Of a DNA stretch of 64,000 nt, positions 1-64,000 are shown in pieces. The DNA comes from Gordonia sp. (in: high G+C Gram-positive bacteria) (lineage in GTDB: Bacteria; Actinomycetota; Actinomycetes; Mycobacteriales; Mycobacteriaceae). Below the pieces are notes generated by a model. That model did not search any database. It worked only from the letters and a program-made list of their open reading frames with translations, and was not told where the DNA came from. Numbering within the stretch: the first letter of the stretch is position 1; the number at the start of each line of letters is the position of its first letter. Position numbers and translations under genes: made by a program. The stretch is from positions 1,703-65,702 of the forward strand of contig JASGFO010000001.1 of NCBI GenBank assembly GCA_047605505.1, read 5' to 3'.

Positions 1-905
1 TTGGCGTGGGCCGCGGCCATCCCCGCCGACGCGGTCAGCAGCGTGAGCGCCTCGTCGACGTCGGCGTCGTCGACGAGCGGGCGCGCCGCCCCGTCGGCGT
101 CGAGCAGCAGTTCCCGCAACCGGGCCGACGAGTCCGTGTCGTCGCGCAGCGCGTACAGCACGGGCAGGGTGTGGACGCCCTCGCGCAGGTCGGTGCCGGG
201 GGTCTTGCCGGAGTCACCGGTGACCGAGGAGATGTCGATGATGTCGTCGGAGATCTGGAAGGCGGTGCCCACGATGTCGCCGATGCGCGAGAGTCGGTCG
301 GTGACCTCGGCCGAGGCCCCCGCCGACATCGCTCCGAATCGCCCGGCCGCGGCGATCAGCGACCCGGTCTTCTCCCAGACGACCTTCAGGTAGTGCTCGA
401 TCGGATCGACGCCGTCGCCCGCCCCGAGGGTCTCCCGCATCTGCCCGGTGACCAGCTCGGCGAAGGTCTCGGCGATGATCCGCACGGCCTCCGGCCCCAG
501 CGTCGACACCAGCCGTGACGCCCGCGCGAACAGGTAGTCGCCGGACAGGATCGCAACGCTGTTGGACCAGCGCGCGTTGGCGCTCTGCGCCCCCCGGCGC
601 ATCGGCGCCTCGTCCATGACGTCGTCGTGGTAGAGCGTGGCCAGATGGATCATCTCGACGACGGTGGCCGCGGTGATCACCTCCGAGGAGGCGGGACGCT
701 CGCCGAACTGCGCGGCCAGGATCGCGAACATCGGCCGGAACCGCTTGCCGCCGGCCTTGGCCAGATGTGACGCGGCCTCGGTCATCACGGCGTCGCCGGC
801 GGCCAGCTCACTCAGCAGCAGGTCCTCGACCTGCGCCAATGCGGACCGGACGACGGCGGCGAACTCATCGGAAACGAGATCCACCCCGGTGAATGTCGAC
901 TTCAC
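1..905 (-). CDS. grcC1: Polyprenyl (heptaprenyl-type) diphosphate synthase, runs off the left edge
   Basis: Manual minus-strand translation (absent from the ORF track because it has no stop in the window): GGKRFRP, HLATLYHDDVMD, GDYLF, KTGSL, FQISDDIID. GTG at 905 with GGAG upstream. Syntenic with Rv0562. Confidence 0.93.
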   Translation of the reverse strand, partial: MKSTFTGVDLVSDEFAAVVRSALAQVEDLLLSELAAGDAVMTEAASHLAKAGGKRFRPMFAILAAQFGERPASSEVITAATVVEMIHLATLYHDDVMDEAPMRRGAQSANARWSNSVAILSGDYLFARASRLVSTLGPEAVRIIAETFAELVTGQMRETLGAGDGVDPIEHYLKVVWEKTGSLIAAAGRFGAMSAGASAEVTDRLSRIGDIVGTAFQISDDIIDISSVTGDSGKTPGTDLREGVHTLPVLYALRDDTDSSARLRELLLDADGAARPLVDDADVDEALTLLTASAGMAAAHA

Positions 906-1156
906 GTGCTGTTGGCTCCGTTCGTCCCCGCGATGGCATGACCCCACCGCATCCCGGGGCCAGCCTAACCGGTGGGCGAGGGCGGCATCGAACTCGCCGG
1001 GAGCCAGGCGCCGCGGCGGGGAAGGTGGCCGAGGAGGATCACCGTGATCGCCGGCCGGGACGGCCCGGCCGGTACCACGTACCATCCCGGGCGTCGCCGA
1101 CAGATCCGTCGAGGCGACCTGCGATCAGCCGATCCCGGCCCGACATACTGGTCTGT

Positions 1157-2422
1157 GTGAGCATCCCCGCACCGCCCGGCACCCTGCCCACCGCCGCCGA
1201 TGTCCTGGTCGTCGGGGCCGGACCGGGTGGCGCGGCCGCCGCCGCGCATGCGGCCGCCGCCGGCCACGACGTGGTCCTCGTCGACGCCGCGGACTTCCCC
1301 CGCGACAAGACCTGCGGCGACGGCCTGACCCCCCGGGCGGTCGCCGAACTCGACGCGCTCGGGGCCACCGCGATCCTCGACGGCCGGCCCCGGATCGCGG
1401 GCCTGCACCTGCACGGGTGGGGGGCGGCGCAGCGGGTGCCGTGGCCGTCGGGCCGGTTCCCCGCCCACGGCAGCGCGATCGCCCGCACCGAGTTCGACGA
1501 CGCGGTCCGCCGGGTCGCCGTCGAACGCGGCGCACGGATGGTCACCGCCAAGGCCGACGGCGTCGAGATGTCCGGCGACCGGGTCACCTCGGTGACCCTC
1601 ACCGGCACGGCCGGGACCGGCCCGGTCCGCGTGCGGGATGTCATCGTCGCCGACGGCGTGCGCTCGACCCTCGGCAGGCAGCTCGGCCGCACCTGGCATC
1701 GCGACACCGCCTACGGTGTCGCGGCCCGCGCGTACGTGCGGTCAGGCCGCGCCGACGATCCCTGGATGGGCTCGCACCTGGAACTTCGCGGACCCGACCG
1801 CGAACTACTGCCCGGCTACGGCTGGGTGTTCCCGCTGGGTGACACCGGCCCGGACGTCGGGCTGCTCAACGTCGGTGTCGGCGCACTCGCCACGGCCCGG
1901 CGGCCGGCGAACATGGCACTCAAACCCCTCCTCGACCACTATGCCCGGATGGTGGCCGACGAGTGGCAGACCACCGGCCGGCCCATGCGGGTGCGGACGG
2001 CACTGCTGCCGATGGGCGGTGCCGTGAGTGGTGTCGCGGGCCGCAACTGGATGCTCATCGGCGACGCCGCGGCCTGTGTCAACCCGCTCAACGGCGAGGG
2101 CATCGACTATGCGATGGAGACCGGCCGGCTCAGTGTCGGGCTGCTCGGCGCACCCGACTACACCGAGGCCTGGCGCACCCTGCTCGCCGACCACTACGGT
2201 CTCGCCTTCTCCGCCGCCCGCCGCCTGGCCGGGCTGTTGACGATGCCGCAGGCGGTGCCGGCGCTGGGGCGTCCCGGCATCCGGTCGCAGCGGCTGATGT
2301 CCCTCGTGGTGCGGGTGATGGGCAATCTCGTCACCGATGCCGACGCCGATCTCGTCGCCCGCGCCTGGCGGACCGTGGGTCGCGTCTCGAGCCGCGTCGA
2401 CGAGCGGCCGCCGTTCCGGTGA
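1157..2422 (+). CDS. menJ: Geranylgeranyl reductase-family menaquinone reductase
   Basis: VVGAGPGG FAD motif, RDKTCGDG, GYGWVFP, GDAAACVNPLNGEGI. Divergent from the polyprenyl synthase as for Rv0561c. GTG 1157 chosen because CATACT lies 7 nt upstream. Confidence 0.9.
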   Translation: MSIPAPPGTLPTAADVLVVGAGPGGAAAAAHAAAAGHDVVLVDAADFPRDKTCGDGLTPRAVAELDALGATAILDGRPRIAGLHLHGWGAAQRVPWPSGRFPAHGSAIARTEFDDAVRRVAVERGARMVTAKADGVEMSGDRVTSVTLTGTAGTGPVRVRDVIVADGVRSTLGRQLGRTWHRDTAYGVAARAYVRSGRADDPWMGSHLELRGPDRELLPGYGWVFPLGDTGPDVGLLNVGVGALATARRPANMALKPLLDHYARMVADEWQTTGRPMRVRTALLPMGGAVSGVAGRNWMLIGDAAACVNPLNGEGIDYAMETGRLSVGLLGAPDYTEAWRTLLADHYGLAFSAARRLAGLLTMPQAVPALGRPGIRSQRLMSLVVRVMGNLVTDADADLVARAWRTVGRVSSRVDERPPFR

Positions 2423-2447
2423 TCGCCGCGGACCTCCGACAACCCGT

Positions 2448-2497
2448 CGAAATTCCAGCAGCTCCCGGGGATATCCCCGGGAGCTGCTGGAATTTCG
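2448..2497. terminator. Perfect 50-bp palindrome between convergent menJ and menG; probable bidirectional terminator or REP-like element
   Basis: CGAAATTCCAGCAGCTCCCGGGGAT followed directly by its exact reverse complement. Confidence 0.65.
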
Positions 2498-2522
2498 GCA
2501 CCTTATCGGAGCTGTTCGTGAG

Positions 2523-3260
2523 CTACCCCGGCGGCACCACCCCGGAGTGGACGGCCACGATCCCGCCGGTCAGGTTCTGCCAGCGCACCGCGGTGAACCC
2601 GGCGTCGCGGATGAGGTCACCGAGGGCGAACTGATCGGGCCAGGCCCGGATCGACTCGGCCAGATACACATACGCCGCCGGGTTGCTCGACACCGTGGTC
2701 GCAACCGCGGGCAGCGCTTTCATCAGGTACTCCATGTACACCGTCCGGAAGGGCCGCAGCGTGGGCGTCGAGAATTCGCAGATCACGAGTCGCCCACCAG
2801 GTTTGAGCACCCGCCGCAGCTCCGCGAGGGCCACCGGCACATCGTGGACATTGCGCAGACCGAAGGAGATGGTGGCCGCGTCGAAGGAGCCGTCGGCAAA
2901 CGGCAGGGCCATGGCGTCCGCGGCCACCTTGGGCACGTCCCGGCGCGCCCCGGCCGTGAGCATCCCGAGCGAGAAGTCCGCGGCCACGCACCGCGCGCCC
3001 GACGACGCCAGCTCGACCGTCGACACCGCGGTCCCCGCGGCCAGATCGAGCACCACGTCCGAGGGCGTCAGCGACAGTGCCTTGCGGGTGGCCCTGCGCC
3101 AGCGCCGATCCTGCGCGAACGACAGCACCGTGTTGGTGAGGTCGTAGCGCCGGGCGACGCCGTCGAACATCGCCGCGACCTCGCCCGGTTCCTTGTCCAG
3201 GGTGGCCCGGTCCCCCGGCTCGGACGAGCGCGACGACGGGGCATCTGCGGTGGTTGCCAT
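2523..3260 (-). CDS. menG: Demethylmenaquinone methyltransferase (UbiE/MenG)
   Basis: [51 protein letters not shown] -10 element 7 nt before ATG 3260. Confidence 0.95.
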
Positions 3261-3270
3261 GGCGGCAACG

Positions 3271-4452
3271 CTACCCGGCCAGACGCACCCCGGCCCCGCC
3301 GTATCCGGCCATCCCCCGGCGCACACCGTGCTCGGCGATGACCTCGTGATAGTGGCCGACGAGCTGTTCACACAGCACGGGCCACGTTCGGGCACGCACC
3401 GCGGCCAGCCCGGCCCGGCCCATCGCGGCCCGGCGCGGCGCAGCGCGCAGCGCCTCGATCGCCTCGCCGATCCGGTCGGCGTATTCGGCCGGATCCAGCA
3501 GGAACCCCGTCGACAGCGGGGTCACCAGGTCGCGGGGGCCGCCGGCGTCCGGGCCGACGACCGGCAGGCCGCTGGCCATCGCCTCCTGGATCGTCTGACC
3601 GAAGGTCTCGTGCTCGCCGGCGTGCGCGAAGACGTCGAAGCTCGCGAAGGCCCGGGCGAGGGCCTCGCCGCGCAGTTCGCCGGTGAACACGGAATTCGGG
3701 CACAGGCGTACCAGACGGTCGCGTTCGGGCCCGTCCCCGACAATCACCAGCCGCACCGCCGGATCCGCGTCGAGCCCGGCCAATCGCTCCACGTGCTTCT
3801 CCGGGGCCAGCCGCCCGACAAAGCCGACCACCAGCGCATCGGGCCGATCCCCGCGCCACTGCGCGTGCAGTGCCGGATCCCGGCGCGCCGGCGTGAACAG
3901 CTCGGTGTCCACCCCCCGCGCCCACTTGTGCACTCGCGGAATATCATGTGCGGCAAGCGATTCCATCGTCGCCGTGGAAGGCGCCAAGGTCCGGTCGCAG
4001 CGTTCGTGCAGCATCCGCGTGTACCGCCACGCCGCCTTGGCGGCCACGTCCATGCCGTAGGCCCCGGCAAACCCGGCCACATCGGTCTGGAAGACCGCCA
4101 CCGTCGGCAGCCCCAACCGGCGTGCCGCGAGCACGCCGGCACCGCCGACCACGAACGGCGACGCCAGGTGCACGACGTCGGGCCGCGCGTCCCGCAGGGC
4201 CCTGTACAGCGTCGGGGTCGGCACCCCGACCGGCAGCGAGGCAACACCGGGAAACCGCATCGACCCGACCGTGTGCACCGGTGTACGCCGACCCACCAGC
4301 CGCGGCGCCCGCCGGCCGGCACGCTCGGAGTCGGGTGCGATCACCACCGCCGAATGCCCGGTCCGCTCGAGATGGTCGACGACCCGCAGCACCGAATTGA
4401 CCACACCATTGACCTGGGGAAGGAAACTCTCACCGACGATCGCGACTCTCAT
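3271..4452 (-). CDS. mgtA: GT4 GDP-mannose-dependent alpha-mannosyltransferase (Rv0557-like)
   Basis: [47 protein letters not shown]. Position between the Rv0556-like gene and menG. Confidence 0.88.
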
Positions 4453-4528
4453 GCGAGTATCGTCGCCGCACTCCGTGTCCGGCATGGTGGCCGTGCATGA
4501 CGACGACCGGAACTCACCGGAAACTCTG

Positions 4529-4842
4529 CTCTCTGCGCCGCCTCCGGCGACGCGGTGCCTGCGCCTTGACACCCCACTCTTCGTCGTCGGCCCGCCACTG
4601 CCCCCGTATCGCCCTCACGATCGTTCACACCTGGTGGGGGCAGCCGCAGCCCTCCTCCTGCATCGCGGCGCCGGCTCCGGCACGGTACTCTCTGCGCCGC
4701 CTCCGGCGACGCGGTGCCTGCGCCTTGACACCCCACTCTTCGTCGTCGGCCCGCCACTGCCCTCGCATCTGGAATTCGAGAGTTCCCACCCGTGGGGGCA
4801 GCCGCGGCCCTCCTCCTGCATCGCGGCGCCGGCGCCGGCACG
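4529..4842. repeat. Two tandem ~155-bp intergenic repeat units (period 159), MIRU/REP-like, with a variable internal loop
   Basis: 4529-4684 and 4688-4842 share a ~75-bp block and a ~50-bp block; the ~30-nt middle differs and is flanked by CTGCCC...GGGCAG. Confidence 0.85.
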
Positions 4843-4851
4843 CTGCACGGC

Positions 4852-5355
4852 TCACCGCACGTTCACCACCTCGTCGGCCCCCGCCGCCCCATCCGGCTCC
4901 GCCGAATCCGATCCCGCCGCCCGCTGCGCCGACCACCGCAGCCACCGCCGGTTCGCCTCGGCGAGCGCCACCATCAGCACCCCGATCACCACCCAGGTCA
5001 GCGCCACCACCGACGCGGCCGGCACGATCGCGAGCCTCGCATCCCGACCGGCCGGCCGGGCCAGATCCGGGTTCAACCGGTCGTATTCGACGCTGATCCG
5101 CTGCCCGGTCACCAATTCAGTGGGATAGAGCAGCCCCAGCTTGGGGCTCCGGATCTGCCCGTCGGGGGTCTGGAAGTAGACGACGGCATGGAGCTCGTCT
5201 GCCGAGACCACATCGGCCATCACCACCCCCATGTCGGCCTCGATCGCCGCATCATTGCGGTACGCGGCCACCACGATCGCCCCGGCCATCACGGTCAGGA
5301 CCACTCCCACCACCAGCAACGCCTGCTGCAGGCGCCGCAAGACCGAGGGTTTCAC
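4852..5355 (-). CDS. Membrane protein, Rv0556-like (DUF3592-type)
   Basis: Two TM segments around [31 protein letters not shown] start overlaps the menD stop (GTGA). Confidence 0.8.
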
Positions 5356-7019
5356 GAGCCCGCCACCAACCGCCGGCCGATCGCGGCGTGGACCGCGCGC
5401 AACCGTTCCCGATCGGTCACCACCTCGATCACCTCCACCCCGCCGGCCGGCGGCGCCTCGGCGAGGACCGCGGCCAGCGCAGCCACCTCCACGCGCCGCA
5501 GCGGCAGGTGGAAACCCGCGCACAGGGCGGCCAGATCGGTGTGGTGCGGAGTGCCGAAGACCCGCTCGTAGGCGCCTCGGTACGGCCCCGAATTGAATCG
5601 CGGATCGCCCTGTTCCAGCAGCCCGAAGATCCCGCCGCCGTCGTCGTTGGCGACGACGATCCGCAGCGCCGCCGGCCGCGGCTCGCCGGGCCCGATGATC
5701 AGGCCGGTCGCATCATGCAGAAAGGTCAGATCACCCATCAGGGCGACGGTCCGGGCACCACAGGCGGCGTCGAGCGCCAGGGCCGCGCCGATCGCGGTCG
5801 AGGTGTTCCCGTCGATGCCCGCGACCCCGCGATTGGACAGCACCCGCACGCCCTCGCCGACACGCCCGGCCAATGCGACATCCCGGATCGGGTTGCTCGC
5901 CCCGACGACGAGTTGTTCCCCGGGCCGCAGCGCGGCACTCACCGCACGGGCGACGTGCAGACCGGTCGCCGCACCGGGCGCGTCGAGCGCCGCGTCGACC
6001 ACCCCGAGCACCCGCTGATGGATTTCCGCGCAGGTCTTGAGCCAGTCCTCACCGGGGTCGCCGACCGCCTGCACCCGCGTACCCGTCGCGTAGACATTGC
6101 CCGAGACGTCCGGCCAGCGCGGTCCGGTGGTGATCGCGTAGACGCGGACGTCGGGATCGGCGAGCAGCTGCGACACCCCGCGGTGCAGCGTGGGCCGCCC
6201 GCAGATGATCGCCTGGCGCGGCCGGATCGAGGTCAACGCGAGGGGATGCAGCGGCGTCACCGCGTGCGGCGCGGTCGGCTCGGCCACGGTCGGGACCGCG
6301 TCGAGCTCGGGGTGGCGCCCGGCGCCGTGGCCGGCGACCACGACGGTGTCCACCGACAGGTCGATCTCCAGCGGCACGTCGAGCCGGCCGACCGGGGCAT
6401 GCGTCCACGGCAGCCCGCCCGCGCGGCCGGCATGGGTGCCCAGGTCGTCCTCGGGGCCCACCTCGGGGTCGGGCACCAGCGGTTCCCGCAGCGGGATGTC
6501 GAAGTGGACGGGGCCGGCGTTGCCGGTGCGCGCGCCGCGCGCCGCGGCGAGCACCCGGCCGACGGCCGACCGCCACTGGCTGTTGGTGTCGAGATCGGCC
6601 TCGGCGAGTCCCGGACTGATCGTCGCCCGGACCTGGGTGCCGAAGATCCCGAACTGTTCGACGGTCTGGTTGGCGCCCGAGCCGAGCAGCTCATAGGGCC
6701 GGTTGGCACTGATGACCACCAGGGGCACCCGGGCATAGTTCGCCTCGAAGACCGCGGGGCTCATGTTCGCGACGGCGGTTCCGCTGGTCATCACGATCGG
6801 CACCGGCCGCCCCGACGACACCGCCAGGCCCAGCGCGAGATAGCCGGCCGAGCGTTCGTCGATGCGGACATGCAGCCGCAGCTGCCCGGTGACGTCGGCC
6901 GCATGCAGCGCGAAGGCGAGCGGCGCGTTGCGCGAGCCCGGGCACAGCACGGCCTCGGTCACGCCACCGCGGATCATCTCGTCGACGATCACCCGCGCCT
7001 GCAGGGTCGAGGGATTCAT
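5352..7019 (-). CDS. menD: SEPHCHC synthase
   Basis: [41 protein letters not shown]...NDDGGGIF ThDP motif. TACTGT 7 nt upstream of ATG. Confidence 0.97.
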
Positions 7020-7113
7020 GTGCACCACAGTAGGAGGTGTCCGCCGATCCCCCCGGCACCCGTTGGCGGGACCACGGCCGGCGACGTCCGGTTCGCGGAC
7101 TAGGCTTGAGGCC

Positions 7114-8394
7114 ATGACCGAGGAATCGACCCCAACTCCGCACCCGGCCGGCCGCGAGTTCGACGTCGTCGTCTTCGGCGCGACGGGCTTCGTCGGCGAG
7201 CTGACCGCGCGATATCTGGCCGCCCACGCCCCGGCCGGGACGAAGATCGCCCTCGCCGGCCGATCCGAGAGCAAGCTCACAGCGGTCCGTGGGCGGCTGC
7301 CGGCCGCCGCCGCGGCGTGGCCGCTGATCGTCGCCGATGCGTCGTCGCCGGCGTCACTCGACGCGATGGTCGCGCGCACCCGGGTCATCTGCACGACCGT
7401 CGGCCCCTACCTGCGCTACGGCGAGGCCCTGGTGGTTGCGGCCGCCACGGCCGGCACCGATTACGTCGACCTCACCGGTGAGGTGCCGTTTGTGCACTTC
7501 TCGATCAACAAGGCACACGAGACCGCCGTGGCGACCGGCGCCCGGATCGTGCACTCGTGCGGATTCGATTCGGTCCCGTCCGATCTCGGCACGTATCTGC
7601 TCTACCGCGCCATCGCCGACGACGACGCCGGCGCGCTCACCGACACCACCTTCATCCTGCGTTCGGTGCGCGGCGGGGTCTCCGGCGGCACCATCGACTC
7701 GGTGCGGGTGATCGCCGAGCAGGCCACCGATGCCGAACAGCGGCGGCTGTTGCTCAATCCGCAGGCCCTCTCGGGCACACCGGGCAACACCCCGCAGGCC
7801 AGTCTGCGCTCGGAGCCCAGCGACATCGCGATCGTCAACGCCAAGTCCGTCGATCCGTCGCTGTCCGGGACACTCGCGCCGTTTTTCATGTCGTCGCACA
7901 ACACCCGCATCGTGCGCCGTTCCAATGCGCTGCTCGACGGCGCCTACGGTCCCGATTTCCACTACGCCGAGACGATGAACGTCGGTGGCATCCCCGTCGT
8001 GTCCACGCTGACCGCAGGTCTGGTCAGTGTCGGGACCGGACTCGCGCTGGGCGCCATGAGCTTTCCGCCCTCGCGTCGGATCCTGGACCGACTGCTCCCG
8101 AAGCCCGGCGAGGGTCCCTCGCAGAAGAGCCGGGAGAAAGGGTATTTCGTCTCCGAGACCTACACCCGCACCACCACCGGCCGCCGCTATCGCTCCCAGA
8201 TGCGGGCGTCGGGAGATCCCGGATATCAGGCGACCGCGGTCATGCTCGGCGAGAGCGCCCTGACCCTTGCCCTCGATCGGGACGCCCTCCCGCAACGGGC
8301 CGGGGTGCTCACCCCCGCGGTCGCGATGGGCGATGCCCTGGCCGAACGCCTCCGGGGTGCCGGGGTGACACTCGAGGCGCACGAGCTCACCTGA
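7114..8394 (+). CDS. Saccharopine dehydrogenase-like / trans-acting enoyl reductase family oxidoreductase
   Basis: [49 protein letters not shown] 7 nt upstream of ATG. Confidence 0.88.
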
Positions 8395-8509
8395 ACCCAC
8401 CCCGGGCCCGCGGCACCGCCGGATCCGCCGGATCCGCCGCGCAGCCACGCCTCGATCCAAGCAGCCTGACGACGGGACCCGCCGACTCGGCAGGGCCTAT
8501 GCTGTCACG

Positions 8510-9745
8510 GTGACATCTACCGGAGGAGCCGCGCACCCCGACTGCGCACGCACCGGCGCCCGTGGCGGCCGCCTCCACATCGTCGTCCTGACGATCGCCT
8601 GTGACCCGTTCCACCGCGCGGCACTGAGATATGGTCTGTCGGCCGTCCTGCGCGCCGCCCAGCAGTCGATGCAGACGATCGCCCACCGATTGGGCAATGA
8701 CGCCGTCGTGACCCGGGTCGCCGAGTCGCGGTGGCGGGTCGCCGTCCGGCTGCGGGGCGCCTCGCGGGCCCAGCTGTACGGCAACCTCGAGAAGGTGCTG
8801 TCGCTGGTGGTGCGTGACTCGGATCCCACCGATCGCTATCTCGACTGTCATGTCGGGGTGGCCGTGGAACCCGAGCTCCCCGGTGTCGCGCGGACCGACC
8901 TTGCCGACTATGCCGACGCCGCGCTGAGTCTCGGTCTCCGGGCCCGCCACCGGATCCGGTTCGCCGGCCGCGCCGACGTGGCGGCCATCCGTGACTCCGT
9001 CGACCTGGCCACCCGCCTGCGGCAGGCGGCGCTCGACGACTTCCCGCTCGTCTATCAGCCGATCGTGCGGCTGTCCGATCGTGCGGTCCTGGGCTTCGAG
9101 TCGCTGTTGCGCTGGCGCGAGGGACCGACCCTGCATACGCCCGGGAACTTTCTCGCCGAGGCCGAGATGTCGTGGCGCGTCGTCGAGATGGGTCGTCAGA
9201 CGGTACCGGTCGCGGTCGGCGCGCTGGCCACCGAGCTGGCCTCGCTGTGCACGGGTGACGCCCCGTTCGTGACGATCAACCTGTCGGCGCAGCAGCTGCT
9301 GGATCCGCGGTTGACGTCGATCATCGCCACCGCCCTCGACCGCCACGACATTGCCCCGCATCAGCTCTGGATCGAGGTGCGCGAGGACACCGCCATCGCC
9401 CGCGACTCGCGGGCGTCGACCACCATCGGCCAATTGCACAAGCTCGGCTGCCGGATCGGCATCGATGATCTCGGTGCGGGCTATTCGGCGCTCACCTACA
9501 TTCGTGACCTGCCGATCGACATCCTCAAGCTGGATCGCTCACTGGTGACCAGGGTCGCCGACGATCCACTCAGCGCGGTGGTGATGACGGCGATCTGTCA
9601 GATGGCGGCCGCCGCGGGCATCACCACCGTCGCCGAGGGAATCGAATCCGAGGATCTGATTCCCCCGCTGGAGGAGTACGGGATCGACTACGCACAGGGT
9701 TTCTTGTTCGGCCGGCCGGCGTTCCCGGCAGAATTGGTCGGGTGA
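8510..9745 (+). CDS. EAL-domain c-di-GMP phosphodiesterase with a degenerate GGDEF-like N-terminus
   Basis: YQPIV, ESLLRW, INLS, IEVRE, DDLGAGYS, LKLDRS, AEGIE, AQGFLF. TATGCT 6 nt upstream of GTG 8510. Confidence 0.88.
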   Translation: MTSTGGAAHPDCARTGARGGRLHIVVLTIACDPFHRAALRYGLSAVLRAAQQSMQTIAHRLGNDAVVTRVAESRWRVAVRLRGASRAQLYGNLEKVLSLVVRDSDPTDRYLDCHVGVAVEPELPGVARTDLADYADAALSLGLRARHRIRFAGRADVAAIRDSVDLATRLRQAALDDFPLVYQPIVRLSDRAVLGFESLLRWREGPTLHTPGNFLAEAEMSWRVVEMGRQTVPVAVGALATELASLCTGDAPFVTINLSAQQLLDPRLTSIIATALDRHDIAPHQLWIEVREDTAIARDSRASTTIGQLHKLGCRIGIDDLGAGYSALTYIRDLPIDILKLDRSLVTRVADDPLSAVVMTAICQMAAAAGITTVAEGIESEDLIPPLEEYGIDYAQGFLFGRPAFPAELVG

Positions 9746-12153
9746 TCGTCTCGCCGTCCACCGAACATCCCGAGAGCGGACCTCAGATCCCGGTGGTCTC
9801 CCCGGTCGGCCCCGATGGCGACCGGCATGTGGTCGTCAATCAGCATTCGACGGTCCTGGGCATGCCGCGGTTCGCCGCGGCGGCCGAGCGGAGGTTCCGG
9901 GCCGCCTTCGCGGCCGCGGGCGCACAGACGCGGCGCGAGCTGCAGGCGGCTGCCGTCGCCCTCCTGGCGGTGATCGCGGTGATCGAGTTGACCACGGCGC
10001 ACCGGCCGCTCAATGGAGTCACGCTGGTCGCCGTGCTGGGGCTCGCGATGGCGGCCCAGGTCGGATCCTATCTGTGGGGTCGGCGGCCGGACCGGCGTGA
10101 TTCGGTGCTCGGGCTGATCGTGTTCGTGATGGCGTCCTCGATCACCCTGGTCTGTGTGCTCGTCGTGCATGTGGCGGGTGCGATCGCCGGGCACAGTGAT
10201 ATCCCGCTGATCGTGCTGACCGGGTTGATCCTGGGCATTCTGCTTGCGCGCCTGACCTTTCCGGTCGCGTTGACGATCACCGTGGCGTATTCGGCGACTG
10301 TCGACGTCGCCGAGTATCTGGCGGTCGGGCAGCTCCCGCACGAGTTGGCGGACGTGACGGTGTCGGTGACCGTGGTCGCCATCGCGACGGCGACGGCGTG
10401 GGAACGCGAGTTCGTCAGCCGGGTGCGGTGGTCGCAGGAACGCCGGATCGCGATGCTCAACGAATCCGATCCGCTCACCCGGATCGCCAACCGCATGCAT
10501 TTCGCCACGTCCCTGAGTGATGCCGTCGACGCGGAGGTGCCGATCACGGTGTTCGTCGCCGATGTCGGCGGATTCAAGCAGTACAACGACGACCACGGCC
10601 ATCCGGCCGGTGACGAGGTCCTGCGGGCGGTGGCGCTGTGTCTGCAGGAGGCAACCGGCGACGACGAGGCACTGGTCGCGCGGATCGCGGGCAAGAGGTT
10701 CGCGGTGCTCTGGCGCGCTACCGGGACCCGCGCCGACGAGCTGCGGCGGACGGTGGCGGCGACCTTGGACATGATCGCGGGCCCGCAGGATCGGCTGAGC
10801 GCGGCCGCGGGGGTCGCCGAGTGGCACCCCGATGAACACGCGATCGGGGCCGCGGAGCTGTTGCAGCGCGCCGAGGGGGCGCTCGTGCTGGCCAAGCGGT
10901 CCGGCGGTGATCGGCTGGTCGTCGCGCGGCCCGGTGATCGGGTGCCGCTGGTCACGGCACCACACCTGGACGACGATCCCGCGCACAGCGGGCCACAGCA
11001 CCCGTGTCCGCATCCGCTGCGGGTGACGTGGCGTTCGCTGTCGTTCGCGACGGCGGCGGAAGCCGCCTTTCGCACGGAATTCGACGAGGAGGCGCTGCGC
11101 GCGCGGGCGATGGTGCTGCTGGGCGTGGTGATCATGTCTGTCGGGACGCTCCTCATCGGCCGGTCGTTCGTGGGCATCCCGGGCGCGGCGATGACGGTGT
11201 TGACCCCGACCCTGCTCGGCGTTCAGATCCCGGTGGCGCTGGCCGGTCTCACGGCGCTGGCGTTGCCTGCACTGCGGCGGTGGTCGGCGCCGATCTTCCT
11301 TGCTGTCATCGTCGTGTGCTGGGCCGCGGTGGTCGTCGACAACGCGATTCTGACCACCCGCGATGCCGATGTCATCCCGGTCATCGCACCGGTCTCGTTG
11401 ATCCTGAGTGTGGCGATGGCGCACATCGTCATGCGGCTGGCCGTCCCCGCAGGCGTCGGCATGATGGTGGTGACCGTCGGGGCGGAGCTCGCGGCCGGGC
11501 CGCTGACGCCGCTCCGGCTGTTCACAGCGCTGGCCGCGGCAACCATGTGCGTGCTCGCGATCCGTTCGGCCTTCCGGCTGGAGCACCTGCACCGTATTCG
11601 GTGGCGGCGGTCGCAGCATCTGGCGTTCCTGAGCCAGACCGATCTGCTCACCAAGCTGGTCAACCGCCGCGGTTTCGAGGCGCGCCTACACGGGTTGATC
11701 ACCACCGGCCGTGACATCACCCTCATGCTGCTGGACATCGACTCCTTCGGCGCCTACAACCGGACCTTTGGCTATGCCTCCGGTGATGCCTGCCTGCAGC
11801 GGATCGGCCGGTACCTCGCGGCGTCGGGAACCGACGATGTGGTGGTCGCGCGGGTCGGTGGGGAGGAGTTTGCGGTGGTCATCGCGGATCGGCAGGCCGA
11901 TGCCGCGTGTGCGCTCGCCCGGTCGATCTGGGCCGGTCTGCCGGGTCTGCAGATTCCGGCAGCGACGGCGGGTGTGGTCACCGCATCGGCGGGGGTCGCC
12001 GTGCATGCGGCCGCCACCCCCGAGATCGATGCCCGGGCCGTCGCCGATCAGCTGTTCGCCGAGGCCGATTGTGCGCTCTATCGCGCCAAACGGGCAGGCC
12101 GCAATCAGTTGCGGTTCGCCGCCACCGACCACCGCGAACGGGCCGTTGGATAG
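9742..12153 (+). CDS. Membrane protein with a duplicated TM-GGDEF unit (TM-GGDEF*-TM-GGEEF)
   Basis: Domain 1 DPLTRIANR..FKQYND..GH..GD..RIAGKRF; domain 2 DLLTKLVNRR..DIDSF..RVGGEEF..ALYRAKRAGRN. Each is preceded by a multi-TM block. Start overlaps the EAL gene stop (GTGA). Confidence 0.88.
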   Translation: MIVSPSTEHPESGPQIPVVSPVGPDGDRHVVVNQHSTVLGMPRFAAAAERRFRAAFAAAGAQTRRELQAAAVALLAVIAVIELTTAHRPLNGVTLVAVLGLAMAAQVGSYLWGRRPDRRDSVLGLIVFVMASSITLVCVLVVHVAGAIAGHSDIPLIVLTGLILGILLARLTFPVALTITVAYSATVDVAEYLAVGQLPHELADVTVSVTVVAIATATAWEREFVSRVRWSQERRIAMLNESDPLTRIANRMHFATSLSDAVDAEVPITVFVADVGGFKQYNDDHGHPAGDEVLRAVALCLQEATGDDEALVARIAGKRFAVLWRATGTRADELRRTVAATLDMIAGPQDRLSAAAGVAEWHPDEHAIGAAELLQRAEGALVLAKRSGGDRLVVARPGDRVPLVTAPHLDDDPAHSGPQHPCPHPLRVTWRSLSFATAAEAAFRTEFDEEALRARAMVLLGVVIMSVGTLLIGRSFVGIPGAAMTVLTPTLLGVQIPVALAGLTALALPALRRWSAPIFLAVIVVCWAAVVVDNAILTTRDADVIPVIAPVSLILSVAMAHIVMRLAVPAGVGMMVVTVGAELAAGPLTPLRLFTALAAATMCVLAIRSAFRLEHLHRIRWRRSQHLAFLSQTDLLTKLVNRRGFEARLHGLITTGRDITLMLLDIDSFGAYNRTFGYASGDACLQRIGRYLAASGTDDVVVARVGGEEFAVVIADRQADAACALARSIWAGLPGLQIPAATAGVVTASAGVAVHAAATPEIDARAVADQLFAEADCALYRAKRAGRNQLRFAATDHRERAVG

Positions 12154-12199
12154 CGGGACCCACCAGCCGGCGCCGGTCGTCAGGGCCGTTGCGGCCCGG

Positions 12200-12913
12200 T
12201 CAGGGCTGCCCGGGCCGCAACTGGATGAACAGGGCGTCCATCTCCGCGCATAGGCGGTCCCCATCGTGCAGGGTGCCCCGCACAAAGCATTTGCGTCCGT
12301 CCCGCGTCTCGACCCACGCGTGCATCTGCAGCGGCACGGTCAGCGGGGTGAGCGATCGGTAGGTGACCGTGAGGTAGGCGGTTCGGGTGATCCCGGACAC
12401 CTTGAGCGCGGCGGCCATGCCGCCGAGGTCGTCGAATGCCACGGCGACGTGGCCGCCGTGCGCGGCCTTGTTGCCGCCGAGGTGGAAGGGCCGGAAGGTG
12501 ACCGTCACGATGACGCCGTCGGCGGATGCCTGTTCCACCACGTAGGGCGGCAGGGTGATGTTGCCGCGGGCGGGCAGGTCGATCCGGGTTCCCGAGGGGG
12601 AGGTCCACTCATCCACCTGGGTGCGCTCGAGCCGGGCGTTGAGGGCACGCAGATCGTCGATCAGCCCGGCCGTCTCGTCCTCGGGCGGGCACGCATACCG
12701 GGCGAGATCGAGGAACCGGCGCATCTCCTCGCCGAGCTCGCCGTAGCGCGGACCGCCCCGTTCGGTGGTGACGTCGAACCGGGCCCGGAAACCGCCTTCG
12801 TGCGGCACGTCGCCGCGCGGCCCGGCACCCCCATCCGCCGCTGCCACACCGTTCCCCGTCGTCTCGCCCGCCGCCGCGTCATCCCCCCGGCCGTCACGCT
12901 CTTCGATCGACAT
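12200..12913 (-). CDS. PaaI-family hot-dog thioesterase
   Basis: HLGGNKAAHGGHVAVAFDDLGG, TAYLTVTYRSLTPL, GRKCFV.G. Confidence 0.85.
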   Translation of the reverse strand: MSIEERDGRGDDAAAGETTGNGVAAADGGAGPRGDVPHEGGFRARFDVTTERGGPRYGELGEEMRRFLDLARYACPPEDETAGLIDDLRALNARLERTQVDEWTSPSGTRIDLPARGNITLPPYVVEQASADGVIVTVTFRPFHLGGNKAAHGGHVAVAFDDLGGMAAALKVSGITRTAYLTVTYRSLTPLTVPLQMHAWVETRDGRKCFVRGTLHDGDRLCAEMDALFIQLRPGQP

Positions 12914-12967
12914 CCGTCCAACGTAGCCGGGTACGTGCGCGCCGCCGGGGCCCGCCCCCCGGAGAGC

Positions 12968-13135
12968 TCATCGACGGCGTCGGCGGCCCGACGATCCGAC
13001 GGACTCGCCGTCACGGTAGCGCCCGGCCTCACGGCGGTCACGGGCCCGGACGATCCGGCCGACGATCACCGCGACGACGAGCGACACCACCACCCACACC
13101 AGGGCCGCGATCGTCACGATCGTCCACACGCTCAT
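12968..13135 (-). CDS. Small single-TM hypothetical protein (55 aa)
   Basis: MSVWTIVTIAALVWVVVSLVVAVIVGRIVRARDRRE; CATGCT 6 nt upstream of ATG. Confidence 0.55.
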   Translation of the reverse strand: MSVWTIVTIAALVWVVVSLVVAVIVGRIVRARDRREAGRYRDGESVGSSGRRRRR

Positions 13136-13241
13136 GGTTCCAGCATGCCAACATGGCCGGCCGCGTGGGGAGCGGGTCGGTGAATACCCGGCCGGCTCGC
13201 CACCGGCAGTCGGGCGGCCGCGCCCAGTATCCTTGACCACC

Positions 13242-14210
13242 ATGTCGCCGAGCCGCCCCGAGAACAGCGCCCAGCCCTTCGATCCGACGCAGTGGGCGCC
13301 GGTCCCGGGCTTCGCCGACCTCACCGATCTCACCTATCACCGGCACGTCGGACCCGGCCGGGCCAACGGCATCGTGCGCATCGCCTTCGACCGCCCCGAG
13401 GTGCGCAATGCGTTCCGCCCGCACACCGTCGACGAGCTCTACCGCACCCTCGATCACGCCCGCCGCACCCCCGACGTCGGTACCGTCCTGCTGACCGGCA
13501 ACGGGCCGAGCCCCAAGGACGGGGGCTGGGCGTTCTGCAGCGGCGGCGATCAGCGTATCCGGGGCCGCTCCGGCTACCAGTACGCCACCAGTCACGACAC
13601 CGATGTGACGGCCGCAGGTGCCGCCGGCGTCGACGCCGCGCGGGTCAAGGCCGAGGGCGGGCGCCTGCACATCCTGGAGGTCCAGCGCCTGATCCGCACG
13701 ATGCCCAAGGTCGTCATCGCCATGGTCAACGGCTGGGCCGCCGGGGGCGGGCATTCGCTGCACGTCGTCTGCGATCTGACCCTGGCCTCCCGCGAGCACG
13801 CGCGCTTCAAACAGACCGACGCCGACGTCGGCTCCTTCGACGCCGGGTACGGCAGCGCCTACCTGGCCAAGCAGGTCGGGCAGAAGTTCGCGCGGGAGAT
13901 CTTTTTCCTCGGGCAGGCCTATGACGCGGAGACGATGCACCGGATGGGCGCGGTCAATCGCGTCGCCGATCACGCCGATCTCGAGGCCACCGCCATCGAC
14001 TGGGCCCGCACCATCAACGGCAAATCACCCACCGCGCAACGCATGCTGAAGTTCGCCTTCAATCTCACCGACGACGGCCTGATGGGACAGCAGGTCTTCG
14101 CCGGGGAGGCCACCCGGTTGGCGTATATGACCGACGAGGCCGTCGAGGGCAAAGAGGCGTTCCTGGAGAAGCGCGAACCTGATTGGTCGCCGTTCCCGTA
14201 CTATTATTGA
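13242..14210 (+). CDS. menB: 1,4-dihydroxy-2-naphthoyl-CoA synthase
   Basis: FDRPEVRNAFRP, FCSGGDQRIRG, GWAAGGGHSLHV, DVGSFDAGYGS, RLAYMTDEAVEG. Confidence 0.97.
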   Translation: MSPSRPENSAQPFDPTQWAPVPGFADLTDLTYHRHVGPGRANGIVRIAFDRPEVRNAFRPHTVDELYRTLDHARRTPDVGTVLLTGNGPSPKDGGWAFCSGGDQRIRGRSGYQYATSHDTDVTAAGAAGVDAARVKAEGGRLHILEVQRLIRTMPKVVIAMVNGWAAGGGHSLHVVCDLTLASREHARFKQTDADVGSFDAGYGSAYLAKQVGQKFAREIFFLGQAYDAETMHRMGAVNRVADHADLEATAIDWARTINGKSPTAQRMLKFAFNLTDDGLMGQQVFAGEATRLAYMTDEAVEGKEAFLEKREPDWSPFPYYY

Positions 14211-14478
14211 AATATCATTGGCGTCCGGGATTTCCCGTGTTGTGCTCGCGCACGGTCCGGTATGTCCGCCATAATACGGCCTCCCATCGGACACCACGTA
14301 CCGACTGTCCTTCGGCCTCACCACGATGCCCCACCCCGAAACCGCCGAATCCGGTCTCCGCCGCGACAGTTGCCGATACCGACGAACGATCTGTCCACCG
14401 TTCATAGGCTGGCCCAGCCTAGCGCAACCCGCTACCGTAGGGTTTTGTCGACCCCATGACGGGACCTGGAAGGAAGCA

Positions 14479-15582
14479 ATGGAGAAGGTCAGGCCAATAC
14501 CCCTTCGGACACATCCCACGGTGTCGATAGTTGTCACCAATTTCAACTACGGCGACTATTTGGAAGCAGCCGTGTTGAGCGCCCTCGATCAGTCCGGGCT
14601 CGACATCGAGGTCATCATAGCCGACAACGGATCGACAGATCATAGTCTGGCGGTCGCGAAGGCACTGACCTCGGCGGATCCTCGAATTCAACTCCACACG
14701 CAGGACCAGAACATCCATCCGCTCGTCAATTTCAATGCCGGAATCGATCTCGCCACCGGCCAGTACGTCCAGGTGCTCTGCGCCGACGATATCCTCACAA
14801 CCGATTCACTCACGCGTGCCGTGGCGGTCATGGAGGCACGCCCCGACGTCGTCTTCACGTACGGCAGTTGCTCTCCGTTCGAGAACGAGCCTCCGGAATT
14901 CACGCCCATCGAGGTCTCCAGTTGGACGATCTGGGACGGCGATGAGTGGGTCCGCGGCCGCTATCGCGCAGGCACGAATCCCTTTTTTCATCCCGAGGTC
15001 TTGATGCGCACCACGACGATACGCGAAGTCGGCGGGTACAATCCCGATTTCCGCCTGACCTCGGACCTGCTGCTGTGGATGCAGGCGGCGCTGTGCGGCA
15101 ATGTCGCGCGGATCAACGGGCCAGATCAAGCGTTCTACCGTCAACACGGCACAAATCTGCACACGCAGATCAATGGCGACGGCTGGATGCGAGACTTCGA
15201 AGGTCGACAGCAGGCCTTCGACTCGCTGCCGAAGCTGTCACCGTCGAGCACTGTCGGAGCGACCGAGATCGACGAGTCTCGGCGGGCCCTGGCATTCGAT
15301 GCCGTCAAATACGCGTGCATGGCACTGTCTTCGACAGAACCCGAGACGCGTCGGCTCGGCGCTGACTACGCCACGTACGCCGCCGAGGTCTGGCCGTCGA
15401 TCACCTCGTCACTGCGCTGGCGCACCATCGCATCATCAATCAACGGCGACTCTCGCCTGTGGCCACGGATTTGGTTCAAGATCGACGTCAAGTCGCAGCC
15501 ATTGGTGACCCGGCTGGGACGGACCTCGCGGTACCACCGCGAACCGCTCTGGGAATCGCTGCGCCGCAGCCGCCACGCCTGA
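14479..15582 (+). CDS. GT2 glycosyltransferase
   Basis: VSIVVTNFNYGDYL, DNGSTD, LCADD. GGAAGG upstream of ATG 14479. Confidence 0.88.
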   Translation: MEKVRPIPLRTHPTVSIVVTNFNYGDYLEAAVLSALDQSGLDIEVIIADNGSTDHSLAVAKALTSADPRIQLHTQDQNIHPLVNFNAGIDLATGQYVQVLCADDILTTDSLTRAVAVMEARPDVVFTYGSCSPFENEPPEFTPIEVSSWTIWDGDEWVRGRYRAGTNPFFHPEVLMRTTTIREVGGYNPDFRLTSDLLLWMQAALCGNVARINGPDQAFYRQHGTNLHTQINGDGWMRDFEGRQQAFDSLPKLSPSSTVGATEIDESRRALAFDAVKYACMALSSTEPETRRLGADYATYAAEVWPSITSSLRWRTIASSINGDSRLWPRIWFKIDVKSQPLVTRLGRTSRYHREPLWESLRRSRHA

Positions 15583-15677
15583 CCCCCAAGGCGGGGCACC
15601 CCGGCGACACGCGCGCTCGGCGCAGCGCCCGCGTCCTGCGGGCGGGCCCAGACGCGGACCGATCCCACCTCAATCCA

Positions 15678-16874
15678 TCAAACGCCCGACATCATCCACC
15701 GCGCGTGCAACCCTTCGCTGTGCAACGCGCGCTGGACCCGGCGAGCCAGCCGGCCTCCGCGGTGGGCAACAACCGCGACCGGATGCTCAGGCTGTGTCCA
15801 CGGCTCGGCGCGCGACCGTTCGGCGACCGGCAGCAGCTCGCGCGCGAAGTCGAGCAATTCACTCGATCCGGTCGCGGGCTCGCCGCGGTCTCGTGCCGCG
15901 GCTGCGTACCGGAGCGCGTGACCGGCCACCGCACGCCGGGCCGAGATCAGGAGATGCTCGCGCTCGGCCGCCGACAGGTTGGCCTCGTGTTCGGAGCCGA
16001 GTGCCGCTTCGAACGCCGCCAGCCGCGCACCGAGGTCGACGATCGCGTCATCCGCTTCGGTCACGCTCATGCTGTTGGAGTGCTCACGGTGCAGTGCTTG
16101 ATCGGATCCGCCGATGAACCCGACGTCGGAGATCGTTGCCAGCCGCAGCGATATTTCCATGTCCGGACCATACGGAATATCCGGGTTCATGGGTCCGGAC
16201 TCACGGAGGAGTGAACTACGCAGAACCATCTCGGGGTTCGTGATCGCCGTTCCACCGCGTGCACATCGCTCGGCCAACCAATCGAGCCCCCGCCAGATCG
16301 TCCAGAACGGCTCGCCGACCCGGGCGGCCGGCGGCTCGGCCGACCAGAAATGCCGGGGATGGCCGTAGACCAGCCCGACGTTGGGGCGTTCGACGAACAA
16401 TGCGGCGGCCCGGGCCAACGCGCCAGGAGCCAGCAGATCGTCGGCGTCGAGTTTGACGACAAACTCGCCAGAACTCGCATCCCATCCGCGGTTGAACGAG
16501 CGCACGTGCCCCGAGTTCGCCTCGTTCGCCAACACCCTGACACGGGAGTCCTTCTCCGCCAGCCCCTCCGCGACCCGCAGGCTGTCATCGGTCGAACAGT
16601 CGTCGACGATGATCACCTCAACATCCACGCCCGTCTGCGTCACCGCGCTCTCGACCGCGTCCGGCAGGAAGTGCCCGTAGTTGAACGAGGGCACCACCAC
16701 AGACACCCGGTGATCTCCTCGCGGCACCGCCGGCGCCCCGGCGACACGTTCGGCGACCCGCGGCGCCGCCGGGGCCAACCGCGCGGCCAGCCGGACCGCG
16801 GTACTGCTCTCCAGTGCATGGTCTTCCACGTAGTTCCGCCATTTCAGGCGCAACCCGCCACTCTCCCCGCTCAT
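15678..16874 (-). CDS. GT2 glycosyltransferase (paralog of the 14479 gene)
   Basis: VSVVVPSFNYGHFL, DDCSTDDS, LDADD. Shares WTIW.G..W and PE..R segments with the neighbouring GT2. Confidence 0.88.
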   Translation of the reverse strand: MSGESGGLRLKWRNYVEDHALESSTAVRLAARLAPAAPRVAERVAGAPAVPRGDHRVSVVVPSFNYGHFLPDAVESAVTQTGVDVEVIIVDDCSTDDSLRVAEGLAEKDSRVRVLANEANSGHVRSFNRGWDASSGEFVVKLDADDLLAPGALARAAALFVERPNVGLVYGHPRHFWSAEPPAARVGEPFWTIWRGLDWLAERCARGGTAITNPEMVLRSSLLRESGPMNPDIPYGPDMEISLRLATISDVGFIGGSDQALHREHSNSMSVTEADDAIVDLGARLAAFEAALGSEHEANLSAAEREHLLISARRAVAGHALRYAAAARDRGEPATGSSELLDFARELLPVAERSRAEPWTQPEHPVAVVAHRGGRLARRVQRALHSEGLHARWMMSGV

Positions 16875-18401
16875 TCATCTCCCTCGCCCGGGCCGCCGCC
16901 TCGACAGCTTCCGTAGTTCGCCGACCATCACCCGGACCCGGGCACGGTCGACCACAGCCAGTACCGCCACATACAAAACCAGATAGACCAGGCACTCCAG
17001 CAGCTCGACAAGGAGGTTCGGTGCCGGAATGAACACCAGATCGACAACCTCCACGATCACGAACGCGGCTGTCGCGGCCGTCGTGACCCCGAGTACGCGG
17101 CCGACGACCGATCGCAGCGGAATATCGAGAATTCGTCCCGCCACGACAATCGTGCCGAACCCCGTCGCCAGGTACATGATCGAGATCGCGATCCCCACGG
17201 CGGTCAACCCGTAGGTCGTCATCCACCAGACAAGTGGCAGACCCGCGACGAGACTCGAGATGGACAGCCAGGTCAACGCCCGGGGCCGACCGATCCCTTT
17301 GATCGATTCGGCGGCCACTGCGGCCATTGCCATTCCGGGCCCCACGCCGGCCATTCCCGCGGCAGCGGCGCCGGCGGGCTGCCACTCCGACCCGAGAAGG
17401 GCGACGACCACCGGCTCGGCCGCGAGGACCATCAGGAAGGCGACTGGCAGTGCGGCAGCCCACAACCAGCCCGCAGCACGATGGTAGGCGTGCACAAACC
17501 GCTCACGGTCGTGGGCGATCTGGGCGAACGCCGGGAAGAGAAGATACGAACAGATCTGGAGAATCGCCACCGACGGCATCGAACCGAGACGATGACCATA
17601 CCGGAACTGACCGAGCGCCCGCGCTCCGAGGAACTGGCCCACCAGAATCTGTTCCACGGTCTCGCGAATGCGTTCGGCGACCGAATTGACCAGGAGCGGA
17701 AAGGAGAACGCCGACAGCTCGCGCCACACTCGCACCGAGAACAGTTTGAGGGACGGTTTCCAACCGGCGAGCGACCAACTGAGCCCAACCCACACGATCT
17801 GGGATGCGTAGGTGCCGATCACCATGGCCCACGCACCCATTCCGGTGAGTGCGAGCGCAATGGCGACCACCGCGTACACGATGGTCGCGGCGGGGTCGAT
17901 GATGAGCTTGCGGTAGACCTTGAGCTCACGCTGCATCAGGGCGTCCGGGACGCTCGTGCACGCGTGCAGCAGCACCATTCCCGCGCTGGCGAGGGCGATG
18001 TAGGTCACTTCCGAACTATGGAAGACGATGCCGAGGACCGGGGACAGCGCGGCCAGGCCACATGCCAGCAAGACGCCGATGCCGAAGGTCACCACCAGAA
18101 CGGTGTTGGCCGCCACCTCGATCTCGGTCTTACGCTGGATCAGCGCCTGGGACAGCGCGCCCTGGGAGACCACGGAGATGAATCCGAGAAGCACGGTGCC
18201 TGCCGCGAACAGGCCGACCTCGGTAGGGCCGAGCAACCGCCCGAGAACCAGCGTCTGGATGATACCGACGCCCTGGACGACGACCAGGCCGACAACGGCC
18301 GCGGTCGCCGCCTTCTTCAGGGTTCCGGCAAGACCGGGCGTACCGGTCCCAGTGCCGTTCTCCGGGACCTCCGGATCAGGTCGCTGTGACGTTTCCGACA
18401 T
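16875..18401 (-). CDS. wzx: Wzx/PST-family polysaccharide flippase
   Basis: LGRLLGPTEVGLFA, ALIQR, G.GAWAMVIG, LG..ALGQF, many TM helices. Confidence 0.88.
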   Translation of the reverse strand: MSETSQRPDPEVPENGTGTGTPGLAGTLKKAATAAVVGLVVVQGVGIIQTLVLGRLLGPTEVGLFAAGTVLLGFISVVSQGALSQALIQRKTEIEVAANTVLVVTFGIGVLLACGLAALSPVLGIVFHSSEVTYIALASAGMVLLHACTSVPDALMQRELKVYRKLIIDPAATIVYAVVAIALALTGMGAWAMVIGTYASQIVWVGLSWSLAGWKPSLKLFSVRVWRELSAFSFPLLVNSVAERIRETVEQILVGQFLGARALGQFRYGHRLGSMPSVAILQICSYLLFPAFAQIAHDRERFVHAYHRAAGWLWAAALPVAFLMVLAAEPVVVALLGSEWQPAGAAAAGMAGVGPGMAMAAVAAESIKGIGRPRALTWLSISSLVAGLPLVWWMTTYGLTAVGIAISIMYLATGFGTIVVAGRILDIPLRSVVGRVLGVTTAATAAFVIVEVVDLVFIPAPNLLVELLECLVYLVLYVAVLAVVDRARVRVMVGELRKLSRRRPGRGR

Positions 18402-18412
18402 ATCCTGTGCTG

Positions 18413-19663
18413 CTAAACGCCGAATGCCGCGTCGTATGCCGCGAACACCGCGTCACGCGAATAGACCGATCGGAAATGTTCACGGGCCGCATCACTGACG
18501 GCCTGATTCTCGCGGGGTGAGGTGAGATCACACAGCAACTCGGCAATTTCTTTCGGTTGATCGCCGACCAGGATACCGGCATCCCGGCCACTGCGAATTC
18601 CTTCGGCACCGAGCGTCGTCGACACGACGGGAATTCCGCGCGCCAACGCATCGATGACCTTCAGCTTCACCCCTGAGCCGAACCGCAGCGGATTGACCAG
18701 CGCCACGGCACCAGAGAGCACCGACGACAGATCCTCCACATAGCCTTCGACCGCAACACTGTCGGCGAACTGCGCGGCCAGCGAGCTGAGTCCCGCTCGC
18801 ACGTCACGCCCGACGATGCGGAGTCGCGCCGCAGGCATCTGTTCCAGCACCAGTGGCCAAACGCTGGTCAAGAACCACCGCAAACCGTCCTCGTTGTGCG
18901 GCAGGGACAGCAGCCCGAGGAAGACGAACTCGAGATCCCGTACCTGCCGGACCGGCCCATCCGAGGCGTCGACCAATGGCGGCACGGCCCGGACCGCGGC
19001 AGCGGGGACACCCGTGCGCTGCGTCAAAACCGTCGCTTCTCGATCGTTGACGAGAATGCTGCGTCGAAACGACTTCGCGACCCGGTCCTCGCTGTTGCGC
19101 ACAAGTTTCCGCTCCGCACGCAATAGCGCGATCTGCCCCCGTCGATGTTCGGCCAGCGGCCGCAGCGCCGGCGGAACATGTCGTGCGAAGTTTCCGAGAG
19201 GCTGAATGTCGACGTCCGGGTATCGGGCCGCGGCATCAAGCATGGCGCTGTACCGCTCGGAGAAGAGGTCGTCCAGGTAGCAGATCTGCCGAGGTGCGTT
19301 GTCGCCCGCATACTGTGCCATCCGCACGGTGTCGTAGACCTCGATCGTGGGCTGCAGCCGATCCCGGACCTCGGTGATCGCGCGCTGCGTGGCCGAGGAG
19401 TACAGCAGCGCTTCCTGCAGACTCGACCGCCCGGTCAGCGACCGGGCCGCGACATTACGCAGTGCGACGACGCGACTCGGCAACGGCACCGTACGCAGAT
19501 CAACCGGAAAATCATTGCTGGGCCGTCCACTGCCGGGCCAAATGTAGTGAACATGGTCACGCCCGTACCTCTCGACGAAATAGGAGAGGAAGCCGGCAAG
19601 AACCACCTTCTTTCCCGCATCCGTGGGATATGGGTCGACCGGACTGATCAACGCCACAGTCAT
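18413..19663 (-). CDS. GT4 glycosyltransferase
   Basis: PYPTDAGKK, N.DGL.WF, PLRFGSGVKLKVIDALARGIPVVST. Confidence 0.85.
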   Translation of the reverse strand: MTVALISPVDPYPTDAGKKVVLAGFLSYFVERYGRDHVHYIWPGSGRPSNDFPVDLRTVPLPSRVVALRNVAARSLTGRSSLQEALLYSSATQRAITEVRDRLQPTIEVYDTVRMAQYAGDNAPRQICYLDDLFSERYSAMLDAAARYPDVDIQPLGNFARHVPPALRPLAEHRRGQIALLRAERKLVRNSEDRVAKSFRRSILVNDREATVLTQRTGVPAAAVRAVPPLVDASDGPVRQVRDLEFVFLGLLSLPHNEDGLRWFLTSVWPLVLEQMPAARLRIVGRDVRAGLSSLAAQFADSVAVEGYVEDLSSVLSGAVALVNPLRFGSGVKLKVIDALARGIPVVSTTLGAEGIRSGRDAGILVGDQPKEIAELLCDLTSPRENQAVSDAAREHFRSVYSRDAVFAAYDAAFGV

Positions 19664-19922
19664 TACTGTCCTCCGCAACCCAACTCTAGTCCCGGTCATG
19701 CTAGCCGTATCCCGGTAACCCGTCATCTCGAACCGGCAAAGCGGCACCTGGACGCCACATTTATACCATGGATCGAAGATGCACTATACTACAGTCGCCG
19801 GAGCCCGTCGCCCGCCCCACCGAGCCCGAGACCCGGTACCCTGCAACGACGACGCCCACCATGCGAGAGCAGTGGCGGTGGACGAGGAACAAGTTCTGAT
19901 TCCTGACGACATTGGAGAACGC

Positions 19923-20567
19923 ATGACTCGTGGGATTCCTGCAGGCGCCCGCTGGGCAATGGTGTTTGCTGTCATTTGCGGGGCGGTCCTGGGAGCACTC
20001 ATCGCCTTCGCCGCGACACCGCACAGCACGCACTATCGTGCGGAGGCAAAGGTGGCACTGCTTCCAAAGCCCAATCTGCCGATCGCTGAGAGTGCCAACT
20101 TCTGGGAAGTGCTCTCCAGTGGGCAAATCTCGAAGACCGCGGCGACCGTGTACCAGGACGCCGACCGATGGCTCGCTCCCGCGGCGCAGGCCGCGGGGGT
20201 ACCGCAATCAGACCTGAGTCTCGCCGCTGCCGAGGTGCCTGGAACATGCATCGTCAAGGTGACGGTGGAGGGTCCGACCAAAGAAGCGGCCTCGACCGCC
20301 CTCAATAACGTTCTCGGCACGGCAAACCCGCAGGTCACGGCAGTATCTGCACCGTTCGTCATCAATGTGATGGACGCGGGAGCGGACAGCGTCCGCGAGG
20401 TGACCGGCGTGTCCGGCCCCCAGATCATCGCCGCCGGATTCCTCGCCGGCGCCATCGTCGGTGCGGGTGCCGGGCTTCTGCTCCTCCGCTGGCGACGACG
20501 GCGATCGGAACCGAGCACCAGCGACACGAGCGGCGATACGGTGGACGCCTCAAGCACGAAGCGATGA
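19923..20567 (+). CDS. Wzz/YveK-like polysaccharide co-polymerase (chain-length) protein
   Basis: N-terminal TM followed by Y.A.A.V.L.P, extracytoplasmic loop, C-terminal Gly-rich TM. GGAG RBS. Confidence 0.65.
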   Translation: MTRGIPAGARWAMVFAVICGAVLGALIAFAATPHSTHYRAEAKVALLPKPNLPIAESANFWEVLSSGQISKTAATVYQDADRWLAPAAQAAGVPQSDLSLAAAEVPGTCIVKVTVEGPTKEAASTALNNVLGTANPQVTAVSAPFVINVMDAGADSVREVTGVSGPQIIAAGFLAGAIVGAGAGLLLLRWRRRRSEPSTSDTSGDTVDASSTKR

Positions 20568-22645
20568 CGTCCACCAAGGCCGCCGCGGCACCGACGGTCA
20601 GCGGGCCATCGCTGCGCGGCCGGACTCTCGAACGCCAGTTGCCGCTGCTGCTGGTGGTCGCCGGGGTCGTGGCGTTGGTCGGCTTCGTTCGATACGCAGA
20701 CGTCGCTCCCTGGCTGGTGATCGCAGCCCCGATCGCCACCGCGTGCCTGTGGTTTGCCGCACAACGACCCGCCCTGAGCCTGACTCTGATGATCGTGGCC
20801 GAGGCAACCAATACTTCCGGCGTCCTTTCGGGTTACGCCGACCTCCCAGTCTTCGAGTCCTCCCTCGCACTCGGCATCGCCGCGTTGTTGCTGGCGGTCC
20901 GAAATTCCGAGATCCGCGCCAGACTCAACCGGTGGACCGTTGCCGCGGCCCTCTTGCTCGGGTGCTATTTGGCCAGCCAATTCCTGGCAACAATCGGCAG
21001 TGCCGACACCGCGCATTCGATCACGGTACTCACCAGCGCCGCCACCGACAGCATCTTCGTGATGGTCGTACTGATGCTCATTCAGGTCACCGGCGGCACC
21101 TGGATCGCGGCCGCGGCCTTCGTCCTCCCGATCGCGGCCATCTCCGTTCTCACCCTGGTGAATCAGGTCTTCTTCGGTGGGACGTTCTCGTTCGGCGGCT
21201 TCGCGCAGGTGACCCATGCCTACGGCGAGAACATCACGACATTGCGGTACGGCGGCCCGCTGCCCGATTCCAACTTCTGGGGGCGCCATCTCGTGATGGC
21301 ATTGCCCTTGTCCGCTGCGCTCCTCACCCGCGCCGCCCGGGACGGCACGCATCGTCAGCAGGCGGCCTGGACTGCGGTGCTCCTCGCGATCGTCGCGGGC
21401 ATCTACCTCACCCAGTCCAGGGGAACATTCCTGGCCACCGCCGTTGCGGTCGTGATATTCGTCCTGGCCTGCGGACCGACCGCCCGACGGTGGGGACTGT
21501 TTGCGCTGCCGATCGTTGCCGTTGCCGGCCTGCTGGCCCCGGGGATCGGTGACCGTCTCACCTCTGCCGCCGACGAGATCCGCAGCAGCGGGACCGACAC
21601 GTCCGTCGTCGACCCATCCATTCTCGGACGTCTCGCGTCACAGGAGATGGCTGTCCTGATGTTCACGAACGAGCCCGCCTTCGGCTATGGCCCGGGCACG
21701 TTCGGTGGCTTCGCCGACGAGTACACGGGACAGGTGCCGACGGCGATCTCGCCGAATCAGGCCATCGAGGCGCCCCACAATCTCTACCTGGAAACCGCCG
21801 CCGAGAGTGGCGTTGTCGGCCTCGTCGGCTGGGCTGTCTTGCTGCTCGGTGTGCTGTCGCTGCCGCTGCTCCGACTGATCGCCCGGCCCCGGGCACCCGA
21901 CCGGGTACTGGCCGCGGGCACCTGCGCGGCGATCCTCGCCTGGTCGGCGGCGAGCGTGACGTTGCATCTCGCCTACTTCCGAACCTTCGGGATCATCCTC
22001 GCATTGGCTGCGGCCTTGGCGCCGCGCCCGCCGGTCACCCGCGCCGTCGAAACCCTGCTGCGCGGCGCTGCGGTCTGGCTGGCCGCGGCGCTGATCGGTG
22101 CCACAGTGGCATGGGGAGTCTCCGCCGCGACATCACATCCCGGTTTCACGGCCAGTCAGCGCGTGACCGTGAAACCTGTCGGACCGGTCACCGGCGACTA
22201 CCTCTACGGCCTCGAGCTGCGGTCCCGTACCACCCTCTTCCCGACCCTCGCACTCATTCTGCATCCCACTGACGATGACGTCTCGGTTGCTTCCGACGGG
22301 ATTCGCGGCATGCTGACCTTCAGCTCGACCGCCTCGACCAGGGCCGACGCGGTCGCCGCGGTCACCCAGGCCGTGCACCAGGCCGACGAGGCCACTCGGG
22401 TCCGCATGGGGGGTTCGTACACGTTGGCCCAGGTCTATGACGATGTTAGGGTCGAGGCAACGTCGACGCGTTCCACCCAGGGACAGGTACTCAGGATCAT
22501 CGCCGGAGCCGCCGCCGCCCTCCTTGCCGGACTCATCGGCCAGAGATTCTTTGTCACCCGACGACGTCGGCCCCCGACCACCGGTTCCGTCGATCATCCA
22601 CAACTCGGCACCACTGCGGCCGACATCGAGAAAGTGCACCAATGA
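20564..22645 (+). CDS. O-antigen ligase/Wzy-family polymerase with a C-terminal Wzz-like extension
   Basis: RYGGPLPDSNFWG, LTQSRG, S..GR, P.FGYGPG.F, APHNLYLE.AAE.G. Confidence 0.85.
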   Translation: MTSTKAAAAPTVSGPSLRGRTLERQLPLLLVVAGVVALVGFVRYADVAPWLVIAAPIATACLWFAAQRPALSLTLMIVAEATNTSGVLSGYADLPVFESSLALGIAALLLAVRNSEIRARLNRWTVAAALLLGCYLASQFLATIGSADTAHSITVLTSAATDSIFVMVVLMLIQVTGGTWIAAAAFVLPIAAISVLTLVNQVFFGGTFSFGGFAQVTHAYGENITTLRYGGPLPDSNFWGRHLVMALPLSAALLTRAARDGTHRQQAAWTAVLLAIVAGIYLTQSRGTFLATAVAVVIFVLACGPTARRWGLFALPIVAVAGLLAPGIGDRLTSAADEIRSSGTDTSVVDPSILGRLASQEMAVLMFTNEPAFGYGPGTFGGFADEYTGQVPTAISPNQAIEAPHNLYLETAAESGVVGLVGWAVLLLGVLSLPLLRLIARPRAPDRVLAAGTCAAILAWSAASVTLHLAYFRTFGIILALAAALAPRPPVTRAVETLLRGAAVWLAAALIGATVAWGVSAATSHPGFTASQRVTVKPVGPVTGDYLYGLELRSRTTLFPTLALILHPTDDDVSVASDGIRGMLTFSSTASTRADAVAAVTQAVHQADEATRVRMGGSYTLAQVYDDVRVEATSTRSTQGQVLRIIAGAAAALLAGLIGQRFFVTRRRRPPTTGSVDHPQLGTTAADIEKVHQ

Positions 22646-23841
22646 ATCGTCCCGCGGTCGTGCTCGTGGAATTCTCCCCCTCGGGCGGACTGTTTCAGTT
22701 CGGCGTCCAGTTGGGTCAAGCTCTCGCCACACGTCTCCAGCCGGTTGAGCTCTGGACCGGACCCGACCCTGAATTATCTTCGGACACAGACGGTTTCACC
22801 GTGAAGTCCACGTTCCCGACCTGGCATCCGGCGGAGTCCGGCGAGCCCGACCCGTCACGGCTGCTCCGTCTGGGACGGCGGGGCATCCGAGCGGGACGGC
22901 TGATAGTGGCCTGGATCGTGCTGGGCATCCGGCTTGGCCGCGTCCGTCCCCGGGCGGTGATCTTCTCCCACTGGCGCTTCACCTTTGAGCCGTTGTTCGT
23001 CGCGTTCTACTCGCGCTTGTTCCCGGCGACCACCTTCTCGCTCATTGCGCACGAGCCGTTTCCGCGGTCGGATGCCAAGGACACCAGTACGGAGAAGTCC
23101 GGCCGCGTGCTGTCGTGGAGCTTCCGCACGGCCTGGCGCAGCCTTGATTCCGCCTTCGTGCTCGGTTCCCGCACAAGGCAACTCGTGATCGACCAGTGGC
23201 GGCCGCGGTGCGACGTTGCGGTGATCCCGCACGGCGACGAGGATGCGTTGCGGTCGGTGGCCACGGCAACGGCGATTCCCCGGCCATCCGAGTCGGATGC
23301 GGTGGTCCTGTTTTTCGGAACGTGGACGGCGTACAAGGGCATCGACGACCTGCTCGACGCTTTCCGGCTCGTCCGTCGACAGTACCCGGCCGCACAGCTC
23401 ACGATGGCCGGCGCGGTGGGCGCGGACATCGATGTGTCGACGGTTCTCGACACCGCACGAGCGGTCGGTAACGTCGAGACCTACCCGGGATACGTACCGT
23501 CCGAGCAGGTTGCCGCCCTGGTCGCCTCGTCACGAATCGTTGTCGCACCCTATATCCGCGCGAGCCAGAGCGGGGTTGTCCACCTTGCCTACACCTTTGG
23601 GCGACCGGTGGTTGCCACAACGGTGGGAGACATCGAAGACGTCGTCACAGATGGCCACAACGGCCTGCTCGTGCCACCCCACGACCCGCAGGCCCTGTCG
23701 GACGCGATGCTGACGCTGCTCCGAGATCCGGAATTGTCCGATCGATTAGGAACGAATGGGCAGAAGGACATAGACGGCGCCTGGGCCGAGGCGGCCGGGA
23801 TCATCGCCGAAACACTCGCCCGAACCGGATCGGCGAAGTGA
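22642..23841 (+). CDS. GT4 glycosyltransferase
   Basis: FFG...YKG, PY..ASQSGV..LAY.FGRPVVAT.VG. Confidence 0.88.
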   Translation: MNRPAVVLVEFSPSGGLFQFGVQLGQALATRLQPVELWTGPDPELSSDTDGFTVKSTFPTWHPAESGEPDPSRLLRLGRRGIRAGRLIVAWIVLGIRLGRVRPRAVIFSHWRFTFEPLFVAFYSRLFPATTFSLIAHEPFPRSDAKDTSTEKSGRVLSWSFRTAWRSLDSAFVLGSRTRQLVIDQWRPRCDVAVIPHGDEDALRSVATATAIPRPSESDAVVLFFGTWTAYKGIDDLLDAFRLVRRQYPAAQLTMAGAVGADIDVSTVLDTARAVGNVETYPGYVPSEQVAALVASSRIVVAPYIRASQSGVVHLAYTFGRPVVATTVGDIEDVVTDGHNGLLVPPHDPQALSDAMLTLLRDPELSDRLGTNGQKDIDGAWAEAAGIIAETLARTGSAK

Positions 23842-23930
23842 CCGAGGTGTCCGACACCGGCGCGACATATCGGCCGGGCGTGATTCGTTCGACCATGACC
23901 AAAACCAAGCTGAGAGTGGTGAAGTAGGCA

Positions 23931-25058
23931 ATGCGTGTTCTCGTCCTCATCGACGCATTTCGCATGGGCGGTGCCGAGACCTTGCTGGCACCCATGGTGA
24001 TCGCGTCGCGTGCGACAGATGTTCACATGGACGTCGTCGGTTTGGCGGAAGAATCCGTCAATGCCGAGAAAACGATGACGATACTTGCGGCGGCGGACAT
24101 CCCGACCCAATCGTTGGGAATCAAACGGCTGGCCGACCCGACCGCCATCCCGAAACTCGCCGGACTCATCCGGCGCGGAGGCTATGACGTCGTCCACGCG
24201 CACCTGGAGATGGCGATGTCCCACGCGCTGCCGGCTACCCGGATTACGCGCACTCCGCTGGTCTGCACCTTCCACCATGTGGCGCGCGAGCTGAGCGGCC
24301 GGGCCGCATGGCGTGAGCGGATTGCCGTCAGCGCCGCGAGTGCGTCCGAACGCGCGTTGTTCGTCTCGGAGGCGTCGCGCGCGTCGTTTCAACAGATGTA
24401 TCGCCCGCGCGGTCTGCCGGCGAACTGGCAGGTGATGCACAACGGCATCGATATATCGACATTTTCACCGGGTCCGGCCGATCCGGCGATCCGCGCGCAG
24501 CTCGGTGGCGACGATCACCTCATCGTTGTGCTGCCGGCCGCCTTCCGAGACTTCAAAGGGATTCCGGTCGCCATCCGGGCCTGGCCCGAGGTCATCCGCC
24601 GGCATCCCAATGCGGTGTTGACACTGGTCGGCGGCGGCGATCTCGAAGACGACCTGAGAGCCGAGGTTGATGCGTTGGGCCTTCAGCAGTCGGTGCGATT
24701 CGCCGGTGTCCGCACGGATATGCCCGACGTCTACCGCGCGGCCGACCTTGTACTGCTGCCATCGACGCACGGCGAGAACCTGCCGACGGTGCTGATCGAG
24801 GCGTCGGCGAGCGCGCGCACAGTCGCGGCCTCGCGTATCGGCGGTATCCCCGACATCGTGGCCGAAGGCGAGACCGGGTTGTTGTTCGAACCCAACAATC
24901 CCGCCGCGCTGGCCGCAACAGTCAACCAGTTGCTGTCCGACCCGGATCTCCGCCGGGATCTGGGCAATGCTGCCGAGCTCCGGGCGAAGGAGCACTTCTC
25001 TTCGGCTGCTTGGATTTCCAGACTCAGAGACACCTACGAAGAAGTCATCGCGCAGTGA
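23931..25058 (+). CDS. GT4 glycosyltransferase
   Basis: MGGAE, DVVHAH, NGID, KG, ENLPTVLIEA, GG.PDIV. Confidence 0.9.
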   Translation: MRVLVLIDAFRMGGAETLLAPMVIASRATDVHMDVVGLAEESVNAEKTMTILAAADIPTQSLGIKRLADPTAIPKLAGLIRRGGYDVVHAHLEMAMSHALPATRITRTPLVCTFHHVARELSGRAAWRERIAVSAASASERALFVSEASRASFQQMYRPRGLPANWQVMHNGIDISTFSPGPADPAIRAQLGGDDHLIVVLPAAFRDFKGIPVAIRAWPEVIRRHPNAVLTLVGGGDLEDDLRAEVDALGLQQSVRFAGVRTDMPDVYRAADLVLLPSTHGENLPTVLIEASASARTVAASRIGGIPDIVAEGETGLLFEPNNPAALAATVNQLLSDPDLRRDLGNAAELRAKEHFSSAAWISRLRDTYEEVIAQ

Positions 25059-26269
25059 ACACGAACCGTCCGCCACGGCTTGTCTATCTGGTGTCACGTT
25101 TTCCCGTGACCTCGGAGACCTTCATCGTGCGCGAACTCGATGCGATCGCAGCGCAGAGCGAGACCATACCGGAGCTTCGGTCGTTGTTTCCGGCGCCCGG
25201 CCATGTGGTCCATCCGGTTGCCCGGAAATGGGTCCCCCGATTGATCCAGCACAGTGCGCTCGACGCGATCGGCGGTGTGGCCTGGGCGATGGTGCGAAAG
25301 ACCCGATCACTGTTCCGGGTCGGGGTCACCGTGACCTCCGAGTACCGAAGCAGTCCCGGTCACCTGTTCCGGGCGCTTGTCACGGTGCTGCTCGCGACTG
25401 CGCACGCGCGCGACCTTGCCCGCAACCCGGACCCGCCGCACATACACGCGCACTACGCCACCTACCCCGCTCTGGCGGCCTGGGTCTGCCACGAACTGAT
25501 CGGTAGCACGTACAGTTTCACCGCACACGCCCACGACTTGTATGTCACCCAGGCGATGCTCCGCAGAAAGGTTGCCGACGCCGAGCTTGTCGTCACCATC
25601 TCCGAGTACAACCGCGAGCTGCTCCGCGGTCTCGACGCCGGACCGACTCCGATCGAGGTGGTGCACTGCGGGATCGACACCGCCGGCTATCCCTATCGCT
25701 CGCGTCATATCCCGACCGAGGGTCCGATCAACGTATTGACGGTGGCGTCGCTCCAGGAGTACAAGGGCCACGAGGTACTCCTGCGGGCGATGGCCATGGG
25801 CGGGAACGGCATCGACCGGCTGGAGCTCGATCTCATCGGCGACGGCCCGTTGCGCAACGATCTCGAACAATTGGCGCAACGGCTGGGCATCGCGGGCCGG
25901 GTTCGGTTCCTCGGTGGCCGTACCGAGACCGAGGTCCGCGACGCGCTCGTCGGCGCCGACCTGTTCGTGCTGCCGAGCATCGTCGCCTCCGACGGGCAGA
26001 TGGAGGGGCTACCTGTCGCGCTGATGGAGTCGCTCGCGAGCGGCGTACCGACAATTTCGACACAGCTTTCCGGCATTCCCGAGATCGTGGTCGACGGCGT
26101 CACCGGCTATCTCGCCCGCCCGGGTGACGTGAACGACATGAACCGAACTCTCCGACGTGCGCTCGCTGAACATGACCCGACGATGAGCGACGCCGGCCGT
26201 GCATTGGTCGTCCGCGAGTTCGACCTCGGGACAACCACCCGGACCCTGTCGGGCCTGTTGTCACCCTAA
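25055..26269 (+). CDS. GT4 glycosyltransferase (WcaL-like)
   Basis: FP..SETFI.RE, HIHAH, FTAHAHD, EG.PV.LME, SGIPEIV. GTG overlaps the upstream stop. Confidence 0.88.
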   Translation: MNTNRPPRLVYLVSRFPVTSETFIVRELDAIAAQSETIPELRSLFPAPGHVVHPVARKWVPRLIQHSALDAIGGVAWAMVRKTRSLFRVGVTVTSEYRSSPGHLFRALVTVLLATAHARDLARNPDPPHIHAHYATYPALAAWVCHELIGSTYSFTAHAHDLYVTQAMLRRKVADAELVVTISEYNRELLRGLDAGPTPIEVVHCGIDTAGYPYRSRHIPTEGPINVLTVASLQEYKGHEVLLRAMAMGGNGIDRLELDLIGDGPLRNDLEQLAQRLGIAGRVRFLGGRTETEVRDALVGADLFVLPSIVASDGQMEGLPVALMESLASGVPTISTQLSGIPEIVVDGVTGYLARPGDVNDMNRTLRRALAEHDPTMSDAGRALVVREFDLGTTTRTLSGLLSP

Positions 26270-27226
26270 TACCTGCAGGCGGCGGAAGGGTATGCCACCC
26301 AGGTCGTCATAATCCCACCTGAGCCCGAAATCGGTATATACCCTTCCGATACCTCCGCCGGAAGAAGATTCCTCGCGCTCGAAACTCACGCTCAACGGGG
26401 TGCCGCCCCTGTCGATCACATAGGCACCGTAGACCTGAAGGGCCTCAGCAACTGTCCGTTCGGCCGCCGTGAGTCTCAGCGAACGCAGGTTCAGATTCGG
26501 GTCGAGCCGTACGCGAGCGCCCTCCGGAATGCAATCCGACCGCTTCGAGGTTCCATCTGTCTTGATTGCCGGGCTATTGAAAATACCTGCACACACGTTG
26601 TCGGTTTGAATCGCCAGCGCATGGGGAATACGCCCCTGCTCAATTTCCGACACCCTGATGACGCCAGCCAGACGCGACGCGCCCGCTCCAGTACTCGCAC
26701 CGCCCCACCCCGAGCCATGCAGATCGTTGACCGCACCCCAACTCGCAGACCACTGACCATTCACGTGCCTCGCCTGCCAGAACTCGTAGATCTCCCCCGC
26801 TTGCTGGTCGATGACCACCATCGCCCCATCCGAGCCGGCTTGCGGCGTCGCCCCCTCCGGGATCGGCACGCGATGCCCGGCGAATGGGCACTCACCCCAC
26901 TCGGTCACCCGGCAGCGAACCGAGTACCGCGGCGTGCTCGTCGTGGCCTGGTAGATCGGGATTCCGAACTCAGACAGGTTCGCGTTCATCGCATTTCTCC
27001 GAGCGGCGCGCCTGATCATCGCGGTGCTGTTCGAAGCCGTCGCTGCAGACGGGTCAAGTTTCCGCCGCCACGGGCTGTCGGAGGCAAAGGGCTCGCTCAC
27101 CGCCTCGTCCGTGGTGGACGCACCGACCGTGGTTGGCGGATCGCCACAGGCAGCGCCGATCGGTGTCAGTACGACAGCGGCCGACCCGCACACAAGCAGC
27201 CGACGCCATCCGAGTCCGAAGGGCAT
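26261..27226 (-). CDS. Secreted/lipoprotein of unknown function in the EPS cluster
   Basis: Signal peptide ending IGAAC, then a Thr/Pro linker and a Trp/Gly-rich globular region. GGAG RBS before ATG 27226. Confidence 0.7.
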   Translation of the reverse strand: MPFGLGWRRLLVCGSAAVVLTPIGAACGDPPTTVGASTTDEAVSEPFASDSPWRRKLDPSAATASNSTAMIRRAARRNAMNANLSEFGIPIYQATTSTPRYSVRCRVTEWGECPFAGHRVPIPEGATPQAGSDGAMVVIDQQAGEIYEFWQARHVNGQWSASWGAVNDLHGSGWGGASTGAGASRLAGVIRVSEIEQGRIPHALAIQTDNVCAGIFNSPAIKTDGTSKRSDCIPEGARVRLDPNLNLRSLRLTAAERTVAEALQVYGAYVIDRGGTPLSVSFEREESSSGGGIGRVYTDFGLRWDYDDLGGIPFRRLQVLG

Positions 27227-27228
27227 CA

Positions 27229-27296
27229 GCACTCCTGCATCCTGGACCAATGGTCCTCGCTTCACTGGCTCACATGAGCACGACCACTGTAGCGAA
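27229..27296 (-). promoter_or_regulatory. Promoter/leader copy 1 (-10 TACAGT, GGACCA-T-TGGTCC palindrome, RBS)
   Basis: 41/47 identity of 27229-27275 to 34264-34310; -10 element at the same offset in both copies. Confidence 0.65.
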
Positions 27297-27343
27297 CGAT
27301 CGGTAACCAGGCGGGATCGGATCGGCCGGCGTCATCCGCCCGG

Positions 27344-28708
27344 TCACGCCGTCGGGGTCTCCGCGCGAGTCAACCGCCGCGGAGACGCCTTCCGCCGCAA
27401 CGCCGGTGCCACCGGGCGGCCCCGCAGGAAGCCGTCGACCGAGCCGGCCGCCAATGCCTCGCGGTATACCGGGAGCGCCCCCCGCACGGCTTCGATGGTC
27501 TCGTCGACGTCGGTGTCGGTGTGCGCGGCGGAGATCACGAAGGACTGGGCGAGCACCCCACGCTCGAGGATCTCCTGCAGGAACAGGGTCCGGAACGGCT
27601 GGGACGGGTGGCCGTCGGGGTCGCGGGTGACGAAGACCTCACACGAGGGCCGGCCGATCACCTGAACCGACTCGGCGACACCGAATTCGGCGGCGGCGGC
27701 GTTGACCTCGTCGGCGAGTCGCTGCCCCGCGCGCATCATCGCGGCCACCGGGTCACCGGTGCGGTAGGCCGCCGCGACGGCGCGGAACGCCGCCAGCGAG
27801 CCGGTCTCCGGCCCGTGCGTCGTCGACAGCAGGAAGACGCGGTCGCGATCGGTGTTCAGCCCACCGAGTTCCATGACTTCCCGTTTCCCGGCCAGCGCCG
27901 AGATCGGGAACCCGTTGCCCATGGCCTTGCCCCAGCACGACAGATCCGGGGTGACGCCGTACACACTCTGCGCTCCGTGCGCCGACCAGCGGAAGCCGGT
28001 GATCATCTCGTCGAAGATCAACAGCGCGCCCCGCTCGTCGCACAGGGCGCGCACAGCTTCGAGGAAGCCGTCGGCGGGTTCGGCCATCGCGGTGGCCGCC
28101 TCCATGATGACCGCGCAGATCTCCCCCGGGTGCTCGTCGAACAGCGTGGTGAGCGAACCGATGTCGTTGTAGGTGAAGTGCAGGCTCGTCGCGGTCGCCG
28201 AGTCGGGGATACCCGCCGACATGTCGGTGGTGCCGATGAACCAGTCGTCGACGGAGAAGAACGGGTGATTGCACAGCGCGACCTTCTCCCGCCCCGTGGC
28301 CGCCCGGGCCAGTCGCAGCGCGGCGGTCGTGGCATCGGAGCCGTTCTTGGCGAACTTCACCATCTCCGCGGTCGGGACGAGTTCCAGGAAGTCTTCGGCC
28401 GCAGCCACTTCCAGGGCGGTGGGCCGAGAGAAGTTGAGTCCGTCGGCGATCGCGGCGCAGGCGGCCTCGACCACCGGCCGGTACCCGTGCCCCAGCGTCA
28501 CCGACCGCAGGCCCATACCGTATTCGACGTACTCGTTGCCGTCGGCGTCCCATACGCGCGCACCGGCTCCCCGCACGAGGACCGGCGCCATGTCGTCGGG
28601 ATACTGATCCGGGCCGCGGGCATAGGTGTGTGCGCCGCCGGGCACGAGTTGATGCAGCCGTGCCTGCAACCGGTTGGATTCGGTGAACACCCGATCGCTG
28701 CCGCTCAT
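27344..28708 (-). CDS. Class III PLP aminotransferase (glutamate-1-semialdehyde aminomutase-like), sugar-cluster associated
   Basis: G.GA.VWD.DGNEY, KNGSDAT, LIFDEMITGFR, PDL...GKAMGNG.P. Confidence 0.88.
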   Translation of the reverse strand: MSGSDRVFTESNRLQARLHQLVPGGAHTYARGPDQYPDDMAPVLVRGAGARVWDADGNEYVEYGMGLRSVTLGHGYRPVVEAACAAIADGLNFSRPTALEVAAAEDFLELVPTAEMVKFAKNGSDATTAALRLARAATGREKVALCNHPFFSVDDWFIGTTDMSAGIPDSATATSLHFTYNDIGSLTTLFDEHPGEICAVIMEAATAMAEPADGFLEAVRALCDERGALLIFDEMITGFRWSAHGAQSVYGVTPDLSCWGKAMGNGFPISALAGKREVMELGGLNTDRDRVFLLSTTHGPETGSLAAFRAVAAAYRTGDPVAAMMRAGQRLADEVNAAAAEFGVAESVQVIGRPSCEVFVTRDPDGHPSQPFRTLFLQEILERGVLAQSFVISAAHTDTDVDETIEAVRGALPVYREALAAGSVDGFLRGRPVAPALRRKASPRRLTRAETPTA

Positions 28709-29853
28709 ACCTGTTCTCCCTGGTCGTCGCGGCCGTAGGCCGCGATGTCGGCGAGGCACGCGGCACGCGCGGCCGCCGGGTCCGTCGCCACCCTCTGATA
28801 CCACCCGACGGTCCGCGCCACCGCTTGCGCCAACCGCCATTTCGGCCGCCAACCAAGGTCGGTGGCTGTCCGCTCGACGGACAGTCGCAGGGTCTGCGCC
28901 TCGGGGAGGTCGTCGGGGCCCGACACGTCGCGCCAGGATCCCTGCTGCCACGCGGCGATCATCGCCTCGGTGAGTTCGGCGACGGTCGCCTCGTCGGCGG
29001 GTACCGGACCGAAGTTCCACGCCCGGCAGTACTGTCCGGCGTCGTCGCCCGCGAGCCGCGCGGCCAGCGTCAGATACCCCGACAGTGGTTCCAGCACATG
29101 CTGCCAGGGGCGCACGGCCGCGGGCCGGCGCAGCGCGATCTCGGCGCCCGCACCCACCGCGCCGACGATGTCGGCGATCAGTCCGTGCGGGGTCCAGTCG
29201 CCGCCGCCGATCACGTTGCCCGCCCGCGCGGTGGCCACCGCGACTCCGTGCCGGTCGATCTCGTCGGCGGGGAAGAACGAGCTGCGGTAGGACGCCGCCA
29301 CCAACTCGGTGCCGGCCTTGCTCGCGCTGTAGGGATCGTGCCCGCCGAGCGGATCGGATTCGGTGAACCGACGGCCGCTCTCGTCGTTCGCGTAGCACTT
29401 GTCGCTGGTGACGACGACCACGGCGCAGCGTTTGTCCAGGCCGCGCACCGCATCCAGCACGGCAGCGGTACCGACGACATTGATGTCGAAGGACTCGATC
29501 GGCGCGGCGTAGCTGTCCAGGACCACCGTCTGTGCGGCCAGATGCAGCACGATGTCGGGCTGGGTGGCGGCGACCACCTCGGCGATCCGGGCGCGATCAC
29601 GGATGTCGGCGCGCACGTCGTCGACGAGCACCTCGCCCACCTGCGACAGCGCGAAGTTGCTGGGCTGCGTCGGCGGCGCCAGCGCGTATCCGGTCACCTC
29701 GGCGCCCAGTTCGGCCAGCCACAGTGCCAGCCAGGAGCCCTTGAACCCGGTGTGCCCGGTGAGCAGCACCGAGCGGCCGGCAAAGGCGGCGCGCAGGTCG
29801 GCAGGGGTCACATCGTGCCTCACCTCGGGAAAGTCGGGTCGGTCGTCGCTCAT
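28705..29853 (-). CDS. rfbG: CDP-glucose 4,6-dehydratase
   Basis: TGHTGFKGSWL, HLAAQ, TSDKCY, DPYSASK, RAGNVIGGGDW, RPWQHVLEPLSGY. Confidence 0.95.
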   Translation of the reverse strand: MSDDRPDFPEVRHDVTPADLRAAFAGRSVLLTGHTGFKGSWLALWLAELGAEVTGYALAPPTQPSNFALSQVGEVLVDDVRADIRDRARIAEVVAATQPDIVLHLAAQTVVLDSYAAPIESFDINVVGTAAVLDAVRGLDKRCAVVVVTSDKCYANDESGRRFTESDPLGGHDPYSASKAGTELVAASYRSSFFPADEIDRHGVAVATARAGNVIGGGDWTPHGLIADIVGAVGAGAEIALRRPAAVRPWQHVLEPLSGYLTLAARLAGDDAGQYCRAWNFGPVPADEATVAELTEAMIAAWQQGSWRDVSGPDDLPEAQTLRLSVERTATDLGWRPKWRLAQAVARTVGWYQRVATDPAAARAACLADIAAYGRDDQGEQV

Positions 29854-30956
29854 TGTGCCGCCCGGACACCGTGTTCAGGATCGTCGACGTACCAGCGGCC
29901 GGCGAGCTCGGGGAAGTTCGCGGCAACCTCACGGTAGAGGTCGGGGACGGTGAGCAGGATCCGGTCGGGTTGCGCCGCGGCGAACTCGGCGGGCGAGACG
30001 ATCGGGATGTCCGTCCCCGGCATCCGGCGCCCCCGTTTGGCGGGTGCGGCATCGCCGACGGCCGCGACCAGGCGCCGATCGAGTCCGGCCAGGCAAAACG
30101 ACGCGACGGCCCGCGACGCCGCACCGTAGGCCAGCACGCGATGGCCCTGCGCCGCCTGCTCTGCCAGCCAGGAACGGAGATTCGCGATCTGCGTGTCGGC
30201 GGCGCGCTGTAGTCCCGCCACGACCGCGGGATCTCCCATCGCGGCGTCCCGCTCCAGGAGAGCGGTGACCGTGGAATCCGGCGCGACGTTGCCGTGCACC
30301 GCAGCGCAGACCACGGTTCCGCCGTACAGGTCGTACTCGTGCGCGGTCACCGGGCTCATCCCCGCGGCCGCGAGCAGACGCACCATCGCCGGCATCGAGT
30401 AGTAGGCGAAATGTCCGTGCCGCAAGGCATTCCATTGGCCTTGGCGCACGATCGTGGCGATCGGCAGATAGTGCAGCAGCAGGACGCCGCCGGGTGCGGT
30501 GGCCGCGGCCCGGCGGGCGACGGCCGCGGCCTGGTCGGCGTCGTGCATGATCCCGAGCGAGTCGATCACCACATCGGCCCCGCCGGGATGGTCATGGCCG
30601 ACGGTGCGGTATCCACGGTCGGTCAGGTGCGGCAGCCAGGTGCCGCCGTGTGGGCTGCCGAACTCGGTGGCCGTCGAACCGCGCAGGAGCCCGGCCGTCG
30701 CGGCGTCGCCGACGGCGGCACGGGCCTGGTCGACGAGCGCCTGCGGTTCCACCCCACGGGGTTCCTGGGTCTCGGTGTCGTCGTCGGCCAGCTGTGCCAG
30801 GCCGCAGCCACCGCACAGCGCCATCGCCAGCGGATGGGCGGATTCCGCCGCCGAGATCGGTTCGGCGGCGAGCGGAAAGCAGTCCGCGGCCGGGGTGATG
30901 CCCAGGTCGAGGACGATGGTGAGATCGCTGCCCGCGCAGGCTCGGCAGGTGTTCAT
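29850..30956 (-). CDS. NDP-hexose C-methyltransferase-like protein (divergent paralog)
   Basis: CRAC...C..CGL.QL Zn-finger, H.HF.YYS, YGG, YGAASRA, K.GR.MPGTDIPI. Confidence 0.75.
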   Translation of the reverse strand: MNTCRACAGSDLTIVLDLGITPAADCFPLAAEPISAAESAHPLAMALCGGCGLAQLADDDTETQEPRGVEPQALVDQARAAVGDAATAGLLRGSTATEFGSPHGGTWLPHLTDRGYRTVGHDHPGGADVVIDSLGIMHDADQAAAVARRAAATAPGGVLLLHYLPIATIVRQGQWNALRHGHFAYYSMPAMVRLLAAAGMSPVTAHEYDLYGGTVVCAAVHGNVAPDSTVTALLERDAAMGDPAVVAGLQRAADTQIANLRSWLAEQAAQGHRVLAYGAASRAVASFCLAGLDRRLVAAVGDAAPAKRGRRMPGTDIPIVSPAEFAAAQPDRILLTVPDLYREVAANFPELAGRWYVDDPEHGVRAAQ

Positions 30957-30970
30957 GCGACCATGTCCCG

Positions 30971-31534
30971 GTGCAGATCACTACCACCGCGCTCGCTGAT
31001 GTCCTGCTCCTGATCCCGACGCCGTTCCGCGACGATCGGGGGCTGTTCACGCGGACCTTCGACGCATGCGTCTTCGACGAGTATCTCAGTCGCCCCGGCG
31101 CCGCGGCGGGGTTCGTCCAGGATTCGCAGTCGCGGTCGGGCCGCGGTGTCGTCCGCGGCCTGCACGGCCGGGCCGGCCGCGGCGAGGCCAAACTGGTCCG
31201 CTGCGCGCACGGTGCCGTCCTCGACGTGCTCGTCGACATCCGCCCGGATTCGCCGACCTTCGGCCGCCGGGCGCAGTTCCGCCTCGACGACAACGACTTT
31301 CATCACCTCTACATCCCTCCGGGATTCCTGCACGGGTTTCAGGCGCTGACCGATGTCGCCGACGTCTGCTACCGGATCGACCGGCCACACGATCCGAGCG
31401 AGGATCTCGGCGTCGCCTATGACGACCCCGATCTCGGCATCGCCTGGCCGGAGCCGGTGACCACCGTGTCGGCACGTGACACCGGCGCCGGCAGCTGGGC
31501 CGATCTGCTCGAGCGCCTGCGGCCGGCGCGCTGA
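30971..31534 (+). CDS. rfbC: NDP-4-keto-6-deoxyhexose 3,5-epimerase (RmlC/RfbC cupin), antisense to its operon
   Basis: DDRGLF, QDSQS.S..GV.RGLH, KLVRC..GAV.DV.VD.R.DSPTFG, HGFQ.L, DP.LGI.WP. Confidence 0.93.
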   Translation: MQITTTALADVLLLIPTPFRDDRGLFTRTFDACVFDEYLSRPGAAAGFVQDSQSRSGRGVVRGLHGRAGRGEAKLVRCAHGAVLDVLVDIRPDSPTFGRRAQFRLDDNDFHHLYIPPGFLHGFQALTDVADVCYRIDRPHDPSEDLGVAYDDPDLGIAWPEPVTTVSARDTGAGSWADLLERLRPAR

Positions 31535-31547
31535 TCGGGACACCACC

Positions 31548-32198
31548 TCAGCGACCCGTCAACCGCAGCCGGGCCTTCTCCAGCACGAAGGCCTCGGCGT
31601 GCGGGGCCCGGCACTGGACGCCCCGCAGCCGGGACAGACCGAGGAAGGACTCGTCGTCGAACCAGTCGTGGTCGCGCTGGGACGGATAGTGCCGGGCGAG
31701 CAGATGCGCCTTCTCCCGGGCGATCTCGGCCGTCAGCGGATGAAACAGCGTGGGCTGCGGGGTGTCGGTCTCCCATTTGAGGATCTCGTATCCCAGGATC
31801 AGGTGATCGCGGAACTCCGTGGGGGTGAGCTCGGCGAGCAGCCGGTGATCCTGATGGGCGTCGTGCCGCTGGGGGGCGAAGACCACCTCGGGCGCGGTCG
31901 TCCGCCGAAACGCTCCCACCGCCTCCTTCACCGCGGTCCAGTGGGCGGGTGTGCGGCCGTCGGGAAGGTCCAGCACGGTCACCGCAATGTCGGCGCCGGG
32001 GCAGAACGCCGCCAGCGCGCCGCGTTCCTCGGCCGCGCGCGCGGTACCGCCGCCGGTGAGGATCAGTGCGCGCACCCGGATCCCGGGGCGTGCCCGGGCC
32101 AGCGTCAGCAGCACCCCGCCCAGGCCGATCGCGATGTCGTCGCAATGCGCGCCCAGCACCGCCACTTCCGACAACGCGTCGGCACCGAGATCGATCAC
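31548..32198 (-). CDS. PIG-L/LmbE family deacetylase
   Basis: GAHCDDIAIG.GG, R..EE, DAHQDH. GTG overlaps the rfbF stop. Confidence 0.85.
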   Translation of the reverse strand: MIDLGADALSEVAVLGAHCDDIAIGLGGVLLTLARARPGIRVRALILTGGGTARAAEERGALAAFCPGADIAVTVLDLPDGRTPAHWTAVKEAVGAFRRTTAPEVVFAPQRHDAHQDHRLLAELTPTEFRDHLILGYEILKWETDTPQPTLFHPLTAEIAREKAHLLARHYPSQRDHDWFDDESFLGLSRLRGVQCRAPHAEAFVLEKARLRLTGR

Positions 32199-32980
32199 AG
32201 CGTGTGGGCGTCTTCCCACACCATCCACGGCCGGTCCCCGGCGGCGTACCGCTGGTCGAGTTCGGCCCGCTCTTTGAAGGTGTCGGCGGACTTCCAGAAC
32301 CCGTCGAGCCGGTAGGCGTAGAGGCGTCCCCGCGCGGCCAGCGCGGTGCAGGCATCCTCGACGAGGCAGCCGTTCTCCGGGATGTGGTCGAAGACCTCCG
32401 GGGTCAGGACGAAGAATCCGCCGTTCTCCCAGATCGGGAACTCCGAGACCGGGGTGATCGCCGAGGCCATCCCGGAGTCGTCGACGTCGACGCAGTGGAA
32501 GGTCGACACCGGCCGCACCACCACCATCGACGCCGCCGCGCCCGCGGTCTTCACCTCGTCGATCATCGCGTCCAGGGGGGCGTCGGTGAGGACGTCGGCG
32601 TAGTTCGCGAGGAAGTGGCCCTCACCGTCGAGCAGGTGGGCCACCCGGCGGAGGCGTTCCCCGATCCGCGTTTCGAGGCCGGTGTCGACAAAGGTGATCG
32701 ACCAGTCGCTGATGTCGGAGCCCAGCAGCTGCACGTCACCGCCGCGCAGGACGAAGTCGTTGGACTCCGCTTCGTTGTAGGAGAGGAAGTAGTCCTTGAT
32801 GTGGCGGGCACCGTAACCCAGGCACAGGATGAAGTCCTTGTGCCCGAAGTGGGCGTAGTAGCGCATCACATGCCAGATCAGCGGCCGCGGCCCCACCATC
32901 TGCATCGGTTTGGGGATGTCGTCGACGGGGGAATTGCGCATGCGCATGCCGTAGCCGCCGCAGAACAGCACGACCTTCAT
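32195..32980 (-). CDS. rfbF: Glucose-1-phosphate cytidylyltransferase
   Basis: MKVVLFCGGYG.R, PKPM, WHVMRYYAHFGH, VDTG, NGGFFV, GFW...DTFKE. Confidence 0.92.
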   Translation of the reverse strand: MKVVLFCGGYGMRMRNSPVDDIPKPMQMVGPRPLIWHVMRYYAHFGHKDFILCLGYGARHIKDYFLSYNEAESNDFVLRGGDVQLLGSDISDWSITFVDTGLETRIGERLRRVAHLLDGEGHFLANYADVLTDAPLDAMIDEVKTAGAAASMVVVRPVSTFHCVDVDDSGMASAITPVSEFPIWENGGFFVLTPEVFDHIPENGCLVEDACTALAARGRLYAYRLDGFWKSADTFKERAELDQRYAAGDRPWMVWEDAHTL

Positions 32981-34260
32981 GACCGCGCCCCTTCGGTGAC
33001 CCCGACCCGCTCGGCGTCGGGACTCTCGGTGTCGGGAACGTCAGCGACGTGCAGGGTGGGCAGCGGATACACCAGCCGGCCACCCCACTGCCCCACGTGC
33101 GCGAGCTGCGCGGTGATCTCGGTTTCCAGATTCCACGGCAGCACGACGATCACGTCGGGCTGGTCGGCGTCGATCCGGGCCGGGTCATAAATCGGAATCC
33201 GGGTGCCCGGGGTGTACCGGCCGTGCTTGTAGGGATTCCGGTCGACGGTGTAGGCGAGTAGATCCGGCCGGATTCCGCAGTAGTTGAGCAGCGTGTTGCC
33301 CTTGCCGGGGGCGCCGTAGCCGACGACGGTCTGCCCGGCGGCCTTCGCGTCGAGGAGGAAGCGGAGCAATGCCGCGCGCACCTGCTCGGCGCGTTCCTGC
33401 AGCCCGGAGTATCCGTCGACGCGATGCAGTCCGGCCGCTTCCTCGATGCGCAGCACCTCGGCAACCCGCGGACTCGGCTCGGTGCCGGCCTCGTCGGGTT
33501 GTGCCCAGAGCCGGATCGACCCACCGTGGGTGGGCAGCAGTTCGACGTCGATGACGCGCAGCCCGCCCGAGGCGAGCGCCCGGATCGCGCTGAGCACGGT
33601 GTAGTACTGGAAATGCTCGTGGTAGATGGTGTCGAACTGGCCCAGGGTGATCAGGTTGAGCGCGTGATGCACCTCGATGCTGACCCAGCCGTCGTCGGCC
33701 ACCAGGCCGCGCAATGATGTGGAGAAGCCGATCACATCGGGGATGTGGGCGTAGACGTTGTTGGCCACCACGAGATCGGCGGCGCCGTGCTCGGCGCGCA
33801 CGGCCCGGGCGAGCTCCTCGTCGAGAAAGGCCGTCTCGGTGGGCACCCCTTTCTCCCGCGCGACCGCACTCACGTTGACCGACGGCTCGATGCCCAGGCA
33901 GCGGATGCCGCGGGCCACGACGTGCTGGAGCAGGTAGCCGTCGTTGGAGGCGACCTCGACGACGAATCCGTCGTCGCCGAGTCCGGTCCGCTCGACGGCG
34001 CCGTCGACGTAGTTGCGGCAGTGGGATACCCAGGAGTCGGAGAACGAGGAGTAGTAGGCGTACTCGGTGAAGGTGTCCTCGGGCGTGATGAGCGCCGGGA
34101 TCTGCAGTAGCAGGCAGTCCTCACACAGCCGCAGATGCAGCGGGAACGTCGGTTCCAAGGTGTCGAGGTCGGCCTCGGCAAGGAAGCGTTCACAAGGCGG
34201 GGTGGCCCCGAGGTCGACAACGCTGGACAGCGTCGTCGACCCGCACAATCGGCAGTTCAA
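32977..34260 (-). CDS. SAM-dependent NDP-hexose 3-C-methyltransferase
   Basis: CRLC..C..C Zn-finger, EVASNDGYLL, NNVYAH, FDTIYHEH, HGGS, YGAPGKGNTLLNYC. TTG 34260 after GGAGG; ATG 34275 is an alternative start. Confidence 0.9.
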   Translation of the reverse strand: MNCRLCGSTTLSSVVDLGATPPCERFLAEADLDTLEPTFPLHLRLCEDCLLLQIPALITPEDTFTEYAYYSSFSDSWVSHCRNYVDGAVERTGLGDDGFVVEVASNDGYLLQHVVARGIRCLGIEPSVNVSAVAREKGVPTETAFLDEELARAVRAEHGAADLVVANNVYAHIPDVIGFSTSLRGLVADDGWVSIEVHHALNLITLGQFDTIYHEHFQYYTVLSAIRALASGGLRVIDVELLPTHGGSIRLWAQPDEAGTEPSPRVAEVLRIEEAAGLHRVDGYSGLQERAEQVRAALLRFLLDAKAAGQTVVGYGAPGKGNTLLNYCGIRPDLLAYTVDRNPYKHGRYTPGTRIPIYDPARIDADQPDVIVVLPWNLETEITAQLAHVGQWGGRLVYPLPTLHVADVPDTESPDAERVGVTEGARS

Positions 34261-34263
34261 AGG

Positions 34264-34331
34264 GCACTCCTCCATCCTGGACCACTGGCCCTCGCTTTAC
34301 TGACTTACATCCACCGGACCATCATAGCGAA
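34264..34331 (-). promoter_or_regulatory. Promoter/leader copy 2 (-10 TATGAT, RBS GGAGG)
   Basis: Direct-repeat partner of 27229-27296 at an offset of 7035 bp. Confidence 0.65.
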
Positions 34332-34488
34332 TCAACAGCAACTACACAGAATCGGGCAAGTCGGCGTCATTCCCGCGGCCGACAGTCGACGATCGACGAC
34401 CCGCACCAATCCGGCTGTGCGAGATAAATGATCTTTGTTTTGCTAATCTGTATTCTCGGTGCCATCCCCTCGTCGGAGGAGTTCTCTC

Positions 34489-35649
34489 GTGATCATCTTC
34501 GACATCCGCACCCTGCTGTGCGTCGTCGCCGTCACCGAGCTGCTGTTGGGCGTGGTGATGGCGATGCACGGAGTCCGCAATCCGGCCTCCGGGGCGATGC
34601 GCACCTGGGCTGTGGCCAGTGCGCTCACCGCCGTCGGGTGGCTGCTCGTGGGTCTGCGTGACCTGGCCCCGGACTGGCTCTCGGTCGGCCTCGCCGACGC
34701 CGTCCTCATCGGCGCCCTGATGCTGGTGGTGGCCGGTATGCGGCAGTTCACCGGCCGACGCTTGTCGTGGGCCCTGGTACCCGCGCCGTCGCTCGCTGTG
34801 GTCCTGGTCACCGCCGTCTCGCCGATCCGCGACAACCTGGGCGCCCGGGTGGTCCTCGTCAACCTCTGCCTGATCGCCTTGCTCCTCGTGCTCGCGCGCG
34901 ACGCCTGCCGCGATCAACGCATCGAACCGCTGGCGGCGCGCCGGTTCTTCCTCACCGCGCTCGCCGTGGCCGTGCTGGCCAACGCCGTCACGGCCGGGTA
35001 CGCCTGCCACCTCGCGCCGACGACAACCTTCCTCACCGCGGGCACCGTCCAGGAGATCGGCATCTTCGTCCAGGGTGCGGCGCTACTGGGCGGCAACCTG
35101 GGCATGTTCCTCATGGCGCAGGAACGGCTCGTGAACCAGCTGCGCGATGCCGCACACCGCGATGCCCTGACCGAGGTGCTGAACCGCCGCGGATTCGCCG
35201 AGGCCGCGACCGGCCTGCTGACCGGTCAGGCCAGGACATCGCAGCAGATGGCGGTGCTGCTGCTGGACCTGGACGGATTCAAGGCGATCAACGACACCCA
35301 CGGGCACACGGTGGGCGACTGCCTGCTGCGCGCCTGCGCCAAGGAACTGTCCTCGCAGCAGCGGCCCGGTGAACTGGTGGGCCGCTACGGCGGCGACGAG
35401 TTCTGCGCGCTGCTGCTGACCAGCGGTCCCGCCGAGACCCGGGCCCGCGCCGAGCAGCTGCGCCGCCGGATCACCGACCTGCTGGTGACCGCCCGCGGCG
35501 AACTGGTCTGCGCGACCGCGTCCGTCGGCGTCGCCGAGGTGCGCGATCCGGCGGCGGTCTCGGTGGTCGAGGCGCTCGCCGAGGCCGATCAGGCGCTCTA
35601 CCGCGCCAAGCGCGGCGGCCGCGACCGCGTGTGCATGATCAGCGCGTGA
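34489..35649 (+). CDS. Membrane-bound diguanylate cyclase
   Basis: About 7 TM helices, then DALT..LNRR, DLDGFKAINDTHGH..GD, RYGGDEF, ALYRAKRGGRD. GGAGGA RBS. Confidence 0.92.
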   Translation: MIIFDIRTLLCVVAVTELLLGVVMAMHGVRNPASGAMRTWAVASALTAVGWLLVGLRDLAPDWLSVGLADAVLIGALMLVVAGMRQFTGRRLSWALVPAPSLAVVLVTAVSPIRDNLGARVVLVNLCLIALLLVLARDACRDQRIEPLAARRFFLTALAVAVLANAVTAGYACHLAPTTTFLTAGTVQEIGIFVQGAALLGGNLGMFLMAQERLVNQLRDAAHRDALTEVLNRRGFAEAATGLLTGQARTSQQMAVLLLDLDGFKAINDTHGHTVGDCLLRACAKELSSQQRPGELVGRYGGDEFCALLLTSGPAETRARAEQLRRRITDLLVTARGELVCATASVGVAEVRDPAAVSVVEALAEADQALYRAKRGGRDRVCMISA

Positions 35650-36907
35650 CGTCGTCGATCGTTCGCTGCGGTCGGCCGAACAGATATCCCTGCAGGTAGT
35701 CGAAGCCGAGCTCACCCAGGATCGGCAGACACTCGGCGGTCTCCACCCCCTCGGCGACCAGACGGATGTCGTTGGTCTTGGCGACGTTGGCGATGGCCTG
35801 GACCACGGCATGCGCAGCAGGATCGGTCATCAGGTCATCGATCAGCGTCTTGTCGACCTTGACGACGTCGATGGGCAGGTCCCGCAGATACCGCAGGGCC
35901 GAGAACCCCGAACCGAGATCGTCGACGCAGATCGTGCAGCCGAGCTCGTGGAGGCCCTCGATCACCGCGGCCTCCTCCGAGCCCACCCGGACCACGTCGT
36001 TCTCCCGGATCTCGATCCACAACCGGCTCGCCTCGACGCCGACGGCGGCAATCGCATCGCGGATGTCGGCGACGAGGTTGCGATCCCACAGCTGCTGCAC
36101 CGACAGGTTGACCGCGACGAAGCCGTCGCGGTGCCGGGCGGAGACCTCACCGGCGAGCATGGCCAGCGCCTCGGTGACCACATGACGTCCGATCGGGACG
36201 ATGAGGTCAGACTCCTCGGCGGCGGGCAGGAACTTGTCCGGCGAGAGCAGCCCGTCATCGGTCTGCCACCGCACCAGCGCCTCATAGCCGGCCACCGCGT
36301 GGCCGGCGAGCGCGACGATCGGCTGGTAGACGAGCGGGAAGTCGGTGACCTCCGACCGGGTGAGCCGATCCATGAGCTCCACCTGTGCCCGCAGCGCGGG
36401 CAGTGTCTCGGCCGTCGCGAACTGCATGTTGTGGCCGCCGAGCAGAGCAGCACTGAGTGCCGCGTCCGCGCAGGCCTCCAGTTCCGCCTTGTCGGCGGGG
36501 AGCTCGTCGGCGATCGCGATGCCGATGGTGACGTCCAGGTGCGGACCGTCCTGATCGCCGTCGAGCAGCCAGCGCAGCTCGCCCTCGCCCGATTCGTCAT
36601 CGCCGGCGTGCGGGTCGAGGTAGACGAGCCATTCGAGGTCGCCGCGCCGGACGCTGACCAGCGCCGGTCCACCCTGCCGGACCAATGCGGCCATGACCTG
36701 CTCGGCGACCCGCACGGCCTCCGCCCGCCCGTGTGCGGCGGTCAGCCGACGCCAGGGGTCGGCGACCACCGCCGCGACGATCATCGGGCTCGACGGGCGC
36801 TCCTCCGCCGTCCCCGCCGCGCCCACGGCCACGGCCGCGCCGGGGACGGTGATGGCGGGGACGATCTTGGTGAATACCGGCAGTCGGCTCAAGACGACCG
36901 TTTGCAC
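35639..36907 (-). CDS. EAL-domain phosphodiesterase with a degenerate GGDEF-like N-terminus (start uncertain: 36784, 36907 or 36952)
   Basis: DFPLVYQPIV, EALVRW, VNLS, IEIRE, DDLGSGFS, KVDK, AEGVE, LQGYLF. Confidence 0.85.
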   Translation of the reverse strand: MQTVVLSRLPVFTKIVPAITVPGAAVAVGAAGTAEERPSSPMIVAAVVADPWRRLTAAHGRAEAVRVAEQVMAALVRQGGPALVSVRRGDLEWLVYLDPHAGDDESGEGELRWLLDGDQDGPHLDVTIGIAIADELPADKAELEACADAALSAALLGGHNMQFATAETLPALRAQVELMDRLTRSEVTDFPLVYQPIVALAGHAVAGYEALVRWQTDDGLLSPDKFLPAAEESDLIVPIGRHVVTEALAMLAGEVSARHRDGFVAVNLSVQQLWDRNLVADIRDAIAAVGVEASRLWIEIRENDVVRVGSEEAAVIEGLHELGCTICVDDLGSGFSALRYLRDLPIDVVKVDKTLIDDLMTDPAAHAVVQAIANVAKTNDIRLVAEGVETAECLPILGELGFDYLQGYLFGRPQRTIDDVTR

Positions 36908-36923
36908 CCATGCGCCCAGTTGG

Positions 36924-38309
36924 TTACCCACCTTCGCCACGGAGCACCGCACCTACCGTCCTGATGATGATCTTGATGTCCAACCACACACTCCAGCTCT
37001 CGATATAGAAGTTGTCGTACAGTGCCCGGTCGGTGATCGAGGTGTCGCCGCGCAATCCGTGGATCGCCGCCCACCCGGTGAGTCCGACCTCCACGCGGTG
37101 GCGGTCACGGTAACTCGGGATCTCCTGCTCGAACTGTTCGACGAAATGTGGCCGCTCCGGCCGCGGTCCCACGATCGACATGTCCCCGCGCAGCACATTC
37201 CACAGCTGCGGCAGCTCGTCGAGCGAGGTCTTGCGGATGAACTTGCCGAACGGGAAGATGCGGTCGGCGTTCGACGGTTGCCATTCGGAATCTGACGATC
37301 TCTCCGGGACCGGCCGCATCGACCGGAACTTCAGGACGTCGAAGCTCCGTCCGTCGCGGCCGATCCGATTCTGCCGGAACAAGATCGGTGCCGAGGAGTC
37401 GGAGAGCCAGACTCCCAGGGCGGTCAGCCCCAGCAGCGGGCTCAGGAGCACGAGTGCCACCGAGACCACGCTGACATCGAAGACGCGCTTGAGTTTCCAA
37501 TACCAGGTCCGGCGGGCATCGCGACGCACCCGGATCAACGGGATCGTGTGAATCCGGTCCATGTTCGGGGCAAACGACGCGAACTCGAAAAGCCGCGGGA
37601 CGATGAAGATCTCGCAGTCGAGTTCATCGCAGGCACGCAATGGGCCGACGAGCCGGGAATCCGGCAGACCACTGAACGCAACGATCACGGTGTCGATGCG
37701 GTGCTCGGTCACCTTGTCACGAAGGCGCTCGACGCCGTCCTCGACACTCACCCCGGTGTTCACGAGCTCGGCCATCGGATCCTTGCTGGCGGCCAGCACC
37801 ACGTCGATGCCGAGTTCCGGCAGCGCGCGGGAACTCGTGATCAGGTCCGCGGCCACGATGCCGTCGCCGACCACCATGGTGCGCATCCGCTGCGCCGGGG
37901 AACGACGCCGCCGGCGGACGACGGCGTAGTACGCCGTGCGGACGACGAACAGCGCCACGAAGACGAGCCCGGCATGGGCCGCGGCATCGACGATGGAGAC
38001 GCCGGGCCGGGTCGCCACGACGATCACTCCGGTCGTGATGATCGACCACGACGCCAGCCGTGGCAGGTCGTCGAGCGACGACAGGGTGATCCGGCGCCGG
38101 TAGAGCCCGGCCGCTTCGAGGACGAGGACGGTGACCGGGACGCCGAGAAGGATCGCGATCCAGCCCCGCGTACCGTTGTCGTGGTCGGTGATGACCGCGA
38201 CAACGAACAGCACCACGGCGTCGAGGACCGGCAGGGCGCGATCGATCCGATTGCGCAGCACTTTCCGCGTCGGCGCCTGAAAGTCAGGTCCCTGCGGCGT
38301 CACCACCAC
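36924..38309 (-). CDS. Priming polyprenyl-phosphate sugar phosphotransferase (WcaJ/WbaP family)
   Basis: KRVFD, F.Q.R.G, KFRSM, R.TSLDELPQL.NVL.GDMS.VGPRPE, GLTGWA, D..YIE.WS. Confidence 0.93.
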   Translation of the reverse strand: MVVTPQGPDFQAPTRKVLRNRIDRALPVLDAVVLFVVAVITDHDNGTRGWIAILLGVPVTVLVLEAAGLYRRRITLSSLDDLPRLASWSIITTGVIVVATRPGVSIVDAAAHAGLVFVALFVVRTAYYAVVRRRRRSPAQRMRTMVVGDGIVAADLITSSRALPELGIDVVLAASKDPMAELVNTGVSVEDGVERLRDKVTEHRIDTVIVAFSGLPDSRLVGPLRACDELDCEIFIVPRLFEFASFAPNMDRIHTIPLIRVRRDARRTWYWKLKRVFDVSVVSVALVLLSPLLGLTALGVWLSDSSAPILFRQNRIGRDGRSFDVLKFRSMRPVPERSSDSEWQPSNADRIFPFGKFIRKTSLDELPQLWNVLRGDMSIVGPRPERPHFVEQFEQEIPSYRDRHRVEVGLTGWAAIHGLRGDTSITDRALYDNFYIESWSVWLDIKIIIRTVGAVLRGEGG

Positions 38310-38584
38310 GTGCCCTCCCGCTTCTCCGGGGCACACGGCCCGGTGTCTCCCGCATTGATTGCGTCGCAAAGATAGCACCAGGTCAGCGCGACCGAGTGGC
38401 GATGGTGCGAACCACCCAAACCCACCGACCGATGCGTACCACAGCTGGACCGGTTAATGTGGCACCACTCACAAAGCCGTGACGAACCCGAGCCATTGAG
38501 CGATACCGATGTTATGGTTTGGCATCCTAAATGGCGATACACATCTCGCGGGGAAGTGTGCGATCTCGAAGGAAGGTCAGGATC

Positions 38585-39835
38585 GTGAGACACTTGTCCA
38601 GATTCCTTGGCCAGTACGACCTCCGGTCGATGGCGACGATCATCAGCACCAGTTCAGTACTGCCGCTGCCCATTGTCGCATTCGTGTTCCCGGAGATCCT
38701 CCGGCCGGGCGCGTTGCCCATCCTGTTGTTTGAATGGTTCATCACGGTTGCCGCCTTCGCCGCCGCCCTCATCCGCCGGCGCCTCTCCGATCTCGAGTTC
38801 ACGGTACTCGCAAGCTTCGGGATCGGCGGGATCTGCACCACGGCGCTGGTCTTGGCCGATCCGCGCGCCTCGCAGACCGTACTGATCCTGGTCACCGCCA
38901 TCCCGACGATCTCCGCCGCACTCCCGCGTCCCAAGATCACCAGCTACCTGACCGTTTTCGCGCTCGCCGCGATGATCGGGGTCGCCGCGGTGGTGTCGCG
39001 GTCGCCCGTCGAACTCCTGGTGATCGTGGGCGCCATCCTCGGAACCGTCGCGGCACCGGTGTTCCTCATCATCGCCCTGCGCAAGTCGCTGTCGACGGCC
39101 GTGGACCGGGAGAAACAGCTGGTCGGCATCGACCCGCTGACGAGCCTGCTCAATCGACGCGGCCTCCGGGACCGGATCACCCCGCTGCTGGCGCTCGGTC
39201 AGGAGACACCGAGCCAGGTGGGCATCCTCGTCGTCGACATCGACCACTTCAAGGAGGTCAACGACCACGACGGGCATCTGGCCGGCGATCGCGTCCTGAT
39301 CCAGACCGCCGACGCCCTGACCGCGGCGGTCCCCGAATCGTCGCTCGTCTGCCGGTACGGCGGCGAGGAGTTCGTCGTCTTCGCCTTGGTGCACGACGAA
39401 CAACATCTTCGTGAGCTGGCCGAATCGGCCCGCGAGGGCGTCTCGCACGCCACCGCGATCACCGTGAGCATCGGCGGCGTGTGTGCCCGGCTGTATCAGT
39501 CGGTCGAGGCCGCCTCACTGGCGACGTCCGCGGTCATCACCACCCTGATCGAACGCGCCGATCGCAACGTGTACACCGCGAAGTCCAAGGGACGCAATCT
39601 CAGCATCGTCACCTCGCACGCACCGTTGGCCTGGCGCTCGGAGCGGACCGGCCCGCCACCCCGTCCGCTGCCCTTGCTGCCCGGTCAGCCGACCATCACC
39701 CAGCTGCTGGGCCGCGCGACCGATCCGGATGCCGCCGAGCCGCGATCCGGATCCGCCGACCCCAGCAGACGATCCCGCTCGTCGCACATGGTCCGCCATA
39801 CCCCCGGCGTCGCCCGGCCACGGATGTCGGCCTGA
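38585..39835 (+). CDS. Membrane-bound diguanylate cyclase
   Basis: TM block, then DPLT.LLNRRG, DIDHFK.VND..GH..GD, RYGGEEF, Y.AK..GRN. Confidence 0.9.
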   Translation: MRHLSRFLGQYDLRSMATIISTSSVLPLPIVAFVFPEILRPGALPILLFEWFITVAAFAAALIRRRLSDLEFTVLASFGIGGICTTALVLADPRASQTVLILVTAIPTISAALPRPKITSYLTVFALAAMIGVAAVVSRSPVELLVIVGAILGTVAAPVFLIIALRKSLSTAVDREKQLVGIDPLTSLLNRRGLRDRITPLLALGQETPSQVGILVVDIDHFKEVNDHDGHLAGDRVLIQTADALTAAVPESSLVCRYGGEEFVVFALVHDEQHLRELAESAREGVSHATAITVSIGGVCARLYQSVEAASLATSAVITTLIERADRNVYTAKSKGRNLSIVTSHAPLAWRSERTGPPPRPLPLLPGQPTITQLLGRATDPDAAEPRSGSADPSRRSRSSHMVRHTPGVARPRMSA

Positions 39836-40452
39836 TCCCACCACATGATCTGCGTGCGGTAGCGCTCGTCGGGATACGGCGTCGCAGGCACCGCCAGATC
39901 AAGCCGACCGCCGCCGGATTCCCACCGGGACAGCACATGCCCGGCCGCCGAGGCCAGGAGATGGTCGACGCCGCAGACCTCCATGTAGATCAGGCCCATC
40001 CGCGCCAGCCCGGCCGCGACGTCCGCGGCCAGCGGCGAGCGCTCATCGACCCACGCGGTCTTGACCTCGACCAGACCACCGGCGATCCGGTCCTCGATCG
40101 CGTTCACCAGTTCCCGCTGGCCCGGCCGGCCGGCCCATTCCACCGCGACCGCATGTGACTGCATCGCCGCGGTGACCCGCCGCGAGACCCGTGCCCCGCC
40201 GATGATCCGCCCCTCGTCGTCGACGGCCGTGGTGAAGATCGTCGTCGAGGCACCCGGACGCACGGCGTCGACGTCGAGCGCCGCGGTACAACCGTGCCGC
40301 GTGTAGGCCGTGGCGGCACCACGCAGGTAGTCATCCCACAGCTCGACGTCGACCGTCGGCTGCCCGACGCACATGGTGTACCCGGTCCCCGGGTGGTGGC
40401 GTGCCTCGACCCGAAAGCTCCCGACAGACGGGTGGTTGGTGCGGCTCTGCAT
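39685..40452 (-). CDS. Rv1356c-like putative N-acyl amino acid synthase (FeeM/OxzA-type acyltransferase fold)
   Basis: LW..YL.GA...Y..HG, G...GG.R, SHA..EW, G.VE.K.AWV, PYPDERY.T...WW. Adjacent to an Rv1355c-like gene. AGGAG RBS. Confidence 0.72.
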   Translation of the reverse strand: MQSRTNHPSVGSFRVEARHHPGTGYTMCVGQPTVDVELWDDYLRGAATAYTRHGCTAALDVDAVRPGASTTIFTTAVDDEGRIIGGARVSRRVTAAMQSHAVAVEWAGRPGQRELVNAIEDRIAGGLVEVKTAWVDERSPLAADVAAGLARMGLIYMEVCGVDHLLASAAGHVLSRWESGGGRLDLAVPATPYPDERYRTQIMWWDQADIRGRATPGVWRTMCDERDRLLGSADPDRGSAASGSVARPSSWVMVG

Positions 40453-40567
40453 TCAGTGTCTCCTCGCAAGGGATGTGGTCGGCCCGGGCCGGTAACGTTC
40501 GCGGCCTGCTAAGCGAACAATAACGTGGACCGTCACATCATGCGGCACCGTTGCGCCCTGCGCGTCG

Positions 40568-42646
40568 GTGGGGAACCATGCTCGTGTGCTGGATTCCCAC
40601 GACGCGAGTGCCGTCGTCTACACCGAATCGACCCTCCCCGCCGAACTCCGGTCGGCGCAGACGACGACCTTTGTCGACCTGTCCGGCTCGGCGGCGACCG
40701 CGCTCGCCGAGCTGGTTCCACCGGTCGCGGCCGCGGTCACCGCCGAGCCCGATCGCTTCGTCCACTACCCGTGGCGGGGGGTCGTCGTCCGGCTTCCCGG
40801 ACCGCTCGCGTATCGTCGCCTGCGTCTCGATCGCAACCGCAACAAGCTGACCTTCGATGAGCAAAACCGTGCGTCAGCACTGCGAATCGGCATCGTCGGG
40901 CTCAGCGTCGGGCACGCGATCGCCCTGACGCTCGCACTCGAAGGCCTCGTCGGCGAACTGCGTCTGGCCGATTTCGACGAGCTCGAGATCACCAACCTCA
41001 ACCGCGTGCCGGCCACCGTCGTCGACGTCGGCGTCAACAAGGCCATCGTCGCCGCCCGGCGTCTCGCCGAGATCGATCCGTACCTGCCGACCGCCGTCTA
41101 CCCCGACGGGGTCACGGCCGACAACATCGACGAGTTCCTCGACGGCCTGGACCTCGTCATCGAGGAATGTGATTCTTTCGACATCAAAGTTCGATTGCGG
41201 GAGAAATGTCGGGAATCACGTATTCCGGTGATCATGGAGACCTCGGACGGCGGCACCCTCGATGTCGAGCGATACGACCTCGAGCCGACGCGCCCACTCT
41301 TCCACGGGCTGGCCGGGGATCTGCGCGCCGACGATCTCGCCGACCTCGACCGCGGCGCCCTCACCCTGCTCGCCGTCCGGGTGCTGCAACCCCAGCACGT
41401 GACCGCCCCGATGGCGGCATCGGCGCTCGAGCTCGGACAGACGATCTCGGCATGGCCGCAACTCGGTGGCGATGTGCTGCTCGGCGGGGCCACCGTGGCC
41501 GCCGCGATCCGCCGGCTCGTCCAGGGGCGGCCGCTGCCCTCGGGCCGCGTGCGCTTCGACCGGGACGGCGGACTCGATGACCTCACCCAGCCGGAGATCT
41601 CCGCGAGCACGCCGGCGAGTGCCCCGGCCGGCACCACGCAGGATCTCGCCGCCCTCGCCGACGCCGCGTTCGTCGCCGCCCTCGCCGCGCGGGCACCGTC
41701 GCCGGGAAATCAGCAGCCCTGGCAGATCACCACCGACGGGTCCGCGGTGCGCATCGCACTCGATCCGGCGCGGACCTCGATTCTCGACATCGCGCACCGG
41801 GCCTCGTTGGTCACGCTCGGGACCGCGGTGCGCAGCGCGGAGATCGCGGCGGCCGCCCGGGGCCGATTCGGCGGCATCGACGTCGAGGGCACCGGCCCGC
41901 ATCTCACCGCCCGCGTCCGGCTCACCGAGACTGCCGTCACCGCCACCGAATCCGATCAGGCCCGGCTCACCGCACTGCTGTCGCGGGCCACCCGACGCGA
42001 TCTCGGCGACGCCTCTGAGCTCACCGACGACGACACCGCACGGCTCGTGGCCGCCGCGGCCACCGGGACCACCCGCGCGGTCGTGATCACCGGGGAGGAG
42101 CGCGCGGCATTCGGGTCGATCCTCGCGCGCAGCGACCGGATCCGCTTCCTCACCCCCGCGTTGCACCGGGAGATGTTCACCGAGCTGACCGATGACCCCA
42201 CCGCGCCCACCGGCATCCAGATCTCGTCGCTGGCATTGCCACCGGCGATGGCCGGGATGATCGATGTGCTCCGCCGCCCGGACGTGATGGCGCTGCTCGA
42301 TCGCTGGGACGGCGGCGCGATCCTCGGCGCCGACGCCGCCGGGCGGGTGGCGTCGGCCTCGGCAATCCTGATGCTCGTCCACCGCGGGAGGGCGCCCGCG
42401 GACTATCTGCACGCCGGGCGGGTGGCGTTGGATCTGTGGCTGACGGCGCAGGATCTGGGTTTCGCGGTACACCCGATGACGCCGACCTTCTTCTACGCAC
42501 TCGACGACGCCGAGACGCGGGCCCTGTCGGCCAACCGCGGCGACGAGCTGGTCGAGGCCCGCGCCGACCTCCTCGGTCACTGGCCGCTCGCCGCCGACGA
42601 GACGCCGACGATCGCCCTCCGGATCTCGCGGCTGCCTACCCGATGA
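40568..42646 (+). CDS. Rv1355c-family ThiF adenylation domain fused to a nitroreductase-like domain (OxzB-type)
   Basis: YPW, RLDRNRNKLT..EQ, IGIVGLSVG, LADFD.LE..NLNR, EECD...K, D.ERYDLEP, WPQL; C-terminal half ARAPSPGNQQPW. Confidence 0.85.
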   Translation: MGNHARVLDSHDASAVVYTESTLPAELRSAQTTTFVDLSGSAATALAELVPPVAAAVTAEPDRFVHYPWRGVVVRLPGPLAYRRLRLDRNRNKLTFDEQNRASALRIGIVGLSVGHAIALTLALEGLVGELRLADFDELEITNLNRVPATVVDVGVNKAIVAARRLAEIDPYLPTAVYPDGVTADNIDEFLDGLDLVIEECDSFDIKVRLREKCRESRIPVIMETSDGGTLDVERYDLEPTRPLFHGLAGDLRADDLADLDRGALTLLAVRVLQPQHVTAPMAASALELGQTISAWPQLGGDVLLGGATVAAAIRRLVQGRPLPSGRVRFDRDGGLDDLTQPEISASTPASAPAGTTQDLAALADAAFVAALAARAPSPGNQQPWQITTDGSAVRIALDPARTSILDIAHRASLVTLGTAVRSAEIAAAARGRFGGIDVEGTGPHLTARVRLTETAVTATESDQARLTALLSRATRRDLGDASELTDDDTARLVAAAATGTTRAVVITGEERAAFGSILARSDRIRFLTPALHREMFTELTDDPTAPTGIQISSLALPPAMAGMIDVLRRPDVMALLDRWDGGAILGADAAGRVASASAILMLVHRGRAPADYLHAGRVALDLWLTAQDLGFAVHPMTPTFFYALDDAETRALSANRGDELVEARADLLGHWPLAADETPTIALRISRLPTR

Positions 42647-43697
42647 TCTCCGCCAGCTGCTCCATGTCCTCGACGCGCTCGGCATGGGTTGGCGCCGCCG
42701 GCGCCGCCAACAGCCGGGTGACCCCGGCACCGCGGAAGGCCGCCACCCGCTCGGCGACATGGGATTTCGGGCCGATCAGCGACAGCGACGCGACGAGCTC
42801 GTCGGGGACGGCGGCCGCCGCCTCGACCTTCTTGCCGTCGAGATAGAGGTCCTGGATCAGCTTGGCCTCGTCGGCGTAGCCGTACCGGACGGTGAGCGCG
42901 TTGTAGAAATTCTTCCCACGCGCCCCCATCCCGCCGATATAGAGCGCGAGGTGATGGCGCACGCGCTCGGTGGCCTCCGCGATCTGCTCGGCATCGTCGC
43001 TGACCAGCGCGGTGGCATTGACGACGATCCCGAGCTCACCCAACGCCGGATCGCGGCGCGCCGTGCCCGCGGCCAGCGCGGCACCGAACGCCGCCTGCCC
43101 GTATTCGGGGTGGAACAGAAACGGCTGGAACTCCTCGAAATATTCGGCGGCCACCTCGGTGTTCTTGGGCCCGATCGCCGCCAGCAACATCGGGATCGAT
43201 TCGCGCACCGGATGATTGATGATCTTGAGCGGCTTGCCCAGGCCGCTGCCGCCGTCGTCCTTCGTCAGCGGCAACGTGTAGTGCCGACCGCGATACTCGG
43301 TCTTCTCGCGCCGCCAGATCAGTCGGCAGATCTCGGCGTTCTCGATGGCCCGGCCCACCGGGAAGTCGTAGCGCACCCCGTGAAATCCCTCGATCACCTG
43401 CGGGCCCGAGGCGCCGATGCCAAGGATGAACCGGCCACTGCTGACGTAGTCGAGGCCGGCCGCGGTCATCGCAAGGTTCGACGGGGTGCGCGAATACATC
43501 GGGAGAATGGCCGACTGCAATTCCATCGTCTCGGTCTTGGCCGCGAGGTAGCCGAGCTGACTCACCGCGTCGAAGCTGTAGGCCTCGGCGACCGCGACGC
43601 GGGCGACTCCGGCGCGCTCGTAGTCGGCGAGGTTGTCGATGGTCTCGCGGAAATCACCCGCGTAGTTGATGGGCATACCGAGCTTGAGTGATGTCAT
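42636..43697 (-). CDS. LLM-class F420-dependent oxidoreductase
   Basis: AEAYSFDA, R.P...AMTAAGLD..S.GRF.LG.G.SGPQV.EG.HG, LYIGGMGA..NFY. Confidence 0.9.
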   Translation of the reverse strand: MTSLKLGMPINYAGDFRETIDNLADYERAGVARVAVAEAYSFDAVSQLGYLAAKTETMELQSAILPMYSRTPSNLAMTAAGLDYVSSGRFILGIGASGPQVIEGFHGVRYDFPVGRAIENAEICRLIWRREKTEYRGRHYTLPLTKDDGGSGLGKPLKIINHPVRESIPMLLAAIGPKNTEVAAEYFEEFQPFLFHPEYGQAAFGAALAAGTARRDPALGELGIVVNATALVSDDAEQIAEATERVRHHLALYIGGMGARGKNFYNALTVRYGYADEAKLIQDLYLDGKKVEAAAAVPDELVASLSLIGPKSHVAERVAAFRGAGVTRLLAAPAAPTHAERVEDMEQLAEIIG

Positions 43698-43901
43698 GGC
43701 CGCTCATTCTCCCACGGCGCTGACCCGGCGCCGCGGGCGCGGTCCGCCGACCGGGTCCCGGTGGGGGGTTACCCTTTGGCCGCGCGGACATGAACACTGC
43801 GTGAATTCGCGCAAATCGCAGGCAAAGTGCCTGGTAGGTCCGTCGGACGTGAATCGCCAAACTTTAGGTGGAACCGGGCCCGACACCCCATGATTATGCC
43901 C

Positions 43902-45125
43902 ATGAGCGGAGAGATGCTGATTCTCGTGCTGCTGGTCCTCACAGCACTCGGGTTCGACTTCACCAACGGATTCCATGACACCGGCAACGCAATGGCGACC
44001 TCGATCGCCACAGGAGCCCTGAAACCCAAAGCCGCAGTGGCCTTGTCGGCCATTTTGAACCTCGTCGGCGCATTCCTGTCGGTCGAGGTCGCGGCAACCA
44101 TCACCAAGGATGTCCTCAAGATCCAGGAGACCAAGGGCGAGCATGCCGGCGAGTTGGTCGCCGGCCTCGACCCGACGAAGGCCCTGATGATCATTTTCGC
44201 CGGCCTGATCGGCGGCATCCTCTGGAATCTGTTCACCTGGCTCTTCGGCCTGCCGTCGAGCTCGTCGCACGCCCTGTTCGGCGGCCTCATCGGTGCAGGC
44301 ATCGCCGCGTCGGCGACCGTCAACTGGGCGGGTATCACCGCGAAGATCATCCTGCCCGCGCTGCTGGCACCGGTCATCGCCTGTGCGGTCGCCGCCGCCG
44401 GCACCTGGCTGGTCTACGCGATCACCAACAAGGTGGCCGAGAAGAACAAGGACAGCGGTTTCCGCTACGGCCAGATCGCCACCGCCTCACTGGTCTCGCT
44501 GTCGCACGGCACCGGCGACGCCCAGAAGACGATGGGTGTCATCGCGCTCGCCCTCATCGCCTCGGGCCACCTCGATGCCGCGACCGTGTCCGAGGGCCTG
44601 CCGATCTGGGTGATCGTGACCTGTGCCCTCGCCATCGCCCTGGGCACCTATCTGGGTGGCTGGCGCATCATCCGCACCCTCGGCAAGGGTCTCGTCGAGA
44701 TCTCCTCGCCGCAGGGCATGGCCGCCGAGGCCAGCTCCGCCGCGATCATCCTCACCAGCTCGACCGCCGGCATGGCGTTGTCGACCACGCACGTCGCCAC
44801 CGGCTCGATCCTGGGCACCGGCGTCGGCAAGAAGGGTGCCGAGGTCCGCTGGGGCGTCGCGGGTCGCATGATTGTCGCCTGGGTGACCACCCTCCCGGCC
44901 GCCGGCATCGTGGGCGCGATCTGCTTCGGCATCGGCCACGGCATCGGCGATGTCGCCGGCGCCATCGTCATCTTCGCCATCCTCTGTGTCCTGGCCGCAT
45001 ACATGTACTGGCGGGCACAGCAAAACAAGGTCGACGCGGGCAATGTCAACGCCGAATGGGATGACGACTCCCACTCGGTCATCCCGACCGACAACGCCGA
45101 CGCCACCCCCAAGACCGCGGTCTGA
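43902..45125 (+). CDS. pitA: PiT-family inorganic phosphate transporter
   Basis: FDFTNGFHDTGNAMATSI, GLPSSSSHAL, SHG..DAQKTMG, GGWRII.TLG, LSTTHV. Confidence 0.95.
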   Translation: MSGEMLILVLLVLTALGFDFTNGFHDTGNAMATSIATGALKPKAAVALSAILNLVGAFLSVEVAATITKDVLKIQETKGEHAGELVAGLDPTKALMIIFAGLIGGILWNLFTWLFGLPSSSSHALFGGLIGAGIAASATVNWAGITAKIILPALLAPVIACAVAAAGTWLVYAITNKVAEKNKDSGFRYGQIATASLVSLSHGTGDAQKTMGVIALALIASGHLDAATVSEGLPIWVIVTCALAIALGTYLGGWRIIRTLGKGLVEISSPQGMAAEASSAAIILTSSTAGMALSTTHVATGSILGTGVGKKGAEVRWGVAGRMIVAWVTTLPAAGIVGAICFGIGHGIGDVAGAIVIFAILCVLAAYMYWRAQQNKVDAGNVNAEWDDDSHSVIPTDNADATPKTAV

Positions 45126-45160
45126 CCGGCGACCTCCGAAGAAAAAAGGACTCATCAGCA

Positions 45161-45451
45161 ATGGACTGGGCACATATCGCCGAATCGATCGGCAAGGTTC
45201 TCGTCATCGGACTCGTGCTGGGTGCCGGACTCCCCGCACTGTTCGCGGTCGGCCTGCGACTGCACGCCGAGGGCGCGGGCAACGAGCACGCCGACGGCTC
45301 AATCACCGCACCGAATCCCGCTCTCAAGGTGGCCGGCTACGTCCTGTTCGCCATCGTGGTGGCGGTGATCGCGATCGGCATCCTGTGGGTGACCCGCAAC
45401 ACGCTCGACTATCACCTCGGGTGGCAGGTCTTCCCCGACTGGGCCTACTGA
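45161..45451 (+). CDS. Small membrane protein, Rv0544c-like
   Basis: GL.LGAGLPALFA.G, two TM helices, immediately after pit. Confidence 0.8.
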   Translation: MDWAHIAESIGKVLVIGLVLGAGLPALFAVGLRLHAEGAGNEHADGSITAPNPALKVAGYVLFAIVVAVIAIGILWVTRNTLDYHLGWQVFPDWAY

Positions 45452-45477
45452 TCCACCCACAACAGAGGAATGTGACG

Positions 45478-45804
45478 ATGACAGAAGAACTTTCAGCTTT
45501 CGAGAAGGCCATCCACTGGATTCGCACGGGCTACCCGGAGGGCATTCCCCCCACCGAGTTCCCGCCCCTGCTCGCGCTGCTGGTGCGCTACCTCGACGAG
45601 TCCCAGGTGACCGACGTCATCCTGCGGCTGGCCCGCGACAACGAGATCGACTCCCCGCTCACCTCCGACGACATCCGGTCCGCGATCGCCAAGGCGACCG
45701 ACGAGCAGCCGACCACGGAGAAGATCAACCAGGTCGCCGCCCGGCTGGCCGCGGCGGGCTGGCCGCTCGCCGCGGCCCCGCACACGGTCGACGCCACCGC
45801 ATAA
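45478..45804 (+). CDS. DUF3349 family protein (Rv0543c-like), copy 1
   Basis: W.R.GYPEG.P...F.PL.ALL ... V.ARLAAAGWPL. GAGGA RBS. Confidence 0.85.
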   Translation: MTEELSAFEKAIHWIRTGYPEGIPPTEFPPLLALLVRYLDESQVTDVILRLARDNEIDSPLTSDDIRSAIAKATDEQPTTEKINQVAARLAAAGWPLAAAPHTVDATA

Positions 45805-45907
45805 CACAACACCCGCGTGGCATTTCCGGTCCGGCACCGTCCCCATCGACGGTGCCGGACCGCTTACAATCGGCCCAGATGGTGCCGAGACCAGGAGAGG
45901 GGAGCTC

Positions 45908-46258
45908 ATGGACCGTCCACAGTTCCTGAGCAAGGTCGTCGAATGGCTCCGCGCCGGATACCCCAACGGCGTGCCGCAGCAGGACCACGTGCCGCTGTTC
46001 GCGTTGTTGCGCCGCCAGCTGACCCCGGAGGAGGTCGAGCGGGTCTCGGCCGAGCTGACCGCCGACGCCGACTGGCCTGCCGTGATCTCCAAGATCGATG
46101 CCGCGGTCGAGATCACCAAGATCGTCGACGAGATGCCGCACGAGGACGACATCGCCCGCGTACGGGAATTCCTGCGGAATGCGGGCTGGCCGTTCGACGA
46201 CACCCCCCTTCCGCCGCCCGGCGGGGACGCCGGGGCCGCGGAGGAGGATCAACCCTGA
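45908..46258 (+). CDS. DUF3349 family protein, copy 2
   Basis: WLRAGYPNGVP..D..PL.ALL.R.L..EE ... RV...L...GWP. Confidence 0.87.
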   Translation: MDRPQFLSKVVEWLRAGYPNGVPQQDHVPLFALLRRQLTPEEVERVSAELTADADWPAVISKIDAAVEITKIVDEMPHEDDIARVREFLRNAGWPFDDTPLPPPGGDAGAAEEDQP

Positions 46259-47436
46259 CCACGCTGCGCGCGCTGCGGCTGCCGTCGGCCCTCGCCATCG
46301 CCGATCACGTCGCCGCGCTCCGCGAGATCCTGGCCGGCGGTGCGTCGTACGCGCCGGTCCCCGACCATCCCGCCCAGGCGCGCCTGCTGCATGAGACGTT
46401 CGGTATCGGCACCGCCATCGAGGAGGCGATCTCCCTGGTGATCGCCACCTCGGGCAGCACCGGCATCCCCAAGGGCTCCCAACACACCCCGGCCACGCTC
46501 GCCGCATCGGCCGCGGCCACCGCGACCCGGCTGGGCGGTGCCGGGAGTTGGCTGCTGGCCCTGCCCCCGCACCATATCGCCGGACTACAGGTGCTGCTGC
46601 GGCCGCTGGCCGCGGGTTTCGCCGCAGCCGTCCTCGACGTCTCCGAAGGCTTCGAGCCGGATGCCTTCGCCGCGGCCCTCGACGGGCTCGACGGGCCCCG
46701 CCGCCATACCTCCCTGGTGCCCACCCAGTTGCGTAAGGTCCTGTTGTCGCCGCGGGCGACGGCTGCCCTGGCCGAGGTCGACGCCGTCCTCGTCGGCGGT
46801 GCCGCCACCCCTGAACCCCTGGTGCGCGCGGCGGTCGACGCCGGCATCCGGATCGTGCGCACCTATGGCTCGAGTGAGACCGCCGGTGGCTGCGTCTACG
46901 ACGGCCGCCCCCTTGAGGGGGTGCGGATCACGCTCGCCGATCCCGACGCATCCGGGGTTGGCCGCGTCGAACTGTCCGGGCCGATGATCGCCCACGGTTA
47001 CCGGCGACTTGCCGGTCATCCGTCGTTCCCGGCGCCCGGCACCTTCCGCACCGACGATCTGGGGCAGCTCGACGACGGTGTGCTGCGGATCGTCGGCCGG
47101 GCCGACGAGGCGATATCGACCGGCGGGCTGACCGTCATCCCGCAGGTCGTGGAAGCGGTGATCGCCGAGGATCCGACGGTCGCCGAGTGCGCGGTGATCG
47201 GCCTGCCCGACGAGCGGCTGGGCGCCAAGGTGGTCGCCGTCGTGGTCGCGTCGTCGACCACAACGGTTGATGCCCAACGGATACGCGATCTCGTCTCCGA
47301 ACGCCTGGAGCGCTTCGCCGCGCCCCGCGAGGTCATCGAGGTGGCGGCGCTGCCGCTTCGGGGCCCCGGCAAGATCGACCGGCGCGCCCTGCGGGCACGA
47401 TTCGCGGCACTGGCGCCACCGAATTCAGTACGCTAA
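46255..47436 (+). CDS. menE: O-succinylbenzoate-CoA ligase (probable CTG start)
   Basis: TSGSTGIPKG, LP.HHIAGLQV, TSLVPTQL, TYGSSET.GG, TDDLG, GRADE, D.RLG, GKIDR. Syntenic with Rv0542c. Confidence 0.93.
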   Translation: MTTLRALRLPSALAIADHVAALREILAGGASYAPVPDHPAQARLLHETFGIGTAIEEAISLVIATSGSTGIPKGSQHTPATLAASAAATATRLGGAGSWLLALPPHHIAGLQVLLRPLAAGFAAAVLDVSEGFEPDAFAAALDGLDGPRRHTSLVPTQLRKVLLSPRATAALAEVDAVLVGGAATPEPLVRAAVDAGIRIVRTYGSSETAGGCVYDGRPLEGVRITLADPDASGVGRVELSGPMIAHGYRRLAGHPSFPAPGTFRTDDLGQLDDGVLRIVGRADEAISTGGLTVIPQVVEAVIAEDPTVAECAVIGLPDERLGAKVVAVVVASSTTTVDAQRIRDLVSERLERFAAPREVIEVAALPLRGPGKIDRRALRARFAALAPPNSVR

Positions 47437-47447
47437 AGATTGTTCGC

Positions 47448-48074
47448 ATGTCGACCCCACTGCCCGTCCGACGCCCGGCCATCGTCGACGCCGCGATCAC
47501 GATGCTGGAGCGCGACGGGGTCGACGGGCTCACCATGCGTGACCTCGCCGACCACCTCGAGCTGCGGCCGATGACCCTCTACTACCACGTACCCAACAAG
47601 GCTGCCCTGCTCACGATGGTGATCAGCGAGATGGGATCCCGGATCGAGTGGACGCCGCCCACCACGGGGACCCCGCGTGAGCGACTGATCGCCCAGGCCC
47701 TCGACGTCTATACCAAGCTCGCGGCGGTGACGTGGCTGCCCGGCGTTCTGCGATCGGGCGCCGACGTCGGGGCACCGCCCTTCGACCTCGTCGAGTCGTT
47801 CCTCTCGACGGCCGGCGAGCTCGGGCTGTCCGACGAGGCGGCCTTCGGGCTCTGGCGGACAACCTGGTATCTGATCTCGTCGGAATTGCGGTGGGCCGAT
47901 CCCACCGAGCGCCGGACGAGGCCACCGATCGACGAGCTCGTCGACGCCGAGGCCGTGCGTGACTACCCGACCGTCCGGCGACTGATGCCCCACTGGCCCT
48001 CGCTGACCGCCAATTTCCGCCTCGAGCCGTTCCTGACGGCGTTGATCGACGGAGTGGTGGCCCAGGCCGAGTGA
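47448..48074 (+). CDS. TetR-family transcriptional regulator
   Basis: IVDAA..ML...G..GLTMR.LA..L......LYYHV.NK..LL. Confidence 0.9.
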   Translation: MSTPLPVRRPAIVDAAITMLERDGVDGLTMRDLADHLELRPMTLYYHVPNKAALLTMVISEMGSRIEWTPPTTGTPRERLIAQALDVYTKLAAVTWLPGVLRSGADVGAPPFDLVESFLSTAGELGLSDEAAFGLWRTTWYLISSELRWADPTERRTRPPIDELVDAEAVRDYPTVRRLMPHWPSLTANFRLEPFLTALIDGVVAQAE

Positions 48075-48112
48075 GGGGCGCCTCGGCCGGTCAAGAAGGG
48101 CCCTTTCCCTCG

Positions 48113-48235
48113 CCCTCCCCGCCAGTCGAGTAGCACCCCCTCCCCCCGCCAGTCGAGTAGCACCCCCTCCCCCCCGCTGGTCGAGTAGGGCCGACGAAGG
48201 AGGCCCGTATCGAGACCACCGAAGTCGAGACCACC
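48113..48235 (+). repeat. GTAG-tagged REP-like palindromic repeat cluster
   Basis: CCGCTGGTCGAGTAGGGCC-GACGAAGGA-GGCCCGTATCGAGACCACC at 48174-48220, plus tandem partial copies on both sides. Confidence 0.8.
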
Positions 48236-48343
48236 CTCCCCTACCCACCGACCCCCGCATCCGTCGACCCGGACTCCCCAGGATCGAGACCCCTGTGCAC
48301 AACGCATTCGCCCTGGCGTCCGGTCTCGCGCGATAGTCGGCGG

Positions 48344-48628
48344 ATGACCGGATACGTCTACATCCTTCGGTGCGGCGACGGCTCGACGTACGTGGGCAGC
48401 ACGCGCAATCTGGAGAACCGGATGGCGCAGCACTACTCGGGGCGGGGTGGCCGTTACACGTCGACCCGCCAGCCGGTGACACTCGTCTACTCGCAGGAGT
48501 TCGACTCCGTCGGCGAGGCATACGCGCACGAGAAGCGCATCCAGGGCTGGTCGCGGGCACAGCGGGAACCGCTGATCGAGGGCGACTTCGACGAGATCCG
48601 CCGGCTGTCCCGCAAGAAGCGGACGTAG
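48344..48628 (+). CDS. Small stand-alone GIY-YIG nuclease
   Basis: YVYILRC.DG..YVGST.NL..R...H, E..I.GWSR. Confidence 0.9.
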   Translation: MTGYVYILRCGDGSTYVGSTRNLENRMAQHYSGRGGRYTSTRQPVTLVYSQEFDSVGEAYAHEKRIQGWSRAQREPLIEGDFDEIRRLSRKKRT

Positions 48629-48706
48629 GAGTTTGTCGTCCGATCGGCCGACAACGCGACCGCATCTTTCCCGCCTGGTATTGAGGGAGGACCGAAAGGA
48701 GACTCC

Positions 48707-49195
48707 GTGACCACTCCATTCCCGGACCTGGGCGGCCCGGCCCAGCCGTCGCGCAACCGGAAACCACTGCTCATCGCGGGTGGTGTCGTCGTTGCGATCA
48801 TTCTGATGTGCGGGAGCTGCGGGATCGGCACCGTGATCGGCGGCGGCACCAACGCGGCCCCGACGGCGACGACGACGGTCACCCGGCTTTCCACGGTCAC
48901 CGTCACCCCGAGCACGTCGACGTCGCGCACTGCGTCGAGAACGAGCCGGACGTCTCCGGTGAGGTCGACCCAGACGCAGGGGCTCCTGCCACCGCGCCCC
49001 GCGCAGGACGACGACTCGACCCGCACGCGGACCACGACCACCACCCAGGATCCGGCCGGTGGTGGCGCTGCCTACTACGGTAGCTGCGCCGACGCCCGGG
49101 CCGCCGGCCAGGCGCCCCTGCACCGCGGTGAACCGGGCTACCGATCGGGACTCGACCGAGACGGCGACGGTATCGCCTGCGACACCACGGGGTGA
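48707..49195 (+). CDS. Membrane-anchored excalibur calcium-binding domain protein
   Basis: TM helix, Thr/Ser linker, YYGSC..ARAAG.APL.RG.PGYR..LDRDGDGIAC. Confidence 0.88.
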   Translation: MTTPFPDLGGPAQPSRNRKPLLIAGGVVVAIILMCGSCGIGTVIGGGTNAAPTATTTVTRLSTVTVTPSTSTSRTASRTSRTSPVRSTQTQGLLPPRPAQDDDSTRTRTTTTTQDPAGGGAAYYGSCADARAAGQAPLHRGEPGYRSGLDRDGDGIACDTTG

Positions 49196-49310
49196 CGCCG
49201 GCGGGCAGTCGTCATCTCATGACAGCGAGTCAACCCGCACCGTCCGGTGTCGGCCAGCCCGATGCCGCCGTTTTCGTCCGGTCGGCGGACAGCGTCTGTC
49301 ATCGGCGACT

Positions 49311-49384
49311 GGTTAACTCCGTACTTTCGCGTCACCCAGTGACCTAAAAGTACGGAGTTAACCCGAGTTAACCCGAGTTAACCC
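49311..49384. repeat. Long hairpin (17-bp arms) plus three tandem GAGTTAACCC 10-mers
   Basis: GGTTAACTCCGTACTTT (49311-49327) / AAAGTACGGAGTTAACC (49347-49363); inner stem GTCAC/GTGAC. Confidence 0.8.
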
Positions 49385-50346
49385 ATTCGGGGCGACCCGC
49401 ACAACGGACATGAGGTGATCTCGCCTTGCCAGCCTCGCTTGCCGAGCATGCGCCCGATCTTCTCCGCCGTCGAGCACGGGCGTCGGAACACCTGGCCCCA
49501 ACCGAGCCGCAGCGTCACCCGATCCGCGTGTACGGCGGCATCGAGATCGCGTTCCATGTCGAGGTCGCGCGCCCGCGCGTTGTCGTGATGGGTGCGACCG
49601 TCGAGTTCGATCACCACACCCCATTCGGGGTAGTCGAGGTCGCGAAGTCCGCGACGGCCGACTGTGGTCGGGGCCTGCCGCCGCGGTCGCGGTAGCCCAT
49701 GGGCGCGTTCCACTTTCGTGAGGTAGCCGTGTTCGAGCACCGAGCAGGTACCGCCCTGAATGTCCGCCAGCACGCCTTCGATCAGTGCGCGCCGTCGTAA
49801 CCGGCGCCTCCTCGCCGACGCCGCGAGCAACCGTGCAGCCGTGGTCGTGCGGGCTTGCACGGCGTCGGCGAGGACCGCGATCGCCGCGATCTCGGTGACC
49901 GCGTCACCGGCGAGGTCAAGCACCGCCTCGTCGGTACGCACTCTCGGTGGACACGCATCAGCGACGACAATGTCGGCGAACCGCGAGCTGTAGTGCACCA
50001 CCACTCCGCGACGTCGGGTGACGCGGCGCCGGCTGTCGACGACGATGTGGATGGCCTCCAAGGTGCTCCGGCCGCCACGTGGCAGCGCCGATGTGTGACT
50101 GAGTGCGGCGGGATGGGCATCGAGTACCGCACTCCACGCTCGTTGGTCCCAGGTCAGCGGCCCGGTGTGGGTCACGTAGATCCCGGGGACCACCGTTGCC
50201 CATTCTCGTCGACGTACCGTGCGTCGGATATCCGCCGGCGAGTACCCGCAACCGAGGACCTGCCAGGCCGCCAACACACCGCATTGGCGGTGGATCAGGT
50301 CGGCGAGCAGCGCCTCATCGGGGCAATTCCGGGCAGGCAGCGACAC
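49378..50346 (-). CDS. AbiEi-like N-terminal domain plus DUF559/Vsr-like nuclease-fold protein
   Basis: Q.GV....Q....G ... W..V.PG.Y, ALSH.SA, S.LE, D..Y....V.IELDG..HH....D..RD. Confidence 0.75.
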   Translation of the reverse strand: MSLPARNCPDEALLADLIHRQCGVLAAWQVLGCGYSPADIRRTVRRREWATVVPGIYVTHTGPLTWDQRAWSAVLDAHPAALSHTSALPRGGRSTLEAIHIVVDSRRRVTRRRGVVVHYSSRFADIVVADACPPRVRTDEAVLDLAGDAVTEIAAIAVLADAVQARTTTAARLLAASARRRRLRRRALIEGVLADIQGGTCSVLEHGYLTKVERAHGLPRPRRQAPTTVGRRGLRDLDYPEWGVVIELDGRTHHDNARARDLDMERDLDAAVHADRVTLRLGWGQVFRRPCSTAEKIGRMLGKRGWQGEITSCPLCGSPRMG

Positions 50347-50411
50347 CCGTTCAGTGTGCTGCGGGGACGGAGCGAAGAACCGCCCGCGACAACATCTGTG
50401 GACAACTCCCC

Positions 50412-51674
50412 CTACGTCGCCGACTTCCCCACCGCCATCCCCACCGCCACCGCACCCAGGAGCGGAATCACCGACGCCGAGGCCCACAGCGTCGCCGTGC
50501 CCAGCGGGGTATCGGGTGTCAGGTTGTCGATCGCACCAGTAGCGGTGGAACCGATCAGCACCGCGAGGCCACCGAACGAGGAGAGGAATCCATAGTAGGA
50601 ACCGAGTCGCCGGTCACCGGCGAAGTCCGGCACCGCGTCGCGGGTCAGCGGCACCACGATCATCTCGCCGACCGCCAGCAGCGCCACGAAACCGGCGATG
50701 GGCAGCACCGCGATCCACCCGTGCAGGCCGGCCACGGCCCCCGCTGCGACGACGAGGAATCCGGCCGCGACCACGACGTAGCCGACCACCAGACTGGCCC
50801 GCCGGGAGCGCGCGGCCGTGTACCGGGTGATCGGCATCTGCGCTGCGACAACGAACACCGCCGACCCGGCGAAGAACCAGCCGAGCGCCGTCTGGGATCC
50901 GGTGACGCGTTCCACCTCCAGCGGCAGCAGCAGGTAGAGCTGGTTGTAGGCCACCAGGCTCGCACTCGCCCCCAGCGCGAACAGCAGGAACAACCGGTTC
51001 CCCACCACCTCTTTCCAGCCGGCGGTCCACGGCTCGGCCCGGTGCTCTCCGGGATCCGGTGGCAGCCATCGCAGATGGGCCACGCCGACCACCACGAACA
51101 CCGCCGCGGCCGCCAGGCACGCCGCACTGAAATCGACGAGCAGCAACGCCGATCCGAGCATCGGTCCGAGAAACGAGCCGATCTGGCCACACACCGAGAA
51201 CAGCCCGAAGGATTCGGCGCGGTTGAGCCCATCGTCGGCGCAGGTCCGGCCGGCGTCGGTGGCGAGCGCGGTCTCGACCGCAGGTGAGAACAGTGCGGCG
51301 GCAAAGCCGATCATCGTCACGGCGAGCACCACCGGCCCTAACGAGTGCGCGACCCCCAGGAGCAGGAAGCCGGCAACCCGAATCGAAACACCCGTCACTG
51401 CAATAGGTTTGGTACCGAATCTGTCGGTGAGAATTCCACCGATCACAAACAGCCCCTGCTGCGAGAACGTCCGAATACCCAGCACGAGACCGACGGCGGC
51501 GGTCGCGACGCCGAGTTCACCGGTCAGGTACACCGACAGGTACGGCACCACCATGTAGAAGCCGACGTTGAACACCAACTGGGTCAGCACCAGCAGCCGG
51601 ATCACCGGTGTCGCGCGCCGCATGTCGATGACGAACGACCACCGCCAGCGTCGTATCCGGACTCCCCGACTCAC
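50412..51674 (-). CDS. MFS transporter
   Basis: FN.GFY.V.PYL, R.FSQQGLF..GG.L.DRFG.K, about 12 TM helices. GTGA coupling to the permease gene. Confidence 0.9.
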   Translation of the reverse strand: MSRGVRIRRWRWSFVIDMRRATPVIRLLVLTQLVFNVGFYMVVPYLSVYLTGELGVATAAVGLVLGIRTFSQQGLFVIGGILTDRFGTKPIAVTGVSIRVAGFLLLGVAHSLGPVVLAVTMIGFAAALFSPAVETALATDAGRTCADDGLNRAESFGLFSVCGQIGSFLGPMLGSALLLVDFSAACLAAAAVFVVVGVAHLRWLPPDPGEHRAEPWTAGWKEVVGNRLFLLFALGASASLVAYNQLYLLLPLEVERVTGSQTALGWFFAGSAVFVVAAQMPITRYTAARSRRASLVVGYVVVAAGFLVVAAGAVAGLHGWIAVLPIAGFVALLAVGEMIVVPLTRDAVPDFAGDRRLGSYYGFLSSFGGLAVLIGSTATGAIDNLTPDTPLGTATLWASASVIPLLGAVAVGMAVGKSAT

Positions 51675-53476
51675 CGCACGGCCGGCGTGACACCCGATTC
51701 GACGGGCTCGGGCTCCGGCGGCACCGGTGTGCGTCGCCGTCTCGACAACCGTTGGGTGGCATCAGCTCTGGCGCTCGAGAAACCGACAGCCATGATGGCG
51801 AGCGCGATCAGTGAGATCAGCGGTGCGGCCACCACCCAGGGCGCCCGTTCGACGGAGCTGACGCCGTCGGCGAGGATGAGTCCCCAGTCCGGGGTCGGCG
51901 GTTGCGGTCCCAGACCCAGGAAACCCAAGGCGGCCAAGGCCAGTGCGATACCGGGCAGCCGCAGCAGGGCGTGGCGCAGGATCGGGGAGAACACCGTCGG
52001 GATGACGGCGGTCAGCAGGATCCGCGCACGCCCGGCGCCGAGGCTCGGCAGAATCGCGACGTACGGTCTGGCCTTGGCCTCGTCGACCAGCGCCGCGGTA
52101 TGGGCCGCGAGCGGCGCCCACGACACGACGAGAACGGCGACCGCCGCCCCGGCCATGCTCGGACCCCAGATCGCGGCGATGAGAATGCCGGCCAGCACCG
52201 GTGGTGCGGCGTTGGTGACCTCGACGAATCCGCGCGACAGACTCGGCACCAATCCCATCAGCAGACCGATCACCAAACAGCCTGCCATGATCAGCACGGA
52301 GACACCGATGGTCTGCACCGCCCCGCTCGCCACACGCGCGAGGAGATCGCGTCCGGCGCTGTCGGTGCCGAACGGCTCCGCCCACGACGGCGACGCGAAC
52401 TTGCGGGTACTCGTGGCATACGGATCGCGGCCGATGAGGCCGACGACGACGATCAGCACGAGCACTCCGCCCGCCGCGGCGGGAATCACGCGCGACCAGC
52501 GCGATGACGCGAACACCCCGGTGGGCACCGGCATCGCGGCGGCCCGCAGGGCCGCGCCGAGCAGGACACGGCGGGCGAGTTCGGCTCCGATACCCGCGAG
52601 GGCGCTCACCGCCAGCAGCAACAGCACGTCGATCTGCAGGGCGGGCAGATCCTGCGACCGCGCGTCGCCCAGGGTCGTCCGGCCGAGGCCAGGTATCGCG
52701 AACACCTGCTCGACGGCGACGGCGCCGCCGGTCAGCGCCACCATGATCAGCGCGATCTGCGAGGTGATCGGAGGCAGCGACCGGCGCAGGACCGCCGTCG
52801 CGATCCGGCGCCGGCGGAAACCGGCGACGGTCCACATCGTCACCCAGCTCTCGGTGAACGTGACCGCGACCGCGTCGGCGGTCAGCCGGCCGAGCAACCC
52901 ACCGGCCGGGATGCCCAGGGCGAGCGCGGGCAAGACCGCGTACTGCACGCCCTCCCACCCGTAGGGCGGGAACGAGAGCCAGACTGATCCGGCCACCACC
53001 AGCACCGCGGCCAGCAGAAACTCCGGCAGGGAGGTGAGCGCTGCGGCCACCGCACCGCTGGTCCGGCGCGGGGTCCCGCGCAGTCCTGACCGCATCGACG
53101 CCCCGACGAGGACCGACGCGATGACGATGGCGACGACCATCGCGAACGCCATCAGCGTCAAGGACACTCCGAGGGCCGACAGCGCCCCGGGAAAGACTGG
53201 TTTCCCGGTGTTCCACGAGGTTCCGGCATCGCCGCGCAGCAGGCCGCCGAGCCAGCTACCGAACATCCGGATCGGGCCCTCGTCGAGGCCGAGGTCGGCG
53301 CGGATGGCGGCGAGCGCCTCCTCGGTGGCTTCCTGTTCGGCCGAGCGGGCGCGCAGGATGCTCAGCGCCGGGTCACGCCCGGAGAACCAGGGCAGCAGAC
53401 CGATGATCACGACCACGGCCCCGATCGCGACGACGCGCGAGCCGATGACGCAGATGCGCCGGAGTGACGACGTCAT
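51671..53476 (-). CDS. Fused OppB/OppC-type ABC permease
   Basis: DPA..IL, G.SW, VE.VF.IPGLG; second half FGTD..GRDL, LGFLGLG.QPP.P.WG. Confidence 0.9.
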   Translation of the reverse strand: MTSSLRRICVIGSRVVAIGAVVVIIGLLPWFSGRDPALSILRARSAEQEATEEALAAIRADLGLDEGPIRMFGSWLGGLLRGDAGTSWNTGKPVFPGALSALGVSLTLMAFAMVVAIVIASVLVGASMRSGLRGTPRRTSGAVAAALTSLPEFLLAAVLVVAGSVWLSFPPYGWEGVQYAVLPALALGIPAGGLLGRLTADAVAVTFTESWVTMWTVAGFRRRRIATAVLRRSLPPITSQIALIMVALTGGAVAVEQVFAIPGLGRTTLGDARSQDLPALQIDVLLLLAVSALAGIGAELARRVLLGAALRAAAMPVPTGVFASSRWSRVIPAAAGGVLVLIVVVGLIGRDPYATSTRKFASPSWAEPFGTDSAGRDLLARVASGAVQTIGVSVLIMAGCLVIGLLMGLVPSLSRGFVEVTNAAPPVLAGILIAAIWGPSMAGAAVAVLVVSWAPLAAHTAALVDEAKARPYVAILPSLGAGRARILLTAVIPTVFSPILRHALLRLPGIALALAALGFLGLGPQPPTPDWGLILADGVSSVERAPWVVAAPLISLIALAIMAVGFSSARADATQRLSRRRRTPVPPEPEPVESGVTPAVR

Positions 53477-53641
53477 GCCTAGGCTGTGCCTTCCGATTCT
53501 TCTGCGAGGGATTGGTGGTTCCGCTGTGCGGCTGGCAAGGCGGAGGAGGGAGGCATAGCGGAGCTATGGTGACCGACGACAACGCCGCCAGGCGTGCAGC
53601 GGGGCCGCCAAGACCCGCAAAGAGAATTGGGAGACACGGCC

Positions 53642-55126
53642 CTACTCCAGAGTGGTGTCGGTGGTGATCAGCAGCCGCTCCCGCGGGTCCCGGGCAACGC
53701 CGCCCACCCGGGTGCTCTCACCCTGGATCACCCGCTCGTGCAGCATCGGCACCGCGGCGTCGTTTTCCAGGATCAACTGCTCGGCGCGCAGGATCGCGGT
53801 CCGGCGCTGCGGACCGGCGGGCGTCTCGGCGGCCACCCGCAGCGCGTCGTCGACCTGGGGGTTGCAGAACTGCGAGATGTTGAACGATCCCTCGCACGCG
53901 AAATCCGAGTACATGTAGGCGACCGGGTCACCGGAATCCAGCACAGTGGCCCGCGAGAGGATAAAAGCATCGAATTTTCCTGCCAGGGCGTCACTTTCGA
54001 TGAACTGGTACTCACGTACCACCTGGTTCACGGTGAAGCCACGGGCCTCGAGCGCCTCCTGGAGGAGCACCGCGACCTCGGGCAGTTCGGCCCGGTCGGT
54101 GAAGGTGCCGAGGGTGATGGTGCGTCCGGCCGGGTTGCCAGGAGCCGCGTAGTGGGCGACCGGGCGCTGCGATGCCCACGGAATCGCCGGGCCCAGAAGA
54201 CCTTCGGCAACGTCGGCGCGACCCTCGTAGACCTGGTCGACGAGCCGCTGCCGGTCGACGGCCAGCCGCGCCGCGGCGCGGATCGCGGGATCGGCGAAGG
54301 CACCGGTCCGGGTGTTGAGGTAGAGCGTGTTGGTGCGCGGCATCGGCACCTCGTGGATCAGCGCGTCGTCCACCTGCGCCACCTGCGACACCGGCACGGC
54401 CTCGACGACGTCGGCGGTGCCATTGCGCAGGGCGGCCGCGCGAGCGGTGCCGTCGGGGACGAAATCGACGTCGATGCCGGCGATCTTGGCGGTCTCGCCC
54501 CAGTAGTTGTCGTAGCGGTCCAACGTCGCGCTGCTGGTTCCGTTGACCGCCGTCAGCACGAACGCACCGGTGCCCGTGCCGATCGGGTTGACCGGTCCCG
54601 GTCCCGCATACGCCTCGGGTGCGAGAATCGCGAGCTGCGGGCTGGACAGTCGTTGCGGCACGAGCGGATCGACATCCGCGGTGGTGACCCGGACGGCGTC
54701 GGCGCCGTCGGCGGTGACGGTGAGGTCGACGCCGTCGAGGATGCGCGGCTTGGGTGCGGCCTGCGTGGCGGCCGTGAGTGCGGTCACGACAGATGCCGGG
54801 CTCAGTTTCTCACCGTTGTGGAAGGTGACGCCGTCGCGCAGCGTGAACCGCCACGTGTGATCGTCGACCCGATCCCACGTCTCGGCGAGACCCGGCTGGG
54901 CGTCCCCGTTCTCATCGAGGTTGATCAGGGTCTCGGCGGTCGACCACCGAGACAGTTTGAAGGCATCGTCGCTGAAGGGCGACATGGCCGAGCGCGGTGG
55001 CAGGAGCATCGCCACCCGGATGCGGTCGTCGTCGGACTCGGTGGCGGACGAAAAGCAGCCGGCCACCAGAAGGATCGCGCTGAGTACGGCGCTCGCGCGG
55101 ATAGCTGTGAACAAGGCGGACATCAC
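53642..55126 (-). CDS. Family-5 (OppA/NikA/CntA-like) substrate-binding lipoprotein
   Basis: Lipobox LVAGC, P.LAE.W, W.F.LR.GV.FHNG, GTG.F, YWG, F.DP..R.A. Start uncertain by a few codons. Confidence 0.9.
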   Translation of the reverse strand: MMSALFTAIRASAVLSAILLVAGCFSSATESDDDRIRVAMLLPPRSAMSPFSDDAFKLSRWSTAETLINLDENGDAQPGLAETWDRVDDHTWRFTLRDGVTFHNGEKLSPASVVTALTAATQAAPKPRILDGVDLTVTADGADAVRVTTADVDPLVPQRLSSPQLAILAPEAYAGPGPVNPIGTGTGAFVLTAVNGTSSATLDRYDNYWGETAKIAGIDVDFVPDGTARAAALRNGTADVVEAVPVSQVAQVDDALIHEVPMPRTNTLYLNTRTGAFADPAIRAAARLAVDRQRLVDQVYEGRADVAEGLLGPAIPWASQRPVAHYAAPGNPAGRTITLGTFTDRAELPEVAVLLQEALEARGFTVNQVVREYQFIESDALAGKFDAFILSRATVLDSGDPVAYMYSDFACEGSFNISQFCNPQVDDALRVAAETPAGPQRRTAILRAEQLILENDAAVPMLHERVIQGESTRVGGVARDPRERLLITTDTTLE

Positions 55127-55169
55127 GACTCCAAAGTCTGGGTTGGTGGAAGCGGAGGGGATGAAGGGA

Positions 55170-55964
55170 TCACCGGGGCACGGCCGGCTCGCCGACAGGC
55201 GTCGGAAGGCGGGGGATCGACTCGATGAGGTCGCGGGTGTGCGGGTGCGTGGGGCGGGTCAGGACGTCGGCCACCGATCCGCATTCGACGAGTCGGCCCG
55301 AGAACATGACGACGATCTGTTCGCAGAGACGCGCCGCGACGGCGAGATCGTGGGTGACGACCATCAACGCGGTGGACCGAGTCGCGTTGAGCGCGTGCAG
55401 GACATCGATGATCTGCTCGCGCAGCCCGACGTCGAGGCCGCTCGCGGGTTCGTCGGCCAGGAGGTAGTCGGGAGCGCACGCCACAGCACGGGCGATGGCC
55501 ACGCGCTGGTTCTGCCCGCCGGACAGTTCCGTGGGACGCCGGTCCAGGAAACGTCCGCCGAGTCCGACGGTATCGAGTGCCTGCTCGGCGCGGTCGCGGT
55601 GATCGCCGTCGACGCCGAGCAGCCGCAACGGTTCGGCGACGAGCTCGACGGTGCGCCGGTGCGGATTCAGCGATGTCGCCGGGTCCTGCGGGATGTACTG
55701 CACGCGCCGCCGAAACCACCGCAGTTTGTGGGCGCTCCCCGGGATCACAGGTGTCCCGTCCAGCGTGACGGTCCCGGTGGTGGGACGGTCCAAGGCCAGC
55801 ATCATGCGCACCAACGTCGATTTGCCCGAACCTGATTCGCCGACGAGGGCGAGACGCTCGCCGGGGCGCAGTGCGAGATCGGCGTCCGTCACCGCGACGA
55901 CCGAGCCGCGTTTGGCGGGGAAGCGCCGGCCGACCCCACTGACGATCAAACCCTTCTCCGTCAT
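55170..55964 (-). CDS. ABC ATP-binding protein (OppF/NikE-like)
   Basis: GESGSGKST, LSGGQNQR, LLADEP, THDL, P.HP.T. Confidence 0.92.
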   Translation of the reverse strand: MTEKGLIVSGVGRRFPAKRGSVVAVTDADLALRPGERLALVGESGSGKSTLVRMMLALDRPTTGTVTLDGTPVIPGSAHKLRWFRRRVQYIPQDPATSLNPHRRTVELVAEPLRLLGVDGDHRDRAEQALDTVGLGGRFLDRRPTELSGGQNQRVAIARAVACAPDYLLADEPASGLDVGLREQIIDVLHALNATRSTALMVVTHDLAVAARLCEQIVVMFSGRLVECGSVADVLTRPTHPHTRDLIESIPRLPTPVGEPAVPR

Positions 55965-56773
55965 GCCACACCCGCCACCACGCGGAGCGGATCGGTGTAC
56001 CGGGCCCGTTCGACCAGGCGCCGCAGAGCGTCGGTGGCCGGGTTCTCGATGAGCGCCGTTGCCAGGCCCTCCTCGATGATGCGTCCCCCGTCGAGCAGCA
56101 GCAGACGATCGCATCGGGAGGCCGCGACGGCGACGTCGTGGGTGATCAGCAGGAGCGCCGGGGCGTGGGACACGGCGGTGAGGGCTGCGTCACGGGCCCG
56201 GTCGAGTGCCGCCAGGACCTTCGCCGCGCTCACCACGTCGAGTGCGGAGGTCGGTTCGTCAGCAATCAGCAGGGGTCCACCGCAGGCGAGTGCCAGTGCG
56301 ATGCAGACGCGTTGGCGCTGGCCGCCCGACAATTCCATCGGGAACGACCGCAGGATTCGATCCGGGTCGGTGAAACCCATGTCGCACAGAGCATTCGACG
56401 CGGCGTCGGCATCGTCGTGACAGAGTCGCCGGATCGGATCGGCGAGCTGGGCACCGACGGTGACCAGCGGGTTCAACGCGGTGGCTGAGGACTGGAACAC
56501 CATGGCGGGCCGGGCGGCGGCGGGCCGCTGCGGTGGCGGCGTGCCGGCCACGTCGGTGCCGGCGATGACGATGCGCCCCGTGACCCGCATGGTGGGTGCG
56601 AGCTGGCCGATCAGTGCCGACGCGATCGTCGATTTTCCGGAGCCCGACTGGCCCAGCAGGCCAACGCGTTCGCCCGCGGCAATCGTGAACGACACCTCGT
56701 CGACGATGCGGGTGCCGCCGACCGACACACTCAGCCCGTCGACGACGATGCCGTGCGCGACAGCTCTCGTCAC
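55961..56773 (-). CDS. ABC ATP-binding protein (OppD/NikD-like)
   Basis: GQSGSGKST, LSGGQRQR, IADEPTSALD, ITHD. AGAGGAGG RBS before GTG 56773. Confidence 0.92.
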   Translation of the reverse strand: MTRAVAHGIVVDGLSVSVGGTRIVDEVSFTIAAGERVGLLGQSGSGKSTIASALIGQLAPTMRVTGRIVIAGTDVAGTPPPQRPAAARPAMVFQSSATALNPLVTVGAQLADPIRRLCHDDADAASNALCDMGFTDPDRILRSFPMELSGGQRQRVCIALALACGGPLLIADEPTSALDVVSAAKVLAALDRARDAALTAVSHAPALLLITHDVAVAASRCDRLLLLDGGRIIEEGLATALIENPATDALRRLVERARYTDPLRVVAGVA

Positions 56774-56790
56774 ATCCCCTCCTCTAAAGC

Positions 56791-56811
56791 TATTGACAAT
56801 CATTATCGTTA
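56791..56811. promoter_or_regulatory. Putative Zur (Fur-family) operator
   Basis: TATTGACAATCATTATCGTTA: AT-rich imperfect 21-bp palindrome resembling actinobacterial Zur boxes (TGAnAATnATTnTCA core), 17 nt upstream of the ABC operon start. Confidence 0.72.
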
Positions 56812-56960
56812 ACGGAGGACGATGCTACCGCGATGCGGCGTATGAGCGAAATGGGCTGGTCGCGGCACCCGCACGGGCGGTCTTCCCTGCTCGCCGCCGA
56901 GACCGCCCGCACCACAGAAACCGTGGTCTCGATCAGCCAATACCCATTAGAGATACGCCC

Positions 56961-57032
56961 TCCGCTGGTCGAGTAGGGCCGACGAAGGAGACCCGTATCC
57001 GCCGGATCGAGCTTGCCGAGATCGAGACCACC
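56961..57032 (+). repeat. REP-like composite (GTAG unit plus GGATCGAGCTTGCCGAGATC unit)
   Basis: TCCGCTGGTCGAGTAGGGCCGACGAAGGAGACCCGTATC matches 48174-48211; 56998-57032 matches 61311-61345. Confidence 0.8.
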
Positions 57033-57074
57033 ACCGACGCGATCTCGACGCCCGCAAGAGGGCCTGCGGGCCGA

Positions 57075-57614
57075 TCACACCGTCTGCAACCACTCCACCA
57101 GTCGGCCGACGGCCGGCTCGATCTCGCCGAAGACCCGCTCGAAATCGGCTTTCGGTTGCCCCATCGGATCGATGATGTCGAGCCACTCGGCGTTGGTGTC
57201 CACCTGGCTGCGTCCGGCGATGATCTCGGTGAACGAGCCCAGCGGCATCAGGTGGACGAACTCGTTGAGCGTGAACATGCGCTTCCACCGCGCGGGCATC
57301 ATCCGCTGGCAGGCCGCGCGGTGTTCCCGCGCGAGCCCCACCACCAGATCCACCTCGCCCAGCATGCGCGGAAGCAGATAGCGGGCACGGAAATCGCTTG
57401 CATCGTAACCGTTTTCGGTCAGGACCTCGATGGAGTACGGGTGCATGGCCCAGCCATTGCGCGAGCCCGTCCCGGCGCTGGCGACGGACACGTCGAGCCC
57501 GGCGGTCGCGGCCCGGCCGCGGGCCACCCGCTCGCCGATCGGCGACCGGCAGATCTTGCCGGTGCACACGAACAGCACCGATCCGACGGCGTCCACGCCG
57601 GTCTGTCCGCTCAC
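57075..57614 (-). CDS. Low-molecular-weight protein-tyrosine phosphatase family protein
   Basis: [27 protein letters not shown] overlaps the NRPS stop. Confidence 0.85.
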
Positions 57615-60600
57615 AACGCCCCCGCCACCAGGCGCGCGATCCGCCACATCACCTCGGGCTCGCCGAATGCGCGATGCGCCGTGCCCGCCTCGACGATGTC
57701 GACGTGCCCGTCGACGTATCGGTCCCAGCCGTGGGGATCACGCGTGTCGGTCGCCGTCACGAGCACGACCCTCCCCGCGGTCACCGCCGCCGGCCGATGA
57801 CCGCGTACCGCGGCGGTCAGCTCGCCGATCCGTGCGGTCACCTGCGCTGCCACATCGGGGTCGAGGCCGCTCAGTTCACCGGGCGGCACCTCGCCGGCGG
57901 GCGCGTCGGCCAGTTCGGTCGGCGTCCGCGGGTCCAGCAGGATCAGTGCACCGACGTCAAGGCCCGCGTCGACGAGCTGCCGGGCGATCTCCTGGGCGAT
58001 GTTCCCGCCGACCGACCAGCCGACGATCCGGTAGGGACCGCTCGGCTGCGCGGCCCGGATGGCGCCGACATGCCGGCGCGCGATCTCGCTCATCGTCGAC
58101 GGCATGGCCGCGCCGTCGAGCAGCTCGGGCAGTTGCAGTCCGATCACCCGGAGGCCGGGCAGCGCCTGGGCCAGCGCCCCGAAGTGCGTGGCGAGACCGA
58201 AGGCGCCGTGCACCGCCCAGAGCACCGGCCGGTCATCGGCGGGCCCGGAGAGCTCCACACACCGCGCCGAGACCTCCGGTGGTGCCGCGAGCATGGCCAC
58301 CACCTCGCCCGCGCTGGGGTGCGCGAAGAGCTCGGCCACGCCCACCGGGTGGCCACGGCGGACCAGTTCGTCGCGCACCGCGATCAGGGACAGCGAGTTC
58401 CCGCCCACGGTGAAGAAATCGTCGTCCATCCCCACGACATCCCCGAGAACCGACGAGAATGCCTCCAGCACACTGTGTTCGAGCTCCGATACGGCCGGTC
58501 GCCGTGATTTCTGCGGCGGCTCGGGCAAGGCTGCCTCGTCGACCTTGCCGCTCGCGGTCCGGGGAATCTGCGGCACCGCGACAATGGTCGACGGCACCAT
58601 GTGCCGCGGCAGGGATCGCCGGCAGGCCTCGGCGCAGTCGGCCACCATCCGTTCGTCGGCCACGACGTAGGACACGAACACCGCGTCGCCCGCCGGGCCT
58701 CCCCGGACCACCGTCCGCGCCTGGTCCGCACCGGCCCGCAGCAGCACCGCGTCGATCTCACCGAGTTCGACGCGCTGTCCGCGGACCTTGATCTGGCGAT
58801 CCGCACGGCCGACGTAGTCGAGGTCGCCGGCCGCGGTGACCCGCACGAGGTCCCCGGTCCGGTACATCCGGCTGCCGTCGGGGGCGGCGACGAATCGCCC
58901 GGCCGTGGTGGCGGGATCGCCGAGATAGCCGCGCGCCAGCGATGTTCCGAGCAGATAGAGTTCGCCGACGACGCCGGGCGGCACCGGCCGCAGGTGTCCG
59001 TCGAGGATGCGGCAACCCACCCCGTCGAGGGGGCGGCCGATGCGCACCGGCCGGCCGGGTTGCTGTACGGCCGCCGTGGCCGTGACGGTGGCCTCGGTGG
59101 GTCCATACACGTTGACCAGCCGGAACCGCGCCGACCAGCGATCGGCGAGCGCCTGCGGCAGGGGCTCACCGCCGACGAACACGAGCCGCACCGCCGACAA
59201 CCGGTCCGGGTCGAGGGTTGCCAGCACCGACGGCGTCGCGGCGAAGACGGTCACTCGGCGCCGCACCAGCCACTCGGTGAGCTCGGCACCGCCGACGAGC
59301 TCGGGCGGCACCACCACCAGGGTCGCCCCGGCCCGCAGCGGCAGGATCATCTCCATGATCGCGGGATCGAATCCGGGACTGATCACGGTGCCCACACGGT
59401 CGAAGAGATCGATCCGCGCCACGTCGGCAAGCCGGTGCAGTCCCCGGTGGGTGACGCCGACCGCGCGGGGTGTTCCGGTGGTGCCGGAGGTCGTGAGGAG
59501 GTAGGCGAGGTCGTCGGGGGCGACGGCGGTGTGCGGTGCCGCCGCGGTGTCGGCCGATCGCTCCGCAACCGCACGCACATCGTCGGCCCGGATCACCTGG
59601 GCGCCGGCCGCAGCCACGATCGCGTCGATCCGATCGCGCGGATAGGACGTCTCCAGCGGCACGCACACCGCCCCCATCCGAGCGATGGCCCGGACCGCGA
59701 CAATCGATTCCACCGACCGCGGAATGTCGACGGCGACCGGGTCGCCGGCGCCGATCCCCCGCTCGGCCAGGCCGTCCGCCACCGCCGCGGCCCACGCGTC
59801 GAGCTGCGCATAGCTCAGGGCCCGGTGCGCGTCGTCGACGGCCATCCAGGTGGGGTGGGTGGCCACGGGTTCGGCAAAGAGGTCGCCGAATGTGGGTGCG
59901 GCCGCCGGACTTTCGGTCTGCGAGAGCTCCCGCAGGCGTGCCGGCTCGGTGCCGACCAGCAGGTCCACCGAGTCGACGGCCCGTTCCGGGTCCGCGGTGA
60001 GGACGTCGAGCGCGCACCACATCCGGTCGGCGATCGCACCGATCTGGGCGCTGTCGAGAAGGTCCGGCGCGTAGCCGAAGGCCACCGATCGGCCCGGCCC
60101 GTCGCTGCCGCCGACGATCACCCGCAGATCGAATTCACTGTCCGGGTTGGTGAACTCGGCGTCCGCCTCGTCGATGCCGTCGGCCACCGTGAACGCCACC
60201 TGCACCAGCGGGTTACGGCCCGGTGCGCGGTCGGCGCCGACATGCGCGACGACCTCGTCGAAGGACACCAGCGCGTGATCGATGGCCGCGAGGTCGGCAT
60301 CGCGGACCTCGCCGAGCAGTTCCGCCACCGTCATTCCCGGACGGAACACGGTGCGCAGCACCACGGTGGACACCATCATGCCGATGACGCGACGCCAGTC
60401 GGTCCGTCGGCGCAGGGACGTCGTGGTGGCGACCGCCACGTCGTCGGTGCCGGCCTGCACCGACATCGCCCACGCGAACGCCGCATGGAGCACATGGAAT
60501 TCGCTGGCCCGCACGGCATGGGCCGTCGCGGTCACCCGGGCCAGCAGCGCGGCGTCGAGTTCGCGGCGTTCCACCGCGGTCCGCAGATCCCGGACCACCG

Positions 60601-63600
60601 GCCGGACCGCCACGAGTCCCAGATCCCCCGGGTAGCCGTGCAGGGTCTGCTCCCAGAATGCCAGTTGCCGGTCCCGCTCGGTCGCGACCTCGGCGAGGAG
60701 CGCGGCGCTGACCTCGTCGAATTGCGGTGCCGCCCAAGGCTCGTCGGAACCGGCGGTGATGGCGGCGAAGTCCTCGGCGAGCAGCTGCACCGATTCCCCG
60801 TCGACGGCGATGTGATGGGCGATCAGCGCCACCGCCAGCGGCACCTCGACGCCGTCCCGGTGTTCGGCGACGAGGTAGGTGTGGATCGGCGGGATGCTGC
60901 CGCCGAAGTCGAAGGGGCGGCGCAGGAGCTCGTCGATGAAGTCCTGGGTGACCGAGTCGGTGCGCAGAAGCAGGATCTCCGGCTGCCACCGGTCGAGGAC
61001 GTGCTGGACCGGGCCGTGCTCGCCGGTCCGGTAGACCGTCCGCAGCGCGGCGTGGCGGGCGATCAGCGCGTCGAGCGCATCGGCGACCTCCTCCTCACGC
61101 ATGCCCTCGGGCACCGGCAGCAGAATCGGCACGACGTACAGCGGCGCCCCCTCGGTGGCCTGCGCCGCCACCCACATCCGGCGCTGGGTGGGCGCGAGCG
61201 CGAGAGGTCGGTCCGGCGCTGCGGCTCCCTCTTCCGCTGGTCGAGTAGGGCCGACTCCGTCCGCTGGTCGAGTAAGGCCGACGAAGGAGGCCGCATCGAG
61301 ACCACCCGCGTCCGCCGGATCGAGCTTGTCGAGATCGGGACCACCCGCATCCAGCCCGGCCACCGCGCGCGCCAGCCCCGCTGCGGTCGGGTTCTCGAAG
61401 ATCACCTTGGTCGGCACCCGCATCCCGGCGAGGTCGCCGACCGCCGACGCCAGCTGCGTCGCCGACAGCGACGTCCCGCCCAGCTCGAAGAAGTCGGCGT
61501 CGGCGCCGACCGCCGAGACCGGCAGCGCCAAGGTCTCGGCGATCGCAGCAGCGATGGGTTCGCGCCAGTGTTCGCCGACGCGATCTTGAACTCTGGTGTG
61601 CGGAACCGGGACGGCAGCCCCTGGTTGCTCGCCGACCGCGCCTTCCCGGCCGGCCGAGGAGACCACCACGTCCCCACCGCCGGCCGAGTCACCTGCAACG
61701 TCCTCCCCGCCGGCCGAGTCACATGCAACGTCCTCCCCGCCGGCCACGTCACCCGGAGCGCCGGCGGCAGGCGCATCCGGCGGATCGAGCCCGTCGAGAT
61801 CGAGGGCACTCCCCGGATCCACCGTATCCGGATCGGGACCGGTCGGTGCGGGAGCTGCCGGCACCGCAACGGGCGGAGTGACCGTAGCGCCGGCGACAAC
61901 CGCGTCGTCGGCGACACCGATGATCTCGCCGGGTTCGACGCGGTGGCCGCGGATCTGGACCTGATCATCGAGTCGCCCCAGGTAGGAGAGCACCCCGCCG
62001 GGCAGGACGCGGGCGAGGTCACCGGTGCGGTAGCTGCGGGTGCCGGAGCCGTCCGGGTCGGCGACGAATCGGCTTGCGGTGAGGGCGGCACCCCGATAGC
62101 CGCGCGCGAGTTGTGCTCCGCTGACATAGATCTCGCCGCGCCCGCCGACGGGCACGGGGCGCAGGCGGGCGTCGCGCACGGTGATTCCGACGCCGTCGAG
62201 CGGGGTGCCGATGAGGCTGCGCTCGTCGTCGGTGTCGACGTCACCGGCGGTCAGGTGCACGGTGGTCTCGGTGATGCCGTACATGTTGACCAGGCGCACG
62301 CCCGGGTGGCTCGCGGACCAGTCCCGGAGCGTGGTGGGCCGCAACGCCTCCCCGCCGAAGACGATGCAGCGCAGGGCGGTCAGGGGCGGGGTCGACGCGG
62401 CGATCGCCGGGTCGGTCAGACGCGCGAATGCCGTTGGGGTCTGCGAGAAGACGGTGACGCCGAGCTCGTCGAGCGCGGCGGTGAGCAGTCGCGGATCGCG
62501 GACGGTCGGTTCGGAGAGGACGACCACGGTGCCGCCGGAGGTCAGGGCACCAAAGATCTCCCACACCGAGAAGTCGAAGACGTAGGAGTGCGCCCAACTC
62601 CAGACGTCGGTGGGGCCGGCCGCGATCCGGGGCAATGCGGCGCCGAGGAGGGCGGCGAGGTTTTCGCGGGCGATGGTGACACCCTTCGGGGTTCCGGTGG
62701 AGCCCGACGTGTACAGGATGTAGGCATCACCGGGTTGCCGGTCTGCGCAACCGTTTCCGGGGCCGGCACCGATGGCGAGGCCCTCGTCGACGATGGCGGC
62801 GGGCTCGGTCGCCGCGATCAGCGCGTCGATCCGGGAGAGCGGATGGCTCGGGTCGAGGGGGATGTAGGCCGCCCCGGCCATCAGGACGCCGACCATCGCG
62901 ATGACGGTGTCGGTGTTGCGGAGCAGGCGCAGCGCCACCCGGTCACCGGTGCGAACCCCGTTGCGCTGCAGGTTGATCGCGAATCGTCGTGCGCGGGCAC
63001 CGAGTTGGCCGTAGGTGAGGGTGGTCTCCCCGTCGGTGACGGCGGTCGCGCCAGGGGTGGCGAGCACGTGGGTGAAGAAGCCGCGGATGGGATCGGCGGG
63101 CGGGGCGGGGGTTGTCTCGACGAGCGGGGGTGTGCTCTCGGCGGTCGGGGCAGGCGTGGTCTCGATCTCGAGACCACCCGCCACCTCACCCAACCCCGCC
63201 ACCACACCGTCGAGGATCGCCAGCGCGCCGTCGAGGTCGACGCGTCCCTCGTCGACGAGCATCGCGATGTCCGGCTGCTCGCCGTCGGATACGGCGAACT
63301 CCAGTGCGGTGCGCGAGAATCCGGTCTCGATGACGTCGACGCCGACAATCACCTCGGACAGTGTCTCGGGCACCACCGGATCCATCGTGAGGATCACGTC
63401 GGCGAGGCCGGCAGGCGCGTCGTCGGCGTACCGAACGGCGTCGGCGGTGGCGGCGTGGGCGACGGCCAGTGCCTCGTCGATGGGCAGATCGCGGATTCCG
63501 GTGAGGCGCACCGGCACGGTGCGGACGAACATGCCGACGGCGTCGAGGTCGGCGGTGGTGTCACGGCCCGTGGTGGGCAGGGAGATCACGACGTCGTCGG

Positions 63601-64000
63601 TCCCGGTGATGCGGGCGAGCGCGGTGGCCAACGCCACCTGGATGGCCGTGTGGGGGGTGGTTCCGGCCGCACGAGCACGCGCGGCGAGCGCGGCGCGCAG
63701 GTCGGTGCCGATCCGGCGGGTGTGCCGACTGACCGGACCGGCCCCGGCGTGTGCGGGCTCGGGCAGGGCGAGGCGCTCGGGTGCGCCGTCGAGGGCGCTG
63801 CGCCAGAACTGCCGACCGGCGTCGGTACCGCCGGAGTCCCGAGGTGCCGGCACGGCGGCCGGGTCGGCCCAGATCGGCTCGCTGCCGAGGGCGCGGTCCG
63901 CGAGGGCGGTCTGGAGGTCGCGGGCCACGATGGCCATCGATGCGCCGTCGACGGCGATGTGGTGGGCGACGAGGAGCAGCGAGGATACAGTGCGGTCCAG
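57611..64000 (-). CDS. Non-ribosomal peptide synthetase, 3' part: C(partial)-A-PCP-C-A-PCP-TE
   Basis: HHIAVDG twice, [42 protein letters not shown]. Frame stays open to the window edge. Confidence 0.95.
61232..61345 (+). repeat. REP-like repeats inserted in frame in the NRPS PCP-C linker
   Basis: Two CCGCTGGTCGAGTA(G/A)GGCCGAC copies and TCCGCCGGATCGAGCTTGTCGAGATC, matching the intergenic copies at 48.2 and 57.0 kb. Confidence 0.8.
61665..61755. repeat. 30-bp tandem repeat (about 3 units) inside the NRPS A-PCP linker
   Basis: CCGCCGGCCGAGTCAC(C/A)TGCAACGTCCTCC units, encoding DSAGGEDVA-type repeats. Confidence 0.75.

What the first reader, a model, noticed from the sequence alone, without database searches (positions are those of the whole stretch)
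9742..12153. Tandem TM-GGDEF protein with complementary degeneracy: a pseudo-heterodimeric nucleotide cyclase
Seen: the protein is an internal duplication; both halves begin with a similar F.(A/T)AAE..FR..F segment, then a TM block, then a GGDEF domain. Domain 1 keeps FKQYND..GH..GD but has AGKRF instead of GGDEF and lacks the terminal GRN arginine. Domain 2 keeps DID, GGEEF and AK..GRN but has FGAYNR, losing the Lys. Established: in PleD, D327/E370 bind metal, K442/R446 bind phosphates, N335/D344 bind guanine, and K332 is proposed to act across the dimer. Mammalian adenylyl cyclases use an M1-C1-M2-C2 layout with one complete site. Inference: the two halves form a single composite active site. 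It may make only one phosphodiester bond per cycle (linear pppGpG or a non-canonical dinucleotide), or use the dead site allosterically.
Basis: partly seen in the sequence, partly recalled or inferred. Interest (0 to 1): 0.8.

Follow-up and report, generated by a model that had tools for sequence, protein, structure and literature searches.

The report
Fused double diguanylate cyclase, one half-site rebuilt
This Gordonia membrane protein is two c-di-GMP synthase units fused head to tail, laid out like an animal adenylyl cyclase. One of its two mirror-image reaction centres has been deliberately rebuilt rather than left to decay, so it is a natural test case for how these enzymes make their two bonds.

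Summary
ORF 9742-12153 (+) encodes 803 aa made of two 6TM-GGDEF units: D1 has AGKRF and FKQYND, D2 has GGEEF and FGAYNR.

- **Unit type:** each unit is an ImcA-type 6TM diguanylate cyclase (PDB 8WCN), which works as a homodimer.
- **Predicted structure:** the AlphaFold2 model (pLDDT 87.7, pTM 0.84) packs the two TM blocks like the 12-TM domain of human adenylyl cyclase 9 (Z 26.4, rmsd 3.5 Å, 382 residues).
- **Family:** the fused layout is widespread. In 87 of 90 tandem proteins both GGDEF domains are intact.
- **Asymmetric clade:** only this protein and two Gordonia amarae paralogs (38-43% identical) carry the pattern, and all three keep it. The AGKRF block is the most conserved 15-mer in the protein, so D1 is not decaying at random.
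- **Residue logic:** on the published DgcR Michaelis-complex model, where the K332 equivalent acts on the opposing substrate, every changed residue falls in one half-site. Every residue of the other half-site is canonical.

Best reading (0.5): a single-chain pseudo-heterodimer with one live half-reaction. D2 is catalytic and D1 holds a guanine nucleotide. The product (linear pppGpG, or c-di-GMP after rebinding) is untested.

This scan had already noted the 12-TM double-cyclase layout on other DNA (e1-4252683). The rebuilt half-site is new here.

The parts
9742..12153 (+). Whole gene: 803-aa 6TM-GGDEF-6TM-GGDEF protein. The GTG start overlaps the upstream stop (GTGA).
   Evidence: The N-terminal extension is conserved with the G. 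amarae homolog.
9871..9909 (+). Juxtamembrane motif of unit 1 (F44-F56, F.AAAE..FR..F).
   Evidence: E49 invariant. The same segment precedes TM1 in ImcA (alignment).
9937..10464 (+). TM block 1: six helices (residues 66-221) plus the cytoplasmic extension of TM6, the hinge helix to residue 241.
   Evidence: Hydropathy. AF2 helices H46-241. Superposes on the AC9 TM domain.
10465..10932 (+). GGDEF domain 1 (D1), catalytically rebuilt. The guanine pocket and K279 (=PleD K332) are kept. D276G (DxD), AGKRF, E378 (for D435), V382 (for Y439) and G389 (for R446) are changed.
   Evidence: pLDDT about 90.
10573..10590 (+). D1 F278-K-Q-Y-N-D283: Lys 332, Asn 335 and Asp 336 equivalents retained.
   Evidence: K is present in 90 of 90 tandem D1 domains.
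10687..10701 (+). D1 A316-G-K-R-F320 replacing GGEEF. It sits in the most conserved 15-mer of the protein across the three clade members.
   Evidence: 13 of 15 three-way identical, against 224 of 803 overall.
10933..11043 (+). Flexible D1-to-unit-2 linker (residues 398-434), of low model confidence.
   Evidence: pLDDT below 50 at residues 408-419; 31-38% identity in the clade.
11044..11082 (+). Juxtamembrane motif of unit 2 (F435-F447).
   Evidence: R444 invariant.
11098..11634 (+). TM block 2: six helices (residues 453-611) plus the hinge helix to residue 631. The hinge is the best conserved non-catalytic segment.
   Evidence: (hinge2 55-80% identity).
11635..12111 (+). GGDEF domain 2 (D2). 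The metal, phosphate and guanine residues are canonical. The alpha-1 face is changed: G670 (K332), R674 (D336), Y678 (H340).
11746..11763 (+). D2 F669-G-A-Y-N-R674 (K332 to G, D336 to R).
11857..11871 (+). D2 G706-G-E-E-F710, the intact signature motif.
8510..9745 (+). Upstream, translationally coupled gene: a 411-aa degenerate-GGDEF (AESRW) + EAL protein with EAL catalytic motifs present by eye. A possible partner, not part of the enzyme itself.
   Evidence: Adjacency is not conserved beside homologs.

Best explanation
The protein is a single-chain, 12-TM pseudo-heterodimeric GGDEF cyclase.

**Origin.** It descends from an ImcA-type 6TM-GGDEF enzyme that works as a homodimer. Tandem fusion put both subunits in one chain, and that fused family is widespread with both domains intact.

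**Architecture.** The two TM blocks pair within the chain, as in animal membrane adenylyl cyclases. The two long hinge helices present D1 and D2 to each other.

**What changed in this clade.** In this small Gordonia clade one of the two symmetric half-sites was rebuilt. That half-site is formed by D1's GGEEF hairpin and C-terminal helix together with the alpha-1 face of D2.
- D1: EE to KR, DxD to DxG, D435 to E, Y439 lost, R446 lost.
- D2: K332 to G, D336 to R.

The other half-site is untouched. It comprises D2's metal ligands, K442 and R446, together with D1's K332, D336 and H340 face and D1's guanine pocket.

**Inferred mechanism.** D1 holds a guanine nucleotide without Mg, with Lys and Arg standing in for the metals. 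That nucleotide's 3'-OH attacks the alpha-phosphate of Mg-GTP bound in D2. The reverse attack cannot occur. One encounter therefore makes one phosphodiester bond, giving pppGpG. c-di-GMP would need the intermediate to rebind flipped in the same site, as in cGAS- or DncV-type enzymes.

**Shown versus inferred.**
- Shown: the duplication, the residue states and their conservation.
- Predicted by the model: the intrachain pairing of the two TM blocks.
- Inferred: the D1:D2 pairing geometry, nucleotide binding by D1, and the product.
For: **Unit identity and architecture**
- Unit 2 matches ImcA (8WCN) over residues 418-797, E 5e-23. The fold match has TM-score 0.73.
- ImcA is a homodimer held by its 6TM domains.
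- The AF2 model has pLDDT 87.7 and pTM 0.84.
- Model residues 46-632 (both TM blocks) superpose on the human AC9 TM domain at Z 26.4, rmsd 3.5 Å, 382 residues, and on AC5 at Z 23.7.

**Family survey**
- Of 90 tandem proteins, 87 have both domains intact, and K332 is present in 90 of 90 D1 domains.

**Conservation in the clade**
- The AGKRF and FG.YNR states are shared by three lineages at 38-43% identity.
- The AGKRF block is the most conserved 15-mer.
- The N-terminal half of D1 is as conserved (52-59%) as in intact relatives.
- D1's guanine-pocket residues are invariant.

**Published model**
- DgcR K179 (=K332) and metal M2 act on the substrate of the opposing domain.
- D183 (=D336) and D282 (=D435) may contact Y286 (=Y439) and H187 (=H340) across the dimer.
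- Mapped on this model, all changed residues fall in one half-site and all residues of the other are canonical.

**K332G distribution**
- In this sample K332G is never seen in single-GGDEF (homodimeric) proteins, 0 of 148. It appears only in multi-GGDEF proteins, 10 of 134 later domains plus one degenerate first domain.
Against: - Ground-state structures place the K332 equivalent on its own beta-phosphate in cis: ImcA K273 and PleD bound to (p)ppGpp. If that is its only role, D2 has lost a cis residue and the losses are not complementary.
- K332G always co-occurs with D336K/R. It also does so in soluble tandem GGDEF proteins whose changes do not follow the same half-site partition. The D2 change may be an intradomain charge relocation.
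- One G. amarae paralog (P0003) also has R446 to G in D2 and R300 to S in D1.
- The clade is a single evolutionary event with three sequences.
- Model coordinates could not be read, so D1:D2 contacts were not measured.
- No biochemical data exist.
Confidence: 0.5

Rival explanations
1. D1 is only a regulatory or scaffolding pseudo-domain, for example a GTP or other nucleotide sensor like the degenerate GGDEF of PdeA. Catalysis is ordinary c-di-GMP synthesis between the D2 domains of two chains in a dimer of 12-TM proteins.
For: Degenerate GGDEF domains commonly act as sensors (established knowledge). D2 keeps GGEEF, D327, K442 and R446. A dimeric form of a 12-TM adenylyl cyclase exists (8sl4). 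D1's pocket is conserved.
Against: A D2:D2' pair would lack the K332-equivalent on both sides. That residue is present in 145 of 148 single-GGDEF proteins sampled and is never Gly there. The fused family with both domains intact argues that D1:D2 is the working pair. The D1 residues that changed are the ones that would face D2 in the competent dimer.
Confidence: 0.17
2. The protein no longer makes any dinucleotide. Both sites are compromised (D1 lacks the EE pair, D2 lacks K332). It would act as a membrane receptor or scaffold for GTP or c-di-GMP, perhaps controlling the co-translated EAL phosphodiesterase.
For: The upstream degenerate-GGDEF/EAL gene overlaps the start codon. The ImcA-IsmP precedent shows a DGC paired with an EAL-type partner. 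The K332 equivalent is nearly invariant in active-looking domains.
Against: D2's metal, phosphate and base residues are all kept across 38-43% identity. No RxxD I-site is present in either domain (sequence). EAL adjacency is not conserved beside the G. amarae paralogs.
Confidence: 0.15
3. D2's K-to-G and D-to-R change is a neutral relocation of the basic side chain one helical turn along alpha-1. D2 would then be a fully normal half-site and the D1 change an unrelated event. There is no functional complementarity, though there is still only one live metal site.
For: In all 10 cases with Gly at position 332, position 336 is K, R or N. Cis contact of the Lys with the beta-phosphate is seen in two structures.
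Against: If the swap were neutral it should also appear in homodimeric DGCs, yet it is 0 of 148 in single-GGDEF proteins here (the sample is biased). D336's proposed cross-dimer partner Y439 is lost in D1 of all three clade members.
Confidence: 0.13
4. D1 is a decaying relic and the gene is on its way to becoming a pseudogene.
For: D1 sits on a long branch in the domain tree (root-to-tip 2.26 against a median of 1.51). Its C-terminal third is only 31-35% identical within the clade.
Against: The ORF is intact with GC3 0.86. AGKRF is the most conserved block. The N-terminal half of D1 is as conserved as in intact relatives. The model folds D1 with pLDDT about 90.
Confidence: 0.03

Closest known systems
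ImcA (Pseudomonas aeruginosa), 6TM-GGDEF diguanylate cyclase, PDB 8WCN (PMC10904736)
   Same: Each half of the window protein matches a whole ImcA subunit: the N-terminal juxtamembrane motif, six TM helices, a hinge and a GGEEF domain. ImcA also has an EAL-type partner protein, IsmP.
   Different: ImcA is a homodimer of identical chains with two equal half-sites. Here the two subunits are fused in one chain, and one half-site is rebuilt (AGKRF and the associated changes).
Animal membrane adenylyl cyclases (AC9, AC8, AC5; M1-C1-M2-C2) and their homodimeric bacterial relatives
   Same: They share the 6TM-catalytic-6TM-catalytic order. The 12-TM bundle and two hinge helices superpose at rmsd 3.5 Å over 382 residues. 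Both have a palm-type catalytic fold. Both show one live and one degenerate site derived from a symmetric dimer.
   Different: The catalytic domains here are GGDEF (PF00990), not class III cyclase homology domains. Whole-chain superposition is poor, at rmsd about 14 Å. A GGDEF pair joins two nucleotides rather than cyclising one.
Intact 12-TM double diguanylate cyclases (for example P0005, P0006 of Gordonia shandongensis, an Aquabacterium sp. MAG protein, and this genome's own paralog L020)
   Same: They have the same fused architecture and a common origin. D2 of the window protein nests inside their D2 clade with support 0.95.
   Different: In 87 of 90 tandem proteins tabulated, which include these, both domains carry the canonical residues. 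Only the window protein and two G. amarae paralogs have the asymmetric set.
Degenerate GGDEF sensor domains (PdeA/CC3396 GTP sensor, FimX, LapD, PelD)
   Same: D1 is a non-catalytic GGDEF domain. Like the GTP-sensing type, it keeps the guanine pocket.
   Different: D1 has no RxxD I-site. It is paired with a live GGDEF rather than an EAL domain. Its replacement motif is itself strongly conserved, and the changes are matched by changes on the partner domain.

Membership tests
GGDEF diguanylate cyclase (PF00990 / TIGR00254) | GGDEF-domain fold | tested here: met
   There are two Pfam stretches, E 2.7e-55. TIGR00254 scores above its cut-off. D2 superposes on WspR, PleD and others at Z 21-24, rmsd 1.6-2.6 Å. 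D1 has pLDDT about 90.
GGDEF diguanylate cyclase (PF00990 / TIGR00254) | GG(D/E)EF with metal-binding acidic residues plus D327 | tested here: met
   Met in D2 (D665, E708, E709). Not met in D1 (K318, R319).
GGDEF diguanylate cyclase (PF00990 / TIGR00254) | Guanine-binding Asn335 and Asp344 | tested here: met
   D1 has N282 and D291; D2 has N673 and D682.
GGDEF diguanylate cyclase (PF00990 / TIGR00254) | Two complete half-sites in the working dimer | tested here: not met
   If D1:D2 is the working pair, only one half-site has the canonical residues.
GGDEF diguanylate cyclase (PF00990 / TIGR00254) | Synthesis of c-di-GMP from 2 GTP | not testable with these tools
   This needs an enzyme assay.
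ImcA-type 6TM-GGDEF | Sequence and fold match over the whole unit, including the 6TM domain | tested here: met
   phmmer to 8wcn_A covers residues 418-797 against 31-415, E 5e-23. Foldseek TM-score 0.73. Six helices per unit.
ImcA-type 6TM-GGDEF | Dimerisation through the 6TM domains | tested here: inconclusive
   The model packs TM block 1 against TM block 2 in one chain (pTM 0.84; AC9-like). There are no coordinates or experiment to compare with the ImcA interface.
Class III membrane adenylyl cyclase (M1-C1-M2-C2) | 12-TM pseudo-dimeric membrane domain with two hinge helices | tested here: met
   Model against 9u3s: Z 26.4, rmsd 3.5 Å, 382 of 425 residues. Against 8sl3: Z 23.7.
Class III membrane adenylyl cyclase (M1-C1-M2-C2) | Class III cyclase homology catalytic domains | tested here: not met
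   Pfam and NCBIfam report only GGDEF. The protein works like this family in layout but is not a member.
Hypr GGDEF (cGAMP-making) | Ser in place of the guanine-specifying Asp344, and loss of the cross-dimer Arg | tested here: not met
   Both domains have Asp. R300 equivalents R251 and R642 are present.
I-site c-di-GMP receptor-type degenerate GGDEF (PelD, LapD-like) | RxxD motif five residues before the signature motif | tested here: not met
   At the positions matching the PleD R359-D362 RxxD motif, D1 reads D-D-E-A and D2 reads T-D-D-V (read directly).

The most novel reading that the evidence does not exclude
This is a natural single-half-site GGDEF enzyme. D1 is a metal-free holder for the acceptor nucleotide and D2 is the only catalytic centre. 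Its physiological product would be a linear 5'-triphosphorylated dinucleotide (pppGpG), or another product that a symmetric cyclase cannot make. That would be a new GGDEF-derived signal. It would also be an independent replay of the homodimer-to-pseudo-heterodimer evolution seen in animal adenylyl cyclases.
Probability: 0.2. Interest if true: 0.85.

Novelty: new variant of a known kind. Interest (0 to 1): 0.68.

Why it matters
Diguanylate cyclases are symmetric dimers, so a mutation always hits both half-reactions. That is why two points are still disputed between published models:
- the role of the invariant Lys (K332), in cis or in trans;
- the role of the fourth GGDEF residue, as general base or as metal ligand.

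A natural single-chain enzyme in which one half-site is canonical and the other is rebuilt separates the two reactions. That makes these questions directly testable.

It also shows that the route taken by animal adenylyl cyclases has been followed independently in the GGDEF world, on a membrane domain of the same fold. The route runs from homodimer to fused 12-TM pseudo-heterodimer to one degenerate site.

If the product is linear pppGpG, this would be a new nucleotide signal.

Tried and rejected
- **Conserved operon with the upstream EAL gene.** tblastn of the EAL, thioesterase and dehydrogenase neighbours against the homolog loci found no synteny. The G. amarae paralogs sit beside a glycosyltransferase, a MarR regulator and a SIR2-like gene.
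- **More members of the AGKRF clade.** A degenerate DNA pattern for AGKRFAVLW(R) was run against 185,579 species genomes and against the metagenome collection. It gave only the two G. amarae paralogs. The other nine genome hits are unrelated: four read as intact frames with no GGDEF-like sequence, and five fall in frames broken by stop codons.
- **Literature on tandem TM-GGDEF proteins.** Searches for 'tandem GGDEF', 'two GGDEF domains', 'GGDEF-GGDEF' and similar found only GGDEF-EAL tandems or dimers of separate chains. The library lacks most subscription journals, so this is not proof of absence.
- **Hypr (cGAMP) specificity and I-site receptor readings.** Both were rejected on sequence.
- **Testing whether the half-site partition generalises.** In the soluble tandem GGDEF family both faces of D2 are changed and D1 is canonical. 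The partition argument therefore holds only for the Gordonia clade.
- **Reading D1:D2 contacts from the model.** No coordinates are exposed. Whole-chain superposition on adenylyl cyclases is too loose to say anything (rmsd about 14 Å).
- **dN/dS.** Not attempted, because synonymous sites are saturated at about 41% protein identity.


Full report
**1.
- ORF 9742-12153 (+) encodes 803 residues, with GC3 0.86 in this frame.
- Pfam finds two GGDEF stretches.
- The halves align at 31% identity over 275 residues spanning the TM region and GGDEF, E 5e-24.
Six hydrophobic helices follow, at 66-221 and 453-611.
- D1 has F-K-Q-Y-N-D, H287, D291, AGKRF (316-320), and AKRSGG with G389 for the usual Arg.
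- D2 has D-I-D, F-G-A-Y-N-R (669-674), GGEEF (706-710) and K783...R787.
- The N-terminal 40 residues resemble those of the G. amarae homolog, so the GTG at 9742, which overlaps the upstream stop as GTGA, is a credible start.

**2. What one unit is.**
- Residues 418-797 match chain A of PDB 8WCN over its residues 31-415 (E 5e-23). The match includes the juxtamembrane motif and the TM region.
- 8WCN is ImcA of P. aeruginosa, a 6TM-GGDEF cyclase solved as a homodimer. The 6TM domains form the stable two-fold interface, and flexible hinges carry the GGDEF domains (PMC10904736).
- The window protein is therefore two ImcA-type subunits in one chain.

**3. Predicted architecture.**
- AlphaFold2 was run on an alignment of 78 tandem homologs (A2). 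It gave mean pLDDT 87.7 and pTM 0.84, with low confidence only at residues 1-22, 408-419 and the C-terminus.
- Foldseek ranks ImcA first (TM-score 0.73 on the target). Next come whole-length matches to mammalian AC8, AC9 and AC5.
- VIA-align superposes model residues 46-632, that is both TM blocks and both hinge helices, on the TM-domain entry of human AC9 (9u3s). The result is Z 26.4, rmsd 3.5 Å over 382 of 425 residues. AC5 (8sl3) gives Z 23.7, rmsd 3.7 Å.
- The model therefore places TM1-6 against TM7-12 within the chain, as in animal adenylyl cyclases.
- To my knowledge the AF2 weights predate the first mAC structure (my own knowledge, not tested here).
- Whole-chain rmsd is about 14 Å, so the catalytic domains are not arranged as C1/C2.
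- I could not read coordinates. D1:D2 contacts in the model are unmeasured.
- The ImcA paper does not mention adenylyl cyclases.

**4. The family.**
- A full scan of 1.84 billion representatives returned, among the best 150, about 70 proteins of 650-950 aa. Each has two GGDEF motifs about 400 residues apart.
- One cluster includes Aquabacterium MAG proteins, so the fused layout is not confined to actinobacteria.
- I tabulated 16 functional positions in both domains of 90 tandem proteins.
  - K332 is Lys in 90 of 90 D1 domains and 86 of 90 D2 domains.
  - The EE pair is replaced only in three D1 domains.
  - Gly at position 332 occurs only in the same three proteins.
- These three are the window protein and two paralogs of Gordonia amarae NBRC 15530, P0003 and P0004. 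They are 38-43% identical to the window protein and to each other.
- A DNA pattern for AGKRFAVLW found no further members in 185,579 species genomes or in the metagenome collection.
- The window genome is of the same genus and carries a second tandem paralog with intact motifs, AGDEF and GGEEF, cut by a contig end (L020).
- In a domain tree, the clade's D2 sits inside a D2-only group of 19 (support 0.95). The duplication therefore predates the clade. Its D1 is on a long branch.

**5. D1 is rebuilt, not decaying.**
- Across the three lineages, 224 of 803 positions are identical in all three.
- The most conserved 15-residue window of the whole protein is VAR(I/V)AGKRFAVLWR (13 of 15). The next is D1's HGH..GDEVLR block, which contains the guanine-binding Asp (11 of 15). 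D2's GGEEF block scores 9 of 15.
- Within the clade the N-terminal half of D1 is 52-59% identical. This equals the figure in catalytically intact relatives at similar divergence, 51-54%.
- The hydrophobic and polar residues of D1's base pocket are invariant across the six-sequence alignment: L245, F278, K279, N282, D291 and L294.

**6. Which half-site changed.** The literature gives two views of the Lys.
- In ground-state complexes it contacts its own nucleotide's phosphates: ImcA K273 and PleD K332 with (p)ppGpp.
[quoted passage not shown] D183 and D282 may contact Y286 and H187 across the dimer (PMC8041772).
- DgcR numbering plus 153 gives PleD numbering. This makes K179 = K332, D183 = D336, H187 = H340, D282 = D435 and Y286 = Y439.
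- Positions 332, 336 and 340 lie at i, i+4 and i+8 on helix alpha-1 (an inference from their spacing). In that model the alpha-1 residues of one domain face the opposing substrate and the opposing D435 and Y439.

Applied here:

| Half-site | Contribution from one domain | Contribution from the other domain | State |
|---|---|---|---|
| D1 alpha-1 face with D2 | D1: K279, D283, H287 | D2: E708, E709, D776, Y780, K783, R787 | entirely canonical |
| D2 alpha-1 face with D1 | D2: G670, R674, Y678 | D1: K318, R319, E378, V382, G389 | changed throughout |

- D1's K385 (=K442) is kept. It is not part of the changed set.
- Most of these replacements (KR, E378, G and R in D2) are conserved in all three lineages.
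- An alternative published model makes the fourth GGDEF residue a trans general base (PMC6456294). It gives the same outcome. D2's E709 can act on the D1-bound nucleotide, while D1's R319 cannot act on the D2-bound one.
- Exceptions: P0003 has S for the trans Arg (R300) in D1 and G for R446 in D2. H340 is unchanged in D2 of both G. amarae paralogs.

**7. A side result that cuts both ways.**
- I examined 409 GGDEF domains from the proteins fetched here. Gly at position 332 occurs:
  - in 0 of 148 domains of single-GGDEF proteins;
  - in 1 of 127 first domains, which is itself degenerate;
  - in 10 of 134 later domains.
- In those 10 later domains, position 336 is always K, R or N.
- Apart from the Gordonia clade, these are the second domains of soluble GGDEF-GGDEF proteins of 463-499 aa and the middle domain of P0208. 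They lie elsewhere in the domain tree.
- This suggests that a GGDEF can give up this Lys only when it is covalently paired, which fits a trans or asymmetric role.
- In the soluble family, however, both faces of D2 are altered and D1 is canonical. The tight 332/336 covariation may therefore be an intradomain charge effect.
- The sample is biased towards hits of a tandem query, and relatives are not independent.

**8. Context.**
- The upstream gene (8510-9745) encodes a soluble protein with a degenerate GGDEF (AESRW) and an EAL domain. It matches GGDEF-EAL phosphodiesterases over nearly its full length.
- The overlap of its stop with the start codon suggests co-translation. This recalls the ImcA-IsmP pair.
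- The adjacency is not conserved beside homologs.

**9. Mechanism and rivals.**

| Reading | Confidence |
|---|---|
| Single-chain pseudo-heterodimer with one live half-reaction | 0.5 |
| D1 only regulatory, catalysis between D2 domains of two chains | 0.17 |
| No catalysis: receptor or scaffold | 0.15 |
| D2 change a neutral charge relocation unrelated to D1 | 0.13 |
| Decay | 0.03 |

- Best reading: D1 holds a guanine nucleotide in a basic, metal-free pocket. That nucleotide's 3'-OH attacks Mg-GTP in D2.
- Whether pppGpG is released or rebinds flipped to give c-di-GMP is open.
- The D2:D2' rival would leave both half-sites without the Lys.

**10. Comparison and novelty.**
- By fold and motifs this is a GGDEF protein of the ImcA type. 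It works like a membrane adenylyl cyclase in layout but is not a member of that family.
- No NCBIfam equivalog passes its cut-off. I found no paper on fused TM-GGDEF pairs.
My independent tests agree with it.
- What is new here is the conserved, residue-by-residue rebuilding of one half-site.

Noticed in passing
window 8510-9745 (+): A 411-aa soluble protein with a degenerate GGDEF (AESRW in place of GGDEF) and an EAL domain whose catalytic motifs look intact. Its TGA overlaps the GTG start of the cyclase (GTGA). This recalls the ImcA-IsmP cyclase/EAL-partner module, but the adjacency is not conserved beside homologs.
   Followed up: partly
proteins P0197, P0203, P0209, P0231, P0234, P0251 (soluble, 463-499 aa) and P0208: These belong to a family of soluble GGDEF-GGDEF tandem proteins. 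The first domain is fully canonical. The second keeps the signature motif (GGEEF; GGEEL in P0197, GGEEM in P0209) but has Gly at the K332 position, K/R at D336, and a variable H340, D435 and Y439. In the 409 domains sampled, Gly at position 332 was never seen in single-GGDEF proteins.
   Followed up: partly
model m33899664d5a0 residues 46-632 against PDB 9u3s, 9u3q, 9u3v and 8sl3: The ImcA-type 6TM domain, paired as in the model, has the same fold and packing as the 12-TM domain of human adenylyl cyclases (Z 24-26, rmsd 3.5-3.9 Å). The ImcA structure paper does not mention this similarity.
   Followed up: partly
L020 (own genome, contig C294, bases 3-1730): A second tandem 6TM-GGDEF paralog in the same genome with intact motifs (AGDEF in D1, GGEEF in D2, canonical K and D). 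Its N-terminus is cut by the contig end. It would serve as a natural within-genome control.
   Followed up: partly
L013/L029 (Gordonia amarae paralog P0003), inside D2: A long low-complexity insertion with repeated GRACR-like units interrupts D2 between the last strand and the C-terminal helix. A second insertion precedes GGEEF. This paralog also has R446 to G in D2.
   Followed up: no
window about 34849-35652 (+): Another ImcA-like GGDEF match lies in the same window (30% identity to residues 520-797). The genome search reported it with one in-frame TGA inside the match. It may be two genes or a frameshift.
   Followed up: no
L021, L027, L028, L030: The peptide AGKRFAVLW also occurs in unrelated proteins (context ...GDDGLY...WF..SFLD...AGKRFAVLWE..GCPYC...) of several proteobacterial and acidobacterial MAGs. 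The resemblance appears coincidental.
   Followed up: no

What the first reader, a model, noticed from the sequence alone, without database searches (positions are those of the whole stretch)
34489..42646. Candidate acyl-oxazolone / c-di-GMP / exopolysaccharide signalling system
Seen: an Rv1356c-like acyltransferase (39685-40452) and a divergent ThiF-nitroreductase fusion (40568-42646) sit beside two intact membrane diguanylate cyclases (GGDEF, GGEEF), an EAL protein and the EPS priming transferase. They lie at the end of a ~28 kb EPS island placed between menB and the pit block. Established: N-acyl amino acid synthase plus ThiF/nitroreductase-like enzymes (OxzAB in Proteobacteria, TyzABC in M. 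tuberculosis) make acyl-oxazolones. M. tuberculosis Rv1355c/Rv1356c are flanked by c-di-GMP genes Rv1354c/Rv1357c. Proteobacterial N-acyl amino acid synthases are linked to PEP-CTERM/EPS loci. Inference: a self-made lipid signal is read by the membrane DGC sensor domains and controls EPS/biofilm production, a quorum-sensing-like circuit not described for this group as far as I know.
Basis: partly seen in the sequence, partly recalled or inferred. Interest (0 to 1): 0.82.

Follow-up and report, generated by a model that had tools for sequence, protein, structure and literature searches.

The report
Tryptazolone genes wired to c-di-GMP and EPS
The two "oxazolone" genes are the Gordonia copy of the TrzA/TrzS N-acyl-tryptazolone pathway published in 2025. 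They travel with, and in sister species are fused to, a dedicated membrane diguanylate cyclase, and in several lineages they sit inside exopolysaccharide clusters, which gives a concrete test of what these small lipids do.

Summary
The host is a Gordonia.

**Already in print.** The 255-aa protein (39685-40452, -) has a FeeM-like N-acyl amino acid synthase fold. The 692-aa ThiF + nitroreductase fusion (40568-42646, +) is a full-length Rv1355c-family protein. Together they are TrzA/TrzS, shown in 2025 (PMC12856293) to make N-acyl tryptazolones. That paper lists Gordonia and notes the c-di-GMP neighbours in M. tuberculosis. Earlier follow-ups of this scan saw the c-di-GMP linkage on other DNA (M. 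tuberculosis, M. smegmatis).

**What this check adds.**
- A second architecture occurs in Gordonia, Williamsia and Dietzia: a conserved 6-TM GGEEF cyclase, then trzA, then divergent trzS.
- 68 of 72 trzS loci from 17 genera have a GGDEF gene within 1.5 kb. In 15 of them it is the genome's only GGDEF gene.
- At least six other Gordonia species encode one polypeptide joining this cyclase to the ThiF cyclase.
- The module lies next to an EPS priming transferase in 19 of 72 loci, and in a subset of those lineages it sits between that gene and other EPS genes. This EPS link is limited to certain lineages.

No test here addresses which way the signal runs. Verdict: a new variant of a known system.

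The parts
39685..40452 (-). trzA: N-acyl amino acid synthase (Rv1356c/TrzA family). First step, acyl-CoA + aromatic amino acid (probably Trp) gives the N-acyl amino acid.
   Evidence: There is no Pfam or NCBIfam hit. Homologues of 53-58% identity occur in Gordonia and about 42% in Mycobacterium. A homologue was detected by trzS in 62 of 72 fetched loci. Natural TrzA-TrzS fusions of about 970 aa exist. The AF2 model has pLDDT 89. Its best PDB match is FeeM (2G0B), followed by CoA-dependent AHL synthases.
40568..42646 (+). [quoted passage not shown] It cyclises and desaturates the N-acyl amino acid to the oxazolone.
   Evidence: NF005901 scores 714 bits against a cut-off of 476, full length. The ThiF half is nearest to TcdA and the FDO half matches Acg 2YMV. 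Family-invariant residues are kept: G111, S113, G115, D135, R146, K158, E200-C201-D202 and R524/R526.
40453..40567 (.). 115-bp divergent intergenic region between trzA and trzS, presumably holding both promoters.
   Evidence: Read directly. No motif is conserved across six Gordonia loci. The sigma-70 consensus scan found nothing here.
38531..39835 (+). Trz-associated diguanylate cyclase (DGC2): 6-TM N-terminal domain plus a GGEEF domain. This is the conserved partner of trzA/trzS.
   Evidence: Pfam GGDEF E 1.7e-32, with about 6 TM segments. Orthologues that include the TM domain lie beside trzA in Gordonia, Williamsia and Dietzia. The 26-sequence alignment has GGEEF invariant, an RFDARS-type N-terminal consensus (D30 and R32 invariant) and an AIPAIAAM-type TM consensus (P125 and A129 invariant). 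A fused form exists in other Gordonia. The TM domain resembles MASE2/AdrA-type domains by language-model features only, score 0.92, which is a lead. There is no RxxD I-site.
36924..38378 (-). EPS priming polyprenyl-phosphate glycosylphosphotransferase (PGT). Here it lies between the EAL gene and DGC2.
   Evidence: TIGR03025 scores 372.8 bits against 295.55, with Bac_transf and CoA_binding_3 domains. The same position is seen in Gordonia L005/L006, 68% identity. PGT genes lie beside trzS or the cyclase in five further GTDB genus-level groups, named from one member each as Williamsia, Dietzia and two Rhodococcus groups.
35639..36952 (-). EAL phosphodiesterase with an unassigned 200-aa N-terminal region.
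   Evidence: Pfam EAL E 2.1e-61, with catalytic motifs intact. The N-terminal region has no Pfam hit even at E 1. Orthologues of 44-47% identity lie upstream of DGC2 in all six Gordonia loci. Similar EAL genes are in the W. limnetica group and Dietzia.
34459..35649 (+). Extra 6-TM GGDEF cyclase, specific to this genome's arrangement.
   Evidence: Pfam GGDEF E 3.7e-37, motif RYGGDEF. It is absent at this position in L005/L006, where the C-methyltransferase abuts the EAL gene. It is not a member of the DGC2 family.
14326..34275 (.). Wzx/Wzy-type EPS island: GT2 x2, Wzx, GT1 x4, Wzy, aminotransferase, dehydratase, two C-methyltransferases, 3,5-epimerase, PIG-L deacetylase.
   Evidence: Pfam results. 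GC is 0.64-0.67 over 14-28 kb against 0.70-0.73 in the flanks. The sugar module (29850-34275) recurs next to trz loci in the R. tukisamuensis and R. phenolicus groups and in one W. limnetica-group locus.
8510..12153 (+). Second c-di-GMP pair: an EAL protein (8510-9745) and a membrane protein with two GGDEF domains (9742-12153).
   Evidence: Pfam. The assembly has two EAL matches, both in this window. Four of its seven GGDEF-domain matches are also here, in three proteins.
42636..43697 (-). F420-dependent LLM oxidoreductase, a neighbour with no known role in the system.
   Evidence: TIGR03559 scores 440 bits. It holds the same position at 75% identity in G. tangerina and G. sesuvii, but not in most other loci.

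Best explanation
**Biosynthesis (well supported).** trzA and trzS are the Gordonia version of the TrzA/TrzS pathway.
- TrzA N-acylates an aromatic amino acid from an acyl-CoA. By analogy this is tryptophan; it was not tested.
- The ThiF half of TrzS adenylates and cyclises the product.
- The flavin half desaturates it to an N-acyl oxazolone.

**Coupling to c-di-GMP (inferred from comparative genomics).** This pathway works as one unit with c-di-GMP turnover. A dedicated 6-TM GGEEF cyclase (38531-39835), usually with an EAL phosphodiesterase (35639-36952), is kept beside the trz genes. In sister species it is fused to the cyclase domain.

**Direction and output (my preferred reading, inferred).**
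- The N-acyl amino acid or its oxazolone acts locally on the cyclase's sensor domain. That domain is 6-TM here and GAF in mycobacteria. The ligand thereby sets the c-di-GMP level.
- In this genome, one output is the adjacent Wzx/Wzy exopolysaccharide, whose priming transferase sits inside the module.
For: **Identity of the two enzymes.**
- trzS: NF005901 at 714 bits, full length, with invariant catalytic-type residues kept.
- trzA: FeeM-like fold at pLDDT 89, and natural TrzA-TrzS fusions.
- Biochemistry of relatives is in PMC12856293.

**Coupling to c-di-GMP.**
- 68 of 72 trzS loci from 17 GTDB genera have a GGDEF gene within 1.5 kb.
- This holds across at least four gene orders and two unrelated sensor types, GAF-GGDEF-EAL and 6TM-GGEEF.
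- 15 of the loci come from genomes with a single GGDEF match.
- All 25 Gordonia species with a full trzS have the DGC2-family gene 1.0-1.4 kb away. In four of them it is the only GGDEF gene.
- Single-protein 6TM-GGEEF-ThiF fusions occur in at least six Gordonia species, each next to... in the two loci examined, a divergent trzA homologue.

**EPS link.**
- A priming transferase lies within 9 kb in 19 of 72 loci, and within 154 bp of trzS in 11.
- In three R. tukisamuensis-group genomes, the only GGDEF gene and the only Bac_transf gene both flank trzAS.
- In Dietzia the module lies between the priming transferase and GT2, Wzy, GT1 and Wzx genes.
- Both EAL matches of this assembly and four of its seven GGDEF-domain matches (three proteins) lie around this EPS island.
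- Raising c-di-GMP in Rhodococcus erythropolis induces an unidentified EPS biofilm (PMC8085952).
Against: - No experiment links tryptazolones to c-di-GMP or EPS in any organism.
- The direction of coupling is not addressed by any test here.
- No c-di-GMP receptor (PilZ or similar) was found in the island.
- No ligand is known for the 6-TM domain.
- The EPS link is limited to certain lineages. CMT2 orthologues of 68% identity or more occur in about 64 of 201 genomes, but lie within 10 kb of trzS in only about ten.
- Most mycobacterial trz loci have no EPS gene nearby.
- Related genomes are not independent samples, so part of the linkage is inherited synteny.
- Tryptazolones stay mostly inside cells, and trzAS is reported as non-essential.
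- Amino-acid specificity at about 40% identity to characterised TrzA is unknown.
- A few DGC2-family genes stand apart from any ThiF gene (G246:C62, G256:C101).
Confidence: 0.55

Rival explanations
1. The coupling runs the other way. c-di-GMP made by the neighbouring cyclase, or sensed locally, controls TrzA/TrzS activity or expression. The oxazolone is then an output of c-di-GMP signalling, for example a stress or envelope metabolite, rather than its input.
For: The same linkage and fusion data fit this reading equally well. Fusing a GGDEF domain to the enzyme it regulates is a known pattern of local c-di-GMP signalling (general knowledge). The GAF and 6-TM sensor domains would then read some other cue. 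Tryptazolones accumulate inside cells.
Against: No c-di-GMP-binding motif is evident in TrzA or TrzS, and no RxxD I-site is present in the cyclase itself. Two unrelated sensor domains have been kept beside the same pathway. That is easier to explain if the pathway's product is what they sense.
Confidence: 0.2
2. The oxazolone is not a signal. It is a chemically activated (azlactone) acyl donor or building block that decorates the adjacent polysaccharide or another envelope component. An example would be ring-opening by the free amine of a deacetylated or aminated sugar. The c-di-GMP enzymes simply regulate the whole EPS unit.
For: The module lies beside EPS genes in several lineages, in Dietzia between the priming transferase and the glycosyltransferase/Wzy/Wzx genes. 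Some of these clusters encode a PIG-L deacetylase and an aminotransferase that would generate sugar amines. Unsaturated oxazolones react readily with amines (general chemistry). Fatty-acid-containing EPS is known in Rhodococcus (cited in PMC8085952).
Against: Most trz loci (most Mycobacterium, Rhodococcus and Rhodococcoides loci) have the cyclase but no EPS gene within 9 kb. The cyclase-ThiF fusions argue for a link to signalling itself. No transferase that would use an oxazolone has been identified.
Confidence: 0.1
3. There is no functional link. trzAS is a stand-alone small-molecule pathway, and its neighbours reflect inherited synteny and island insertion in a variable chromosomal region.
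For: Kin share gene order. The EPS island has lower GC (0.64-0.67) and looks inserted. G. tangerina has the trz/c-di-GMP module between menB and pit without the island. The EPS association is limited to certain lineages.
Against: Adjacency to a GGDEF gene survives strand inversions, gene-order changes and a change of sensor type. It reaches the level of a single polypeptide. Where a genome has one GGDEF gene, that gene is the trz neighbour in 15 loci. Chance expectation is about 1 of 72 or fewer, given at most about 17 scored GGDEF matches per 4-8 Mb genome.
Confidence: 0.1

Closest known systems
TrzA/TrzS (Rv1356c/Rv1355c) N-acyl tryptazolone pathway of M. tuberculosis, M. smegmatis and Rhodococcus jostii RHA1 (Kleetz et al., J Biol Chem 2025, PMC12856293)
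   Same: The two proteins are the same: a FeeM-like N-acyltransferase, and a ThiF cyclase fused to an Acg-type flavin oxidase that scores above the family cut-off. The invariant ThiF Asp and FDO Arg are kept, and there are c-di-GMP genes next door. Gordonia is named in the paper's similarity network.
   Different: Here trzA and trzS are transcribed divergently rather than as an operon. The c-di-GMP partner is a 6-TM GGEEF cyclase plus a separate EAL protein, not a GAF-GGDEF-EAL enzyme. An EPS priming transferase lies inside the module. Identity to Mycobacterium proteins is only about 40-45%, so the amino acid and acyl chain used are unknown.
OxzAB oxazolone synthetase of Pseudoalteromonas rubra and other Proteobacteria (de Rond et al.; bioRxiv 10.1101/2020.06.11.147165)
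   Same: The same two-step logic and the same ThiF-nitroreductase fusion architecture.
   Different: It falls in a different similarity subcluster according to PMC12856293. Proteobacterial loci fetched here share only 24-26% identity. Those products are tyrosine- or phenylalanine-derived. None of the five proteobacterial or Desulfobacter-type loci fetched had a GGDEF or EAL gene within 10 kb.
TyzACB (Rv2336-Rv2338c) N-acyl tyrazolone pathway of M. tuberculosis (PMC10404671)
   Same: Acyltransferase, ThiF cyclase and flavin oxidase chemistry. The acyltransferase is divergent from the other genes, as it is here.
   Different: ThiF and FDO are separate proteins, and the product is C12 tyrosine-derived. 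This assembly also has a ThiF-only gene on another contig, but it lies beside AMP-binding ligases rather than a TrzA-like gene.
AdrA (DgcC)-type MASE2-GGDEF cyclases that switch on cellulose synthesis in enterobacteria
   Same: A multi-pass membrane domain followed by an active GGDEF domain, genetically tied to exopolysaccharide production. NCBIfam gives a partial AdrA match (49.5 bits, far below cut-off), and the atlas gives a feature-level MASE2 resemblance.
   Different: There is no significant Pfam MASE2 hit. The polysaccharide is of a different kind (Wzx/Wzy, not cellulose). No PilZ-type receptor was found. The partner is a small-molecule pathway.
PEP-CTERM/exosortase-associated N-acyl amino acid synthases of Proteobacteria (NCBIfam TIGR03694; from memory)
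   Same: A FeeM-fold N-acyl amino acid synthase genetically tied to an EPS locus.
   Different: The 255-aa protein gives no hit to any NCBIfam model even at E 1. There is no exosortase or PEP-CTERM system here. The oxazolone-forming second enzyme and the c-di-GMP enzymes are additional.

Membership tests
TrzS / Rv1355c family (NF005901) | Full-length match above the curated cut-off | tested here: met
   714.4 bits against a cut-off of 476; residues 25-689 on profile positions 28-702 of 722. ThiF-only proteins can also pass this cut-off, so the full-length coverage is what counts.
TrzS / Rv1355c family (NF005901) | ThiF-like cyclase fused to an Acg-type flavin-dependent oxidase | tested here: met
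   Pfam ThiF at 89-224. NF047509 Acg family at 369-639. PDB sequence matches to TcdA/ThiF/MoeB and to Acg 2YMV.
TrzS / Rv1355c family (NF005901) | Catalytic ThiF Asp (D217 in M. smegmatis) and FDO Arg (R540) | tested here: inconclusive
   D202 (in the invariant E-C-D triplet) and R524/R526 match the window residue in at least 97% of 70 orthologues, and are strictly invariant in the 25-sequence alignment. They sit at the expected offset of about 15 residues. The M. smegmatis sequence was not in hand for a direct residue map.
TrzS / Rv1355c family (NF005901) | Makes N-acyl tryptazolone from N-acyl tryptophan (ATP- and O2-dependent) | not testable with these tools
   This needs expression and LC-MS.
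TrzA / Rv1356c family | Homologous to the protein encoded beside trzS in mycobacteria and Rhodococcus | tested here: met
   tblastn gives 30-49% identity to the gene next to trzS in 62 of 72 loci. There is a 42% match to the Mycobacterium sp. TNTM28 protein that lies beside its trzS.
TrzA / Rv1356c family | GNAT-type N-acyl amino acid synthase fold | tested here: met
   AF2 pLDDT 89, pTM 0.84. Foldseek top hits are FeeM 2G0B (E 1.7e-07, TM 0.71-0.76 on the target), then the CoA-dependent AHL synthases RpaI, MesI and BjaI.
TrzA / Rv1356c family | Upstream of trzS in one operon | tested here: not met
   Here, and in 17 further loci fetched from the genome sample (plus the six Gordonia loci), trzA is on the opposite strand, with starts 115 bp apart in the window. 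This is a difference in organisation, not in protein family.
Active diguanylate cyclase (GGDEF) | GG(D/E)EF active site with the preceding Arg and the DxDxFKxxND metal/substrate motif | tested here: met
   RYGGDEF with LDLDGFKAIND in the first cyclase; RYGGEEF with VDIDHFKEVND in the second. GGEEF is invariant in 26 DGC2-family sequences. Enzyme activity was not tested.
Active c-di-GMP phosphodiesterase (EAL) | EAL, N, ExxE, DDxGxG, KxD, EGVE and QG motifs | tested here: met
   YEALVRW, NLS, EIRE, DDLGSG, KVDK, EGVET and QGYLFGRP were read in the translation. Pfam E 2.1e-61.
EPS priming glycosylphosphotransferase (TIGR03025) | Score above the curated cut-off, with the Bac_transf catalytic domain | tested here: met
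   372.8 bits against 295.55. Bac_transf at 297-479, CoA_binding_3 at 90-261, and 4 TM-like segments.
LuxI/LuxR-type acyl-homoserine-lactone quorum sensing | AHL synthase plus a cognate LuxR-type receptor | tested here: not met
   There is only a fold-level resemblance of TrzA to CoA-dependent AHL synthases. No LuxR-type gene lies in 34-44 kb. The system may work like quorum sensing, but it is not a member of that family.
PEP-CTERM-associated N-acyl amino acid synthase (TIGR03694) | Match to the family model | tested here: not met
   No NCBIfam model matched the 255-aa protein at E up to 1.

The most novel reading that the evidence does not exclude
N-acyl tryptazolone, or its N-acyl-tryptophan precursor, is the cognate ligand of the diguanylate cyclase that always accompanies its synthase. 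The sensor is a GAF domain in mycobacteria and Rhodococcus, and a 6-TM domain in Gordonia, Williamsia and Dietzia. This would make a self-contained 'make a lipid, sense it, set c-di-GMP' circuit across the Mycobacteriales. In several lineages that circuit would drive the exopolysaccharide cluster it is embedded in. It would name the unknown input signal of the main c-di-GMP enzyme of mycobacteria (Rv1354c/DcpA type). It would also give oxazolones their first physiological role.
Probability: 0.3. Interest if true: 0.85.

Novelty: new variant of a known kind. Interest (0 to 1): 0.6.

Why it matters
The enzymes are known, but the physiological role of bacterial N-acyl oxazolones is called 'a major unresolved question' by the group that characterised them (PMC12856293).

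The comparative data here turn a one-line remark about neighbouring genes in M. tuberculosis into a sharper, testable claim.
- The pathway and a dedicated diguanylate cyclase behave as one genetic unit across at least 17 genera.
- In many genomes that cyclase is the only GGDEF gene.
- In some Gordonia species the cyclase and the oxazolone cyclase domain are a single protein.

The data also point to a candidate output. This is a defined Wzx/Wzy polysaccharide cluster with its priming transferase inside or next to the module. Raising c-di-GMP in Rhodococcus is known to induce an EPS whose genes were never identified (PMC8085952).

Gordonia, Williamsia, Dietzia and Rhodococcus matter in wastewater foaming, bioremediation and biodesulfurisation, where aggregation and biofilm formation are practical traits. 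The same logic bears on the sole diguanylate cyclase (Rv1354c) of M. tuberculosis.

Tried and rejected
- **Sequence search of the 255-aa family against solved structures.** A profile of the family found nothing even at E 10. The fold search was needed instead.
- **Complex prediction.** I tested the cyclase (residues 25-370) with the ThiF half of TrzS (57-335), both as alignments. It gave score 0.00, which is no verdict and counts neither for nor against binding.
- **Shared operator.** I looked in the 115-bp trzA-trzS intergenic region. The alignment of seven Gordonia loci showed no conserved motif, and the sigma-70 and terminator scans were at background.
- **c-di-GMP receptor in the island.** Relaxed Pfam scans of the unassigned ORFs and of the N-terminal parts of the EAL and GGDEF proteins gave only weak hits: NTP_transferase for 32195-32980, Wzz-like for 19779-20567 and the Wzy C-terminus, and degenerate GGDEF for the N-terminus of the 8510-9745 EAL protein.
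- **First cyclase as part of the conserved module.** Rejected for 34459-35649. It is missing from the closest Gordonia loci and is not in the DGC2 family.
- **Universal EPS link.** Rejected. The sugar-module gene is usually elsewhere in the genome.
- **Literature on the fusion.** A search for GGDEF together with ThiF or oxazolone found no description of the fusion in the held library. That library lacks most subscription journals.

Full report
**1. What is in the sequence.** Between 34.4 and 42.7 kb there are six uninterrupted ORFs with the third-position GC typical of coding sequence in this 70% GC genome. Pfam and NCBIfam identify them as follows.
- 34459-35649 (+): a cyclase with about six predicted TM segments and the motif RYGGDEF.
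- 35639-36952 (-): an EAL phosphodiesterase with all catalytic motifs.
- 36924-38378 (-): a priming polyprenyl-phosphate glycosylphosphotransferase (TIGR03025, 372.8 bits against 295.55).
- 38531-39835 (+): a second cyclase with about six TM segments and the motif RYGGEEF.
- 39685-40452 (-): a 255-aa protein with no family hit.
- 40568-42646 (+): a 692-aa ThiF + Acg-type oxidoreductase fusion. It matches the 'Rv1355c family' model over its whole length (714 bits against a cut-off of 476).

Upstream lies a Wzx/Wzy polysaccharide island (14326-34275), with menB to its left. A Pit transporter lies to the right of the trz genes.

**2. Which organism.** The closest relatives of both trz proteins are in Gordonia, at 53-62% identity. 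A 'same genus' genome in the genome search has a contig of exactly the length of the Gordonia tangerina contig that carries the orthologous locus. The assembly is a 4.09-Mb, 352-contig, 88%-complete draft.

**3. The two 'oxazolone' genes are TrzA and TrzS, which are in print.** Kleetz et al. (J Biol Chem 2025, PMC12856293) reported the following.
- Rv1356c (TrzA) N-acylates tryptophan from short acyl-CoAs.
- Rv1355c (TrzS) cyclises the product with ATP and then desaturates it with O2, giving N-acyl tryptazolones.
- They detected these compounds in M. smegmatis and R. jostii.
- They list Gordonia among the genera rich in homologues.
- They remark that the locus is next to cyclic di-GMP genes in M. 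tuberculosis, 'consistent with' a signalling role.

For the window proteins I found four lines of support.
- The 255-aa protein belongs to a small family (238 representative clusters at E 0.001 or better). Some members are natural ~970-aa fusions to a full Rv1355c-family protein.
- Its AlphaFold2 model (pLDDT 89) best matches FeeM, the N-acyl amino acid synthase. CoA-dependent acyl-homoserine-lactone synthases come next.
- The fusion protein keeps the residues that are conserved in at least 97% of 70 orthologues. These include the ThiF nucleotide-binding glycines, D202 in an E-C-D triplet, and R524/R526. They sit at the offset expected for the D217 and R540 that were mutated in the M. smegmatis enzyme.
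- Its ThiF half is nearest in sequence to TcdA, another ATP-dependent cyclodehydratase. Its second half matches Acg.

Two things were not shown. I made no direct alignment to Rv1356c, and the amino-acid and acyl-chain specificity at about 40% identity is unknown.

**4. Linkage to c-di-GMP enzymes.** I searched 200 species-level genomes of the same GTDB family and fetched 20 kb around each of 72 trzS matches, 68 full-length and 4 partial, from 17 genera.
- A GGDEF domain lies within 1.5 kb of trzS in 68 of the 72 loci. Two more have it 5.7-6.4 kb away. One locus ends at a contig edge.
- These genomes carry 1 to at least 17 GGDEF matches. Chance would therefore give about one such locus or fewer.
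- Fifteen of the loci come from genomes with a single GGDEF match, which is the trz neighbour.

Two architectures exist.
- **Type I** (Mycobacterium, several Rhodococcus-type genera and others): trzA, trzS and a GAF-GGDEF-EAL enzyme on one strand.
- **Type II**, to which the window belongs: a 6-TM GGEEF cyclase converging on trzA, with trzS divergent from trzA.

Exact-sequence look-ups name the type II carriers as Gordonia, three Williamsia groups, Dietzia, and a second copy in Rhodococcoides yunnanense. The type II cyclase is one orthologous family that includes its membrane domain. In 26 sequences GGEEF is invariant, and there are conserved N-terminal (RFDARS-type) and TM (AIPAIAAM-type) consensus motifs.

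Within Gordonia (92 species):
- 25 have a full trzS, and all 25 have this cyclase 1.0-1.4 kb away.
- In four of those it is the only GGDEF gene.
- Of the 67 species without a full trzS, 32 have no GGDEF at all.

Related genomes are not independent samples. Even so, the adjacency has survived inversions, reorderings and a change of sensor domain.

Earlier follow-ups of this scan had already noted the type I linkage in M. tuberculosis and M. smegmatis. I re-tested it here and it holds.

**5. Fusion proteins.** Other Gordonia species encode a single 771-798-aa protein with two parts.
- The first 360 residues are homologous to the window's cyclase along its whole length, TM domain included (35% identity).
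- The C-terminal part is homologous to the ThiF half of TrzS (39% identity).

In the two loci examined, a divergent trzA homologue (42% identity) lies next to it. Across the genus, six species have the uninterrupted fusion, one more has it with an in-frame TGA, and seven have the two halves as adjacent genes. These forms lack the flavin oxidase half. I found no description of such a fusion in the held literature. This is the strongest single argument that the cyclase and the oxazolone-type cyclase act together. It does not say in which direction.

**6. Link to exopolysaccharide.**
- *In this assembly.* Both EAL matches lie in this window, as do four of the seven GGDEF-domain matches, in three proteins. 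They sit on either side of the EPS island. The priming transferase lies between the EAL gene and the cyclase, as in two other Gordonia species. In four further Gordonia species the EAL gene and the cyclase are direct neighbours, with no transferase between them. G. tangerina has the whole module between menB and pit without any island.
- *Elsewhere.* A Bac_transf priming transferase lies within 9 kb of trzS in 19 of 72 loci from five genera. It is within 154 bp in the Williamsia maris group and in Dietzia.
- *R. tukisamuensis and R. phenolicus groups.* trzA-trzS-cyclase sits between the sugar module (55-80% identical to the window's) and the transferase. In the R. tukisamuensis-group locus examined (L041), the transferase follows the cyclase after 93 bp on the same strand. 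In three R. tukisamuensis-group genomes the only GGDEF gene and the only Bac_transf gene are these two.
- *Dietzia.* The module lies between the priming transferase and the GT2, Wzy, GT1 and Wzx genes of a different cluster.

The association is limited to certain lineages. The C-methyltransferase of the sugar module has orthologues of 68% identity or more in about 64 of 201 genomes. It is usually beside a transferase elsewhere, and within 10 kb of trzS in only about ten. No PilZ or other c-di-GMP receptor was recognised in the island.

Independent experimental context comes from Rhodococcus erythropolis. Raising c-di-GMP there induces a periodate-sensitive EPS biofilm whose genes are unknown (PMC8085952).

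**7. How it most likely works.**
- *Shown by homology to characterised enzymes:* TrzA makes an N-acyl aromatic amino acid, and TrzS converts it to the oxazolone.
- *Inferred from conservation and fusion:* this pathway and the adjacent cyclase and phosphodiesterase form one functional unit.
- *Inferred, direction open:* the product or its precursor acts on the cyclase's sensor domain and sets c-di-GMP. In this genome that controls the neighbouring polysaccharide.

The main rivals are these.
- c-di-GMP controls oxazolone synthesis.
- The reactive oxazolone decorates the polysaccharide.
- The neighbours are merely inherited synteny.

A structure-prediction test of cyclase-ThiF contact gave no verdict, and read data could not be obtained.

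**8. Verdict.** The biosynthetic core is already known and the signalling idea has been voiced in print. New here are the type II architecture with its dedicated membrane cyclase, the cyclase-ThiF fusion proteins, the 'only GGDEF in the genome' statistics, and the recurrent embedding next to or inside EPS clusters. I class it as a new variant of a known kind.

The GGDEF tally includes one unpublished genome (G069). No specific claim rests on it.

Noticed in passing
L093:5786-8182 (-) and L094:5606-7921 (-), other Gordonia species: These are single proteins of 798 and 771 aa that join a 6-TM GGEEF diguanylate cyclase to a ThiF-like cyclase with no flavin oxidase half. Each lies next to a divergent TrzA homologue. 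Six species in the genus have the intact fusion, and seven have the two halves as adjacent genes.
   Followed up: yes
G000 contig C45, locus L097:2822-7563 (outside the window): The same genome has a ThiF-only relative of TrzS (358 aa). It lies downstream of a LuxR-type (GerE) regulator and two AMP-binding ligase-like genes, with no TrzA-like gene and no GGDEF nearby. It may be a ligase-type oxazolone cassette, like those noted by earlier follow-ups in Patescibacteria.
   Followed up: partly
window 8510-12153: A second EAL gene and an 803-aa membrane protein with two GGDEF domains sit just left of a thioesterase and menB. In two other Gordonia species (L007, L010) the trz module occupies that side of menB instead.
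   Followed up: partly
window 39685-39835: The convergent GGEEF cyclase and trzA genes overlap by 151 bp at their 3' ends. The cyclase's last ~66 residues are Pro/Arg-rich, and are not matched by the fused Gordonia forms that read past this point (the other rows of the alignment were cut at the end of their BLAST match). They lie antisense to the conserved C-terminal helix of TrzA.
   Followed up: partly
protein P0174 (metagenomic representative, 772 aa): A protein predicted as one ORF combines an N-terminal BldD-like DNA-binding region, a TrzA-like domain and a ThiF domain. BldD is a c-di-GMP-responsive regulator in Streptomyces. This could be a gene-calling run-through.
   Followed up: no
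window 14000-28000: The glycosyltransferase, Wzx and Wzy part of the island has GC of 0.64-0.67, against 0.70-0.73 in the flanks, and lower third-position GC. This suggests horizontal acquisition. The sugar module (27.3-34.3 kb) has normal GC.
   Followed up: no
L011 (Streptomyces sp. 4N509B): A Streptomyces locus has trzA and trzS on one strand (33% and 42% identity). No GGDEF, EAL or Bac_transf gene was detected within 10 kb. The c-di-GMP linkage may therefore not extend outside the Mycobacteriales.
   Followed up: no
G125:C30:45301-46311 and G125:C149:6-968 (R. tukisamuensis group): In one genome the Rv1355c-family match is split. A ThiF-only ORF of 358 aa lies next to the sugar module, and the oxidase half is on another contig. 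This is either a naturally split TrzS or an assembly break.
   Followed up: no
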